From assembly GCF_006345805.1 (NCBI RefSeq), contig NC_043026.1, positions 8,680,001 to 8,744,000 of the forward strand: DNA of 64,000 nucleotides, written 5' to 3'. Shown piece after piece: positions 1 to 64,000 of the stretch; within the stretch, counting starts at the first letter, position 1, and each line of letters begins with the position of its first letter. The notes under the pieces are model-generated. The model made no database searches, had not been told where the DNA came from, and saw nothing but the letters and a program-made list of their open reading frames with translations. The translations under genes and the position numbers were made by a program. Origin of the DNA: Octopus sinensis. Lineage: Eukaryota.

Positions 1-619
1 GGTCTTTGCCATGATGACCCTGGACAGGGCATGAAATCATCTGCTTGCTTCCCAGCAGTTAGGGTTAAAGCCAAAGGGGTCAACTACTGACAGGGTCCTG
101 GATCTTTGTGCACTCATTGAATGCAAGTGGAGCTTCCAAACTGAAAGGTGGGGTGGAACTAGATCTTTGTAGAAAATGTATGTCTGTGACTAGTTACCTA
201 ACAGCTCACAATTTCTTCTCTTTAACTCCATAAAGAGAAAAAATTATTGGAAATAGTCATTACTCATTTTGCCCCACGAGGAGATTTCACGATTGATTAC
301 AAGAAGTTTATCAGCCAAGCAAATGGCCTTCCCTGAATGCATTGAAAACATTATAACAGAATCACTATTTCAGGAAATTATCATTGTTCTCTTTGAGTGT
401 GTAGAAAGAGAAATTTGGCAGAGGCAAGAAAAGGTGAAATTGTCTCTTCAAATTATCCAGAATTACATTTGAAAACAAAGACTCAAACACATCAATATCT
501 ATCCTTCGACATCTTAAAGATCAGAAATGCAAAAAGCTATTCAAGTATCGAATTCAAATGAAAGAGAATCAGAGAAAAATTGCAAATGATGTGAAATTAA
601 TGAATATCGAATAAATAGA

Positions 620-872
620 AAAACTCACTGCTTCCACAAATTCAAAAATACATCAAACCTGGTTCGGTTACCTACAGAGATTCCTGGGTGTCTTACAAAA
701 GATATACAAACATTGGGTTATCAACATTACAGGATAAACCACAAAGAAAATTTTGTTGACACCAAATATGCACACGCAAAACATCGAACGCTTTTGGCGG
801 GATTTAAAAGAATGGGTGAAAAGGCCAGGTATTCGTTCAAACTATCTACACCAGTACCTGGCCAGGTAATCA
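620..872 (+). mobile_element. Merlin/IS1595 (ISXO2-like) DDE transposase relic, frameshifted
   Basis: Joined frames read LLPQIQKYIKPGSVTYRDSWVSY..LGYQHYRINHKENFVD..HTQNIERFWRDLKEWVKRPG, matching the ISXO2-like PGS..SD.W..Y, NH..FVD and HTQNIE..W motifs. Confidence 0.75.
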
Positions 873-978
873 TTTATCTCTGCTACAGGAAAGAAAAACA
901 ACTAAGATGATAACATACAAAAAAAGTTGAAAAAAAATTTCTGGTGAAATCGAGGAAGCACCCCACCCCATCTTAAGA

Positions 979-1124
979 GTGGTCCCGGTGCACGCACTCG
1001 CGCTAGCTAGTCGTGACTAGTCAATCCTACAACGACTACCTAGCAAAGTAAATAAAATACCAAAACACAAAGTAAGGATCGACTAGTCGTGATTAGCTAG
1101 AGCGAGTGCGCGCACCGGGACCAC
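979..1124. mobile_element. 146-bp MITE-like element with ~45-bp terminal inverted repeats
   Basis: gtggtcccggtgcacgcactcgcgctagc... pairs with ...gctagagcgagtgcgcgcaccgggaccac. A half copy ends at 16650. Confidence 0.7.
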
Positions 1125-1913
1125 CCATCCCTGCGTTTTCCATAGTAAAAAATGCACTTGCGATATATAAGGAGGTTGAGGGCGATTTTTCGTTCTGAGT
1201 TGAGACTTATAAAGAAACTTGTTCGCTGGTTTCCATGACGAGGGGTCGCCTTGTCAAGTGCGTGTTTCTTGTACTGTTTGACGACCGGTCGACCTTAAAT
1301 AATCGGTTTTGGAAGTTGAGGAGAAATTTGTTGAAAATAAAACGGTGACTGGCCACCTCACTCTTACGGACTCAATTTCAGGAATAACAACTACGAAGAC
1401 CATAAATATTTATTCATAAATAGAAAATAATGAGGCAATGCTTACAATAAAATTACTCATTTTGCCCCGCTTACTTATTTTGCTCCCGTCCATATATCAA
1501 GAAACAAATATTCGGTGAATCATAATACAGGAATGGATTCTCAACATTTCTGTGGTTGGAGTGTACTTGAGGACATTTCTCCAACTAAAACCCACAAGAA
1601 ACTAACATGCAATCAATAGAAAGCGCAAGAAGAGATGAGAAATTACTCATTTTGCCCCGCTTAATAATTTCGTCCCCCTCCTTTGATCAAGAAACAAATA
1701 TTCGGTGAATTATAATAAAGCATTGGTTTCTCAGCATTTCTGTGGTTGGAGTTTAATTTAAGAACATTTCTCCACCTAAAACACACAACAAACAAACTTA
1801 AAGAAACGATGGAGAGAGTAGAAGGTTGCCGCCATAGCTAGAAATAGCAGCCAAATGTGGAACAAAATCTGATTCACAAAGTATTAAAAGATTAAATGCT
1901 TTCGTTGTTTAAT

Positions 1914-2082
1914 ACTTACAGAAATGTCTTTATAAAGGATGGTGTTGTTGTTGTTGCTATGTCAGGTGGTAGAGAAATCTATTATAAATGCGTTTCGGAG
2001 TTAATTAAGAGAAATTCTAAAATCAGGCAAATTTGTCAAAATGTAATGAATGGAGGTGGAAGAACGTTTAGTGCGCATGCGT
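1914..2082 (-). promoter_or_regulatory. Promoter plus non-coding exon 1 module of a ZNF paralog lying left of the window
   Basis: Same module as upstream of the other ZNF genes: tgcgcatgcgt at 2072-2082, donor (acttac) at 1914-1919, intronic repeat units at 1453 and 1643. Confidence 0.6.
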
Positions 2083-2633
2083 AAAAATATACTGATTTCA
2101 CATTTTGGCACAAGGCCAGCATGGGAGGTGGGGGGTGAGGAGAGGATTTTCGGAAAATTCACAAGATCCAATTTTTCCGTCATAATTTTCGGGACAAATT
2201 GATATATATTTATTATTCTTTTTACGGAATCCCAAGTTTTTGATTACGGAGGATCCGATTCAGAAAAAAAAAAAAAAAATTCAAAAATTGCAATCCCCCA
2301 CCTCTAAATTTTTCAGCGGGGTTTGGGTCGGAATTTCTCATTTAAAAAATTTTTAATTAAAATTTGAATCTGTGTTTATTTTTTTCCCCCCACGTAGATT
2401 GAAAAAAAAAGTCGAAAAACCCCCCCACAATTTTTATGTGAATTACTTTCTCATATTTCTGCGGGAAATTACTCTGAGAGAAATCTTTGCAGAAAGGTGA
2501 GTAGATTGATAATAACATTTCTTTCGTTATATTATTTGTCATATTTGGCTGTTATTTCTAGCATGTGGATAGCCTGCTTGAAGGCCAAGGCCGTAGAATT
2601 GGGAGGGGAGGGTATATATATATTTACTCTTTA

Positions 2634-2790
2634 CTCTCTTTTACTTGTTTCCGTCATTTGACTGCGGCCATGCTGGAGCACCGCTTTTAAGTCAAGCAAA
2701 TCGATCCCTGGACTTATTCTATTGGTCTCTTTTGCCGATCCGCTAAGTTATGGGGACGTAAACATGCCAGCATCGGCGGGGGAGGGGGAC
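2634..2790 (-). mobile_element. SINE family 1, 3' fragment
   Basis: gtcatttgactgcggccatgctggagcaccgc block shared with the copies at 9.7, 22.8, 28.3 and 36.2 kb. Confidence 0.7.
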
Positions 2791-3179
2791 AGACACAGAA
2801 ACACACACATATATATATACATATATATATGTATAAACATATATATATATCCACATGGCCGCAGCTCTGAGCTGAAACTAGAAAAAGAAAAAAAATATAT
2901 ATGCCTGAGAGACTTACATGGTGTGGATGTGGGTTTCTTTAAAACTAAACTGGATCTCTTCTTGTTGGGGGTCCCAGATGAACCTACCTCATGACAGGAG
3001 ACTCGGATGCGGGCAGCAGTATCGAACTCCCTTGTTGATCAAGTGCCACGTATCAGAGGTGGATTCACAAATTAGTGTAGCTCATTCAGCGGTGGTGCCC
3101 CAGCATGGCCGCGGCCTAAAACATTTTTAAGGATATATATATATATATACATACATACATATATATATATATACACATT

Positions 3180-3960
3180 ATGGCTGCCCCTTCGTTATCA
3201 AGTATGGCCATTGCACGAAGCTTAACTGTTATTGGTGCTGTGATCGAATGTGACTTTTTAGCCCAGCTAAAGATCTACAATGTCTTGTACAAAATTGGCA
3301 ACTAAAACCTTTACTAACAACACTATTCCTATTATTATTAGTATCATCATTGGTAATACAACCAATAATACCATCAACAATAATACCGTTATTATTATTT
3401 CTATTAACATTGCCATTGTTATTAACACGACTATGACTATTATTATTAATATTAGTCTGATTATTATAATTGTATGAGGGGTTGGAATTAGCAAGATTAA
3501 TGCTGGAACTCCCGGGTGAAGAACCTTTATTCAGCATCTTGGTATTGTGAGAAGATATAATTTGCGAAAGATTTCTAGTGTTAGAGAAATCGGTTCTAAC
3601 TGTGGGAATTGATAATAGAATAATATCTAGAATTTTGGGGAAAGTTCCTAGCAACACCTACACGGAACTGCAAGGGAAGGTTCGATTTAATCTGTTTTCC
3701 GAAAGGGATTACGAAACAGATACTATTCTTAGTGACTTTTGAAGGTAGGGGGAAAATTTCTGGGTTGGAAATTTGGAGTTAAATAGCGCTTACCTCTCCT
3801 GGTCCGCAAAGAATTTATATTACGTATTGGGCTGCTTACACTATTAGAATTAAAATCACTATTCCTATTATAGTCTTGTTGCTGAGAGAGGCTCGCTTTC
3901 TTTCCTGATGAGAAGATTGCATCATGCACCATTTATTCCTTTGGAATAAAACCATGTTGT
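3180..3960 (-). mobile_element. Probable LINE (RTE-like) 3' relic ending in a single C2H2-like finger
   Basis: ORF 3229-3657 ends FSCQFCTRHCRSLAGLKSHIRSQH, resembling a LINE ORF2 C-terminal finger rather than a TGEKP finger. The Asn-rich part is a degenerate AAT repeat. Confidence 0.4.
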
Positions 3961-4212
3961 CTTCAAAACATATGTCGAAAGTAAAGAAATTTTAACATCT
4001 TTGTTCAACTCCATTCATTTATTTATTCATATATAACACACAAATTTCTGCACATGAACCCGGAGTTTCTACCATTGGATAGGTCGCTTCAACCGTGTTT
4101 CTGACGTGAATTTGCAACACTGGTATCAGTTCATCGAATTTTCCATGTTGACGGTAAACATAGGATAATTCATTCACCTATCGATACATATACATATATA
4201 TACATACATATA

Positions 4213-5500
4213 TGAGGGGCGTTCAATAAGTAATGCCCCTGACCCACTTCCCATAGCAGTAGAGCAACAAAACTTGGCACAGTTATTAGTCTTTTTCTAC
4301 ATAGGAACCACCCAGAGTTACGCATTTCTCCCATCGTTTGATGCGGCTCTGGAGACCGTTTTTGTAGAAGAACCCAGCTTGGTCCTCCAACCTCAACGTA
4401 ACTTCAGAAATCAAGGCTGCATCATCTGGGAAACGCTTTCCTTTCAAAAACAACTTCATGATTGGGAAGAGGTGAAAATCAGAGGGTGCAAGGTCAGGAA
4501 AGTAGGGGGGATGGGGAGGAGTTCATAGCCATACGCCTGTGCTTCTGATCTGGCGACAAGCAAGTTGTGGACCGGAGCGTTGTCCTGCAGGGGGAAGATG
4601 CCTTTGCTGATCTTGCCCCACCTCTTGATTTTGATAACTTCTCTTAATTTCCTCAAAAGTGAAGCATAATAGGCTCCTGCAATTGTGGTACCCTTTGCCA
4701 GGAAATCTGTCATCACTACTCCGTCCTGGTCCCAGAAGACTGTGAGCATGACCTTGCCAGCAGAGGGCTGCACCCTTGCCTTCTTTGGAGGTGAGTCACG
4801 GTGTGTCCACTGCATTGACTGGGCTTTGGTCTCTCGATCATCGTGATCGACCCAGGTTTCATCCTGTGTAATCAGTCTTTTGAAAAATTTTGACTCATCT
4901 TCTTGGCACATCTCCAAATTCACCCTAGAGCATTCAACGCGTTCTTGCTTCTGGAAAGGCGTGAACAACCTGGGAATCCATCTGGCAGACACCTTTTGCA
5001 TATGCAAATGGTCATGAATGATAGTTTCCACAGACCCGGTACTAATCTTGACCTCATGGGCTATTTGGCGAATAATTATGCGTCGATTTTCCAAAATGGC
5101 AGCCTCAACTTGACGGACAGATGCCTCATCAATGGCAGAAGGCAGCGACCAGATCTGGGAGCTGTTTCCACAGGGTTCCGACCATGTTTGAATTCACGAT
5201 GCCAGCGTTTTACAAGGTCATATGATGGGGCATCATCACCATAAGTTACTTTCATTTCATCAAAAGTCTCCCGTGGTGTGCGTCCTTTCAAATACAAAAA
5301 CCGGATCACTGCTCGACATTCAACAGGCTCCATTTCACACTTGACTCGGTTCAAACACCTGTAAATCAGAAACCGCAATTAATTCAGAGCTGTAATTTGC
5401 CACTTACTCTATAGAGATATAAATGATTGCACATGCAAAATTTCAGCTAGATCAAACAACTGCAAGTGGGTCAGAAGCATTACTTATTGAACGTCCCTCG
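4213..5500 (-). mobile_element. Full-length mariner element (1288 bp) with frameshifted DD(34)D-type transposase
   Basis: TIRs gaggggcgttcaataagtaatgc / gcattacttattgaacgtccctcg flanked by TA. Motifs WIPRLF, TQDETW, QDNAPVH and YFPDLAPSD are spread over three frames (5378 to ~4286). Confidence 0.92.
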
Positions 5501-5518
5501 TATATATACATATATATG

Positions 5519-5556
<38 letters not shown>

Positions 5557-5638
5557 CTATATATATATACATACATATATATATATACATACATATATAT
5601 ATATACATACACATAAATATATACATACATATATATAT

Positions 5639-5692
<54 letters not shown>

Positions 5693-5989
5693 CGCTTAGC
5701 TGGTCATTTGTCTGAAATCCGTGTTTTATCAGCAAGGAGATGTAAATCAAGTAGCGAAAAGAAGCAGACCATAAGCTAGTTTATATAGAGTAGGGATTAG
5801 GGGGGGGGGGAGTCGGTGTATTAGGTGGTAACTCGAAGAGGGAGAAAGGGACAGACACGAGGGAGATTTTTCGTAGGGAATTCTCTGAAACAAAAATTAC
5901 TGAAACAGCAAATGCCGAGAGTTGAAAGTTGAAAACTTGGGATTTTTTTTATATGTTAATAAATGCTAAAAGAATGTATTTTCAAATCC

Positions 5990-5995
5990 TTTATT
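5990..5995 (-). terminator. Candidate polyadenylation signal of ZNF gene 1
   Basis: AATAAA within tgcagtgaataaagg..ttgaaaatacat, a block found at the same relative position for gene 2 (13090) and gene 3 (26832). Confidence 0.55.
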
Positions 5996-6108
5996 CACTG
6001 CATTTGCTGATATTCAAAATAAACTGTATTGGACAATGATCTTCAATGGCAGTCATAAATGACCGCTATGGTCCTTGTAGGAAGTAAGTAATGTTGATAC
6101 TTGTAGGG

Positions 6109-6331
6109 TTAACCCTTGAGAATTTAAAGCAGCCATATCCAACCCAAATATTCTACCTATTTTATGATCAAACCAGTCAGATTCAGCCTCTTGCACCTAC
6201 CCTACAATGTCATTCTGAAAATAAACAATCACGTCATCAAAATTTGAAAGCTGTGAAATAATGGGAGACAAATTGAAAATAATTTGAATAAAATCAGATT
6301 TGACAGAATAATCTGCAGGGCAAAGGGTTAA
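6109..6331. mobile_element. TTAA-flanked (piggyBac-like) MITE in the 3' region of ZNF gene 1
   Basis: TTAA-CCCTT...AAGGG-TTAA. Homologous copies sit behind genes 2, 3 and A. Confidence 0.7.
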
Positions 6332-6432
6332 GTCATCATTTACAGATGATTTACTACAAATATCAGTGGGATCGCTTCGACCCCGTATGAGCACATTTGT
6401 GAGGTCATCTGCCATGTTGAGTGAATGACCTA

Positions 6433-6525
<93 letters not shown>

Positions 6526-7869
6526 TCAGCGATATGGCTTCTTTCCTGTATGGAAACGTCTGTGAGAAGCTAAGCTGCTATTGCAGGAGAATGATTTACC
6601 ACAGATGTCACAGTGAAATGGCTTCTCTCCTGTATGAATACGTTTGTGTTTGGTTAGGTTACCATGATTAGAGAAAGATTTACTACAGACATCACAGTGA
6701 TATGGCTTCTCTCCTGTATGAATACGCTTATGTGCAGTCAAGATTCCGGCTGAAAGGTATGATTTACCACAGATATCACAGTGGTATGGCTTCTCTCCAG
6801 TATGGAAACGTTTGTGAGAAGCTAAGTTGCCACTTTGAGAGAATGATTTACCACAGATTTCACAGCGAAATGGCTTCTCTTTGGTATGAATACGTTTGTG
6901 ACGAGTCAACGCACACTGATGAGAGAATGATTTGTCACAAAAGTCACAGGGATATGGCTTCTCTCCTGTATGAACACGTTTGTGAGAAGCTAAGCTGCCA
7001 GGTCGAGTGAATGATTTACCACAGATATCACAAGAATATGGTGACTCTCCTGTATGAATACGTTTGTGTATAGTTAGTTTACCATTTACAGGAAAAGATT
7101 TGCCACAGATGTTGCAGTGATATGGCTTCTCTCCTGTATGAATACGTTTATGATAAGTTAGAGCACTGTAGTCAGAAAATGATTTACTACAGATATCACA
7201 GTGAAATGGCTTCTCTCCTGTGTGAATACGTCTATGAGAAGTTAAAGTACAACTGTGAGAGAATGATTTACCACAGATGTTACACTGATATGGCTTCTCT
7301 CCTGTATGAACACGTTTGTGAGATTTTAAATCCCCTCGGTGAGAGAATGATTTACCACAGACATCACAACGATAAGGCTTCTCTCCTGTATGAATACGTT
7401 TGTGTTCAGTTAAGTCATTACTTTGAGAGAATGATTTACCACAGATGTCACACTGATATGGCTTCTCTCCTGTATGAATGTGTTTGTGATAATTTAAAGC
7501 ACTTTTGTTAGAGAAGGATTTACCACAGACGTCACAGTGATAGGGTTTCTCTCCTGTATGAATACGTTGTTTGTGTACGAGCAATTCGGAACTTGTACAG
7601 AATGATTTACCACAGATATCACAGTGGTATGGCTTCTCTCCTGTATGGTAACATTTATGAGTAGCTAAGTTGTCATTTCGGGAGAATGATTTACCACAGA
7701 TGTCACAGTGAAATGGTTTCTCCCCTGTATGAATACGTTTGTGCATATTCAAACTTCTCTTATACAAGAATGACTTTTTACAGACATCACAGTCATGTGA
7801 TAAGTTTCTCCCTCCTTTTTCTGCATCTTCAGGAAAAACTATCTCCTCTAGTTTTTCACTTTTTTCCAT
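6526..7869 (-). CDS. C2H2 zinc-finger protein, gene 1 (15 fingers, 447 aa from MEKSEK)
   Basis: Repeating CxxC-x12-HxxxH-TGEKP units. The ATG was chosen by homology of the MEKSE leader. It ends at a TGA in a Cys position, and decayed fingers continue to ~6335. Confidence 0.9.
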
Positions 7870-9323
7870 TGTTTCTTTGAAATTCACAATGTATATATAA
7901 TTTTTTAATTCTTTTTGCTTCTATAGTCTTTTGTTTCCAAATATTTCAACTGCTGTATTTCTGTCTGGTATTACCTTTGTCCCAAAACTCTTTAGTAAAT
8001 TTATCCAAGTTTAATTCTTACACAGACACATCTTGTAGACACTCCAGCCAGTGATGTCCAGAAGGTTTGCTAATAACACAATTCAGAGTAAATATATCAG
8101 AGGAATTCCACCACAGATTTATAGAAACAATCTTATATATCTGTTCTCTACAATATTTCCATTTTGATCTTTAAAAAGCTGATAAATAATGAGAATGTAT
8201 CTTCAGTTATGCCAATGTCATCTGATATTCTGAAACAATAAAGAAACAACAGTGTAAGATATAGAGGCTACTTAAAAAAATACAGATTCAACATTTCCAT
8301 AAAGATAAACTCTAGAAATAAACATCTACCTAAACAGAACTAAACCTGGAACCATATATATATACAGAGAGATGTAATCGATACAAATTAATTTATTAAT
8401 TAATCAACATATTAACAATTGTTTCTTTTCTGAAATAAGATTAAAATCAGAGCGGTTGACTCGTTTTGCTCTTAGCCATTACAGCTTCCTCGTTATGTAG
8501 TTGACACAATCCGTTCTCTCTTCTGTTCCAACATGAATCACATAAGATGAACCCTGAACCATGAACGTCAAGTGGTTTATTCTCCAGCCAACTACCGACA
8601 ATCTAATTTTCACTAGCTATGAAACAACCACGTTTCTATAGTTTTTACTATTTCATAAGTACCTTTTGTAAAAATACAGTTATATAAATCCTTTGTCTTG
8701 GCTTAACAGCCCTCATCATTTGCTTTTACTGTTTTGTTCTCACTGTCCTGTTCTTGTTACCTCTTTTACCCCTCCGCAAAAAATCCCAAATTTTATTTAA
8801 TTTGCTTTGCGGGAAGGACGGTTTCAACGAAGTCGCGTCTTGTCCTTACCTTCGAAATGTGGAATAGTTGAAACAGGGACAACTGAAGAAGGGGAATATT
8901 CCTTGTGTTGTATGTCTCGTTTTTCTGTGGTTTTTTCGTTGTTTGAAGAAAAAAAGTTTGTTTTTCGTTGTTCAATGTTTTTTTGATGTCCTCAGCTCAA
9001 AGTTCACCCGTCCTGTCGAAAGACGCCTGTCTGTGACGTCCTCTTTTTGTTATTATTATTATCATTATTGTTTATACGTATTTTTGTATTCATATTCGTG
9101 TAACATCGTCCATTTTTCGTCCTTGTTTTGTATACATTCGAGGCTTTCTTCCAAGGAATCTAATGCGCTTGGCCAGATCGGAGCAATCTCAAGATTAATC
9201 AGCCGAAATTGCGAGGATGATCCGGTTCTTGACTGAAGATTGAAGGCTTTGAATGTCCCGTCCGTGTTTTTTGTATCGTCTTCTAAATGTTTTGCGTTCT
9301 TGTCCCAGTTTGTATTTTTTTAC

Positions 9324-9354
<31 letters not shown>

Positions 9355-9696
9355 CATATGTAGGTATGTACATATATGTATGTATATATGCATATATTTA
9401 TATATTATATAAAACCTTGTTATCCAAACTTGGATTGAATGTAATTTGTCACACCAACGCACACGCAGCTTAACACAACACGGACAAGAAAACTGGATTC
9501 ATGTTCGACTCCTCCCTAAAATAAGATATTAATGTTTGTCTCTCATAAAATGGTGTATCTTTAAGCAATAATAAATCTCTGAACAAATCGGACACAGACA
9601 GCGTGTCATAAGCCAGCTGGAGGAGATGGCTTCCTGGGGCTATAAACAACAGTAGCATCGTCCTCTATGGGTCCGCCACATTTAGGTGGCAAATAT

Positions 9697-10046
9697 ACTT
9701 ACTCTCTTTACTTGTTTCAGTCATTTGACTGTGGCCATGCTGGAGCACTACCTTTTAGTCGAGCAAATCTACCCCAGGACTTATTCTATGTTTTGCCGAA
9801 CTGCTAAGTTACGGGGACATAAACACACCAGCATCGGTTGTCAAGCAATATTAGGGGGACAAACACAGACACACACATATATACGACGGGCTTCTTTCAG
9901 TTTCCGTCTACCAAATCCACTCACAAGGCTTTGGTCGGCCCGAGGCTATAGTAGAAGACACTTGCCCAAGGTGCCACGCAGTGGGACTGAACCCGGAACC
10001 ATGTGGTTGGTAAGCAAGCTACTTACCACACAGCCACTCCTATGCC
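9697..10046 (-). mobile_element. SINE family 1, near full length
   Basis: Reverse complement of ggcgcaggagtggctgtgtggtaag...gactgaaacaagtaaaag, with a tRNA-like head. Confidence 0.8.
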
Positions 10047-10302
10047 TTGGTGTATATTTAATTTACATTTCATCATTATTTACAATTATTTAAGACGAGT
10101 AAAACGCAAATTCTTTTCCGGTTAATGCTTTTGTCTGTATTTAATTTCGATTTGCACATTGTTCGTCAATTCGCAACAAGCTCTTTAAAGTAAACAAAAT
10201 CAAAATTTTAAATTGGGCGGGGGGGGGGGGAGAATTAATTATTTTTGACTTAACTTCGGTAAACATTTCAAGAAATTTTATATATATATATATATATATA
10301 TA

Positions 10303-10817
10303 CTAGCTGTATCGCCCGGCGTTGCTCGGGTTTGTAAGGGAAATAACTATATAAGCATTTTTTAGAGAGTTACTTTCCTTATAGATGCCAATTCCGGCTT
10401 TCTTAGCCATTTCTGTTTTGGTGTCTTCAAGCCATGAAGTCGTTGTTCTAAAAGAACGCTGGTCTCCTTGACAACGCTTTACGACATTGATTTCCTTACA
10501 CTCCTTCCCCACAGCTTCACGAGGGAGGGAAGAAGGGGGAGAAGCAAACAGGTGCAGCTGTGAGCGTGGACGCCAACTCCGCTGCCATCGACACACGATG
10601 CATTTTATGCATTAAAATGGAATAAAAAATGATGTTAAATTATTTTTAAAATCGTAGACTCATCATTGACGCGCGCTAATACTCAGACGGGCTCGATATG
10701 AATCACGACTATAAGATACCCGAATTTGGTTAAACTGCACCGCAAAATGTGGGAGTAGTTAGGAATCTAAATCGAAGGGGACAGACACTCACACAACTAG
10801 AGTTTTATATATAAAGA
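10303..10817 (-). mobile_element. Non-autonomous Helitron-like element
   Basis: On the minus strand it has a 5'-TC(tttatatataaa) end and a GC-rich cccgagcaacgccgggcg segment before CTAG-3'. It is near-identical to 47541-48052. Confidence 0.75.
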
Positions 10818-10918
10818 TATGCAAACATTTATATTCTGTGTATTTTATGCTAAAAATATTTTTTTTTCTGAAGTCATAGTCTACGAAATAAACTGATCCA
10901 CGGCCCTGAAAAGGTCGA

Positions 10919-11470
10919 GGATCTTTTCCTTTTGAACGGCTGACAATTTCTAGTTAAACTAAACACTTTAAAACTTCGTATACTGGTAGAATGTGTCAAA
11001 ATAAAACATTTTTTCTCTTGGCTTTCTTGAGAAAATTGTAATTTGTTTGTTTAATGTAGTTTAATTTTTCGAATTTTAACCAATCCTATGCTCTCTTTTG
11101 AGCTAAAATCATTTGCTGTGTCTAAAACTGAGACAACATCCTGTAACTAACCCAAAACCTCCCCCCTAACCCTAAATTTTTTTTTCTTAATTGTTACGCC
11201 TGTAAAAAAAACTAAAGCAATGGAATTAAATTAATTTAACAATTAAGAAAAACAAAGTTAGGGTTAGGGGGAGGTTTAGGGTTAGTTACAGGATGTTGTC
11301 TCAGTTTTAGACGCAGTAAATGATTTTAGTTGAATGGAGGTAATCGATTGGTTAAAATTGCCGAAATGCTCGGATTTTCAGACGAAATATCTTACAAACT
11401 ATAGAATTTTCTCAATAAAGCCAAGAGAAAATGATGTTTTATAAACACATTCTACCAGTATACGAAGTTT
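10919..11470. mobile_element. Foldback/MITE element with ~200-bp inverted arms
   Basis: Arm 10971-~11175 is the reverse complement of ~11259-11470. Same family as 20503-20905 and the elements upstream of promoters A-D. Confidence 0.7.
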
Positions 11471-11789
11471 CCGTCTTCCACATCCACTCATAACACTTTG
11501 GGCAGCCCAATGCTATAGTATAAAACACATGATCAAGGTACCACGCAGTGGGACTGAACCCAGAACCATATAGTTGGGAAGCAAGCTTCTGACCACACAG
11601 CCATGCATATTGGTTTTAATAGTTTCATAACAAAATTCATGCAAAACAAATTCAAAATTAGGAAGAAATTGCCTTTATTCCAAAAGTATCCCACAGATAA
11701 GTTACCTGAGATGTGGTGACAATCTATAGAGTTGGGAGGTTGTTACCAAACACTGTTGTATCTTCTCTCCTGTGTGAATACATTTACAT

Positions 11790-12042
11790 TTTGAGAGAGT
11801 GTCCCTTTTTTTAAATTTCTTTAATGTCCACGAGGAGCTAAACATAAAGGGGACAAACAAGAACACACGGATCAAGTCAATTACATCGACCCCCACTGCG
11901 TAATTGGTACTTATTTAATTGACCCCAAAAAGGATGTAAGGCTAAGTCGGCCTTGGTGGAAATTGAACTCAGAACGTAATGGCAACGAAATGCTGCTGAG
12001 AATTTAGCCTGGTGTGCTAACATTTCTGCCAGCTCGCTACCT
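11790..12042 (-). mobile_element. SINE family 2, degenerate
   Basis: Similar to 21232-21433 and 26115-26510 (acatcgacccc..., ctgccagctcgc). Confidence 0.6.
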
Positions 12043-12217
12043 TATTATTTTCTTGGCACAAAAGGAACTTTGACAATTACAGCAATGCCCTGATGAATAA
12101 CTTGGTTATTGCCAAGCAGAATGCCTACAACACTATCACCAATTTAGGAGGAGCTCAAAATGCTTATTGTTCTTATGAATTATCACATTGGTAGTCATAC
12201 ATCTATATGAATAGATA

Positions 12218-12722
12218 CTGTAAATCTTTGAGTATAATACACAGGGGATTTTTAGGGGGCTGTACCTCTGAAAAACCTGAACATTGTGTATAATACGCAC
12301 CCCTTCCCTATCTTGGGTCGTGCGTAATTAAGCCAGCAGCACCTAGTCGAACAAACACTCCCACGCATGCCTAATACAATAATGGTGGTGTTCTTAACTG
12401 TTATATGGGAATGTAAATATAGTTTCAAGTTGTTTTCGTTACATGTTATTCAGTATTCTGAATATTTTTATTTTAATAAATGTTGCTTACTGCAAGTTAT
12501 GGATGATTCTTTTATGACTTTGTTGCTTTCAGGCTTAGCTTAAGGTATTTTCGGGCCCAACATCACAAAATGTGTCTGAATAAACATTGCCGGACAGCAA
12601 ATAGAGACTCGGACATTGCTTAGAAAATATTTTTCATTTTTAGCCTCGTATATAGTATGCACTAGGGATTTTGACCTTTAAATTTTGGGGAAAAAATGCG
12701 GATTATACTCGAGGATTTACGG
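12218..12722. mobile_element. TA-flanked (Tc1/mariner/pogo-type) MITE
   Basis: TIRs c(c/t)gtaaatc..gagtataat / attatactcgaggatttacgg with TA flanks. Truncated copies at ~42030, ~48907 and ~55570 (inverted). Confidence 0.7.
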
Positions 12723-13164
12723 TATATGAGCATGTCTAGATATGCAACTATATGCATGAGAAGACATACATAAAACAAAACATACAAATCTACACATATA
12801 CATACATAAAAAAATACCGTGTTGTTGATGTTGAAATTCTAATGAAGGAGCCTTGGATCTAGGTATATAGTACGCACTAGGGATTTTGACCTTTAAATTT
12901 TAGGAAAAAAGAGGACTTATGGTACACATTTAGTTAACACCAGAAGTACCGAGCGGTGACTTATTACTTATTACTTTTCAATTTCTACAACTGTTTAAAA
13001 TGTGCAATCATGAGCATCATTTCATATATATGTCAACATATATTTATGTTTTGTATGTAAACGAATACTAAAAATGTATTTTCAAAGCCTTTATTCACTG
13101 CATTTGCTTATATTCAAATAAATTGTACTAAATAAAGATTTTCAATGCTATGGTCCTTGTAGGG

Positions 13165-13393
13165 TTAACCCTTTAGCATTCAAAGTGGCCATATCTGGCC
13201 CCAAATATTCTACCAATTTTATGTTCAAACTATCCAGAATCGGCCTCTAACACCTACCCTAGCAATATCATTCCGAAGATAAATAATCACCTCATCAAAA
13301 TTTGAAAGCTGTGTGATAATGCATGACAAATTGAAAAATAATGTCAATAAACATTACATTCAACAGAATAATTCTGCAGGGTGTAAGTGTTAA
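13165..13393. mobile_element. TTAA-flanked MITE in the 3' region of ZNF gene 2
   Basis: ttaaccctttagcattc...; homologous to 6109-6331. Confidence 0.7.
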
Positions 13394-13429
13394 GTGGCCA
13401 CTTACCGAAATCGATTTACCACAAATTGT

Positions 13430-14070
13430 GAGCCGCTCTCCGGCTATCTATCTGCGGCTTTATATAGCTATGGTAAGACCTCACCTGGAATTTGCATCAC
13501 CGGTCTGGAACCCCTATCTTGCCCAGGATATCAATCATGTGGAAGTCGTTCAGCAACGTGCAACCAAAAGAATACCCTCCATCAGGCATTAGCCATATTC
13601 TGAATGCCTTACTTCCCTGGGCATGGACACATTGTAACTCCGACATCTAGCAGCTGACTTGGCAGACACCCATAAAATTATTAACCATCTTACAAACAAT
13701 AACTCTGAGCACCTTTTCAAACTCCACCCGTCTAATACCTGTGGACATATTTACAAAGTAAGAAAACAGCACAACTCCCATGACTTTAGGAAACATTTTT
13801 TCACACTGAGAGTTGCTGAAGCATGGAACAAACTGCCGGCATCAGTTGTTAGTTGTCGGAGCACTGCATCCTTCAAAACTTCCATGCTTCCTGAGATTCG
13901 CCAACACTACACCTGATTTTCTCCCCTCCATACACACACAAGCATGTATCTGACTCATACACTGTTCGCTTCCCAGACATTTCTACATTACTGCATATAC
14001 TCTATATGCACTTTCTGACAAGTTGTGGTGCACCTGAGCACTGTATACAATAATTTCATTATTATATCAT
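13430..14070 (+). mobile_element. CR1/L2-type LINE 3' fragment inserted just behind the gene 2 stop codon
   Basis: LYIAMVRPHLEFASPVWNPY..VQQRATK and [17 protein letters not shown], with an (att)n-like tail. The flanks rejoin to the homologous tail of gene 1. Confidence 0.85.
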
Positions 14071-14072
14071 TA

Positions 14073-15998
14073 TCAGTGGGATTGCTTCTTTTCTATATGA
14101 ACACGTTTGTGAGAAGTTAAGTTGCCATGTTGAGTGAATGACCTACCACAGATGTCACAGTGATATGGCTTCTCACCTGTATGAATACGTTTGTGCATAG
14201 TCAAGCAACTACTTCTGGAGAACAATTTACCACAGGTATCACAGCGATATGGCTTCTCACCTGTATGAAAACGTTTGTGAGAAGCTAAGTGGCCACTTTG
14301 AGAGAATGATTTACCACAGATATCACAGCGATAAGGCTTCTCTCCTGTATGAATACGTTTGTGGTTAGTCAAGTTATAATTCTGAGAGAATGATTTACCA
14401 CAAACGTCACAGGGAAATCGCTTTTCACCTGTATGAACAAGTATGTGAGAATTTAAAGCACTTTGTGAAGAAAATGATATACTACAGACATTACAGTGAT
14501 ACGGCTTTTCTCCGGTATGATGACGTTTGTGTGTAGTCAAGTAACTACTTGTGGAGAATAATTTACCACAGATATCACAGTGATATGGCTTCTCTCCTGT
14601 ATGGGAACGTTTATGAGTAGCTAAGCCACTACTTTGAGAGAATGATTTACCACAGATATCACAAGGATATGGTTTCTCTCCTGTGTGAATACGTTTGTGG
14701 TTAGTCAAGTTATAGTTTTGAGAGAATGATTTACCACAGATGTCACAGTGAAATCGTTTTTCCCCAGTATGAACAAGTACGTGAGAATTTAAAGCACTTT
14801 GGTAAGAGAATGATGTACCACAGACATTACAGTGATATGGTTTCTCTCCTGTATGAATACGTTTGTGTGTAGCCAAATTATTTTGTTGAAAGAAGGATTT
14901 ACCACAAATGTTACAGTGAAATGACTTCACTCCAGTATGAATATGTTTGTGCATATTCAAGCAACTACTTCGAGAGAAAGATTTATCACAGACGTCACAG
15001 TGATAGGGTTTCTCTCCTGTGTGGAAACGTTTGTGAGAAACTAAGTGGCCACTTTGAGAGAATGATTTACCACAGACATCACAATGATATGGCTTCTCTC
15101 CTGTATGAGTACGTTTGTGGTTAGTCAAGTTATAATTCTGAGAGAATGTTTTGCCACAAATGTCACAGTGAAATAGCTTCTCCCCTGTATGAACACCTAT
15201 GTGAGAATTTAAAGTACTTTGGCAAGAGAATGATGTACTACAGACATTACAGTGATAGGGCTTTTCTCCTGTATGAATACGGTTGTGTATAGTCAAGTTA
15301 TTTTTTTGAAAAAATGATTTACCACAGACATTACAGTGAAATGGCTTATCCCCTGTATGGAGACGCTTGTGTGTAGTCAAGTTATTTTGTTGAAAGAATG
15401 ATTTACCACAAATGTCACATTCATAAGGCTTCTCCCCTGTATGAACACGTTGGTGTGTAGTCAAGTGAATTTTTTGATAGAATGATTTACCACAGATGTC
15501 GCAATGATAAGGCTTCTCTCCTGTATGAATACGCTTGTGTGTAGCAAAGATACTTGCTGAAGAGAAAGATTTGCCACAGACACCACAATGATATGGCTTC
15601 TCTCTTGTGTGGATAAGTCTGTGAGCAATTAAGTTACTACTTACAGAAAATGATTTACTACAGATATCACAGTGATATGGCTTCTCCCCTGTATGGAAAC
15701 GTTTGTGAGAAGTTAAAGCACCATTCTGAGTGAATGATTTACTACAGATGTTACACTGATATGGCTTCTCTCCTGTATGAATACGTGTGTGAGATTTTAA
15801 ATCACTTCGGTTAGAGAATGATTTTCCGCAAATGACACAGTGAAATGGTTTCTCCCCTGTATGAATACGTTTGTGCATATTCAAACTGCTCTTATACGAG
15901 AATGACTTTTTACAGACATCACAGTCATGTGATAATCTTCTCCCTTTTTCTGCATCTTCAGGAAAAATCATCTCCTCTAGTTTTTCACTTTTTTCCAT
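14073..15998 (-). CDS. C2H2 zinc-finger protein, gene 2 (22 fingers, 641 aa from MEKSEK)
   Basis: Uninterrupted 28-aa finger repeats. Start assigned by leader homology. Confidence 0.92.
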
Positions 15999-16362
15999 TA
16001 TTTTTCTTTGAAAATCACAAAATATATATATATATGTTTTCTTCTTTGTACTGCTATAGTCTTTTGTTTGCAAGTATTTCGACTGCTGTATTTCTGTCCA
16101 GTGTTACCTTTGTCCCAAAACTCGTTAGTAAATTTATCCAAGTTTAATTTGCAAAGAGACACATCTTGTAGACACTCCAGCCAGTGATGTCCAGAAGGTT
16201 TGCTAATAACACATTTCAGAGTAAATATATCAGAGGAATTCCACCACAGATTTATAGAAACAATCTTATATATCTGTTGTGTACAATATTTCCAATTTGG
16301 TCTTTAAAAAGCTGATAAATAATGAGAATGTATCTTCAGTTATGCCAATGTCATCTGATATT

Positions 16363-17278
16363 CTGAAAGAATAAAGAAACAACAGTGTAAGATATAGAGG
16401 CTACTTAAAAAAATACAGATTCAACATTTCCATAAAGATAAACTGTAGAAATAAACATTTACCTGAACAACAGAACTTTCTAATTTACTAAAATTTACAT
16501 CAGAAAAATTTTGTGTGGTGCTAACATATTTGTAAACTCCAGCTCCACATTCACAATTATTTTTATAAACAAACTAAGGTTAGGGTTAAAAAGTCGTTGT
16601 AGGATCGACTACTTACGACTAGCTAGTGCGGATGCGCGCACCGGGACCACTGTTCGCTTGTAGTAACCCTACCTGACTGTGTTTCGAACTCACCCAACTT
16701 CAGCAACTATGCTGACCAATTCCTACTCCCGAACACAACAATACAAAATGATGGAGCAATACTCACAACGAAATCATTTCAAATAAACGGGGGAAAAATA
16801 AATAAAGAAATTACTCATTTTGCCCCGCTTACTGATTTCGTCCCTTTCCTTTTATCAAGAAATAAATATTTGGTGAATTATAATAAAGCATTGGATTCTT
16901 AACATTTCTGTGGTTGGAGTTTATTTGGGAATATTTCTCCATCTAAACACACAACAAACAAACGTGGAAACGATGGAAAGTGTGGGAAGAAATGAAGAAT
17001 TACTCATTTTGCCCCGCTTACTAATTTCTTCCCCTTCCCTATATCAAGTGATAAATTATAATAAAGCATTGGATTCTCAGCATTTCTGTGGTTGGAGTTT
17101 ATTTTAAGAACATTTCTCCACCTAAAACACACAACAAACAAACTTAAAGAAGAAACGATGGAGCGTGTAGGAGGTTGCCGCCATAGCTAGAAATAGCAGC
17201 CAAATGTGGAACAGATCAAAGGACATCTGAGACACCAAAGTATTAAAAGATTAAATGTTTTCGTTGTTTAATACTTAC
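16363..17278 (-). other. Inferred intron 1 of gene 2
   Basis: Donor GTAAGT at 17278-17273 and acceptor ctttattctttcAG at 16364-16363. Both sites are conserved among the paralogs that carry them. Confidence 0.6.
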
Positions 17279-17434
17279 GGAAATGTCTTTATAAAGGATG
17301 GTGTTGTTGTTGTTATGAGTGCATCAGGTGGGAGAGAAATGTATTATAAATGTGTTTGGGAGAAATTCTAGGCACCAGGGAGTCTTGTACTGCAGTGATG
17401 AATGGAGACGGAAGAACGTTTAGTGCGCATGCGT
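17279..17434 (-). promoter_or_regulatory. Promoter plus non-coding exon 1 of gene 2
   Basis: NRF1-like tgcgcatgcgt at 17424-17434; the exon ends at the conserved donor. Confidence 0.6.
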
Positions 17435-17512
17435 ATGAGATGTTGGCTTCAAATTTTTAGCACAAGGCCAGCAATATCGAGGGAGGGGGGTGCCTAAGTC
17501 GAATCCATGGAC

Positions 17513-17728
17513 CAGTGCTTTTCAAACTTTTTGCTGGAGCGGAACCCCAAGGAAACATTCCACTGGCTCGAGGAACCCCTGGGCAATAATTTAATAGTCT
17601 TATGCACACATATCTGCACAGGAGACTTAAAAATTACAGCCGATTTCAGCAGTTTTGTAACTTCTTGCGGAACCCCTGCACTGTACTGGCGGAACCCTAA
17701 GGTTCCACGGAACCCTGGTTGAAAACCA

Positions 17729-17759
<31 letters not shown>

Positions 17760-17801
17760 GACAAAAGAAGTCTCTACAGGATTCGATGAAGCCATATATT
17801 G

Positions 17802-17879
<78 letters not shown>

Positions 17880-18139
17880 ATGTGTATATTTAAAACACTA
17901 TACAATATATATATATATATATATCAGTGCTTTTCAAACTTTTTGCTGGAGCGGAACCCCAAGGAAACATTCCACTGGCTCGAGGAACCCCTGGGCAATA
18001 ATTTAATAGTCTTATGCACACATATCTGCACAGGAGACTTAAAAATTACAGCCGATTTCAGCAGTTTTGTAACTTCTTGCGGAACCCTGCACTGTACTGG
18101 CGGAACCCTAAGGTTCCACGGAACCCTGGTTGAAAACCA

Positions 18140-18174
<35 letters not shown>

Positions 18175-18214
18175 CAAAAGAAGTCTCTACAGGATTCGAT
18201 GAAGCCATATATTG

Positions 18215-18290
<76 letters not shown>

Positions 18291-18549
18291 ATGTGTATAT
18301 TTAAAACACTATACAATATATATATATATATATCAGTGCTTTTCAAACTTTTTGCTGGAGCGGAACCCCAAGGAAACATTCCACTGGCTCGAGGAACCCC
18401 TGGGCAATAATTTAATAGTCTTATGCACACATATCTGCACAGGAGACTTAAAAATTACAGCCGATTTCAGCAGTTTTGTAACTTCTTGCGGAACCCCTGC
18501 ACTGTACTGGCGGAACCCTAAGGTTCCACGGAACCCTGGTTGAAAACCA

Positions 18550-18584
<35 letters not shown>

Positions 18585-18624
18585 CAAAAGAAGTCTCTAC
18601 AGGATTCGATGAAGCCATATATTG

Positions 18625-18674
<50 letters not shown>

Positions 18675-19004
18675 ATGTGTATATTTAAAACACTATACAA
18701 TATATATATATATATATATCAGTGCTTTTCAAACTTTTTGCTGGAGCGGAACCCCAAGGAAACATTCCACTGGCTCGAGGAACCCCTGGGCAATAATTTA
18801 ATAGTCTTATGCACACATATCTGCACAGGAGGCTTAAAAATTACAGCCGATTTCAGCAGTTTTGTAACTTCTTGCGGAACCCCTGCACTGTACTGGCGGA
18901 ACCCTAAGGTTCCACGGAACCCTGGTTGAAAACCACTGATATATATATATATATATATATATGACAAAAGAAGTCTCTACAGGATTCGATGAAGCCATAT
19001 ATTG

Positions 19005-19056
<52 letters not shown>

Positions 19057-19317
19057 ATGTGTATATTTAAAACACTATACAATATATATATATATATATA
19101 TCAGTGCTTTTCAAACTTTTTGCTGGAGCGGAACCCCAAGGAAACATTCCACTGGCTCGAGGAACCCCTGGGCAATAATTTAATAGTCTTATGCACACAT
19201 ATCTGCACAGGAGGCTTAAAAATTACAGCCGATTTCAGCAGTTTTGTAACTTCTTGCGGAACCCCTGCACTGTACTGGCGGAACCCTAAGGTTCCACGGA
19301 ACCCTGGTTGAAAACCA

Positions 19318-19354
<37 letters not shown>

Positions 19355-19746
19355 CAAAAGAAGTCTCTACAGGATTCGATGAAGCCATATATTGCACATT
19401 TTATTTATATATATATATATATATATATAAATATGTGTATATTTAAAACACTATACAATATATATATATATATCAGTGCTTTTCAAACTTTTTGCTGGAG
19501 CGGAACCCCAAGGAAACATTCCACTGGCTCGAGGAACCCCTGTGCAATAATTTAATAGTCTTATGCACACATATCTGCACAGGAGACTTAAAAATTACAG
19601 CAGTTTTGTAACTTCTTGCGGAACCCCTGCACTGTACTGGCGGAACCCTAAGGTTCCACGGAACCCTGGTTGAAAACCACTGATATATATATATATATAC
19701 ATATGACAAGAGAAGTCTCTACAGGATTCGATGAAGCCATATATTG

Positions 19747-19824
<78 letters not shown>

Positions 19825-20070
19825 ATGTGTATATTTAAAACACTATACAATATATATATATATATATATCAGTGCTTTTCAAACTTTTTGCTGGAGCGGA
19901 ACCCCAAGGAAACATTCCACTGGCTCGAGGAACCCCTGGGCAATAATTTAATAGTCTTATGCACACATATCTGCACAGGAGACTTAAAAATTACAGCCGA
20001 TTTTAGCAGTTTTGTAACTTCTTGCGGAATCCCTGCACTGTACTGGCGGAACCCTGGTTGAAAACCACTG
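17513..20070. mobile_element. Composite array of seven ~219-bp hAT-type MITEs with six identical-type spacers, flanked by the 8-bp TSD CCATGGAC
   Basis: Units start at 17513, 17925, 18334, 18720, 19102, 19474 and 19870 with TIRs cagtgcttttcaa / ttgaaaaccactg. ccatggac occurs at 17505-17512 and 20071-20078. Confidence 0.9.
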
Positions 20071-20502
20071 CCATGGACCTCAGCTGTCGACTTCCAGAAA
20101 AAAGGATATTTTCTAATGAAGTTCTCGACAAATTTGCTCCAGATGCTGTAGATTACGACTGTTTTGAAATTTGTTGTGAAAAAATCGTTTTACCGAGGGT
20201 GGGAGGAAAGCTTCTAAAAATTTGCAAAAGTCAGCTTTCTTTTCTCATAATTTTAAAAAAAAATACTCGGGCGATGCTTCGGTATAGGTACACACGTGCC
20301 TTTGTTTACATTTCTGAAGATAACAGAAACCCTTTTCTTCACCCCCCTAACCCCCCACCCATATATATAAAAATCAAAACCCTTTCTTGAAATGTATCCA
20401 GTACTTTTGGTACTTACACCGGTACATCTACCGAAGTTACGCCAATACTAGGATTTTTTGCGTGGAATCAAGTACCCTGACCTTATATATGCTGCAAATT
20501 CC

Positions 20503-20905
20503 GGATCTTTTCGGTTTAAACGGCAGTTTTTTCTAGCGGCGTCATATGAAATTGTCACCCATAATTATGACACTAGTATCGATCTATTGCATTTCAATCT
20601 ATTTTAGGGTTAGCGTTAGGAGCGGGGTATCTTTTTTTCTTCACAAATGTAAATAAACCGAATCTGTTTCTTAAACGAGGGACATATTCATACGGCACAG
20701 AATGTTTTTCACCTCAATAGACGTCATTGATTGTTTGAAATTAAAGAAAAAACAACACCAAATATCTTACAAACTACAGAATTTTCTCAATAAAGCCAAG
20801 AGAAAAAGATGTTTTATAAACACATTCTACCAATATACGAAGTTTAAAAGTGTTTAGTTACGTGGAAATTATTTTAAAAAACTGCTGGTCAAACCGAAAA
20901 GATCC
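20503..20905. mobile_element. MITE with TIR ggatcttttcggttt
   Basis: ggatcttttcggttt...aaaccgaaaagatcc; same family as the element at 10919. Confidence 0.75.
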
Positions 20906-21231
20906 AAAATTATTTATTTTGGTTCGGAAAAAAAGGGAGGGCCACCCCCGTCCCGGAATCATTGGAATTCTTCTTTTCTTTTCGTTGAATGAATTCCTGT
21001 GACCTCCTAATATGCTGCAACCCCCTTTTGACGGGGGTCCGAAAAACGAGGTGGGGGTGAGGTGGAAGCCTCGGAGATTTCACCCCAATCTCATTGATCT
21101 TTTCACCAGTACGATTTTCACTAAGGAAAAAATAATTCGTGCGGTGTTACTCAAAAGATTTGCCAGATTCACTTTGCCTTTCACATTTTTCGGGGTTCAA
21201 TAAAATATATACCTATTTCTTTATTACCCAC

Positions 21232-21433
21232 AAGGGGCCAAACACAGAGGGGACAAACAAGGACAGACATGGGTATTAAGTCGATCACATGTGTAACTGG
21301 TACTTAATTTATCGACCCCGAAAGGATGAAAGTCAAAGTCGACCTCGGCGGAATTTGAACTCACAACGTAACGCAGACGAAATACCGCTAAGCATTTCGC
21401 CCGGCGTGCTCACGGTTCTGCCAGCTCGCCGCC
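21232..21433 (-). mobile_element. SINE family 2
   Basis: Reverse complement of ggcggcgagctggcag...gcttagcggtatttcgtctg...gtcgacttt. Confidence 0.75.
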
Positions 21434-21543
21434 TCAATAAAATAAATACCAGCTGACTACTGAGGTCCATGGAATTGACTTACGCACCATCCCATGCCCC
21501 GAAGTTGCCGGCCTTGTGCCAAAATGTGAAATCAACATTTCAC

Positions 21544-21706
21544 ACGCATGCGCACTAAACGTTCTTCCGTCTCCATTCATTACATCTTAATAAATATCTC
21601 TGGTTCCATAATTTCTCTCAATTCACTCCCAAACACATTTATAATACATTTCTCTACCACCTGACGCACTTCTAACAACAACACCATCCTTTTTAAAACC
21701 ATTTCC
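21544..21706 (+). promoter_or_regulatory. Promoter plus non-coding exon 1 of gene 3 (divergent from gene 2)
   Basis: acgcatgcgca at 21544-21554, donor GTAAGT at 21707-21712, acceptor ttatttcAG at 23590-23591. Confidence 0.6.
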
Positions 21707-22361
21707 GTAAGTATTAAACTATTTAATTTTTAAATACTTCCTGTCTCAGATGTCCTTTGATTTGTTCCACATTTGGCTGCTATTTCTAGCTATGGCGGCA
21801 ACCTCCTACACGCTCCATCGTTTCTTCTTTAAGTTTGTTTGTTGTGTGTTTTAGGTGGAGAAATGTTCTTAAAATAAACTCCAACCACAGAAATGCTGAG
21901 AATCCAATGCTTTATTATAATTTATCGAACCCTTGTTTCTTAATATAAGGTAAGGGGACATAATTAGTAAGCGGGGCAAAATGAGTATTTTCCCATTTCT
22001 TCCTACACGCTCCATCATTTCCACGTTTGTTTGTTGTGTTTTAGTTGGAGAAATATTCCCAAATAAACTCCAACCACAGAAATGTTGAGAATCCAATGCT
22101 TTATCATAATTTATCGAATGCTTGTTTCTTACTATAAGGTGAGGGACAAACTTAGTAAGCGGGGCAAAATGAGTAATTTCTTATTTTTCCAATATGTTTG
22201 AAATGATTACATTGTGAGTATTGCTGCATTGTATTTAAGAGTGAAGGTTATTATGTATTATGTTTTTAATGCATTTAGGGAAGGCCATTTGCTTAGCTGA
22301 TAAACATTTTGTAAAATCTCGTTCCCCACCCCAACTACCATATCTATTTCCACTTTGTATA

Positions 22362-22658
22362 TCTATATATATAAAAGAGAAGTTGTGTGTTGTCTGTCTC
22401 CTACGATTTAGATTCCGAACTACTCCCACATTTTGCAGTGCAGTTTAACCAAAACCGGGTATCTTATAGTCATGATTCATATCGAGCCCTTCTGGGTATT
22501 AGCGCGCGTCTACGATGAGTCTACGATTTTAAAAAGAAATTACCATCATTTTTTTTCCATTTTTAATGCATTTTTTGCTGTTTTTTTGCTATAACTCTCT
22601 AAAAATGCTTTATAGTTATTTCCCTTACAAACCCGAGCAACGCCGGCGATACTGCTAG
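22362..22658 (+). mobile_element. Short non-autonomous Helitron-like element in the gene 3 intron
   Basis: 5'-TCtatatatataaaa ... cccgagcaacgccggcgatactgCTAG-3'; an internally deleted relative of the 10303 element. Confidence 0.75.
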
Positions 22659-22830
22659 TATTTATATACATACATAACTGAAGAAGAACTAGGGTGCTTG
22701 TTTCTGTCCTACATGTACGCTTTGTAGTAGTTAATGCATTTTTTATTTATGGAATAACTAAATGCCATGCATACTGTATTTTGTGTACAGTAAGTTTGTA
22801 TGCACACTTACATACATACATGCATGCATA

Positions 22831-23198
22831 TGACTGTGTGGTAAGTAGCTTGTTTACCAACCACATGGTTCCGGGTTCAGTCCCACCTGCGTGGCACCTT
22901 GGGCAAGTGTCTTCTACTATAGCCCCGGGCCGACCAATGCCTTGTGAGTGGATTTGGTAGACGGAAACTGAAAGAAGCCCGTCATATATGTGTATATGTA
23001 TATATGTTTGTGTGTCTGTGTTTGTCCCCCTAGCATCACTTGACAACCGATGCTGGTGTGTTTACGTCCACGTCACTTAGCGGTTCGTCAAAAGAGACCG
23101 ATAGAATAAGTACTGGCTTACAAAAGAATAAGTCCCGGGGTCGAGTTGCTCGATTAAAGGCGGTGCTCCAGCATGGCTGCAGTCAAATGACTGAAACA
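22831..23198 (+). mobile_element. SINE family 1
   Basis: High similarity to 28274-28663. Confidence 0.8.
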
Positions 23199-23698
23199 GT
23201 GTTTCTCCCCCCATCAACACTTGGTGTGTTTATTTCTCCCATAACCGAGCAGTTCGGCAAAATGAACCAATAAAATAAGTACAAGGCTCAAAAAATAAGT
23301 CTTAGGGTTGGTTTGATCCACTGAAACTCTATAAGATGATGCTCCAGGATGGCAGTAATCAAAACTGCTGAAACAAGTAAAAGAATGTTTATATAAAAAT
23401 GTGAATGTGTAGCTGGAGTTTAGAAATATGTTAGCTTCACACAAGATTTTCTGATGTAAATATTAATAAATTAAAAAGTTCTGTTGTTCAGTTAAATGTT
23501 TATTTCTAGAGTTTATCTCTATGGAAATGTTGAATCTGTATTTTTTTAAGTAGCCTCTCTATCTTACACTGTTGTTTCTTTATTATTTCAGAATATCAGA
23601 TGACATTGGCATAACTGAAGATACATTCTCATTATTTATCAGCTTTTTAAAGGCCAAAATGGAAATATTGTACAGAACAGATATATAAGATTGTTTCT

Positions 23699-23875
23699 AT
23701 GAATCTGTGGTGGAATTCCTCTGATATATTTACTCTGAAATGTGTTATTAGCAAACCTTCTGGACATCACTGGCTGGAGTGTCCACAAGATGAGTCTGTT
23801 TGCAAATTATACTTGGATAAATTTTCAAATGAGATTTGGGACAAAGGTGATAATGGACAGAAATACAGCAGTTGA
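23699..23875 (+). other. 58-codon upstream ORF in the 5'UTR of gene 3 (MNLWWNSSDIFTLKCVISKPSGHHWLECPQD...)
   Basis: Translated by hand: ATG at 23699, TGA at 23873-23875. It falls below the ORF-track cutoff. Confidence 0.45.
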
Positions 23876-23950
23876 AATATTTCTAAACAAAAGACTATAG
23901 AATCAAAAAGGTTAAAAAAGATTATATATTGTGATTTTTGAAGAAATAAA

Positions 23951-25773
<1,823 letters not shown>

Positions 25774-25776
25774 TAG

Positions 25777-25995
<219 letters not shown>

Positions 25996-26078
25996 TAACT
26001 AATTGTAAACATACTCATACAGCTGAGACACCATATTCTTGTGATATCTGTGGTAAATCACTCTCTGATGGTGCTAAC

Positions 26079-26719
26079 TTAACTGTTTACCATGCAGATT
26101 ATTCTGTTGAATAAGGCGGTGAGCTGGCAGACACGTTAGCACGCCGGGCGAAATGCTTAGCGGTATTTCATCTGTCATTACGTTCTGAGTTCAACTTTGT
26201 CTTTCATCCTTCTGGGGTCGATTAAATAAGTACCAGTTACTGGTTTTGATATAATCGATTTAATCCGTTTGTCTGTTCTTGTTTGTCCTCTCTGTGTTTA
26301 GCCCCTTGTGGGTAGTAAAGAAATAGGTATTTCGTCTGCCGCTACATTATGAGTTCAAATTCCGCCGAGGACGACTTTGTCTTTCATTCTTTCGGGGTCG
26401 ATTAAATAAAGTACCAGTTACGCACTGGGGTCGATGTAATCGACTTAATCCCTTTGTCTGTCCTTGTTTGTCTCCTCTCTGTGTGTAGCCTCTTGTGGGT
26501 AGTAAAGAAATATATTCTGTCAAATGTGATGTTTATTTATTCACATTATTTTCAATTTGTCATGCATTACCTCACAGCTCTCAACTGTTGATGATGTGGT
26601 TGTTTGGTTTGAGAATGACATTGTAGGGTAGGTGTAAGAGGCCAACTCTGGTTAGTTTGAAAATAAAATAGGTGGTATATTTCTGCCAGATATGGCTGGT
26701 TTAAATGCTAAAGGGTTAA
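26079..26719. mobile_element. TTAA MITE behind gene 3, split by two tandem SINE family 2 insertions (26115-26510)
   Basis: Ends ...aatgctaaagggTTAA; the two halves match 13165-13393 in reverse. Confidence 0.7.
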
Positions 26720-27134
26720 CACTAGAAGTACCAATATTCCTTTCCTCTTACAAAGACCATAACTGTAATTTTTGACTCTCATTGAAAATCGCAATTAATA
26801 CAATTTATTTTAAATATCAGCAAATGCATTGAATAAAGGATTTGAAAATACATTCTTTTAGCATTTATTTACTTCTAAAAAATATATATATCTATACACA
26901 TATGAAATGATGCTCATAATTGCACATTCAAAGGAAGTGATGTAGAGGAGTATTAGGAAGATAATTTCAGCAGAAGGGTGATGTTCTGATAGTGAGATTA
27001 AAGAGGGAGATAATAGAGGTCTGTGTGGGGATGGTGAGTCCATAGTGAAAAGTAAGTGTTTTTTTGTTTTAATTGAACTAAATTTTTTTGTATCACCTAT
27101 CTCTTGATGCATGTGCATACCAAACTTACCATTC

Positions 27135-27275
27135 CCTTTAGAAAGAAACCAGTTGCCCGTTCACCTGTCATGTAATGACTATCAATAAATCACTAGGGCA
27201 GACATTTGATAAAGTGGGGCTGTTCTTGCCTGAGCCAATATTCAGCCATGATCAGCTACATCACGTTGCATTGTT
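27135..27275 (+). mobile_element. Helitron PIF1-like helicase relic
   Basis: MTINKSLGQTFDKVGLFLPEPIFSHDQL matches the AMTINKSQGQT..VFSHGQLYVA motifs. Confidence 0.7.
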
Positions 27276-27865
27276 AAGTTAATTTTTTGGCTCAAAAAGC
27301 AAAAAGCAAGGCCATGTAGGGGGACATGGAGTTATGTACAGGGAGGGTGTTCATGCAAAGAGTTCAGGCCATTTCTGGTCAAGAGAGACTTTGAACCGAG
27401 CGGTCGTTGGCATCTTCACTATCTCGTCCGGCAGCTTATTCCACGGATCTGCAACCCGGACGGAGAAAGCCCCTCTCCTTCGATTGAGATGAAATCGTCG
27501 CAGATAGAGCTTTTCGGAGTGACCCCACAGCCGACGCTCTATGTGTGTGTGTATATATAGTTAAGTTAATTTTTTGGCTCAAAAAGCAAGGCCATGTAGG
27601 GGGACATGGAGTTATGTACAGGGAGGGTGTTCATGCAAAGAGTTCAGACCATTTCTGGTCAAGAGAGACTTTGAACCGAGCGGTCATTGGCATCTTCACT
27701 ATCTCGTCCGGCAGCTTATTCCACGGATCCGCAACCCGGACGGAGAAAACCCCTCTCCTTCGATTGGGATGAAATCGTCGCAGATAGAGCTTTTCGGAGT
27801 GACCCCGCAGCCGACGCTCTAGAGCAGGAGTGAAGAACAGCTCTTTGTCAAGGGTTCACAAATTA
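27275..27865 (-). mobile_element. Two tandem L2/CR1-type LINE 3' ends
   Basis: The minus strand reads RGHSEKLYLRRFHLNRRRGAFSVRVADPWNKLP. A third copy lies at 33222-33416 (+). Confidence 0.7.
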
Positions 27866-28273
27866 TCTGATAAACAAGGGAAAAGAAAAGGGAGAATGTT
27901 TGCGAAGATCACAGTCTGCAAAGGAGTATTGGATGGAAAGATGTACGCAAGTTGAAACGTGTATTGGATCTGACCCATTGCCTTGGTTTCTAAGTTACCA
28001 ACTATATGGTTTTCAGAGTATGCCCTGTTGCATTAAATTTTTAACCCCGAACCCCTATGATTTACATATAAAATAATTTTGTTTTAATATAAAATTCTTT
28101 TCTAGATATGAAAGTGTGACCATGTAAATTTAAATGTAATTTTTTCTGTTTATGGGTAAAATAAGAGTGAATATTTATTTTGAGTGCTGTGTATTAAGTC
28201 TGTAAAATTGTGCTTAAATTATATATAAAAAGTGCATTAAGTAACCATCATATTCCAGTTTCCTATATATATA

Positions 28274-28663
28274 GGCGCAGGAGTGGCTGTGTGGTAAGTA
28301 GCTTGCTAACCAACCACATGGTTCTGGGTTCAGTCCCACTGCGTGGCATCTTGGGCAAGTGTCTTCTGCTATAGCCCCGGGCCGACCAATGCCTTGTGAG
28401 TGGATTTGGTAGACGGAAACTGAAAGAAGCCTGTCATATATATGTATATATATATATGTATGTGTGTGTGTCTGTGTTTGTCCCCCTAGCATTGCTTGAC
28501 AACCGATGCTGGTGTGTTTATGTCCCCGTCACTTAGCGGTTCGGCAAAAGAGACCGATAGAATAAGTACTGGGCTTACAAAGAATAAGTCCTGGGGTCGA
28601 TTTGCTCGACTAAAGGCGGTGCTCCAGCATGGCCGCAGTCAAATGACTGAAACAAGTAAAAGA
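28274..28663 (+). mobile_element. SINE family 1, full length
   Basis: ggcgcaggagtggctgtgtggtaag head, internal (TA/TG)n, and gactgaaacaagtaaaaga tail. Confidence 0.85.
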
Positions 28664-28680
28664 ATATATATATATAAAGT

Positions 28681-29545
28681 AGAGATTCTGTCCATTTGTG
28701 TTTGTTCATTTGTTTGTCCTCCAAAATGAAAGTAAATGGTTCAAGGGAAACTGTTTTACTTTTTCTTCTTATGTTATCTATATATATATATAAAAGAAAT
28801 TCTGTCCGTTCGTGTTTGTCCTTCAAAATCAAAGTAAATGGTTCAAGGGGAACTATTATGCTTTTACTTCTAACCTAGGGAAACTATTATACTTTTCCTT
28901 CTTATCTTATTTATAGATATAAAAGAGAGATTCTGTCCATTTGTGTGTTTGTTTGTCCTCAGAAATGAAAGTAAATGGTTCAAGGGAAACTATTATGCTT
29001 TTTTTCTTATACAGGGAAACTACAATGCTTTTTCCTTTTATCTTTATCTATCTATATATATATATACAATTAAGGGCTCCTAAATTAGGATGCCGAGTGC
29101 TGGGAACACAAAAGGGAGATGAATTTATCGAGAGTGAAAATCAAAAACGTTTACCGATAACTTTACATCTCGGACTGATCAGTTTCTGCCTCTTTCTAGC
29201 AAAACACAGAATATGTTTGCTAAGGCATCCTAATTTAGGAGCCCTTAATTGTATTTCTACATGAATAATATTTTTCTATATGAATAATATTTTGTCTAAT
29301 GACTAATTTGTCTTTTGTGCTGGGCACCTGGTAGTAACCAATATTACTACCCTTCTTGTTTATATTCGCATATATATATATATATATATATGACAGAGAT
29401 TCTGTCCGTTTGTCCTCCAAAGCGAAAGTAAATGGTTCAAGGGAAACTATTGTTTTTTTTCTTCTTATTTATATATATAAAAGAGACTCTGTTGATTTGT
29501 GTTTGTTTGTCCTCCAAAATGAAAGTAAATGGATCAAAGGAAGCT
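28681..29545 (+). repeat. Degenerate tandem repeat of ~100-130-bp units resembling Helitron 5' ends
   Basis: About five units containing attctgtcc..tttgtcctccaaaatgaaagtaaatggttcaagggaaact, each preceded by tatatatataaa or a similar run. Confidence 0.65.
29067..29251. mobile_element. 185-bp TA-flanked MITE with perfect 28-bp TIRs
   Basis: caattaagggctcctaaattaggatgcc / ggcatcctaatttaggagcccttaattg. Confidence 0.85.
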
Positions 29546-29559
29546 ATTATGCTGTTGCC

Positions 29560-29730
29560 TAACTTCTCTCAACAAAAATTATGCAATGGTAAAAGATTGT
29601 GCACAAACCAATGAGGGACTGCATTGAGGCAAATATTCTCACTGGTTGTGGTAAAGGTGACTCTGTGTTCATTCCTCACACACCAGTTATACCAGTTTCT
29701 GGAGAGATTGCATCTTTCCTTTGGTGGCAT
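29560..29730 (+). mobile_element. Helitron helicase relic
   Basis: KLCNGKRL..CIEANILTGCGKGDSVFIP matches PIF1-like LCNGTRL..VFIPRI. Confidence 0.65.
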
Positions 29731-29864
29731 ATTTTTTTCAATATCGTAAACCAAGAATTATGAACACAGACTAAATTACACAGTAATCTCTATTATTGTA
29801 AGCAGTTGTATGTATGATGCATGTCTTTATTTTTGTATGCAGTATCTATTCATATAGAGGAAAT

Positions 29865-30425
29865 GATTAGAGACCTTTGGAAGTATGCTGTGCATGAGAA
29901 GACCTGGCAGGACAAGTGAGACCATAACCCAGGGCCTCAGTCCACTTATGCATACCTTTCCTTCTTGGGACACAAAACTCTACTTGTGAAGACCTGCTGA
30001 GGCAAGTGAAAATCAAAATCAAAATCGATCAACATCAATGGAAATTGTAGCTGTGATACCAGTGCTGGTGGCACTTAAGAGAACCATCCGAACGTGGCCG
30101 TTGCCAGCGCCGCCCCGACTGGCTTCCGTGCCAGTGGCACGTAAAAAGCACCATCCGATCATGGCCGTTGCCAGCCTCGCCTGGCCTCTGTGCTGGTGGC
30201 ACATAAAAATCACCATCCGATTGTGGTCATTTGCCAGCCTCGTCTGGCACGTAAAAAGCACCCACTACACTCACGGAGTGGTTGGCGTTAGGAAGGGCAT
30301 CCAGCCGTAGAAACATTGCCAGATCAGACTGGACCTGGTGCAGCCTTCTGGCTTCCCAGACCCCAGTTGCACCGTCCAACCCATGCCATCATGGAAAGCG
30401 GATGCTAAACGATGATGATGATGTA
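29865..30425 (+). mobile_element. RTE-type LINE 3' end with internal ~55-bp repeats and a (GAT)n tail
   Basis: DLWKYAVHEKTWQDK* followed by 3'UTR. Shorter copies at 31325-31777, 33425-33778, 36685-37090 and 56317-56647. Confidence 0.6.
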
Positions 30426-30443
30426 TGACTATCAACTATTAAT

Positions 30444-30806
30444 GGAGGTGCAATGGCCCAGTAGTTAGGGCAGCGGACTCAGTTATAGGATTGCTGTTTT
30501 GATTCCCAAGCCGGGCGTTGTATTTATTGAGCAAAAACACCTAAATCTCCATGAAGCTCTGGCAGGGGGGGGTGGCGAACCCTGCTGTATTCTTTCACTT
30601 CCACTTTCTCTTTCTTCCTGTCTCTGTTCTATCTGTATTTCAAAGGGCCAGCCTTGTCACATTTTGTGTCACGTTGAATCTCCCCGAGAACTACGTTAAG
30701 GGTACACGTCTGTGGAGTGCTTAGCCACTTGCATGTCAATTCCATGGGCAGGCTGTTCCGTTGATCGGATCAACTGGAACTCTTGTCCTAACTGACAGAG
30801 TGCCAC
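30444..30806 (+). mobile_element. tRNA-headed SINE, family 3
   Basis: ggaggtgcaatggcccagtagttagggcagcggactc head with A/B-box-like spacing. Confidence 0.6.
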
Positions 30807-30984
30807 AAATATTAACCAAATATAAGCAAATTAACCTAATACAAGCATTTGTATGAACTGCTAATTTAATGGTAAATTTGCAACTGCTGCGATAATTATC
30901 AACTGATAATTGAATGATAAACGTGTATTTTTATATACCTTGAACTTGCCACCTCATTATATCAGTCAACACACATACACTGAC

Positions 30985-31200
30985 ATACCTATTTCTTTAC
31001 TGCCCACAAGGGGCCAAACAACGACAGACAAAACGAATTAAGCCCATTACATCGACCCCAGTGCATAACTGGTACTTAATTTATCGACGCCGAAAGGATG
31101 AAAGGCAAAGTCGACCTCGGCGGAATTTGAACTCAGAACATAACGGCATACGAAATACTGCTACCGCTAAGCATTTCGCCCGGTGTGCTAACGTAACACT
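30985..31200 (-). mobile_element. SINE family 2
   Basis: gtcgacctcggcggaatttgaactc...gctaagcatttcgcccgg. Confidence 0.7.
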
Positions 31201-32124
31201 GACATACCATTCTGCTGTCATGGCCGTAAAGACAGAAGGTTGCCAATGGATAATGCCATTCACATTGGGATATAATTCGAATTAAAAGTAGAAGAATAAA
31301 AATGAAACAAAATTACATGACATTCTGTTGAGGCAAGTGGAAATCAGAAATCAGAACCAAAATCAAAGTCGATCAACATCAATGGAAATTGCAGCTGTGA
31401 TACCAGTGCCGGTGGCACGTAAAAAGCGCCATCCGATTCGTAGCTGTTGCCAGCCTCGCCTGGCCCCCGTGCCGGTGGCACATAAAATGCACCATCAGAA
31501 CATGGCTGTTGCCAGCGCCGCCCTGACTGGCCTCCGTGCCGGTGGCACGTAAAAAGCACCATCTGATCGTGGCCGTTTGCCAGCTTCGTCTGGCACGTAA
31601 AAAACACCCACTACACTCACGGAGTGGTTGGCGTTAGGAAGGGCATCCAGTCATAGAAACTCTGCCAGATCAGACTGGGCCTGGTGCAGCCTTCCGGCTT
31701 CCCAGACCCCAGTTGAACCGTCCAACCCATGCTAGCATGGAAAGCGGACGCTAATGATGATGATGATGATGATGATGAATAGAGATGTTGTTCTTTCACT
31801 TTTGACATGAAATGCCAAATTATTGCCAATGTTATATTGTTTTAATGCAAATGAACCAAAAAAAAAAAAGTTACATGTTGACACTCACAGGGTCTGATAC
31901 TATTATCGTGTAAAATTTGATTTAATTTGGTTGAGCTGTCTGAGAATGCATTGGGAACAGACAGGCAAAGAATTTTATATAAATAGATTATATAATTGCC
32001 ATTACTGCATTGATCAATAATAACACGTGCAAGTCACTTATTGTTATCGTATAATAAACAAACAGAAATTCATGTTTTTCCTACTTCAATTATTGCATGT
32101 TTTTTCTCTTATGACACACAAGCA

Positions 32125-32690
32125 TGTACCTGACTCATACACTGTTCACTTCCCAGACATTTGTACATTGCTGCATATGCTTTATACGCACTTTCTGACA
32201 AGTTGTGGTGCACCTGAGCACTGTATACAATAATTTCATTATTTTTTTATGAGTGAAACAAGTACAAGAATAAAAGTATATACATATATACACATACATA
32301 ATATACGTATACACGAACACAATATATAACACACACACATACATAATATATGTTTATATAAAAGAAGGGAAATGTTAAAGTTGGCATTTAAAAGGAGACA
32401 GGGAAAGAGAGAAGAAAATAAAAGAGAAGGACATATGAAGGATATAAAATAGGAAAGGAAGGGTTGTTGTTATTATTGTCGGAGCACTGCATTCTTCAAA
32501 ACTTCCATGCTTTCTGAGATTCGCCAACACTACACCTGATTTTCTCTCCTCCATACACACACAAGCATGTATCTGACTCATACATTGTTCGCTTTCCAGA
32601 CATTTCTACATTACTGCATATGCTTTATACGCACTTTCTGACAAGTTGTGGTGCCCGAGCACTGTATACAATAATTTCATTATTATTATT
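32125..32690 (+). mobile_element. Two CR1-type LINE 3'UTR fragments
   Basis: They match 13850-14065 (gactcatacactgttcgcttcccagac...gcacctgagcactgtatacaataatt). Confidence 0.75.
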
Positions 32691-32992
32691 ATCAATAATT
32701 GCCATGACTGGATTGATAAATACAATAACTCATAAAATTCTTTTATTATTGTCATGTAACAAACAAACAGAAGTTCATGCATAAAATTTATCTTTTTTCT
32801 AATTCAATTATTACATATTTTTTATTATAAAAATACACACATACAGGAGGAGTAAATTATATATATAATAATACTTTGAACGTGGCTGCCCAGAAGCAGT
32901 AAAAGTAACTCAATGACGAGCATTACTGCTACTTTATTATATATACAAGATGCCAACTTGTTGAAAGCATGTTTTCTCTTCCACCCTGGAAA

Positions 32993-33139
32993 TCGGTAGC
33001 CAAGATAAAACTCTGAGTTTCGGATGCTGAGATGGAAATTCACGCCGCCATCTCTTCAGTTATGGCCGCATAATTGAAGAGATGGCGATGTGAATTTCCA
33101 CCTCGGCATCCGAAACTCAGAGTTTATCTTGGCCACCGA
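32993..33139. repeat. 147-bp near-perfect inverted repeat with a 4-nt loop
   Basis: ~72-bp arms around ttatg-gccg-cataa, with about six mismatches and one indel. Confidence 0.9.
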
Positions 33140-33885
33140 ATAATTGTCACATATTACATTTACAGATAATTTCCTCTATTTACATAATATCGAGGTCTCT
33201 TTCTTTCTTTTATCTTACCATTTTTATCAACGTCCGGGTTGCGGATCCGTGGAATAAGCTGCCGGACGAGATAGTGAAGATGCCGAAGACCGCTCGGTTC
33301 AAAGTCTCTCTTGACCAGAAATGGCCTGAACTCTTTGCATGAACACCACCCTGTACATAACTCCATGTGCCCCTACATGGCCTAGCTTTTTGCTTTTTGA
33401 GCCAAATTAACTTAACTTGTATATATATGGAATGGAAATGGAAATTGCAGCTGTGATACCAGTGCCAGTGGTACGTAAGAGAACCATCTGAACGTGGCCA
33501 TTGCCAGCGCTGCCCCGACTGGCCTCTGTGCCGGTGGTATGTAAAAAGCACCATCCGATCGGGGCTGTTGCCAGCCTCACCTGGCCTCCATGCCAGTGGT
33601 ACATAAAAAGTACCATCTGATCGTGGCCGTTTGCCTGCCTCGTCTGGCATGTAAAAAGCACCCACTACACTCATGGAGTGGTTGGTGTTAGGAAGGGCAT
33701 CCAGCCGTAGAAACATTGCCAGATCAGACTGGGCCTGCTAGCATGAAAAGCGGACGCTAAACGATGATGATGATGATAAAGTTATCAAGAAACTATATAT
33801 AAGGAAAATACTGACATAATTATCAAAGGGCAGTACCTATTCTATTGGAGTAAACTCAAGTAAAAGTAGACAATTATTGTAGGGC

Positions 33886-34083
33886 AGTGGTTCCCAAACT
33901 ATGAGTCGTGACCCCCAGATGGGTCACGAATGGAATCTTAGTGGGTCTTAAAAAGTTATAAAATTACGCATTAGCTTTGATTAACTGCTGTCTATCGAGA
34001 TAGTTCAAGACTTCAAGTGGGTCGTCATAAACTGGTGTGATAAATAGTGGGTCGTGACTCTAAAAAGTTAAGGAACAACTGCT
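33886..34083. mobile_element. hAT-type MITE
   Basis: cagtggttcccaaact...aaggaacaactg with imperfect 8-bp flanks ttgtaggg / ctgtaggg. 3' fragments at ~35120-35187 and ~35480-35548. Confidence 0.65.
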
Positions 34084-34269
34084 GTAGGGTACTTAAGAAA
34101 AATTTACTCACAGAAATTATTGCCTATGGTGTCATCTATGGTCCACAATGGAGCAAGTCTAAGTAGAGTAGTCTCTCCAATTGGTCAATTACAATTTGGA
34201 CTGAGGTCACAAGTTAAAACCATTAGAAAGGATTTGTTTGTAAAATAAATAAGAAAAACGTTAAGGCAG

Positions 34270-35042
<773 letters not shown>

Positions 35043-35755
35043 GACTGAAGACGTAATCTGAAATAAATTTCTTAATTTCATTAATGTTTTTACTCAGTAG
35101 AGGGATGTGCTCTGCAGGATTATGGGTCGTCATAAACTGGTATGATAAATAGAGGGTCGCAACTCTAAAAAGTTTGGGAACCACTGAACTAGACTAAAGG
35201 ATTTTTTTGACTTCATGATGCTTCCGCTCTTTTGCTACCCTCTTAAAAAAGCACAGGCTGCATTTCATTGTGGCCCCATCATCAGTAAGGTTCCTTATAC
35301 ACCCAGTAAGTTTATAAATTATTTAAAAAGTATAGGAGTGATCACCAGGACGCATTGAACCTGATGTTAATTCTATTATTGAGCGTAGCAAGAGACAGGA
35401 TCATCCTTCTCACAGGCCTCACTGAAGACGTAATCTGAAATAAATTTCTTAATTTCATTAATGTTTTTACTCAGTAGAGTTAAGTGGGTCGTCATAAACT
35501 GGTGTGATAAATAGTGGGTCGCGACTCTAAAAAGTTTGGGAACCACTGTTCTAGTGTTAACCGTTTAGCATGTAAACCAGCCACAACTGGACCAAATATG
35601 CTACCTCTTTTATTTTCAAACTAACCAGAGTTGGCCTCTTACACCTACCCTACAATGTTATTCTAAAAATACTCAATCACATCGTCATCACTTGAAAGCT
35701 GTGAGTTAATGCAGGACAAATTGAAAATAACGTGAATAAACATCACATTGGACAG

Positions 35756-36113
35756 AATGAACTACATGGGCGCAGGAGTGGCTGTGTGGTAAGTAGCTTG
35801 CTCACCAATCACATGGTTCCGGGTTCAGTCCCACTGCGTGGAATCTTGGGCAAGTGTCTTCTACTATAGCCTCAGGCCGACCAATGCCTTGTGAGTGGAT
35901 TTGGTAGACGGAAACTGAAACAAGCCTGTCGTATATAAGTATATATATATATATATATATATACTTATATACGACAGGCTTCTTTCAGTTTCCGTCTACC
36001 AAATCCACTCACAAGGCATTGGTTGGCCCGAGGTTATAGTAAAAGACACTGAACCATGTGATTGGTAAGCAAGCTACTTACCACACAGCCACTCCTGCGC
36101 CTATGTAGTTCAT
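35756..36113. repeat. Palindrome made of the 5' half of a SINE plus flank, centred on (TA)n
   Basis: atgaactacatgggcgcagg... versus ...cctgcgcctatgtagttcat. The 3' half of the SINE follows at ~36140-36355. Confidence 0.85.
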
Positions 36114-37261
36114 ATATATATATATATGTATGTGTGGTGTGTATATGTTTGTGTGTCTGTGTTTGTCCCCCTAGCATTGCTTGACAACTGATGCTGGTGT
36201 GTTTACGTCCCCGTCACTTAGCGGTTCGGCAAAAGAGACCGATAGAATAAGTACTGGGCTTACAAAGAATAAGTCCCGGGGTCGATATGCTCGACTAAAG
36301 GCAGTGCTCCAGCATGGCCGCAGTCAAATGACTGAAACAAGTAAAAGAGTAAAGAGTATAGTAAAGGGTTAAGTCGTCACTTACAGGGAATGTTTTAGCA
36401 CAAATATCAGTGGGAACACTTCAGCCCTGCCATGATCTCGTTTGTGAGAAGGTAATTTGCTATTTTGAGTGAATGACTTCTTGTATGGATATGTCTGTGA
36501 TCAGATAAGCGAGAACTCATAGTGAATGGTTTCCCCACAGATATCATTGTGATATGGTTTCTCTTCTGTGTGAAAATGTCTGTGAGCATCTGATTTGTCA
36601 TTTCGGGAGAATTATTTACCACAGACATCACAGGAATAGGGTGTCTCAATAAATTAGCTTACTATTAAAAGAGAAATATTTGTTACAGATGCCTTGACTG
36701 GCTTCTGTGCCGGTGGCACGAAAAAAGCACCGTCCGAATCATGGCCGATGCCAGCGCCGCCTCGACTGGCTTCCGTGCCGGTGGCACGTAAAATACACCA
36801 TGCGATCGTGGCTGTTGCCAGCACCGCCTTGACTGGATTCCGTGCCGGTGGCACGTTAAATGCACCTGATCGTGGTCGTTGCCAGCCTCACCTGGCACCT
36901 GTGCCGGTGGCATGTAAAAAGCACCCACTACACTCACGGAGTGGTTGGCGTTAGGAAGGGCATCCAGCTGTAGAAACACTGCCAGATCAGACTGGGGCCT
37001 GGTGCAGCCTTCTGGCTTCCCAGACCCCGGTCGAACTGTCCAACCCATGCTAGCATGGAGAACAGACGTTAAACGATGATGATGATGATGTCACAGTCAG
37101 ATGGCTTCTCACCTGTATGAACACCTTTATAATGAGTTAGAGCACTGATGAAAGAGAAGAGATGTTACAGGAATATGGTGTCTCTCCTGAATGAAAATGT
37201 TTGTGAGAAGTTAAGCACTACTTTGAGAGAAGGATTTACTACAAATGATATGTCTTCTATC

Positions 37262-38545
37262 CTACACGAACAAGTATACGAGTACACCACTGTGATAAGG
37301 CTTCTCTCCGGCATGAAGACGTTTGTGACATTTTAAAACACTTTGGTCAGAGAATGATGTACCACAGACATCACAGTGATAAGGCTTCTCTCCTGTATGA
37401 ACACGTATGTGCCTAGTCAAGTTACCTTTTTGAGAGAATGATTTACCACAAGTGTCACAGTGATATGGCTTCTCCCCTGTATGAATACGCTTGTGAGATT
37501 TTAGGGCATTTTGGCGAGAGAATGATGTACCACAGACATCACAGGGATATGGCTTTTCTCCTGTATGAATACGTTTGTGTGTAGTCATGGTACTACTCTG
37601 TGGGAATGATTTACCACAAATGTCACAGTCAAATGGCTTCTCTCCTGTATGAACACGTTGGTGTATAGTCAAGTTATTACTTTGAGGGAAAGATTTACCA
37701 CAGATGTCACAGTGAAACGGCTTCTCACCCGTATGAACACGTATGTGAGACTTCAAGGCATTTTGGTGAGAGAATGATGTACCACAGACATTACAGTGAA
37801 ATGGCTTTTCTCCAGTATGAATACGTTTGTGTGTGGTCAAGCTACCTTTCTGAGGGAATGATATACCACAAATGTCACAGTCATATGGCTTATCTCCAGT
37901 ATGAATACGTTGGTGTTTGGTCAGGCTGTCTTTTCGCCGGAATGATTTATCACAGATGTCACAGCAAAATGGCTTCTCCCCTGTATGAAAACGCTTGTGA
38001 GAATCTAAAGAACTCCGCTGAGAGAATGATGTACCACAGACATCACAGTGAAATGGCTTCTCTCCTGTATGAACATGCTTGTGTGTAGTCAAACTACCAT
38101 GTTGAGAGAATGATTTAGAACAGATGTCACAGTGATATGGCTTCTCTCCAGTATGAATACGCTTGTGTTTAGTCAGTGAAACATTTATAGAGAATGATTT
38201 ACCACAAGTGTCACAGTGAAATGGCTTCTCCCCTGTATGAACACGTATATGAGAATTTAGAGCATTGTGGTCAGAGAATGATCTACTACAGACATTACAG
38301 TGAAATGGCTTCTCTCCAGTATGAATACGTTTGTGTGTAGTCAAGTTACTACTCTGAGAGAATGATTTATCACAAATATCACAATGAAATGGCTTCTCTC
38401 CTCTATGAATACGTTTGTGCGCATTCAAGCTGCTCTTTTGAGAGAAAAACTTTTTACACACATCACACTTATGTGACAATTTTTTTCTCCCTTTTCCTCT
38501 ATTTTCTGGAAAAATCAGTTTCTTTATTTTCTCACTCTTTTCCAT
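37262..38545 (-). CDS. C2H2 zinc-finger protein, unit A (14 fingers, 427 aa)
   Basis: MEKSEK leader and TGEKP fingers. Decayed tail at 37090-37260 and 36372-36650. Confidence 0.9.
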
Positions 38546-40012
38546 TATTTTTCTTCAAAAATCACAGAATATAATCTTTTTACACCTTTTTGATTCTATA
38601 GTCTTTTGTTTCCAAATATTTCAACTGCTCTATTTCTGTCCATTATCACCTTTGTACCAAATCTCATTAGAAAATTTATCCAAGTATAATTTGCACACAG
38701 ATTCATCTTGTAGACACTCCAGCCAGTGATGTCCAGAAGGTTTGCTAATAACACATTTCAGAGTAAATATATCAGAGGAATTCCACCACAGATTTATAGA
38801 AACAATCTTATATATCTGTTCTGTACAATATTTCCATTTTGGTCTTTAAAAGATGATAAATAATGAGAACGTATCTTCAGTTATGCCAATGTCATCTGAT
38901 ATTCTGAAATAATAAAGAAACAACAGTGTAAAATATAGAGGCTACTTAAAAAGATACAGATTCAACATTTCCATAAAGATAAACTCTAGAAATAAACATT
39001 TAACTGAACAACAGAACTTTCTAATTTATTAATATTTACATCAGAAAATCCTGTTTGAAGCTAACATATTTGTAAACTCCAGCTACACATTCACACACAC
39101 ACACGTTTATATATATATATATATATACTCTTCCTTGTGTTAGTTGTTTTGACTGTGGCTATACTGGAGCATCATCTTAGAGGGTATTAGTTGATCAAAT
39201 CAACCCTAGGACTTCATTTTTGAGCCTAGTACTTATATTGACCTCTTTTGTGAAACCACTAAATTATGGGGACATAAACACACCAACACTGGTTATCAAA
39301 CAGTCACAAAGACACACAGATATATATATGTATATACACATAAATACTCATTAATATATATAGGGCTTCTTTCAGTTTCCATTCCAGAAAGCACGCAATC
39401 CCCAAAGTAAAAAAACCCAGGATTTTATAACATTCAGAGTTCGGAAATGTCCTTTGAAATAATTCTGTCTAAAACCTACAATGATTTCAGTTGAAATCTT
39501 CCTAAGCAACGTCAATGGTGAGAAAACAAGGCGAAATTACTCATTTTGCCCCGCTTACTAATTTCTTCCCGATCCCGATACCAAGAAACAAACATTCGAT
39601 GAATTATAATAAAGTATTCTTTATAACATCCCACGGAAGTTTCCAGCAGAGTTCTGAAATGTCCATTAGATTAATTCTGGCTAAAACCTACAATAAATTC
39701 AGTTGAAATCTTTCTAACCAATGTCATAATGGTGAGAGAATAAGGAGAAATTACTCATTTTGCCCCGCTTACTAATTTCTTCCCCTTCCCTATATCAAGT
39801 GATAAATTATAATAAAGCATTGGTTTCTCAATATTTCTGTGGTTGGAGTTTATTTTAAGAACATTTCTCTCCACTAAAACACACAACAAACAAACTTAAA
39901 GAAGAACGATGGGGCGGTAGGAGGTTGCCGCCATAGCTAGAAATAGCAGCCAAATGTGGAACAAAATCTGATTCACAAAGTATCGAAAGATTAAATGTTT
40001 TTCGTTGTTTAT

Positions 40013-40184
40013 ACTTACGGAATGTCTTTATAAAGGATGGTGTTGTTGTTGTTTATGAGTGCATCAGGTGGGAGAGAAATGTATTATAAATGTGTTTGGG
40101 AGTGAATTGAGAGAAATTCTGGCGCCAAACAAAGCTTGTCAGATGTAATGAATAGAAGCGGAAATAGGTTTAGTGCGCATGCGT
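40013..40184 (-). promoter_or_regulatory. Promoter plus exon 1 module, unit A
   Basis: tgcgcatgcgt at 40174-40184, donor at 40013-40018, acceptor at 38904-38905. Confidence 0.6.
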
Positions 40185-40597
40185 ATGTAATAGTTGTGCG
40201 TGATATTCACATTTTGGCACAAGGCCAGCAATTTCAGGGGAGGGGAGGTGCGTAAGTCGATTACCGCGGACCGCAGTTGTTAACTGGTATTTATTTTATT
40301 GAATCCCAGCAAAAGGTGAAAGGCAAACTTTATTTGGATCTTTTCGCTTTGACCGACAGATTTTTAAAATAATTTCTTTTTAACTAAAAAATTTAAACTT
40401 CGTATACTGGTAGAATGTGTTACATAAAACATCTTTTTCTCTTGGCTTCTTGAGAAAATTCTGTATTCTGTTTAGTTTGTAAGGTATTTGTTTCTTTAAT
40501 TTCTTGCATTTCGGCAATTTCAACAACCAATCAATACTCTATTGAGGTGAATACAATCTGGTCCGGATCTTGTCAACAACAATTTTTTTTGCGCTGT

Positions 40598-41156
40598 CAG
40601 CAATTAGGGAAGCTCCCAGGGGCATACTGTCTTACCATTCATCTATCCATATTTTCCTCATGGACCCCAGATAATGATCGGGGGACACTGTCAAAGGCTT
40701 CCTCCATGTCAACGAAAGCGAGGGTACAGGGGCTTATCTTTGGCTAGGTATTTCTCCTGCAGCTGTCTTACCAGAAATATAGCATCAGTGGTGCTTTTCC
40801 CTGGCACAAAACCAAATTGGATTTCATCCAAATTGACTCTCTCCCTAATTAGTTGGGCTATGACCCGCTCCCTGACCATCATTACCTGATCCAACAGCTT
40901 GATACCTCTGTAATTATTTGTATCTAAACCATCACCTTTACCTTTGTAGCAGTTGACTATGGTGCTGCTACACCAGTCGTTGAGTATGACTCTTCGTGTA
41001 TCACCTGGTTAACTGTATGGGTGACTAGGCTATAGCCGACACTGCCAGATATTTTGAGCATCTCTGCAGTAATTCCTGATGGGCCGGGGACTTTCCCTGT
41101 CTTCATACTTGTAATTGCCTTATCTATCAAGGTACTGACAACTCAGATAGCTGGTC
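40598..41156 (-). mobile_element. RTE-clade reverse transcriptase fragment (unit A copy, internally deleted)
   Basis: QFGFVPGKSTTDAIFLVRQLQEKY; same outer boundary as the B and C copies. Confidence 0.85.
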
Positions 41157-41212
41157 AGTACATATATATATATATATAAAATCTCATAACAATTCTGCTT
41201 GTCATTGTTACT

Positions 41213-41438
41213 TAACCCTTTCATTACTGTATTTATTTTGAGATGCTCTGTGTTACTTTCAATTACTTTAAATATAACAAAGAATTTAGTAAAATAACTT
41301 AGTTATCATTCAGCTAGTGTTAGGAACATAAATTGTGACTAAGGTTTGGTGGAAGATTTTAACTCAAAACTTATGAGAACAAGACATTTGTACTTAGAGC
41401 CAGAGCCAGTTTCAGCCGGGTTGGTAACGAAAGGGTAA
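41213..41438. mobile_element. piggyBac-like MITE (ttaaccctttc...gaaagggt)
   Basis: TIR ccctttc(a/g)ttac / gtaacgaaaggg. Copies at ~48095, ~54525 and, partial and inverted, 56162-56316. Confidence 0.65.
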
Positions 41439-41769
41439 CACATTCACATGATCAGGGAAAGGGGGAGAGAGAGAAAAAGAGTGAGTGAGAAGCATGAAGT
41501 GTGGCAGGGGAGTACGTAATATGTATTACATGATTAAAAAGTCAGTTCAAAGTGATACAGAAAAGTGTTAGGAATATAATTTCAGTAGAGGGGTGATGTT
41601 CTGATGGTGAGATTAAAAAAAGACAGAAAGAGAGAGGGTGGTGGTGGTGGCGGTGACAATGGTGAGTGCATAGTGAAAAGAAAACTGCTTTTGTTTTTAA
41701 TTGAACTAAGTTTTTTGTAATTACCTATCTATCACTTGACACATGCGCATCCCAAACTTGCCATTCTCT

Positions 41770-41915
41770 TTAGAAAGAAACCAGACTCCTGTTCACCTGT
41801 CATGCAATGACTATCAATAAAGCTTACAAGGGCAGACATTTCATAAAGTGGGGCCATTCTTGCCTGAACCTGTATTCAACCACAGTCAGCTGTATGTTGC
41901 ATTCTGAAGGTCTTG
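41770..41915 (+). mobile_element. Helitron helicase relic, co-duplicated (also 48645-48793 + and 55685-55830 -)
   Basis: AMTINK..GQTFHKVGPFLPEPVFNHSQLYVA. Confidence 0.7.
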
Positions 41916-42735
41916 CAAATGATCTGATGTGAGGGTTAAATTTAACAAGACTGACAAGCACAGGGAAAGAAGAGGGAGAACTTACACAAACAACATAGTC
42001 TGCAAAGAAGTATTCGACTGAAAGGAGTACCGTAAATCCTTGAGTATAATATGCAGGGGATTTTTCGGGAGCTGTACCTCTGAAAAACCTAAACCTTGTG
42101 TATAATACGCACCCCTTCTCTAACTAGAGTCGTGCGTAATTAAGCCAGCAGTACCTAGTCGAACAAACACGTCCGCGCATGCGTAATACAATAATGGTGA
42201 TGTTCTTAACTGTTATATGGGAATGTAAATATATTTGCAAATTGTTTTTGTTACATGTTTTCGGTGTTCTGAATACTTTTATTTTAATAAATGTTGCTTA
42301 CCGCAAGTTATGGATGATTCTTTTATGACTTCATTGCTTTCAAAGGTATTTTCGTGCCCGACATTAGGCAGATGCCAGAGATCCTAGAAGCCATACACAC
42401 ACACACACAGATAGAACGGATTTTATATGAGATGTAATATATAACATCTTATACAAGTTGTTTGTATCAATTTGCTGTCTACACCTGTTGAAATTCTGTG
42501 AAACATTGCAAATATGTTAAAGTAACATTCAGTTTGTTACTAGGCTCATTGAAGTTTAATAAAAAATCTATAATTATATGGCTACGGCCCCTGGAAGGGA
42601 TCCACATATATAACCAATATATTTTCCTTTAACAGACAAGGGAAATACCTCATTCATTTTCCTATAATAAATACCTCTCGATTTATTAAACGAGCTGTAA
42701 CAAAAATGTGGGATAAATTTTCCTTGCAAACAAGC

Positions 42736-43205
42736 AAGATAAAAGCGATTTTGCGAAATATTTGCGTGACGAAGAATTTGTTCTGAGGCTTACGTATTTA
42801 GCAGATATTTTTTCGAAATTAAACGACCTGAATTTGTATTTACAACGAACAGAAGGTATTAGTATATTTGCAATTCATGAGAACATTTGAGGTTTTATGA
42901 AAAAACTTGTCTTCTGGAAAAATTGTATTAACAAGTGAAATTATTACCGTTTTGAAACATTTGAAATTTTTGTAATGGAGAATAAAGCAAAAGTTGATGA
43001 TGGTATAATCATTGAGATATCTGAACACTTGAATAAGTTAAATGAAAGTTTTGAATTTTATTTTCATAAAGTGATGAATACTATACAACAGAAAAGATGG
43101 ATTATGAACCCCTTTCAGTCTGACGTGACGACTGGAATATCAACAAAAGCCGATGAGGAACTTATTGTTTTATCCGAAGACTCTTCCTTGAAAATGACTT
43201 TTAAC
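42736..43205 (+). mobile_element. hAT (Buster/Charlie-type) transposase fragment, unit B (also 49619-50087 in unit C)
   Basis: RLTYLADIFSKLNDLNLYLQ; matches the longer copy at 56647-57304. Confidence 0.8.
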
Positions 43206-43276
43206 ACAGGAATATGGTGTCTCTCCTGAATGAAAATGTTTGTGAGAAGTTAAGCACTACTTTGAGAGAAAGATTT

Positions 43277-43481
43277 AATAATAATAATAATAATAATTGT
43301 GTACAGTGCTCAGGTGCACTACAACTCATCTAAAGTGTATATATAATCAGGTGTAGTTTTGGCGGATTTCGGAAAACATGAGGGCCTTAAAGGATGCAGT
43401 GTCATGGCAGTCAACAACTGACGCAGGCAGTTTATTCCATGCTTCAGCAACTCTGAGCGTGAAAAAATGTTTCCGAAAGTC
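43277..43481 (-). mobile_element. CR1-type LINE 3' end in the ZNF tail of unit B (also 57376-57578 in unit D)
   Basis: [15 protein letters not shown] remnant with an (att)n tail. Empty site in unit C at ~50156-50166. Confidence 0.85.
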
Positions 43482-43493
43482 GTGATATGGTTT

Positions 43494-44441
43494 CTATCCT
43501 ATATGAACAAGTATGTGAGAATTTAAAAGACTTTGGTCAGAGAATGATTTACCACAGACTTCACAGGGATAAGGCTTCTCTCCTGTATGAATACGTATGT
43601 GCGAAGTCAAGTTACCTTTTCGAGAGAATGATTTACCACAAGTGTCAAAGTGAAATAGCTTCTCCACTGTATGAACACTTCTGTGAGAGTTTAAAGCACT
43701 CTGGTCACTCTGTATGAATACGTTTGTGTCTAGTCAAGTTATAACTCTGAGGGAAAGATTTACCACAAATGTCACAGTGAAACAGCTTCTCCCCTGTATG
43801 AACACGTATGTGAGAATTTAAAGCACTTTGGGAACCGAATGATGTACCACAGACATCACAATGAAAAGGCTTCTCTCCTGTATGAATACGTATGTGTGTA
43901 GTCAGGCCACCTTTCTGAAAGAATGATTTACCACAGATGTCACAGTTAAATGGCTTCTTCCCTGTATGAATACGTTGGTGTGTAGTCAAGTTAATTTTTT
44001 TAGAGAATGATTTACCACAGGTGTCACAATGAAATGGATTCTCCCCTGTATGAACAAGTATATGAGAGTTTAAAGCACTCTGGTCAGAGAATGATGTACT
44101 ACAGACATCACAACGATAAGGCTTCTCCCCTGTATGAATACGTCTGTGTCTAGTCAAGTTAAAACTTTGAGGGAAAGATTTACCACAGATGTCGCAGTGA
44201 AATGGCTTCTCCCCTGTATGAACACGTTCGTGTGTAGTCAAGTTACTTATTTTAGAGAATGATTTACCACAGGTGTCACAATGAAATGGATTTTCCCCGT
44301 ATGAACACGTTTGTGCATATTTAAGTGACCCTTTTGTGAGAAAGACTTTTTACAGACATCACAGTCATATGACAGCTTTTGTTTCCCCTCTTCTCTATCT
44401 TCAGGAAAAATCAGTTCCTTTAGATTCTCACTCTTTTCCAT
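43494..44441 (-). pseudogene. C2H2 ZNF pseudogene, unit B
   Basis: 1-bp deletion at ~44301 after finger 1, a ~41-nt deletion at ~43710 relative to unit C, and a C>F finger lesion. Confidence 0.8.
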
Positions 44442-45926
44442 TATTTTTCTTCAAAAATCACAGTATATAATCTTTTTTCACCTTTTCGCTTCCATAGTGT
44501 TTTGTTTACAAATATTTCAGCTGCTGTATTTCTGTCCATTGTTAATTTTGTCCCAAAACATTTTACTAAAATAATCCAAGTTTAATTCTTACACAGATTC
44601 ATCTTGTGGACACTCCAGCCAGTGATATCCAGAAGGTTTGCTAATAACACATTTCAGAGTAAATATATCAGAGGAATTCCACCACAGATTTGTAGAAACA
44701 ATCTTATATATCTGTTCTGTACAATATTTCCATTTTGGTCTTTAAAAGATGATAAATAATGAGAACGTATCTTCAGATATGCCAATGTCATCTGATATTC
44801 TGAAATAATAAAGAAACAACAGTGTAAGATATAGAGGCTATTTTAAAAAATACAGATTCAACATTTCCATAGAGATAAACTCTAGAAATAAACATTTAAC
44901 TGAACAACAGAACTTTTTAATTTATTAATATTTACATCACAAAATCTTGTGTGAAGCTAACATATTTGTAAACTCCAGCTACACATTCACACACACACAC
45001 GTTTATATATATATATACTCTTCCTTGTGTTAGTTGTTTTGACTGTGTCTATACTGGAGCATCATCTTAGAGGGTATTAGTTGATCAAATCAACCCTAGG
45101 ACTTCATTTTTGAGCCTAGTACTTATATTGGCCTCTTTTGTGAAACCACTAAATTATGGCGACATAAACACACCAACACTGGTTATCAAACAGTCACAAA
45201 GACACACAGATATATATATATGTATATACACATAAATACTCATTAATATATATAGGGCTTCTTTCAGTTTCCATTCCAGAAAGCACGCAATCCCCAAAGT
45301 AAAAAAACCCAGGATTTTATAACATTCAGAGTTCGGAAATGTCCTTTGAAATAATTCTGTCTAAAACCTACAATAATTTCAGTTGAAATATTCCTAAGCA
45401 ACGTCAATAGTGAGAAAATAAGGCGAAATTACTCATTTTGCCCCGCTTACTAATTTCTTCCCGATCCCGATACCAAGAAACAAACATTCGATGACTCATA
45501 ATAAAGTATTCTTTATAACATCCCACGGAAGTTTCCAGCAGAGTTCTGGAATGTCGTTTAGAATAACTCTGGCTAAAACCTACAATAAATTCAGTTGAAA
45601 TCTTTCTAACCAATGTCATAATGGTGAGAGAATAAGGAGAAATTACTCATTTTGCCCCACCTAACTATTTTGTCCCCTTCCCTGTATCAAGTGACAAACA
45701 TTCGATAGATTATAATAAAGCATTGGATTCTCAGCATTTCTGTGGTTGGAATGTATTTTAAGAACATTTCTCCACCTAAAACACACAACAAACAAACTTA
45801 AAGAAGAAACGATGGAGCGTGTAGGAGGTTGCCGCCATAGCTAGAAATAGCAGCCAAATGTGGAACAGATCAAAGGACATCTGAGACACCAAAGTATTAA
45901 AAGATTAAATGTTTTCGTTGTTTAAT

Positions 45927-46096
45927 ACTTACGGAAATGTCTTTATAAAGGATGGTGTTGTTGTTATGAGTGCATCAGGTGGGAGAGAAATGTATTATAA
46001 ATGTGTTTCGGAGTTAATTGAGAGAAATTCTGGCGCCAAACAAAGCTTGTCAAGATGTAATGAATGGAAGCGGAAATAGGTTTAGTGCGCATGCGT
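45927..46096 (-). promoter_or_regulatory. Promoter plus exon 1 module, unit B
   Basis: tgcgcatgcgt at 46086-46096, donor at 45927-45932. Confidence 0.6.
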
Positions 46097-46774
46097 ATGT
46101 AATAGTTGCGCGTGATATTCACATTTTGGCACAAGTCCAGCAATTTCAGGGGAGGGGAGGGTGCGTAAGTCGATTACCGCGGACCTCAGTTGTTAACTGG
46201 TATTTATTTTATTGAACCCCAGCAAAAAGGTGAAAGGCAAACTTTATTTGGATCTTTTAGCTTTGACCGACAGATTTTTAAAATAATTTCTTTTTAACTA
46301 AAAAAATTTAAACTTCGTATACTGTAGAATGTGATACATAAAACATCTTTTTCTCTTGGCTTTCTTGAGAAAATTCTGTAGTTTGTAAGCTATTTGTTCT
46401 TTAATTTCGGCAATTTCAACCAATCAATGACGTCTATTGAGGTGAATACAATTTCTGCCGTAGTTTCTCAACAACTTCCTGCACAGATACACACATTACA
46501 TATGATATATTCGTTTAAGAATCAGATTGGGGATCTTTTCGGTTTGAACGGCAGTTTTTTTAAATAATTTCCACGTAACTAAACACTTTTAAACTTCGTA
46601 TTCTGGTAGAATGTGTTTATAAAACATCTTTTTCTCGTGGCTTTCTTGAGAAAATTCTGTAGTTTGTAAGGTATTTGTTCTTTAATTTCTTGCATTTCGG
46701 CAATTTCAACCAATCAATGACGTCTATTGAGGTGAATACAATCTGTCCGGATCTTTGTCAACAACAATTTTTTG

Positions 46775-47520
46775 CGCTGTCAGCAATTAGAGCAAAGTCA
46801 TCAGCATAGGGAAGCTCCCAGGGTCATACTGTCTTGAATTCCTCCGTTATTACCTGGAGGACTATGATAAATAGGAGGGGGCTGAGGACTGAACCTTGGT
46901 GGACCCCTACATCTACCCTGAATTCTTCAGCGTACTCGTTGCCAACCCTAACCTTAAGTGCAGCATCCCGTACATGGCTTGCACGGCTCTCACTGACCAT
47001 TCATCTATCCCTAGATTCCTCATTGACCACCAGATAAGTGATCGGGGGACCCTGTCAAAAGCTTTCTCCATGTCAACGAAAGCGAGGTACAGGGGCTTAT
47101 CTTTGGCTAGGTATTTCTCCTGCAGCTGTCTTACCAGAAATATAGCATCAGTGGTGCTTTTCCCTGGCACGAAACCAAACTGCATTTCATCCAAACTGAC
47201 TCTCTCCCTAATTAGTTGGGCTATGACCCTCTCCGTGACCATCATTATCTGATCCAACAACTTTATACCTCTGTAATTATTTGTATCTAAACCATCACCT
47301 TTACCTTTGTAGCAGTTGACTATGGTGCTGCTACACCAGTCGTTGGGTATGACTCCTTCATGTATCACCTGGTTAACTGTACGGGTGACTAGGCTATAGC
47401 CGACACTGCCAGATATTTTGAGCATCACTGCAGTAATTCCTGATGGGCCGGGGACTTTCTCTCTCTTCATACTTGTAATTGCCTTATCTATCGAGGTACT
47501 GTCAACTCAGATAGCTGGTC
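46775..47520 (-). mobile_element. RTE-clade reverse transcriptase fragment through the YADD motif (unit B)
   Basis: ORF 46913-47470 plus PWELPYADDFALIADS at ~46830-46780. Confidence 0.9.
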
Positions 47521-47540
47521 AGGACATATATATATATATA

Positions 47541-48052
47541 CTAGCAGTATCGCCCGGCGTTGCTCGGGTTTGTAAGGGAAATAACTATATAAGCATTTTT
47601 AGAGAGTTACTTCCCTTATAGATGCCAATTCGGGCTTTCTTAGCCATTTCTGTTTTGGTGTCTTCAAGCCATGAAGTCGTTGTTCTAAAAGAACGCTGGT
47701 CTTCTTGACAACGCTTTACGACGTTGATTTCTTTACACTCCCTTCCCCACAGCTTCACGAGGGAGGGAAGGGGGAGAAGCAAACAGGTGCAGCTGTGAGC
47801 GTGGACGCCAACTCCGCCGCCATCGACACACGATGCATTTTATGCATTAAAATGGAATAAAAAATTATGTTAAATTATTCTTTAAATTGTAGACTCATTG
47901 TAGACGCGCGCTAATACTCAGATGGGCTTGATATGAATCACGACTATAAGATACCCGAATTTGGTTAAACTGCACCGCAAAATGTGGGAGTAGTTAGGAA
48001 TCTAAATCGAAGGGGACAGACACTCACACAACTACAGTTTTATATATATAGA
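47541..48052 (-). mobile_element. Non-autonomous Helitron-like element inserted in (TA)n, unit B only
   Basis: Near-identical to 10303-10817; absent at the equivalent sites ~41165 and ~54480. Confidence 0.78.
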
Positions 48053-50177
48053 TATATATAAAATCTCATAACAATTCCGCTTGTCATTGTTACTTAACCC
48101 TTTCATTACTGTATTTATTTTGAGATGCTCTGTGTTACTTTCAATTACTTTAAATATAACAAAGAATTTAGTAAAATAACTTAGTTATCATTCAGCTAGT
48201 GTTAGGAACATAAATTGTGACTAAGGTTCGGTGGAAGATTTTAACTCAAAACTTATGAGAACAAGACATTTGTACTTAGAGCCAGAGCCAGTTTCAGCCG
48301 GGTTGGTAACGAAAGGGTAACACATTCACATGATCAGGGAAAGGGGGAGAGAGAGAAAAAGAGTGAGTGAGAAGCATGAAGTGTGGCAGGGGAGTACGTA
48401 ATATGTATTACATGATTAAAAAGCCAGTTCAAAGTGATACAGAAAAGTGTTACGAATATAATTTCAGTAGAGGGGTGATGTTCTGATGGTAAGATTAAAA
48501 AAAGACAGAAAGAGAGAGGGTGGTGGTGGTGGTGGTGACAATGGTGAGTGCATAGCGAAAAGAAAACTGCTTTTGTTTTTAATTGAACTAAGTTTTTTGT
48601 ATTACCTATCACTTGACACATACGCATCCCAAACTTGCCATTCTCTTTAGAAAGAAACCAGACTCCTGTTCACCTGTCATGCAATGACTATCAATAAAGC
48701 TTACAAGGGCAGACATTTCATAAAGTGGGGCCATTCTCTCCTGAACCTGTATTCAACCATGGTCAGCTGTATGTTGCATTCTGAAGGTCTCGCAAATGAT
48801 CTGATGTGAGGGTTAAATTTAACAAGACTGACAAGCACAGGGAAAGAAGAGGGAGAACTTACACAAACAACATAGTCTGCAAAGAAGTATTCGACTGAAA
48901 GGCGTACCGTAAATCCTTGAGTATAATATGCAGGGGATTTTTAGGGAGCTGTACCACTGAGAAACCTAAACCTTGTGTATAATACACACCCCTTCTCTAA
49001 CTAGAGTCGTGCGTAATTAAGCCAGCAGTACCTAGTCGAACAAACACTTCCGCGCATGCGTAATACAATAATGGTGATGTTCTTAACTGTTATATGGAAA
49101 TGTAAATATGTTTGCAAATTGTTTTTGTTACATGTTTTCTGTGTTCTGAATACTTTTATTTTAATAAATGTTGCTTACCGCAAGTTATGGATGATTCTTT
49201 TATGACTTCATTGCTTTCAAAGGTATTTTCGTGCCCGACATTAGGCAGATGCCAGAGATCCTAGAAGCCATACACACACACACACACACGCAGATAGAAT
49301 GGATTTTATATGAGATGTAATATATAACATCTTATACAAGTTGTTTGTATCAATTTGCTGTCTACACCTGTTAAAATTCTGTGAAACATTGCAAATATGT
49401 TAAAGTAACATTCAGTTTGTTACTAGGCTCATTGAAGTTTAATAAAAAATCTATAATTATATGGCTACGGCCCCTGGAAGGGATCCACATATATAACCAA
49501 TATATTTTCCTTTAACAGACAAGGGAAATACCTCATTCATTTTCCTATAATAAATACCTCTCGATTTATTAAACGAGCTGTAACAAAAATGTGGGATAAA
49601 TTTTCCTTGCAAACAAGCAAGATAAAAGCGATTTTGCGAAATATTTGCGTGACGAAGAATTTGTTCTGCGGCTTACGTATTTAGCAGATATTTTTTCGAA
49701 ATTAAACGACCTGAATTTGTATTTACAACGAACAGAAGGTATTAGTATATTTGCAATTTATGAGAACATTCGAGGTTTTATGAAAAAACTTGTCTTCTGG
49801 AAAATTGTATTAACAAGTGAAATTATTACCGTTTTGAAACATTTGAAATTTTTGTAATGGAGAATAAAGCAAAAGTTGATGATGGTATAATCATTGAGAT
49901 ATCTGAACACTTGAATAAGTTAAATGAAAGTTTTGAATTTTATTTTCATAAAGTGATGAATACTATACAACAGAAAAGATGGATTATGAACCCCTTTCAG
50001 TCTGACGTGACGACTGGAATATCAACAAAAGCCGATGAGGAACTTATTGTTTTATCCGAAGACTCTTCCTTGAAAATGACTTTTAACACAGGAATATGGT
50101 GTCTCTCCTGAATGAAAATGTTTGTGAGAAGTTAAGCACTACTTTGAGAGAAGGATTTACTATAAATGATATGGTTT

Positions 50178-51671
50178 CTATCCTATATGATCAAGTATGT
50201 GAGAATTTAAAACACTTCGGTCAGAGAATGATGTACGACAGACATCACAGTGATATGGCTTCTCTCCTGTATGAATACGTATGTGCGTAGTCAAGTTACC
50301 TTTTCGAGAGAATGACTTACCACAAGTGTCACAGTGAAATAACTTCTCCCCTGTATGAACACTTATGTGAGAGTTTAAAGCACTCTGGTCACAGAATGAT
50401 GTACCACAGACATCACAGTGATAAGGCTTCTCCCCTGTATGAATACGTTTGTGTCTAGTCAAGTTATTACTCTGAGGGAAGGATTTACCACAAATGTCAC
50501 AGTGAAACGGCTTCTCCCCTGTATGAACACGTATGTGATAATTTAAAGCACTTCGGTCAGAGAATGATTTACCACAGATATCACAGTGATAAGGCTTCTC
50601 TCCAGTATGAATACGTATGTGTGTAGTCAGGCTACCTTTCTGAAAGAATGATTTACCACAAATGTCACAGTGAAATGGCTTCTTCCCTGTATGAAAACGC
50701 ATGTGCGAATTAAAGGCACTTCGCTGAGAGAATGATGTACCACAGACACCACAGTGATAAGGCTTCTCTCCTGTATGAATACGTTTGTGTGTAGTCAAAC
50801 TACCTTTTTGAAGGAACGATTTACCACAGATGTCACAGTGAAATGGTTTCTCCCCCGTATGAAAACGCATGTGCGAATTAAAAGCACTTCGGCCAAGGAA
50901 TGATGCAAAACAGACATCACAGTGATATGGCTTCTTCCCTGTATGAATAAGTTCGTGTGTAGTCAAGCTACCTTTTCGAGAGAATGATTTACCACAAACG
51001 TTACAGTGAAATAGCCTCTCCCCTGTATGAACAAGTATGTGAGAGTTTAAAGCACTCTGGTCAGAGAATGATGTACCACAGACATCACAACGATAAGGCT
51101 TCTCCCCTGTATGAATACGTTTGTGTCTAGTCAAGTTATTATTTTGAGGGAAAGATTTACCACAGATGTCGCAGTGAAATGGCTTCTCCCCTGTATGAAT
51201 ACGTTGGTGTGTAGTCAAGTTAATTTTTTTAGAGAATGATTTACCACAGGTGTCACAATGAAATGGATTCTCCCCTCTATGAACAAGTATATGAGAGTTT
51301 AAAGCAGTCTGGTCAGAGAATGATGTACCACAGACATCACAACGATAAGGCTTCTCCCCTGTATGAATACGTTTGTGTCTAGTCAAGTTATTACTTTGAG
51401 GGAAAGATTTACCGCAGATGTCACAGTGAAACGGCTTCTCCCCTGTATGAATACGTTGGTGTGTAGTCAAGTTAATTTTTTTAGAGAATGATTTACCACA
51501 GGTGTCACAATGAAATGGATTCTCCCCTGTATGAACGCGTTTGTGCATATTTAAGTGACCCTTTTGTGAGAAAGACTTTTTACAGACATCACAGTCATAT
51601 GACAGTTTTTGTTTCCCCTCTTCTCTATCTTCAGGAAAAATCAGTTCCTTTAGATTCTCACTCTTTTCCAT
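50178..51671 (-). CDS. C2H2 zinc-finger protein, unit C (17 fingers, 497 aa)
   Basis: MEKSEN leader and an open finger array. Confidence 0.92.
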   Translation of the reverse strand: MEKSENLKELIFPEDREEGKQKLSYDCDVCKKSFSQKGHLNMHKRVHTGENPFHCDTCGKSFSKKINLTTHQRIHTGEKPFHCDICGKSFPQSNNLTRHKRIHTGEKPYRCDVCGTSFSDQTALNSHILVHRGENPFHCDTCGKSFSKKINLTTHQRIHTGEKPFHCDICGKSFPQNNNLTRHKRIHTGEKPYRCDVCGTSFSDQSALNSHILVHTGERLFHCNVCGKSFSRKGSLTTHELIHTGKKPYHCDVCFASFLGRSAFNSHMRFHTGEKPFHCDICGKSFLQKGSLTTHKRIHTGEKPYHCGVCGTSFSQRSAFNSHMRFHTGKKPFHCDICGKSFFQKGSLTTHIRIHTGEKPYHCDICGKSFSDRSALNYHIRVHTGEKPFHCDICGKSFPQSNNLTRHKRIHTGEKPYHCDVCGTSFCDQSALNSHISVHTGEKLFHCDTCGKSFSRKGNLTTHIRIHTGEKPYHCDVCRTSFSDRSVLNSHILDHIG

Positions 51672-53154
51672 TATTTTTCTTCAAAAATCACAGTATATAA
51701 TCTTTTTTCACCTTTTTGATTCTATAGTCTTTTGTTTACAAATATTTCAACTGCTGTATTTCTGTCCATTGTTAATTTTGTCCCAAAACATTTTACTAAA
51801 ATAATCCAAGTTTAATTCTTACACAGATTCATCTTGTGGACACTCCAGCCAGTGATATCCAGAAGGTTTGCTAATAACACATTTCAGAGTAAATATATCA
51901 GAGGAATTCCACCACAGATTTGTAGAAACAATCTTATATATCTGTTTTGTACAATATTTCCATTTTGGTCTTTAAAAGATGATAAATAATGAGAATGTAT
52001 CTTCAGTTATGCCAATGTCATCTGATATTCTGAAATAATAAAGAAACAACAGTGTAAGATATAGAGGCTACTTAAAAAAATACAGATTCAATATTTCCAT
52101 AAAGATTAACTCTAGAAATAAACATTTAACTGAACAACAGAACTTTTTAATTTATTAATATTTACATCACAAAATCCTGTTTGAAGCTAACATATTTGTA
52201 AACTCCAGCTACACATTCACACACACACACGTTTATGTATATATATACTCTTCCTTGTGTTAGTTGTTTTGACTGTGGCTATACTGGAGCATCATCTTAG
52301 AGGGTATTAGTTGATCAAATCAACCCTAGGACTTCATTTTTGAGCCTAGTACTTATATTGGCCTCTTTTGTGAAACCACTAAATTATGGGGACATAAACA
52401 CACCAACACTGGTTATCAAACAGTCACAAAGACACACAGATATATATATATATATATATATGTATATACACATAAATACTTATCAATATACATATATATA
52501 GGGCTTCTTTCAGTTTCCATTCCAGAAAGCACGCGATCCCCAAAGTAAAAAAACACAGGATTTTACAACATTCAGAGTTTTGAAATGCCCTTCGGAATAA
52601 TTCTGGCTAAAATCTACAATGATTTCAGTTGAAATCCTTACAGCCAATGTCAATGGCTAGAGAATAAGGCGAAATTACTCATTTTGCCCCGCTTACTAAG
52701 TTCTTCCCTTCCCGATACCAAGAAACAAACATTCGATGACTTATAATAAAGTATTCTTTATAACATCCCACGGAAGTTTCCAGCAGAGTTCTGAAATGTC
52801 GTTTAGAATAATTCTGGCTAAAACCTACAATAAATTCAGTTGAAATCTCTCTAAGCAATGTCACAATGGTGAGAGAATAAGGAGAAATTACTCATTTTGC
52901 CCCACCTAACTATTTTGTCCCTTTCCCTGTATCAAGTGACAAACATTCGATAAATTATAATAAAGCATTGGTTTCTCAGCATTTCTGTGGTTGGAGTTTA
53001 TTTTAAGAACATTTCTCCAACTAAAACACACAACAAACAAACTTAAAGAAGAAACGATGGAGCCATAGCTAGAAATAGCAGCCAAATGTGGAACAGATCA
53101 AAGGACATCTGAGACACCAAAGTATTAAAAGATTAAATGTTTTCGTTGTTTAAT

Positions 53155-53324
53155 ACTTACGGAAATGTCTTTATAAAGGATGGTGTTGTTGTTATGAGTG
53201 CATCAGGTGGGAGAGAAATGTATTACAAATGTGTTTGGGAGTGAATTGAGAGAAATTCTGGCGCCAAACAAAGCTTGTCAAGATGTAATGAATGGAAGCG
53301 GAAATAGGTTTAGTGCGCATGCGT
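53155..53324 (-). promoter_or_regulatory. Promoter plus exon 1 module, unit C
   Basis: tgcgcatgcgt at 53314-53324, donor at 53155-53160. Confidence 0.6.
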
Positions 53325-53719
53325 ATGTAATAGTTGCGCGTGATATTCACATTTTGGCACAAGGCCAGCAATTTCAGGGGAGGGGAGGGTGCGTAAGTCG
53401 ATTACCGCGGACCTCAGTTGTTAACTGGTATTTATTTTATTGAACCCCAGCAAAGAGGTGAAAGGCAAACTTTATTTGGATCTTTTCGCTTTGACCGACA
53501 GATTTTTAAATAATTTCCACGTAACTAAACACTTTTAAACTTCGTATACTGGTAGAATGTGTTACATAAAACATCTTTTTCTCTTGGCTTTATTGAGAAA
53601 ATTATGTAGTTTGTAAGCTATTTGTTCTTTAATTTCTTGCATTTCGGCAATTTCAACCAATCAATGACGTCTATTGAGGTGAATACAATCTGTCCGGATC
53701 TTTGTCAACAACAATTTTT

Positions 53720-54470
53720 TGCGCTGTCAGCAATTAGAGCAAAGTCATCAGCATAGAGGAGCTCCCAGGGGCATACTATCTTGAATTCCTCCGTTATTAC
53801 CTGGAGGACTATGATAAATAGGAGGGGGCTGAGGACTTAACCTTGGTGGACTCCTACCTCTATCCTGAATTCTTCAGTGTACTCGTTGCCAACCCTAACC
53901 TTAAGTGCAGCATCCCTGTACATGGCTTGCACGGTTCTCACTAACCATTCATCTATCCCTAGTTTCCTCATTGACCACCAGATGAGTGATCAGGGGACCC
54001 TGTCAAAGGCTTTCTCCATGTCAACGAAAGCGAGGTACAGGTGCTTATCTTTGGCTAGGTATATCTCCTGCAGCTGTCTTACCAGAAATATAGCATCAGT
54101 GGTGCTTTTCCCTGGCACGAATCCAAACTGCATTTCATCCAAACTGACTCTCTCCCTAATTAGTTGGGCTATGACCCACTCCCTGACCATCATTACCTGA
54201 TCCAACAACTTGATACCTCTGTATTTATTTGTATCTAAACCATCACCTTTACCTTTGTAGCAGTTGACTATGGTGCTGCTACACCAGTCGTTGGGTATGA
54301 CTCCTTCGTGTATCACCTGGTTAACTGTACGGGTGACTAGGCTATAGCCGACACTGCCAGATATTTTGAGCATCTCTGCAGTAATTCCTGATGGGCCGGG
54401 GACTTTCCCTGTCTTCATACTTGTAATTGCCTTATCTATCGAGGTACTGACAACTCGGATAGCTGGTCAG
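53720..54470 (-). mobile_element. RTE-clade reverse transcriptase fragment (unit C)
   Basis: ORF 53990-54418; the YADD codons (catcagcata) lie at ~53745. Confidence 0.88.
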
Positions 54471-56646
54471 TACATATATATATATATATAAAATCTCATA
54501 ACAATTCTGCTTGTCGTTGTTACTTAACCCTTTCATTACTGTATTTATTTTGAGATGCTCTCTGTTACTTTCAATTACTTTAAATATAACAAAGAATTTA
54601 GTAAAATAACTTAGTTATCATTCAGCTAGTGTTAGGAACATAAATTGTGACTAAGGTTTGGTGGAAGATTTTAACTCAAAACTTATGAGAACAAGACATT
54701 TGTACTTAGAGCCAGAGCCGGTTTCAGCCGGGTTGGTAATGAAAGGGCTAAATGTTAAGTAGCAATAAAATACATCACTAAGGAAAGCTGTTGTTCTGGC
54801 TGTCAACTTGTGAGGTGTTATTGTTTTCAACTATGAACCATAGAATTTGCTATGGGAAAATTGAAGATTTGATTTCGATTTTAGTGCTAGCTTGTTTGCA
54901 AGGAAAATTTATCCCACGTGTTTTGTTACAGCTTGTTTAATAAATCGAGAGGTATTTATTATAGGAAAATGAATGAGGTATTTCCCTTGTCTGTTAAAGG
55001 AAAATATATTGGTTATATATGTGGATCCCTTCCAGGGGCCGTAGCCATATAATTATAGATTTTTTATTAAACTTCAATGAATGTTACTTTAACATATTTG
55101 CAATGTTTCACAGAATTTCAACAGGTGTAGACAGCAAATTGATACAAACAACTTGTATAAGATCTTATATATTACATCTCATATAAAATCCATTCTATCT
55201 GTGTGTGTGTGTGTATGGCTTCTAGGATCTCTGGCATCTGTCTAATGTCGGGCACGAAAATACCTTTAAAAGAATCATAAAAGAATCATCCATAACTTGC
55301 AGTAAGCAACATTTATTAAAATAAAAGTATTCAGAACACAGAAAACATGTAACAAAAACAATTTGCAAACATATTTACATTCCCATATAACAGTTAAGAA
55401 CATCACCATTATTGTATTACGCATGTGCGGACGTGTTTGTTCGACTAGGTACTGCTGGTTTAATTACGCACGACTCTAGTTAGAGAAGGGGTGCGTATTA
55501 TACACAAGGTTTAGGTTTTTCAGTGGTACAGCTCCCTAAAAATCCCCTGCATATTATACTCAAGGATTTACGGTACTCCCTTCAGTCGAATACTTCTTTG
55601 CAGACTATGTTGTTTGTGTAAGTTCTCCCTCTTCTTTCCCTGTGCTTGTCAGTCTTGTTAAATTTAACCCTCACATCAGATCATTTGCGAGACCTTCAGA
55701 ATGCAACATACAGCTGACCATGGTTGAATACAGGTTCAGGCAAGAATGGCCCCACTTTATGAAATGTCTGCCCTTGTAAGCTTTATTGATAGTCATTGCA
55801 TGACAGGTGAACAGGAGTCTGGTTTCTTTCTAAAGAGAATGGCAAGTTTGGGATGCGCATGTGTCAAGTGATAGGTAATACAAAAAACTTAGTTCAATTA
55901 AAAACAAAAGCAGTTTTCTTTTCACTATGCACTCACCATTGTCACCACCACCACCACCACCCTCTCTCTTTCTGTCTTTTTTTAATCTCACCATCAGAAC
56001 ATCACCCCTCTACTGAAATTATATTCCTAACACTTTTCTGTATCACTTTGAACTGACTTTTTAATCATGTAATACATATTATGTACTCCCCTGTCACACT
56101 TCATGCTTCTCACTCACTCTTTTTCTCTCTCTCGCCCTTTCTCTGATCATGTGAATGTGTTACCCTTTCGTTACCAACCCGGCTGAAACTGGCTCTGGCT
56201 CTAAGTACAAATGTCTTGTTTTCATAAGTTTTGAGTTAAAATCTTCCACCAAACCTTAGTCACAATTTATGTTCCTAACACTAGCTGAATGATAACTAAG
56301 TTATTTTACTAAATCTTTCAACATCAATGGAAATTGTAGCTGAGATACCAGTGCCGGTGGCACGTAAGAGAACCGTCCGAACGTGGCCGTTGCCAGCGCC
56401 GCCCCAACTGGCCTCCGTGCCAGTGACATGGCCAGTTGCCAGCCTCGTCTGGCACCTGTACAGGTGGCACGTAAAAAGCACCCACTACACTCTCAGAGTG
56501 GTTGGCGTTAGGAAGGGTAACCAGCTATAGAAACACTGCCAGATCAGACTGGGCCTGGCGCAGCCTCCTGGCTTCCCAGACCCCAGTTGAACTGCCCAAC
56601 CCATGCTAGCATGGAACAACAGACGTTAAACGATGATGATGATGAT

Positions 56647-57304
56647 GACTTCAGTCAAAATAGTGAACTTTATTAAGTCAAAGACTTTGCAATCGCGCCT
56701 ATTTGAGAAGTTGTGCAAAGAGATGAGAAGCGATCATAAATCACTTCTTTTGCACACAGAAATACGATGTCTCCCTAGGGGGCAAGTGTTAACAAGACTT
56801 GCAGAACTCCACGAAGAAGTAGCTATATTTTTAGAAGATAATAGCGATTTTGCGAAATATTTGCGTGACGAAGAATTTGTTCTGAGGCTTACGTATTTAG
56901 CAGATATTTTTTCGAAATTAAACGACCTGAATTTGTATTTACAAGGAACAGAAGGTATCAGTATATTTGCAATTCATGAGAAAATTCGAGGTTTTATGAA
57001 AAAACTTGTCTTGTGGAAAAATTGTATTAACAAGCGAAATTATGACCGTTTTGAAACATTTGAAATTTTTGTAATGGAGAATAAAGCAAAAGTTGATGAT
57101 GGTATAATCATTGAGATATCTGAACACTTGAATAAGTTAAATGAAAGTTTTGAATTTTATTTTCATAAAGTGATGAATACTATACAACAGAAAAGATGGA
57201 TTATGAACCCCTTTCAGCCTGACGTGACGACTGGAATATCAACAAAAGCCGGTGAGGAACTTATTGATTTATCCGAAGACTCTTCCTTGAAAATGACTTT
57301 TAAC
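56647..57304 (+). mobile_element. hAT (Buster/Charlie, ZBED5/FAM200-like) transposase fragment, open frame
   Basis: VKIVNFIKSKTLQSRLFEKLCKEM..LLLHTEIRCLPRGQVLTRL..YLADIFSKLNDLNL. Confidence 0.85.
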
Positions 57305-57590
57305 ACAGGAATATGGTGTCTCTCCTGAATGAAAATGTTTGTGAGAAGTTAAGCACTACTTTGAGAGAAAGATTTAATAATAATAATAATAATAATAATA
57401 ATTGTGTACAGTGCTCAGGTGCACTACAACTCATCTAAAGTGTATGTATAATCAGGTGTAGTTTCGGCGGATTTCGGAAAGCATTAAAGGATGCAGTGTC
57501 ATGGCAGTCAACAACTGACGCAGGCAGTTTATTCCATGCTTCAGCAACTCTGAGCGTGAAAAAATGTTTCCGAAAGTCATGATATGGTTT

Positions 57591-59924
57591 CTATCCTATA
57601 TGAACAAGTATGTGAGAATTTAAAACACTTCGGTCAGAGAATGAGGTACCACAGACATCACAGGGATAAGGCTTCTCTCCTGTATGAATACGTATGTGCG
57701 TAGTCAAGTTACCTTTTCGAGAGGATGATTTACCACAAGTGTCACAGTGAAATAGCTTCTCCCCTGTATGAACACTTATGTGAGAGTTTAAAGCAGTCTG
57801 GTCAGAGAATGATGTACCACAGACATCACAACGATAAGGCTTCTCCCCTGTATGAATACGTTTGTGTCTAGTCAAGTTATTACTTTGAGGGAAAGATTTA
57901 CCACAGATGTCACAGTGAAATGGTTTCTCCCCTGTATGAACACGTATGTGTGAATTAAAAGCACTTCGGCCAAGGAATGATGCAAAACAGACATCACAGT
58001 GATATGGCTTCTCTCCAGTATGAATACGTTGGTGTGTAGTCAAGCTACCTTTTCTAGGGAATGATTTACCGCAGATGTCACAGTGAAATAGCTTCTCCCC
58101 TGTATGAACAAGTATGTGAGAGTTTAAAGCACTCTGGTCAGAGAATGATGTACCACAGACATCACAACGATAAGGCTTCTCCCCTGTATGAATACGTTTG
58201 TGTCTAGTCAAGTTATTACTTTGAGGGAAAGATTTACCACAGATGTCACAGTGAAATGGCTTCTCCCCTGTATGAACACGTATGTGTGAATTAAAAGCAC
58301 TTCGGCCAAGGAATGATGCAAAACAGACATCACAGTGATATGGCTTCTCTCCAGTATGAATACGTTGGTGTGTAGTCAAGCTACCTTTTCTAGTGAATGA
58401 TTTACCGCAGATGTCACAGTGAAATAGCTTCTCCCCTGTATGAACAAGTATGTGAGAGTTTAAAGCACTCTGGTCAGAGAATGATGTACCACAGACATCA
58501 CAACGATAAGGCTTCTCCCCTGTATGAATACGTTTGTGTCTAGTCAAGTTATTATTTTGAGGGAAAGATTTACCACAGATGTCGCAGTGAAATGGCTTCT
58601 CCCCTGTATGAACAAGTATGTGAGAGTTTAAAGTACTCTGGTGAGAGAATGATGTACCACAGACATCACAACGATAAGGCTTCTCCCCTGTATGAATACG
58701 TTTGTGTCTAGTCAAGTTATTACTTTGAGGGAAAGATTTACCACAGATGTCACAGTGAAATGGTTTCTCCCCTGTATGAACACGTATGTGTGAATTAAAA
58801 GCACTTCGGCCAAGGAATGATGCAAAACAGACATCACAGTGATATGGCTTCTCTCCAGTATGAATACGTTGGTGTCTAGTCAAGCTACCTTTTCTAGGGA
58901 ATGATTTACCGCAGATGTCACAGTGAAATAGCTTCTCCCCTGTATGAACAAGTATGTGAGAGTTTAAAGCACTCTGGTCAGAGAATGATGTACCACAGAC
59001 ATCACAACGATAAGGCTTCTCCCCTGTATGAATACGTTTGTGTCTAGTCAAGTTATTACTTTGAGGGAAAGATTTACCACAGATGTCACAGTGAAATAGC
59101 TTCTCCCCTGTATGAACAAGTATGTGAGAGTTTAAAGCACTCTGGTCAGAGAATGATGTACCACAGACCTCACAACGATAAGGCTTCTCCCCTGTATGAA
59201 TACGTTTGTGTGTAGTCAAGTTATTACTTTGAGAGAAAGATTTACCACAGATGTCGCAGTGAAATGGCTTCTCCCCTGTATGAATACGTTGGTGTGTAGT
59301 CAAGTTATTATTTTGAGGGAAAGATTTACCACAGATGTCGCAGTGAAATGGCTTCTCCCCTGTATGAATACGTTTGTGTCTAGTCAAGTTATTATTTTGA
59401 GGGAAAGATTTACCACAGATGTCACAGTGAAATAGCTTCTCCCCTGTATGAACAAGTATGTGAGAGTTTAAAGCACTCTGGTCAGAGAATGATGTACCAC
59501 AGACCTCACAACGATAAGGCTTCTCCCCTGTATGAATACGTTTGTGTCTAGTCAAGTTATTACTTTGAGGGAAAGATTTACCACAGATGTCGCAGTGAAA
59601 TGGCTTCTCCCCTGTATGAATACGTTGGTGTGTAGTCAAGTTATTATTTTGAGGGAAAGATTTACCACAGATGTCGCAGTGAAATGGCTTCTCCCCTGTA
59701 TGAATACGTTGGTGTGTAGTCAAGTTAATTTTTTTAGAGAATGATTTACCACAGGTGTCACAGTGAAATGGCTTCTCCCCTGTATGAACACGTTTGTGCA
59801 TATTTAAGTGACCCTTTTTTGAGAAAGACTTTTTACAGACATCACAGTCATGTGACAATTTTTGTTTCCCCTCTTCTCTATCTTCAGGAAAAATCAGTTC
59901 CTTTAGATTCTCACTCTTTTCCAT
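57591..59924 (-). CDS. C2H2 zinc-finger protein, unit D (27 fingers, 777 aa)
   Basis: 26-aa leader plus 27 fingers with internal multi-finger repeats. Confidence 0.93.
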
Positions 59925-60867
59925 TATTTTTCTTCAAAAATCACAGTATATAATCTTTTTTCACCTTTTTGATTCTATAGTGTTTTGTTTACAAATATTT
60001 CAGCTGCTGTATTTTTGTCCATTGTTAATTTTGTCCCAAAACATTTTACTAAAATAATCCAAGTTTAATTCTTACACAGACTTATCTTGTGGACACTCCA
60101 GCCAGTGATATCCAGAAGGTTTGCTAATAACACATTTCAGAGTAAATATATCAGAGGAATTCCACCATAGATTTGTAGAAACAATCTTATATATCTGTTG
60201 TGTACAATATTTCCATTTTGGTCTTTAAAAGATGATAAATAATGAGAATGTATCTTCAGTTATGCCAATGTCATCTGATATTCTGAAAGAATAAAGAAAC
60301 AACAGTGTAAGATATAGAGGCTACTTAAAAAAATACAGATTCAACATTTCCATAAAGATAAACTCTAGAAACAAACATTTAACTGAACAACAGAACTTTC
60401 TAATTTATTAGAATTTACATGAGAAAATCTTGTGTGAAGCTAACATATTTGTAAACTCCAGCTACACATTCACACACGTTTATATATATATATACTCTTC
60501 CTTGTGTTAGTTGTTTTGACTGTGGCTATACTGGAGCATCACCTTAGAGGGTGTTAGTTGATCAAATCAACCCTAGGACTTCATTTTTTAGCCTAGTACA
60601 TATATTGGCCTCTTTTGTGAAACCACTAAATTATGGGGACACAAACATACGAACACTGGTTATGAAGTGTTGGTGGGGCGTCAAACAGTCACAAAGATAT
60701 AAATGCATATATACATAAATACTCATTAATATACATATATATATATATATATATATTGGGCTTCTTTCAGTTTCCATCTACCAAATCCAATGACAAGGAT
60801 TTAGTCGGCTAATGTCTATTGTATAAAATACTTGCCTAAGTAGGTTCGCAGTGGGACTGAACCTGGA

Positions 60868-60908
<41 letters not shown>

Positions 60909-61486
60909 TTACACGTTAATATATACGTACGTGTATGTATATACATGTGTGTGTATGTGAAGGTTTTGGGGTTAGTGGTGTGAGCAATCAGCTCCTAATA
61001 AGGTCATAATTTCAATTCCCAGCAGTGTGCTGTGTTGTTGAGCAAGACATGTTGCTCCAGGTTCACTCAGCTGACAAAAGTGAATTGTACCAGTAATTTG
61101 AAGGGCCAGCCTTATCACATTAGTAAGGTGGATCAGAATTGGGTAGAAAGTTGATGGAAAATTTGCTGAAAATAAAAAGGAGGTGGCACCCGACTGTGTT
61201 ATGGACAGCAACTGGAAGAAGTAGGATGGCCAATTTCTAGTGGTAAATATAAAGTGAAGGAGAAAATACAAAAATTAAAAAAAAGGGATTACTCATTTTG
61301 CCCCACTTACTAATTTTGGTTCCCTTTCTCTATATCAAGAAACAAACATAGGATGCAGAAAGTGATGTAGATGTTCTTCGGTTTCTATTTGGCTGTCTTC
61401 ATATTTATTATGGTTGAATGAGATATTCCCACAAAGATATTATATTTAAATTGACCTAATATGTTGGGATTGACATGTGCCCTTCA

Positions 61487-61865
61487 TTTAACCATCTTAC
61501 AAACAATAACTCTGAGCACCTTTTCGAACTCCACCCGTCTACCACCCGTGGACATATTTACAAAGTCAGAAAACAGCACAGCTCCCATGACTTCAGGAAA
61601 CATTTTTTCATGCTGAGAGATGCTCAAACATGGAACAAACTGCCGGCATCAGTTGTTTGTTGTCGGAGCATTGCATCCTTCAAAACTTCCTGAGATTCGC
61701 CAACACTACACCTGATTTTCTCCCCTCCATATACACGCAAGCATGTATCTGACTCATACATTGTTCGCTTCCCAGACATTTGTACATCACTGCATACACT
61801 TCATTACACACTTTTGACAAGTTGTGGTGCACCTGAGCACTGTATACAATAATTTCATTATTATA
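61487..61865 (+). mobile_element. CR1-type LINE 3' fragment in the unit D intron
   Basis: HLTNNNSEHLFELHPS..RKHFF..WNKLPASVV. Confidence 0.8.
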
Positions 61866-63193
61866 ACTTAAACCTGATTTCTTTTACAACTTGCTGTCGA
61901 TAAAATGACAAGAGCGGTCAAATACCTTTCCTGGAGACGTATTAAAGTGTCAATTCCAAAGATATTTTCATTTGGTTCTCGTTCATTTATCCAAATTCAA
62001 TTCCATATAAATACTTGAGAGTAATTTCCCTTCGTCAATAAAGATCCAGGTGATTAAACGGGAAGGCGGCCCTAAATTCCGGTCTGAAAGCTATGTCCCA
62101 CAGAGATGACAAGAATTAAAGCACCTCTCTGTTTCGTTTAGACAAATCTGAAGCTAGTACAAGATTTAAGACGGCATTCCTTCGACATAATTCGACAAAA
62201 GTCAAACCATTTCACTTTGGGTATTTTCCGTGGAAGCAAATGACAATTCGATTCTGTTTGGAAATTTTCGGATTTTACATACACACATGAAACGGGTGTA
62301 GAACGAATATGCAAGGCTTTCTTTCTTCGAGGTTATACCCTTATGACTTCTGGTCATTATGGAGGAAAGCAACGTCGGGTATCTTTAATTCTACAACAAG
62401 AACTGTATGTGGGAATGAGTAGCTTCCAGAAAGCACGCGATCCACTAAGTAAAAATCGGAAAAAAAACCCAGGATTTTACAACATTCAGAGTTCTGAAAT
62501 GTCCTTTAGAATAATTCTGGCTAAAACCTACAATGATATCAGTTGAAATCTTTCTAAGCAATGCCAATAGTGGAAAAAAAAGGCGAAATTACTCATTTTG
62601 CCCCGCTTATTAATTTCGTCCCATTCCCCACACCAAGAACCAAACATTCGATGAATTATAAAAAAGCATTCTTTATAACATCCCACGGAAGTTTCCAGAA
62701 GAGTTCTGAAATGTCGTTTAGAATAATTCTGGCTAAAACTAATATCAACAGTGTAAAAGTGAGGCGAAATTACTCATTTTGCCCCGCTTACTAATGTCGT
62801 CCCCTCTCTCTTTATCAAGAAACAAACATTCAATATATTATAATAAAGCATTGGTTTTTCAACATTTCTGTGGTTGGAGTTTATTCGGGAATACTTCCCA
62901 AACTAAAACACAACAAACGAACGTGGAAACGATGGCGCGTGTAGGAAGAAATGAGGAATTACTCATTTTGCCCCACATGCCTATTTTGTCCCCTTCCCAT
63001 TGGTTTCTCAGCATTTCTGTGGTTGGAGTTTATTTTAAGAACATTTCTCCACCTAAAACACACAACAAACAAACTTAAAGAAGAAACGATGGAGCGTGTA
63101 GGAGGTTGCCGCCATAGCTAGAAATAGCAGCCAAATGTGGAACAAAATCTGATTCACAAAGTATTGAAAGATTAAATGTTTTCGTTGTTTAAT

Positions 63194-63366
63194 ACTTACG
63201 GAAATGTCTTTATAAAGGATGGTGTTGTTGTTGTTATGAGTGCATCAGGTGGGAGAGAAATGTATTATAAATGTGTTTGGGAGTGAATTGAGAGAAATTC
63301 TGGCGCCAAACAAAGCTTGTCAAGATGTAATGAATGGAAGCGGAAATAGGTTTAGTGCGCATGCGT
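63194..63366 (-). promoter_or_regulatory. Promoter plus exon 1 module, unit D
   Basis: tgcgcatgcgt at 63356-63366, donor at 63194-63199, acceptor at 60283-60284. Confidence 0.6.
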
Positions 63367-63499
63367 ATGTAATAGTTGTGCGTGATATTCACATTTTGGC
63401 ACAAGGCCAGCAATTTCAGGGGAGGGGAGGGTGCGTAAGTCGATTACCGCGGACCGCAGTTGTTAACTGGTATTTATTTTATTGAACCCCAGCAAAAAG

Positions 63500-64000
63500 G
63501 TGAAAGGCAAACTTTATTTGGATCTTTTCGCTTTGACCGACAGATTTTTAATATAATTTCCACGTAACTAAACACTTTTAAACTTCGTATACTGGTAGAA
63601 TGTGTTTATAAAACATCTTTTCCTCTTGGCTTTCTTGAGAAAATTCTGTAGTTTGTAAGCTATTTGTTCTTTAATTTCGGCAATTTCAACCAATCAATGA
63701 CGTCTATTCAGGTGAATACAATTTCTGCCGTAGTTTGTCAAAAACTTCCTGCACAGATACACACATTACATATTATCTATTCGTTTAAAAATCAGAATGG
63801 GGATCTTTTCGGTTTGAACGGCCGTTTTTTTAAATAATTTCCACGTAACTAAACACTTTTAAACTTCGTATACTGGTAGAATGTGTTACATAAAATATCT
63901 CTTTCTCGTGGCTTTCTTGAGAAAATACTGTAATTTGTAAGCTATTTGTTCTTTAATTTCTTGCATTTCAGCAATTTCAACCAATCAATGACGTCTATTG
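63500..64000. mobile_element. Tandem partial copies of the gatcttttcggttt MITE family
   Basis: Same arrangement as 46250-46745 upstream of promoter B. Confidence 0.65.

What the first reader, a model, noticed from the sequence alone, without database searches (positions are those of the whole stretch)
8039..8145. Near-invariant 107-nt 5'UTR block shared by all seven paralogs
The block occurs at 8039, 16172, 23676(+), 38714, 44610, 51840 and 60093. By eye the copies differ from the gene 2 copy by only 1, 0, 1, 0, 2, 2 and 3 nt. In contrast, the adjacent UTR nearer the ATG and the finger arrays of genes 1/2 versus 3/A-D are clearly more diverged. No start codon is shared by all copies. This looks like a selected cis-element (RNA structure, translational or splicing control, or internal enhancer) common to the family, and may be undescribed.
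Basis: partly seen in the sequence, partly recalled or inferred. Interest (0 to 1): 0.75.

Follow-up and report, generated by a model that had tools for sequence, protein, structure and literature searches.

The report
Homogenised splice-acceptor and 5'UTR module of octopus ZNFs
The near-identical 107-nt block is real, but it is only part of a ~296-nt stretch (intron end, splice acceptor, start of the 5'UTR) that recombination among tandem zinc-finger gene copies appears to have kept alike, so it is an ordinary product of gene-family evolution, not a new regulatory element.

Summary
The 107 nt are only the 3' third of a ~296-nt near-invariant stretch.

About 97 nt of that stretch lie upstream of a canonical 3' splice site (YTNAY at -25, 16-17/20 pyrimidines, CAG|A). 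The other ~200 nt are the start of the non-coding 5' part of the single large ZNF exon. The acceptor module recurs upstream of ZNF ORFs in Octopus sinensis, O. vulgaris and Argonauta hians. An annotated O. vulgaris model splices at exactly this junction.

Inside the stretch every pair of copies differs by 2-5%, whatever its age. In the adjacent UTR the young pairs differ by ~3% and the old pairs by 15-21% (dS 0.45-1.0). The block/flank rate ratio is ~0.8 for young pairs and ~0.15-0.25 for old pairs (heterogeneity p=0.003). Genealogies switch at the block's edge (max-chi2 p<0.0005).

Between the window's copies and the related O. sinensis copies the stretch is 80% identical, against 68% for the flanking UTR. 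There is no Rfam hit, no folding signal and no ORF.

Best reading: a splice-acceptor/5'UTR module under modest constraint, homogenised by gene conversion or unequal exchange. Ordinary; low interest.

The parts
8030..8326 (-). g1: full near-invariant stretch (~296 nt).
   Evidence: MAFFT alignment of the seven copies and sliding identity; coordinate mapping.
8217..8253 (-). g1: 3' splice-site module ACTGTTGTTTCTTTATTGTTTCAG|AATATCAGATGAC. The G of the AG is at 8230 and the first exon base at 8229. A YTNAY branch-point-like motif lies 25 nt before the AG; 16/20 pyrimidines precede it.
   Evidence: The same junction is used by the annotated O. vulgaris model P0103 and is conserved in O. sinensis, O. 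vulgaris and Argonauta.
8207..8221 (-). g1: mini-uORF ATG ACA TTG GCA TAA (MTLA*) at exon nt 9. It is present in all seven copies; its stop is lost only in pseudogene g5.
7870..8029 (-). g1: variable part of the 5'UTR between the invariant stretch and the ATG (A of the ATG at 7869). Old pairs differ by 13-21% here.
6526..7869 (-). g1: C2H2 zinc-finger ORF, 447 aa from the ATG.
   Evidence: 84-nt finger period.
ORF 14073-15998, 641 aa.
ORF 23951-25663, 570 aa.
ORF 37262-38545, 427 aa. A recombination breakpoint lies just upstream, between 39044 and 39072.
ORF 50178-51671, 497 aa.
ORF 57591-59924, 777 aa. A second breakpoint lies in the finger array, between 59632 and 59644.

Best explanation
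The block is the middle-to-3' part of a ~296-nt module found at the 5' end of every ZNF gene in this tandem cluster. The module consists of the last ~97 nt of an intron (branch-point-like TTAC at about -25, a polypyrimidine tract, CAG) and the first ~200 nt of the large exon that carries the 5'UTR and the whole zinc-finger ORF.

The acceptor is needed to splice an upstream, still unidentified, non-coding leader exon onto the ZNF exon. The exonic part is uORF-rich leader sequence. This module is under modest purifying selection, evolving at roughly 0.55-0.85 of the flanking rate.

Its near-invariance among the seven copies is mainly concerted evolution. Non-allelic gene conversion or unequal exchange between the tandem paralogs homogenised this ~300-nt tract at about the time the youngest copies (g5/g6/g7) arose. 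Since then it has drifted at close to the flanking rate.

Shown here: the anatomy, the flat divergence, the mosaic genealogies and the cross-species levels. Inferred: actual splicing in this species, the direction and number of conversion events, and any role of the uORFs.
For: Anatomy:
- Stops occur in all six frames.
- A canonical 3'ss is identical in all 7 copies.
- The same motif lies 320-740 nt upstream of ZNF CDSs in O. vulgaris (7 sites in L002, L003 and L006), O. sinensis and Argonauta hians.
- O. vulgaris model P0103 joins an exon with a G|GTAAGT donor to exactly this AG.

Homogenisation:
- All pairs differ by 2.0-5.1% in the block. In the adjacent UTR the figures are 3.1-3.8% (g5/6/7), 8.2% (g3-g4), 15% (g1-g2) and 13-21% for the other pairs.
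- The block/UTR rate ratio is 0.64-0.86 for young pairs and 0.14-0.27 for old pairs. Three independent pairs are heterogeneous (p=0.003 with UTR+CDS, 0.06 with UTR only). Fisher's test of g5g6 against g1g2 gives p=0.0035.
- dS of old pairs is 0.45-1.0 and dN 0.15-0.23, so selection alone would need the block to be several times more constrained than the finger protein.
- The {g1,g2} split has 0 supporting sites in 296 nt of block, against 6 in 157 nt of UTR and 9 in 197 nt of CDS.
- A three-column mosaic patch (alignment columns 1283-1285, ~11 nt 3' of the block) groups {g2,g3,g4} against {g1,g5,g6,g7}.
- g4 is g5/g6-like upstream (90-93% over 1.6 kb) and g3-like downstream, with the switch at 39044-39072 (max-chi2 50.9, permutation p<0.0005). 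g7 switches to g3-like at 59632-59644.
- The tract is an island. For old pairs homology upstream is absent (g1), ~95 nt (g2) or ~79% (g3).
- A third of the tract is intronic, and pseudogene g5 keeps the tract.

Modest constraint: the tract is 80% identical between the window's copies and the O. sinensis copies, against 68% for the UTR. Within the O. sinensis cluster the figures are 91% and 87%.
Against: - No transcript data for this species could be obtained, so use of the acceptor here rests on sequence and on an annotated homologue whose model looks chimeric.
- The 3' edge of the tract is fairly sharp in all copies (identity falls from ~98% to ~81% within ~40 nt). A functional boundary explains this more simply than several independent conversion events would.
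- The site-pattern test (informative against singleton sites) is only borderline (p=0.06), and the counts for young pairs are small (5-9 differences).
- The O. sinensis comparison copies are partly decayed (s2 and s3 are pseudogenes, s4 has a deletion) and may not be orthologous, which weakens them as a measure of constraint.
- No orthologous cluster from a sister species was available to show paralogs grouping by species.
Confidence: 0.6

Rival explanations
1. Strong purifying selection on a subfamily-specific cis-regulatory element spanning the intron-exon junction. Candidates are a splicing enhancer or silencer platform, a uORF- or protein-binding translational control region, or a DNA-level enhancer or insulator bound by a factor, possibly the cluster's own ZNFs. 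Under this reading the sequence is kept invariant because of its function, and recombination is incidental.
For: - The tract has sharp boundaries in all seven copies.
- It is better conserved than the flanking UTR between the window's copies and the O. sinensis copies, 80% against 68%. The intronic ~100 nt are the best-conserved part at 83%.
- The MTLA* mini-uORF is intact in the six intact genes and broken only in the pseudogene.
- In the 107-nt sub-block the young pairs differ by only 0-1 nt.
Against: - Over the whole tract the young pairs diverge at 0.64-0.86 of the flank rate and the old pairs at 0.14-0.27. A constant constraint cannot give both (p=0.003).
- The constraint needed (about 3-5% divergence against dS 0.45-1.0) would exceed that on the zinc-finger protein itself (dN 0.15-0.23).
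- The O. sinensis paralogs show no such invariance (91% against 87%).
- The pseudogene g5 retains the tract.
- Genealogies switch around the tract.
Confidence: 0.2
2. The stretch is the core promoter and transcription start of each gene rather than an intron end. In the window's copies a TATA-like CTATATC lies ~32 nt upstream of the A of TCAGAA, which resembles an initiator. The tract would be conserved or homogenised as a promoter plus the first 200 nt of the transcript.
For: The spacing of the TATA-like and Inr-like motifs can be read directly from the sequence. Homology among all seven copies begins only ~100 nt upstream of this point, as expected for a minimal promoter carried along with the gene.
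Against: - The TATA-like motif is not conserved in O. sinensis (CTACATT), O. vulgaris (TGTATGT, CTCTGTC) or Argonauta.
- The polypyrimidine tract, the CAG and the TTACAC branch-point-like motif are conserved in all of them.
- An annotated O. vulgaris model uses the site as an acceptor, with a consensus GTAAGT donor 1.5 kb upstream.
Confidence: 0.1
3. The block encodes a structured RNA, either a 5'UTR element or an independent or antisense small RNA such as a miRNA precursor, and its fold requires sequence invariance.
For: One short local hairpin (ACAGAT...ATCTGT) is kept in most O. sinensis copies. Three predicted pairs show double changes. One 80-nt window reaches z=-2.6 with mononucleotide shuffles.
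Against: - No Rfam family matches at E<=1.
- The MFE is no better than dinucleotide shuffles for the 107-nt, 200-nt or 367-nt RNA (z -0.33, +0.20, +0.48).
- The consensus fold is weak (-10.4 kcal/mol, covariation term -1.14).
- No window stands out on either strand once the 36 windows tested are taken into account.
- The hairpin is not kept in the O. vulgaris subfamily.
Confidence: 0.03

Closest known systems
Concerted evolution (interlocus gene conversion or unequal crossing-over) of short tracts in tandemly duplicated gene families. Classic cases are the globin and growth-hormone clusters and the primate KRAB-ZNF clusters (from general knowledge).
   Same: An island of very low paralog divergence a few hundred nt long, flanked on both sides by much older divergence. 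The divergence in the island is independent of pair age. Genealogies are mosaic, with statistically supported breakpoints. The tract length (~300 nt) is within the usual range for conversion tracts.
   Different: Here the homogenised tract is non-coding (intron end plus 5'UTR), while the coding finger array diverges. All seven copies, not just a pair, share one tract with a fairly common 3' edge. The direction and number of events are unknown.
Canonical U2-type 3' splice site preceding a single large zinc-finger-coding exon. This is the usual architecture of poly-ZNF genes, for example vertebrate KZNFs with small 5' exons and one finger exon (from general knowledge).
   Same: A YTNAY branch-point-like motif at -25, 16-17 of 20 pyrimidines, CAG|A, followed by one exon holding all the fingers. 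The junction is used in an annotated homologue.
   Different: No effector-domain exon (KRAB-, SCAN- or BTB-like) is evident, and the ORF starts inside the finger exon ~360 nt after the junction. Conservation of the ~35-nt acceptor module as far as Argonauta is greater than a generic splice-site consensus requires.
uORF-bearing 5' leaders that damp translation of regulatory proteins.
   Same: There are 3-7 upstream ATGs per leader. The first mini-uORF (MTLA*) is shared by all intact copies.
   Different: The uATG is absent from several O. sinensis and O. vulgaris copies (s3, s4, v3). The peptide is not conserved, and no functional test exists.

Membership tests
U2-type 3' splice site | AG dinucleotide at the intron end, preceded by a polypyrimidine tract | tested here: met
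   CAG| with 16-17 pyrimidines in the 20 nt before the AG in all seven copies; identical 37-nt motif x7.
U2-type 3' splice site | Branch-point consensus (YTNAY) 18-40 nt upstream of the AG | tested here: met
   CTTAC or TTTAC 25 nt before the AG in all seven copies. The TTACAC/TTGAC motif is kept in O. vulgaris, O. sinensis and Argonauta. Sequence match only; the branch point was not mapped.
U2-type 3' splice site | Observed joining to an upstream donor in transcripts | tested here: inconclusive
   The annotated O. vulgaris model P0103 joins exon L002:19387-19602 (donor G|GTAAGT) to the homologous AG; the exon starts at 21088. The model looks chimeric, and no transcript of the window's species could be retrieved.
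Interlocus gene-conversion / concerted-evolution tract | Paralog divergence in the tract far below that of both flanks | tested here: met
   The block differs by 2-5%, against 13-21% in the UTR, 17-26% in the CDS and dS 0.45-1.0 for old pairs. Upstream homology for old pairs is absent or ~79%.
Interlocus gene-conversion / concerted-evolution tract | Tract divergence independent of the age of the paralog pair (a compressed genealogy), rather than scaled down uniformly | tested here: met
   The block/UTR rate ratio is 0.64-0.86 for young pairs and 0.14-0.27 for old pairs. Heterogeneity p=0.003 (UTR+CDS) or 0.06 (UTR only). There are 0 {g1,g2}-supporting sites in the block against 15 in the flank.
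Interlocus gene-conversion / concerted-evolution tract | Phylogenetic incongruence or breakpoints between adjacent segments | tested here: met
   Max-chi2 breakpoints for g4 (39044-39072) and g7 (59632-59644), permutation p<0.0005. Mosaic patch at alignment columns 1283-1285.
Interlocus gene-conversion / concerted-evolution tract | Paralogs group by species rather than by orthology when a sister species' cluster is added | not testable with these tools
   No orthologous cluster was retrievable. The protein searches were swamped by generic ZNFs. The O. sinensis copies are a related but probably non-orthologous cluster.
Constrained structured RNA element (Rfam-type cis-regulatory RNA) | Match to a described family, or folding energy below that of shuffles | tested here: not met
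   No Rfam match at E<=1; z -0.33, +0.20, +0.48.
Constrained structured RNA element (Rfam-type cis-regulatory RNA) | Compensatory base-pair changes across homologues | tested here: inconclusive
   RNAalifold covariation term -1.14 kcal/mol. 3 of 31 pairs show double changes, in only 9 sequences.
Deeply conserved non-coding element under purifying selection | Cross-species identity clearly above that of neighbouring non-coding sequence | tested here: inconclusive
   80% against 68% between the window's copies and the O. sinensis copies. This is an excess, but a modest one. Only the ~35-nt acceptor module is recognisable in other subfamilies and in Argonauta.
TATA/Inr core promoter | TATA-like box ~30 nt upstream of an initiator, conserved among homologues | tested here: not met
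   The spacing fits in the window's copies, but the TATA-like motif is not conserved in O. sinensis, O. vulgaris or Argonauta, whereas the splice-site features are.

The most novel reading that the evidence does not exclude
The conserved acceptor-plus-leader module could be a family-wide 'docking cassette'. It would let many ZNF exons in a cluster be spliced alternatively onto shared upstream leader exons or promoters. That would be a variable terminal-exon cluster, the mirror image of the protocadherin and UGT1A arrangement. Homogenisation would then be favoured because all acceptors must compete equally for one donor and share one translational (uORF) control. The O. vulgaris model that runs from one ZNF gene through an intergenic exon into the next gene's acceptor would then reflect real read-through splicing rather than an annotation artefact.
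Probability: 0.08. Interest if true: 0.6.

Novelty: new member of a known kind. Interest (0 to 1): 0.25.

Why it matters
As it stands, this is a clean worked example of concerted evolution confined to a non-coding intron/5'UTR junction in the expanded octopus C2H2-ZNF family. It also shows that near-identity among paralogs is not by itself evidence of a selected element.

The practical value is modest. The conserved acceptor module (TTACACTGTTGTTTCT..TTTCAG|A) marks the start of the finger exon in several octopod ZNF subfamilies. It could help correct gene models, which are visibly poor in the public annotations: CDS-only, chimeric or fragmented. It also implies that each ZNF has at least one unannotated upstream leader exon and promoter still to be found.

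Tried and rejected
- Coding potential of the block: stops in all six frames. Rejected.
- Known RNA family: Rfam evalue-mode scan of 7800-8500, no hit.
- Stable RNA fold: the 107-, 200- and 367-nt sense RNAs fold no better than shuffles. A sliding 80-nt scan of both strands found nothing convincing. RNAalifold with O. sinensis copies was weak.
- Exact look-up of the window's ZNF proteins, to get gene models or transcripts: none on record. O. bimaculoides P0121 has no contig on record.
- Three homology searches (175-aa N-terminus, leader+finger profile, full-length g3) were swamped by generic C2H2 proteins. They yielded only distant octopod relatives. No close ortholog and no RNA-seq contig was obtained.
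- Two metagenome scans, for the invariant core and for the acceptor motif: 0 hits.
- Search for a leader exon in the window, using the exon that O. vulgaris P0103 splices to the acceptor: no homology. That exon is itself a repeated element in O. vulgaris.
- A 5' donor at the 3' edge of the block (TGT|GTAAGA) is present in only 4 of 7 copies and absent in O. sinensis. Rejected as a conserved splice site.
- Sequence upstream of the block is SINE-like or microsatellite sequence by its look (tRNA-like GGTTCnGGTTCAGTCCCAC motif, (TA)n). It is not a shared regulatory region.
- Literature: nothing found on conserved UTRs or concerted evolution of octopus ZNFs. The 2015 octopus genome paper is not held.
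- The bacterial promoter/terminator scanner and the phage, plasmid and E. coli collections were not used, as they are irrelevant to an animal locus.

Full report
**1. The observation**

A 50-nt core of the block occurs at exactly the seven stated positions with at most 2 mismatches. The number expected by chance is 0. The ZNF ORFs lie on the - strand, except gene 3, so the block is 5' of each ORF in gene orientation.

I aligned the seven loci in gene orientation, from 900 nt upstream to 600 nt downstream of the block. Near-identity is not confined to 107 nt. Mean pairwise identity is at least 96% over about 296 nt (alignment columns 976-1272). It falls to ~80-85% on the ATG side and to no homology, or ~70-80%, on the upstream side. 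The coordinates of the full tract are:
- g1 8030-8326
- g2 16163-16459
- g3 23495-23791
- g4 38705-39000
- g5 44601-44896
- g6 51831-52126
- g7 60084-60379

**2. Anatomy**

The tract has stop codons in all six frames. About 97 nt from its 5' end sits the motif ACTGTTGTTTCTTTATTnTTTCAG|AATATCAGATGAC, identical in all seven copies apart from the one variable position marked n. It carries 16-17 pyrimidines in the 20 nt before the AG and a YTNAY branch-point-like motif (CTTAC or TTTAC) 25 nt before the AG. This is a textbook U2-type 3' splice site.

Downstream follow ~200 nt of invariant exon, ~160 nt of variable leader, and then the ATG of a leader peptide (MEKSEKL/NL...) that runs straight into the finger array. 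The homologous ATG is the annotated start of O. sinensis protein P0007.

The exonic leader holds 3-7 upstream ATGs. The first gives a four-codon uORF, MTLA*, at exon nt 9. It is shared by all copies and has lost its stop only in g5. g5 is a pseudogene, with a frameshift after ~50 codons near 44299, yet it retains the tract.

**3. Relatives**

The protein searches were swamped by generic C2H2 proteins, but they gave octopod family members. In an 89-kb O. sinensis locus (L001) four copies of the same architecture occur: intron end, TTTCAG|AACATCAG, block, variable leader, ATG.

In O. vulgaris loci L002, L003 and L006 and in Argonauta hians L004, ZNF genes of other subfamilies carry TTACACTGTTGTnTCT...TTTCAG|A 320-740 nt upstream of their CDS. 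The exonic block is only faintly recognisable in these, or not at all.

The annotated O. vulgaris protein P0103 maps with its last exon starting at L002:21088, immediately after ...TTATTTCAG. Its previous exon ends in G|GTAAGT. So at least one public gene model uses this junction as an acceptor, although that model looks chimeric.

The closest named relative of the window's leader peptide is an O. bimaculoides protein, 69% identical to g3 over 97 aa. The species of the window was not determined.

**4. Selection or homogenisation?**

Several independent lines point to homogenisation as the main cause of the near-invariance.

(a) Divergence in the tract is flat. All 21 pairs differ by 2.0-5.1%. 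In the adjacent 160 nt of UTR the young pairs g5/g6/g7 differ by 3.1-3.8%, g3-g4 by 8.2%, g1-g2 by 15% and the other pairs by 13-21%. The block/UTR rate ratio is 0.64-0.86 for young pairs and 0.14-0.27 for old pairs. For three phylogenetically independent pairs the table of block against UTR+CDS differences is (8,10,8; 112,101,21), which is heterogeneous at p=0.003. With the UTR only, p=0.06. Fisher's test of g5g6 against g1g2 gives p=0.0035. A constant constraint cannot produce both ratios.

(b) The deep {g1,g2}-against-rest split has 0 supporting sites in the 296-nt tract, but 6 in the next 157 nt of UTR and 9 in the next 197 nt of CDS. Variation in the tract is mostly singletons, 18 against 9 informative sites.

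(c) Synonymous divergence of old pairs is dS 0.45-1.0 and dN 0.15-0.23. Under selection alone, the tract would have to be several-fold more constrained than the protein.

(d) Genealogies change across the tract. Upstream, g4 is 90-93% identical to g5/g6 over 1.6 kb. Downstream it pairs with g3. The maximum-chi-square breakpoint falls at 39044-39072, just 5' of the tract (chi2 50.9, permutation p<0.0005). g7 switches from g6-like to g3-like at 59632-59644 in the finger array. A three-column patch about 11 nt 3' of the tract groups {g2,g3,g4} against {g1,g5,g6,g7}, across the deep split.

(e) The tract is an island. For old pairs, upstream homology is nil (g1), ~95 nt (g2) or ~79% (g3).

(f) One third of the tract is intronic and would be absent from mature mRNA. 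This argues against a purely 5'UTR-level function.

**5. Residual constraint**

Between the window's copies and the O. sinensis copies, the tract is 80% identical against 68% for the variable UTR and 65% for the leader CDS. The intronic ~100 nt are best conserved, at 83%. Within the O. sinensis cluster the contrast is small, 91% against 87%.

Three rough estimates of the tract's relative rate agree on a modest constraint of about 0.55-0.85. They are the cross-species comparison (~0.6), the O. sinensis paralogs (~0.7) and the window's young pairs (0.64-0.86). This is expected for a splice site, its branch point and tract, and adjacent exonic signals. The extra three- to four-fold deficit seen only for old pairs in this cluster is what I attribute to conversion.

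Caveats:
- The O. sinensis copies are partly decayed and may not be orthologous.
- Counts for young pairs are small.
- The 3' boundary is rather sharp.
- In the 107-nt sub-block the young pairs differ by only 0-1 nt.

**6. RNA-structure and other readings**

There is no Rfam match. The MFE z-scores are -0.33, +0.20 and +0.48. The RNAalifold consensus is weak, with a covariation term of -1.14 kcal/mol. No window stands out on either strand.

A promoter reading (TATA-like motif at -32, Inr-like TCAGA) fits the window's copies. However, the TATA-like motif is not conserved in other octopods, while the splice-site features are.

**7. Verdict**

The thing observed is the intron-end, acceptor and 5'-leader module of a tandem C2H2-ZNF cluster. 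Its near-invariance is best explained by concerted evolution (gene conversion or unequal exchange) on top of modest splice-site and leader constraint. Confidence is ~0.6.

Strong selection on a subfamily-specific cis-element remains possible (~0.2). The promoter reading has ~0.1 and structured RNA ~0.03.

I found no description of this module in the papers available, but the phenomenon is of a well-known kind, so interest is low. The decisive data are transcripts from this species and the orthologous cluster in a sister species, and neither was obtainable with the tools at hand.

Noticed in passing
window 44150-44441 (g5): g5 is a pseudogene. A 1-nt deletion near 44299 shifts the frame after ~50 codons, and the ORF from the ATG at 44441 is only 64 aa. 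It still keeps the full conserved tract and the acceptor. Its MTLA* uORF has lost its stop (TAA to TAT).
   Followed up: partly
window 34278-34841: An eighth, decayed zinc-finger array (84-nt period, 6.8 copies, 71% matches; many stops in every frame of the - strand, the orientation its consensus unit shares with the - strand genes). It has no recognisable copy of the block or acceptor next to it.
   Followed up: partly
window 59632-59644 (g7) and 39044-39072 (g4): Statistically supported recombination breakpoints between paralogs. g7's finger array switches from g6-like to g3-like. g4 switches from g5/g6-like (upstream) to g3-like (downstream).
   Followed up: yes
window 8017-8019, 16150-16152, 23802-23804, 38692-38694, 44588-44590, 51818-51820, 60071-60073: About 11 nt 3' of the tract, g1, g5, g6 and g7 read TGT|GTAAGA (a consensus-like 5' donor), while g2, g3 and g4 read T(T/G)TGCAAA. 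This mosaic patch cuts across the deep g1/g2 split. It is not conserved in O. sinensis.
   Followed up: partly
window 4456-5094 (-) and 46913-47470 (-): Transposon remnants: a mariner/Tc1-type transposase fragment (PF01359, E 1.5e-22) and a reverse-transcriptase fragment (PF00078, E 1.4e-11).
   Followed up: partly
window 10288-10820 and 47526-48055: A 534-nt segment repeated at 95.7% identity in two intergenic places, the second next to the RT fragment. It is probably a young transposable element.
   Followed up: no
window 30062-30248, 31406-31584, 33462-33648, 36691-36886: Four short arrays of a GC-rich 62-67-nt tandem repeat (GTGCCGGTGGCACGTAAAAAGCACC...) in the large gap between g3 and g4. 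They account for the local GC peak (0.44-0.46). From memory, tandem repeats of 70-90 bp were reported to be enriched around octopus ZNF clusters; this was not checked.
   Followed up: no
window 18246-20055: A 382-nt unit repeated 4.7 times at 91% identity, rich in (TA)n, upstream of g2.
   Followed up: no
window ~22980-23420, 39100-39700, 52200-52800, 60480-60900: Sequence directly upstream of the conserved tract in g3-g7 looks like a tRNA-derived SINE (GGTTCnGGTTCAGTCCCACTGCG...GGAAACTGAAAGAAGCCC) plus (TA)n/(TG)n microsatellites. This explains the patchy 'homology' upstream of the tract.
   Followed up: partly
L002 10001-21184 (O. vulgaris OX597842.1): The annotated protein P0103 is a chimeric-looking model. 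It strings together pieces of one ZNF array and a repeated intergenic exon (19387-19602, also at L002:6290-6789 at 95% identity). It ends in the 5' leader of the next ZNF gene. This is either read-through splicing or an annotation artefact.
   Followed up: partly
L001 (O. sinensis CM016862.1) 22815-, 29209-29583, 35164-35653: Of the four O. sinensis family copies, s2 has a frameshift, s3 lacks the ATG and s4 has a ~50-nt deletion inside the block. The annotated P0007 model spans 69 kb for a 305-aa product. The O. sinensis cluster looks largely decayed and poorly annotated.
   Followed up: partly

What the first reader, a model, noticed from the sequence alone, without database searches (positions are those of the whole stretch)
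17505..20078. Seven-unit MITE-plus-spacer array bounded by a single 8-bp TSD: a composite hAT transposon in a ZNF promoter
Seven ~219-bp MITEs alternate with six spacers made of (TA)n, a 50-bp unique piece, (TA)n, a 29-bp piece and (TA)n. Internal MITE ends are flanked by atatatat, but the two outermost ends are flanked by CCATGGAC. An 8-bp TSD is the hAT hallmark (established). The paralogous empty site is visible in the gene 3 promoter (gtccatgg, 21465-21472), so the duplication is real. The spacer is foreign to this locus, so at least two MITE copies plus donor DNA moved as one unit, with tandem amplification before or after the jump. Units carry private variants (copies 4 and 5 share G; copies 6 and 7 have 9- and 18-bp deletions), which argues against a pure assembly artefact. 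The insertion is ~70 bp upstream of the NRF1-like site, between the divergent genes 2 and 3.
Basis: partly seen in the sequence, partly recalled or inferred. Interest (0 to 1): 0.85.

Follow-up and report, generated by a model that had tools for sequence, protein, structure and literature searches.

The report
MITE-plus-spacer array inserted as one block
Seven near-identical copies of a small hAT-type mobile element, separated by six copies of a foreign TA-rich spacer, sit as one 2.56-kb block between a single 8-bp target duplication in front of a zinc-finger gene; it most likely jumped in as a composite unit, a process known from maize and flies, so it is a neat natural example and not a new principle.

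Summary
Seven MITEs (219, 218, 219, 219, 219, 209 and 201 bp) alternate with six spacers of 153-193 bp. Each spacer is (AT)n, a 49-bp piece, (TA)n, a 29-bp piece, (TA)n. Only the two outermost MITE ends abut CCATGGAC; all internal ends abut ATATATAT.

CCATGGAC occurs three times in the 64 kb: the two array flanks and the paralogous gene 3 promoter, where it is single. The joined flanks align across the insertion point to five paralogous promoter blocks, so the 8-bp duplication is real. Neither the MITE nor the spacer has another copy in the window.

The ends are hAT-like: they start CAGTG, the terminal inverted repeat matches at 13 of 15 positions, and there are five subterminal GGAACCC motifs. 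Related elements in metagenome contigs share the last ~43 bp and have 8-bp duplications.

Best explanation (0.6): a macrotransposon-like composite insertion using the outermost ends, plus unequal exchange between units. The donor locus, the transposase, the organism and allelic or read support were all out of reach.

Maize Ac macrotransposons, a fly hobo array and coral MITE arrays are precedents. I rate it a new variant of a known kind, of moderate interest.

The parts
17505..17512 (+). Left copy of the 8-bp target-site duplication, CCATGGAC
   Evidence: Directly abuts the 5' end of MITE 1. Homologous to the single copy in the paralogs.
17513..17731 (+). MITE copy 1 (219 bp). 5' end CAGTGCTTTTCAAAC, 3' end GGTTGAAAACCACTG.
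   Evidence: Identical to copy 3.
17732..17924 (+). Spacer 1 (193 bp): (AT)n 28 bp, 49-bp piece, (TA)n 68 bp, 29-bp piece, (TA)n 19 bp
17925..18142 (+). MITE copy 2 (218 bp; 1-bp deletion in a run of C)
18143..18333 (+). Spacer 2 (191 bp)
18334..18552 (+). MITE copy 3 (219 bp; identical to copy 1)
18553..18719 (+). Spacer 3 (167 bp; short middle (TA)n)
18720..18938 (+). MITE copy 4 (219 bp; A>G shared with copy 5)
18939..19101 (+). Spacer 4 (163 bp). Spacer 3 + MITE 4 and spacer 4 + MITE 5 look like the most recent duplicate pair (period ~382 bp).
19102..19320 (+). MITE copy 5 (219 bp; A>G shared with copy 4)
19321..19473 (+). Spacer 5 (153 bp; C>T in the 29-bp piece, and a TT interruption of (TA)n)
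19474..19682 (+). MITE copy 6 (209 bp; G>T and a 10-bp deletion between CAGC direct repeats)
19683..19869 (+). Spacer 6 (187 bp; A>G in the 49-bp piece, and an AC interruption of (AT)n)
19870..20070 (+). MITE copy 7 (201 bp; two C>T changes and an 18-bp deletion between CGGAACCCT direct repeats; terminal 24 bp intact)
20071..20078 (+). Right copy of the 8-bp target-site duplication, CCATGGAC
20079..20092 (+). Right flank still homologous to the paralogous promoters (11 of 14 matches to the gene 3 copy)
16751..17512 (-). Context: promoter-proximal block of the minus-strand ZNF gene (ZNF exon 14073-16073). It is paralogous to five other blocks and contains the conserved GCGCATGCG motif at 17425-17433, which ends 79 bp from the insertion point.
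21465..21472 (-). Paralogous unoccupied target: a single CCATGGAC (GTCCATGG on the plus strand) in the promoter block of the divergent plus-strand ZNF gene

Best explanation
The block 17513-20070 is a composite, macrotransposon-like insertion built from a non-autonomous hAT-type MITE. The proposed history has four steps.

1. At a donor locus elsewhere, a 219-bp MITE sat in a TA-rich region. It had inserted into an (AT)n tract, which explains the ATATATAT on both sides of every internal copy.
2. At least two direct copies separated by the ~150-190-bp TA-rich spacer arose there.
3. A hAT transposase supplied in trans paired the 5' end of the first MITE with the 3' end of a later one. It cut out MITE-(spacer-MITE)n as one piece and integrated it at CCATGGAC, at the distal edge of a ZNF gene's promoter block. 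This made one 8-bp duplication around the whole block.
4. Unequal exchange or replication slippage between the 380-410-bp units, before and/or after the jump, set the copy number at seven and keeps the units 98.6-100% alike.

**Shown:** the array, the single TSD, the unoccupied paralogous sites, the foreignness of the spacer within the window, the hAT-like ends, and the youth of the units relative to the flanks.

**Inferred:** movement as a unit, the donor structure, the transposase, and the timing of amplification.

**Likely local effect (inferred only):** 2.56 kb of repeats and long (TA)n tracts now separate the conserved promoter block from everything upstream of it.
For: **Single TSD.** CCATGGAC lies only at the outermost ends. 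Internal junctions are ATATATAT and never CCATGGAC. The chance of an 8/8 match is 2.5e-5, and the 8-mer occurs only three times in 64 kb.

**Empty sites.** Five paralogous promoter blocks have one copy of the 8-mer, as CCATGGAC or CCGCGGAC. They align to the joined flanks on both sides of the insertion point.

**Foreign spacer.** The 49-bp piece, the 29-bp piece and the MITE have no other copy in the window.

**hAT features.**
- The ends begin CAGTG, the TIR matches at 13 of 15 positions, and there are five GGAACCC subterminal motifs.
- Thirteen metagenome contigs hold elements that share the last ~43 bp. Their TSDs are 8 bp: CTCTACAG exact, and GCCTAGAC/GCCTAGAA.
- A second hAT-like MITE family in the window also has an 8-bp TSD.

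**Youth.** MITE copies differ by 0-3 substitutions, while the flanking promoter block is 84.6% identical to its closest paralog.

**Amplification by unit.** Spacer 3 + MITE 4 and spacer 4 + MITE 5 share the A>G change and the short spacer form. The TRF period is 382 bp.

**Precedent.**
- Ac macrotransposons and composite insertions excise and insert with one 8-bp TSD (PMC9910405; PMC4270019).
- A hobo dimer expanded to about 16 copies by unequal exchange (PMC5932611).
Against: - No donor locus and no second array were found. The spacer is absent from the metagenome, prokaryotic-genome and viral contig collections, none of which is expected to hold this genome.
- No hAT transposase lies in the window.
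- The organism was not identified.
- The empty site is paralogous, not allelic or orthologous.
- A single assembly gives no read-level support for the copy number.
- CCATGGAC matches the hAT target consensus nTnnnnAn only at the A. That consensus is recalled from established knowledge and was not tested here.
- Copy 7, which supplies the outer 3' end, lacks 18 bp of the subterminal region that is conserved in the related elements. If that deletion predates the jump, the end used was sub-optimal.
Confidence: 0.6

Rival explanations
1. Solo insertion followed by recombinational copying. A single MITE inserted at CCATGGAC in the ordinary way. Later a break inside it was repaired by synthesis-dependent strand annealing, using a MITE-spacer-MITE array at another locus as template. 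That copied spacer-MITE units in without disturbing the TSD.
For: This gives the same end product: TSD, then MITE-(spacer-MITE)n, then TSD. The units are very young relative to the flanks. The 219 bp of homology on each side could support ectopic repair; this last point is inference from established knowledge of gap repair.
Against: It needs two rare events where the composite model needs one, and it still needs the same donor array elsewhere. No solo-MITE allele is visible. Ectopic conversion that carries in more than 2 kb through 219-bp homology is uncommon.
Confidence: 0.15
2. One-step multi-copy composite insertion. Alternative transposition paired the facing ends of two neighbouring MITEs, or of sister-chromatid copies, during S phase. 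This set up re-replication or a rolling circle of MITE plus flanking DNA. The array of whole units was therefore created during the insertion event itself and not by later unequal exchange.
For: In maize, reversed-ends transposition produces composite insertions with hAT termini, donor flanking DNA and an 8-bp TSD, via a rolling-circle replicon (PMC4270019). The spacer's structure, two unique pieces each bounded by (TA)n, would fit a junction between left-flank and right-flank donor DNA formed within a microsatellite.
Against: The maize products described hold a few large segments and not seven short units. The graded private variants (copies 4 and 5 share one change; copies 6 and 7 are the most divergent) fit stepwise exchange better. 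Nothing in the window distinguishes the two routes.
Confidence: 0.1
3. Assembly artefact. The real locus holds one MITE or a dimer, and the copy number or the join was inflated by mis-assembly across (TA)n tracts.
For: (TA)n tracts and near-identical 400-bp units are hard to assemble. Copies 1 and 3 are identical. The 1-bp deletion in copy 2 lies in a homopolymer.
Against: Units carry distinct substitutions, two different microhomology-flanked deletions and six different spacer lengths. A simple collapse or expansion artefact would not create these. Both outer junctions read cleanly into paralogous flank.
Confidence: 0.08
4. Double insertion at the same target, followed by unequal exchange, as for the Drosophila hobo array.
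For: hAT elements do form tandem dimers this way, and one such dimer expanded to about 16 copies (PMC5932611).
Against: That model puts the target's own 8-bp TSD between the tandem copies. Here every internal junction is a 153-193-bp foreign spacer and CCATGGAC is absent.
Confidence: 0.02

Closest known systems
Maize Ac/Ds macrotransposons and composite insertions (Huang & Dooner 2008, as cited in PMC9910405; Zhang et al. 2014, PMC4270019; Sharma & Peterson 2022, PMC9910405)
   Same: The termini of separate hAT elements act together. Host DNA lying between or beside them is carried along. The whole structure is bounded by one 8-bp TSD and can hold several copies of the carried segment.
   Different: In maize the ends belong to Ac or fractured Ac, the structures are 10-28 kb, and they were recovered in genetic screens with the donor known. 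Here the ends belong to 219-bp MITEs, there are seven complete elements and six short spacers, the genome is an unidentified animal-like one, and the donor and transposase are unknown.
Drosophila melanogaster hobo tandem array from a double insertion (McGurk & Barbash 2018, PMC5932611)
   Same: A hAT-superfamily element stands in a head-to-tail euchromatic array of about ten or more copies. The array is young and is explained by unequal exchange after a dimer formed.
   Different: hobo copies are separated by the 8-nt TSD of the array's own target (GTGGGGAC). Here the copies are separated by a foreign 153-193-bp spacer, and the target's TSD is found only at the two outer ends.
[quoted passage not shown] 2010, PMC2872659)
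   Same: Arrays of complete MITEs, some with gaps between the elements. [quoted passage not shown]
   Different: CMITEs are piggyBac-type with a TTAA TSD. Their arrays were attributed to replication slippage in place. A single TSD around a whole array was not reported in the passages I read.
Tandem-repeat-containing MITEs and MITE-derived satellites (DTC84 in Donax, PMC3879986; Xstir and miDNA4 in Xenopus, as reviewed in PMC12628747)
   Same: A mobile element bounded by inverted ends carries a variable number of internal tandem repeats. This links transposons to satellite-like arrays.
   Different: In those families the repeated unit is an internal segment without element termini. Here every unit contains a complete MITE with both TIRs, plus non-element DNA.
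Bacterial composite transposons (two IS copies bracketing passenger DNA)
   Same: The logic is the same: the outermost ends of two copies are used, so the passenger DNA moves and one TSD flanks the whole.
   Different: Different transposase families and a different domain of life. They do not form tandem arrays of element plus passenger. This comparison rests on established knowledge and was not tested here.

Membership tests
hAT superfamily, non-autonomous element (MITE) | 8-bp target-site duplication | tested here: met
   CCATGGAC lies on both outer sides and is single in the paralogs. Related elements with the same termini have CTCTACAG (8/8) and GCCTAGAC/GCCTAGAA (7/8).
hAT superfamily, non-autonomous element (MITE) | Short terminal inverted repeats beginning (C/T)A(G/A)NG | tested here: met
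   5' CAGTGCTTTTCAAAC against the reverse complement of the 3' end, CAGTGGTTTTCAACC: 13 of 15 match, and both start CAGTG. The consensus itself is recalled from established knowledge.
hAT superfamily, non-autonomous element (MITE) | Target preference nTnnnnAn | tested here: inconclusive
   CCATGGAC has the A at position 7 but C at position 2. ATATATAT (the internal flanks) and CTCTACAG (L005) fit fully. Three sites are too few to judge.
hAT superfamily, non-autonomous element (MITE) | An autonomous partner with matching ends that encodes a hAT transposase (BED finger, DDE, hAT dimerisation domain) | not tested
   No hAT domain lies in the window's long ORFs. The related contigs have no ORF longer than 141 aa. 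The source genome is not available.
hAT superfamily, non-autonomous element (MITE) | Small size, no coding capacity, multiple dispersed copies | tested here: inconclusive
   Each copy is 219 bp with only fortuitous ORFs. No dispersed copy of this exact MITE was found in the window or in any collection. Only relatives that share the termini were found.
Macrotransposon / composite insertion | Two or more element copies in direct orientation, with intact outermost 5' and 3' ends | tested here: met
   Seven direct copies. The outer 5' end of copy 1 and the outer 3' end of copy 7 are identical to the internal ends.
Macrotransposon / composite insertion | One TSD around the whole structure, and none of the target's TSD at internal junctions | tested here: met
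Macrotransposon / composite insertion | The intervening DNA is foreign to the target site | tested here: met
   The spacer pieces are absent from the rest of the window and from five paralogous sites.
Macrotransposon / composite insertion | A donor locus, or other insertions of the same composite with different TSDs | not testable with these tools
   The spacer was not found in the metagenome, prokaryotic-genome or viral contigs. The source genome is not in reach.
Macrotransposon / composite insertion | An allelic or orthologous empty site | not testable with these tools
   Only paralogous empty sites are available.
TE tandem array from a double insertion (hobo type) | The target's TSD lies between adjacent copies | tested here: not met
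   The internal junctions are 153-193-bp spacers flanked by ATATATAT.
Tandem-repeat-containing MITE (DTC84 / pearl / Xstir type) | The repeat units are internal segments that lack element termini, between one pair of arms | tested here: not met
   Every unit holds a complete MITE with both TIRs.
Satellite DNA | Long homogeneous arrays at many loci or in heterochromatin | tested here: inconclusive
   There are seven units at one euchromatic locus. Genome-wide abundance is unknown.

The most novel reading that the evidence does not exclude
The MITE-plus-spacer unit may be a transposable proto-satellite. On this reading, blocks of several units are repeatedly cut out at any pair of outer MITE ends and pasted elsewhere by a hAT transposase. 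Short arrays of the same ~400-bp repeat would then be seeded across euchromatin, including gene promoters, each bounded by its own 8-bp duplication. That would be a direct cut-and-paste route for dispersing satellite-like arrays, distinct from double insertion, from internal-repeat MITEs and from Helitron carriage.
Probability: 0.2. Interest if true: 0.7.

Novelty: new variant of a known kind. Interest (0 to 1): 0.42.

Why it matters
It is a clean natural example, outside maize genetics, of several small non-autonomous hAT elements acting as one large transposon that carries foreign DNA.

It also shows an array whose unit is "whole element plus passenger". If other such arrays exist in the same genome, that would be a concrete mechanism for how satellite-like repeats become scattered through gene-rich DNA.

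Locally, 2.56 kb of repeats with long (TA)n tracts sit at the distal edge of a promoter block conserved among six paralogous zinc-finger genes. The paralogs therefore offer a natural comparison for any effect on expression.

Tried and rejected
**Searches that found nothing useful**
1. The spacer as an exact 27-mer: nothing in the metagenome, prokaryotic-genome or viral contigs.
2. The MITE's 5' end (22-mer) and its 3' end (24-mer) in the viral contigs, and the 3' 24-mer in the prokaryotic genomes: nothing.
3. Fortuitous ORFs used as handles to other genomic copies. The spacer+MITE ORF search was swamped by YIYIYI words. The MITE-only ORF shared no words with any protein. Three exact-ORF look-ups found nothing.
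4. Identifying the organism through the neighbouring ZNF protein: only generic animal ZNFs at 57% identity or less. Rfam and tRNA scans of the window were empty.
5. The TIR strings as literature search terms: no paper.
6. A hAT transposase in the window or in the related contigs: none among the ORFs.

**Explanations considered and rejected**
7. Double insertion at this site: rejected, because the internal junctions lack the target's TSD.
8. A local origin for the spacer: rejected for the 64-kb window.
9. A weak TIR-like match near the paralogous sites (about 46219-46239 and 63489-63509; E = 1.3): judged to be chance.
10. The 410-bp unique block 14 bp to the right of the array as part of the element: no TIR or TSD signature, and the TSD closes the element at 20070.
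Full report

Yes. Reading 17300-20300 and locating the element ends by exact match gives seven head-to-tail copies of one element. They lie at 17513-17731, 17925-18142, 18334-18552, 18720-18938, 19102-19320, 19474-19682 and 19870-20070, with lengths 219, 218, 219, 219, 219, 209 and 201 bp.

Six spacers of 193, 191, 167, 163, 153 and 187 bp separate them. Each parses as (AT)n of 22-32 bp, a 49-bp unique piece, (TA)n of 28-68 bp, a 29-bp piece, and (TA)n of 15-19 bp. Tandem Repeats Finder sees the array with a period of 382 bp and a score of 2973.

All twelve internal element ends abut ATATATAT. Only the outer 5' end (17505-17512) and the outer 3' end (20071-20078) abut CCATGGAC.

- Copies 4 and 5 share an A>G change.
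- Copy 6 has a G>T change and a deletion between CAGC direct repeats. The deletion is 10 bp, not 9.
- Copy 7 has two C>T changes and an 18-bp deletion between CGGAACCCT direct repeats.
- Copy 2 lacks one C in a run of C.
- Spacers 5 and 6 each carry one substitution in a unique piece.

**2. Is the 8-bp duplication real?**

The chance of an 8/8 match at this base composition is 2.5e-5. CCATGGAC or its complement occurs only three times in the 64 kb: the two array flanks and 21465.

The 200 bp to the left of the array has paralogs at 21670..21465 (minus strand, 79.5%) and at 40053-40260, 45964-46173, 53192-53401 and 63234-63443. With a longer query, 16751-17512 matches 22229..21465 at 84.6%.

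I joined the left flank, with one copy of the 8-mer, to the sequence after the second copy, and aligned that to the five paralogs. Homology runs straight across the join. The gene 3 paralog reads CCATGGAC once, followed by CTCAGTAGTCAGCT, against CTCAGCTGTCGACT here (11 of 14). The other four paralogs read CCGCGGAC once. These are paralogous rather than allelic empty sites, but they show that the ancestral state was one copy of the 8-mer with nothing inserted.

**3. What is the element?**

- The 219-bp unit has a 15-bp terminal inverted repeat matching at 13 positions: CAGTGCTTTTCAAAC against CAGTGGTTTTCAACC.
- It has five direct GGAACCC motifs in its subterminal parts, at positions 29, 60, 157, 179 and 197.
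- It has only fortuitous ORFs.
- It matches no Rfam family.

The 24-mer at its 3' end occurs in 13 JGI metagenome contigs. These share only the last ~43 bp with it and nothing else with the window. They therefore hold a related family in another, unidentified host.

Where both ends could be paired, those elements are 119-701 bp long. They have a 5' end CAGTGTTTTT(C/A)AAC and subterminal GGAACCC. Their 8-bp duplications are CTCTACAG (exact, the same locus seen in four contigs) and GCCTAGAC/GCCTAGAA.

A second MITE family in the window, with CAGTGGTTCCCAAAC ends at 33885-34081, also has an 8-bp duplication, TTGTAGGG/CTGTAGGG.

CAGTG-type ends plus an 8-bp duplication are the hAT signature. That consensus is established knowledge and was not tested here. 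No hAT transposase was found in the window or in the related contigs, so the autonomous partner remains unknown.

**4. Is the spacer foreign?**

Within the window, yes. The 49-bp piece, the 29-bp piece (beyond low-complexity TA matches) and the MITE occur only inside the array. None of the five paralogous sites has them.

Outside the window I could not find the spacer. Those collections are not expected to contain this genome, so that is weak evidence.

Attempts to reach the source genome through fortuitous ORFs or the neighbouring gene all failed. The organism is unidentified.

**5. Context**

The window is a cluster of C2H2 zinc-finger genes. The array lies between a minus-strand gene (ZNF exon 14073-16073) and a plus-strand gene (ZNF exon 23951-25967), whose upstream regions are inverted paralogs.

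The insertion point is the distal edge of the conserved block of the minus-strand gene. It is 79 bp beyond a GCGCATGCG motif that recurs at nine places in the window, including once in each of the aligned promoter blocks. "In a ZNF promoter" is thus reasonable, but no transcription start was mapped.

**6. How it most likely arose**

The junction pattern constrains the history.

- If seven elements had inserted independently, or twice at the same site as in the Drosophila hobo array (PMC5932611), the target's own 8-mer would lie between the copies. It does not.
- If the array had grown in place from a solo insertion, the spacer would have to be local sequence. It is not.

That leaves an origin elsewhere. 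The ATATATAT on both sides of each internal copy fits an original hAT insertion into an (AT)n tract. The unit of MITE plus TA-rich flank then became at least a dimer.

The simplest way to bring MITE-(spacer-MITE)n here with one 8-bp duplication is for a transposase to use the 5' end of the first copy and the 3' end of the last. This is exactly what Ac macrotransposons and composite insertions do in maize (PMC9910405; PMC4270019).

Unequal exchange between the 380-410-bp units then explains the copy number and the pattern of shared variants:
- Spacer 3 + MITE 4 and spacer 4 + MITE 5 are near-duplicates.
- Copies 1 and 3 are identical.
- The 3'-most units carry most of the private changes.

The units differ by at most 3 substitutions in 219 bp, while the flanking block is about 15% diverged from its closest paralog. 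The array, or at least its last homogenisation, is therefore much younger than the gene duplication. Whether amplification came before or after the jump cannot be decided from this window.

**7. Rivals**

- **Solo insertion later converted by ectopic repair.** A solo MITE here was converted using a donor array elsewhere. The product would be the same, but it needs an extra rare event. I give it 0.15.
- **One-step rolling-circle or re-replication origin during alternative transposition.** This is known in maize. I give it 0.10.
- **Mis-assembly across (TA)n.** This is made unlikely by distinct substitutions, two different microhomology deletions and six different spacer lengths, but it cannot be excluded without reads. 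I give it 0.08.
- **Double insertion at this site.** Refuted by the internal junctions. I give it 0.02.

**8. Comparison with what is known**

The structure works like a maize Ac macrotransposon or composite insertion followed by hobo-like array expansion. It meets the structural criteria I could test:
- direct copies with intact outer ends;
- one duplication around the whole block;
- none of the target's duplication inside;
- a foreign passenger.

It is not a double-insertion array, because the junction test is not met. It is not a tandem-repeat-containing MITE of the DTC84, Xstir or miDNA4 kind (PMC3879986; PMC12628747), because each unit is a complete element.

Tandem arrays of whole MITEs, some with gaps, were described for piggyBac-type CMITEs in corals and attributed to slippage (PMC2872659). 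In the passages I read, a single duplication bounding such an array was not reported.

**9. Verdict**

The components are known processes, however, and the decisive evidence could not be reached here. That evidence is a donor locus, other arrays, an allelic empty site, read support and the transposase.

I rate it a new variant of a known kind, with an interest of about 0.4. If whole-genome searches show many such arrays with different duplications, it would become a good model for the cut-and-paste dispersal of satellite-like repeats.

Noticed in passing
window 33885-34081, 35044-35186, 35421-35548: A second hAT-like MITE family with CAGTGGTTCCCAAAC ends. One complete 197-bp copy has an 8-bp TSD, TTGTAGGG/CTGTAGGG. 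Two further 3'-end copies, 87% alike and in the same orientation, lie downstream, with a ZNF-exon fragment (34278-35048) between the complete copy and them. This may be another multi-end structure.
   Followed up: partly
window 20093-20502: About 410 bp of sequence unique in the window starts only 14 bp to the right of the array, where the paralogs have about 62 bp. Plus-orientation paralogy resumes only as a 30-bp island at 20503-20532. No TIR or TSD was found at its edges, and its origin is unexplained.
   Followed up: partly
window 2073, 17425, 21545, 40175, 42175, 46087, 49052, 53315, 63357: The NRF1-like palindromic motif GCGCATGCG recurs at nine places. It is invariant in every aligned ZNF promoter block, which suggests a shared promoter element for the whole cluster.
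   Followed up: partly
window 16797-16963 and 16987-17143: An internal direct duplication (83% identity) inside the conserved promoter block of the array-bearing gene. It is also seen in the gene 3 copy at 21804-22003 and 22001-22190.
   Followed up: no
window 4456-5094 (-) and 46913-47470 (-): A mariner-type transposase fragment (PF01359, E = 1.5e-22) and a reverse-transcriptase fragment (PF00078, E = 1.4e-11). These are other decayed mobile elements within the ZNF cluster.
   Followed up: no
L008, positions 1118-1743 in locus coordinates (minus strand): A related 399-bp MITE, with TSD GCCTAGAC/GCCTAGAA, is nested inside another copy of its own family, at a site that the family itself carries internally.
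   Followed up: no
L001, L005, L009, L012: Four contigs from different JGI metagenome samples carry the same 3' junction and right flank (CTCTACAGCTATGG). In L005, L009 and L012 the complete 701-bp related element is visible; in L001 only its 3' end fits on the contig. The contigs come from a host genome present in several samples. That host was not identified.
   Followed up: no
window 27300-27821; 28744-29060; 45327-45724: Other short tandem duplications in the intergenic DNA: 280 bp x 1.9 copies at 97%, 137 bp x 2.4 copies, and 214 bp x 1.9 copies.
   Followed up: no
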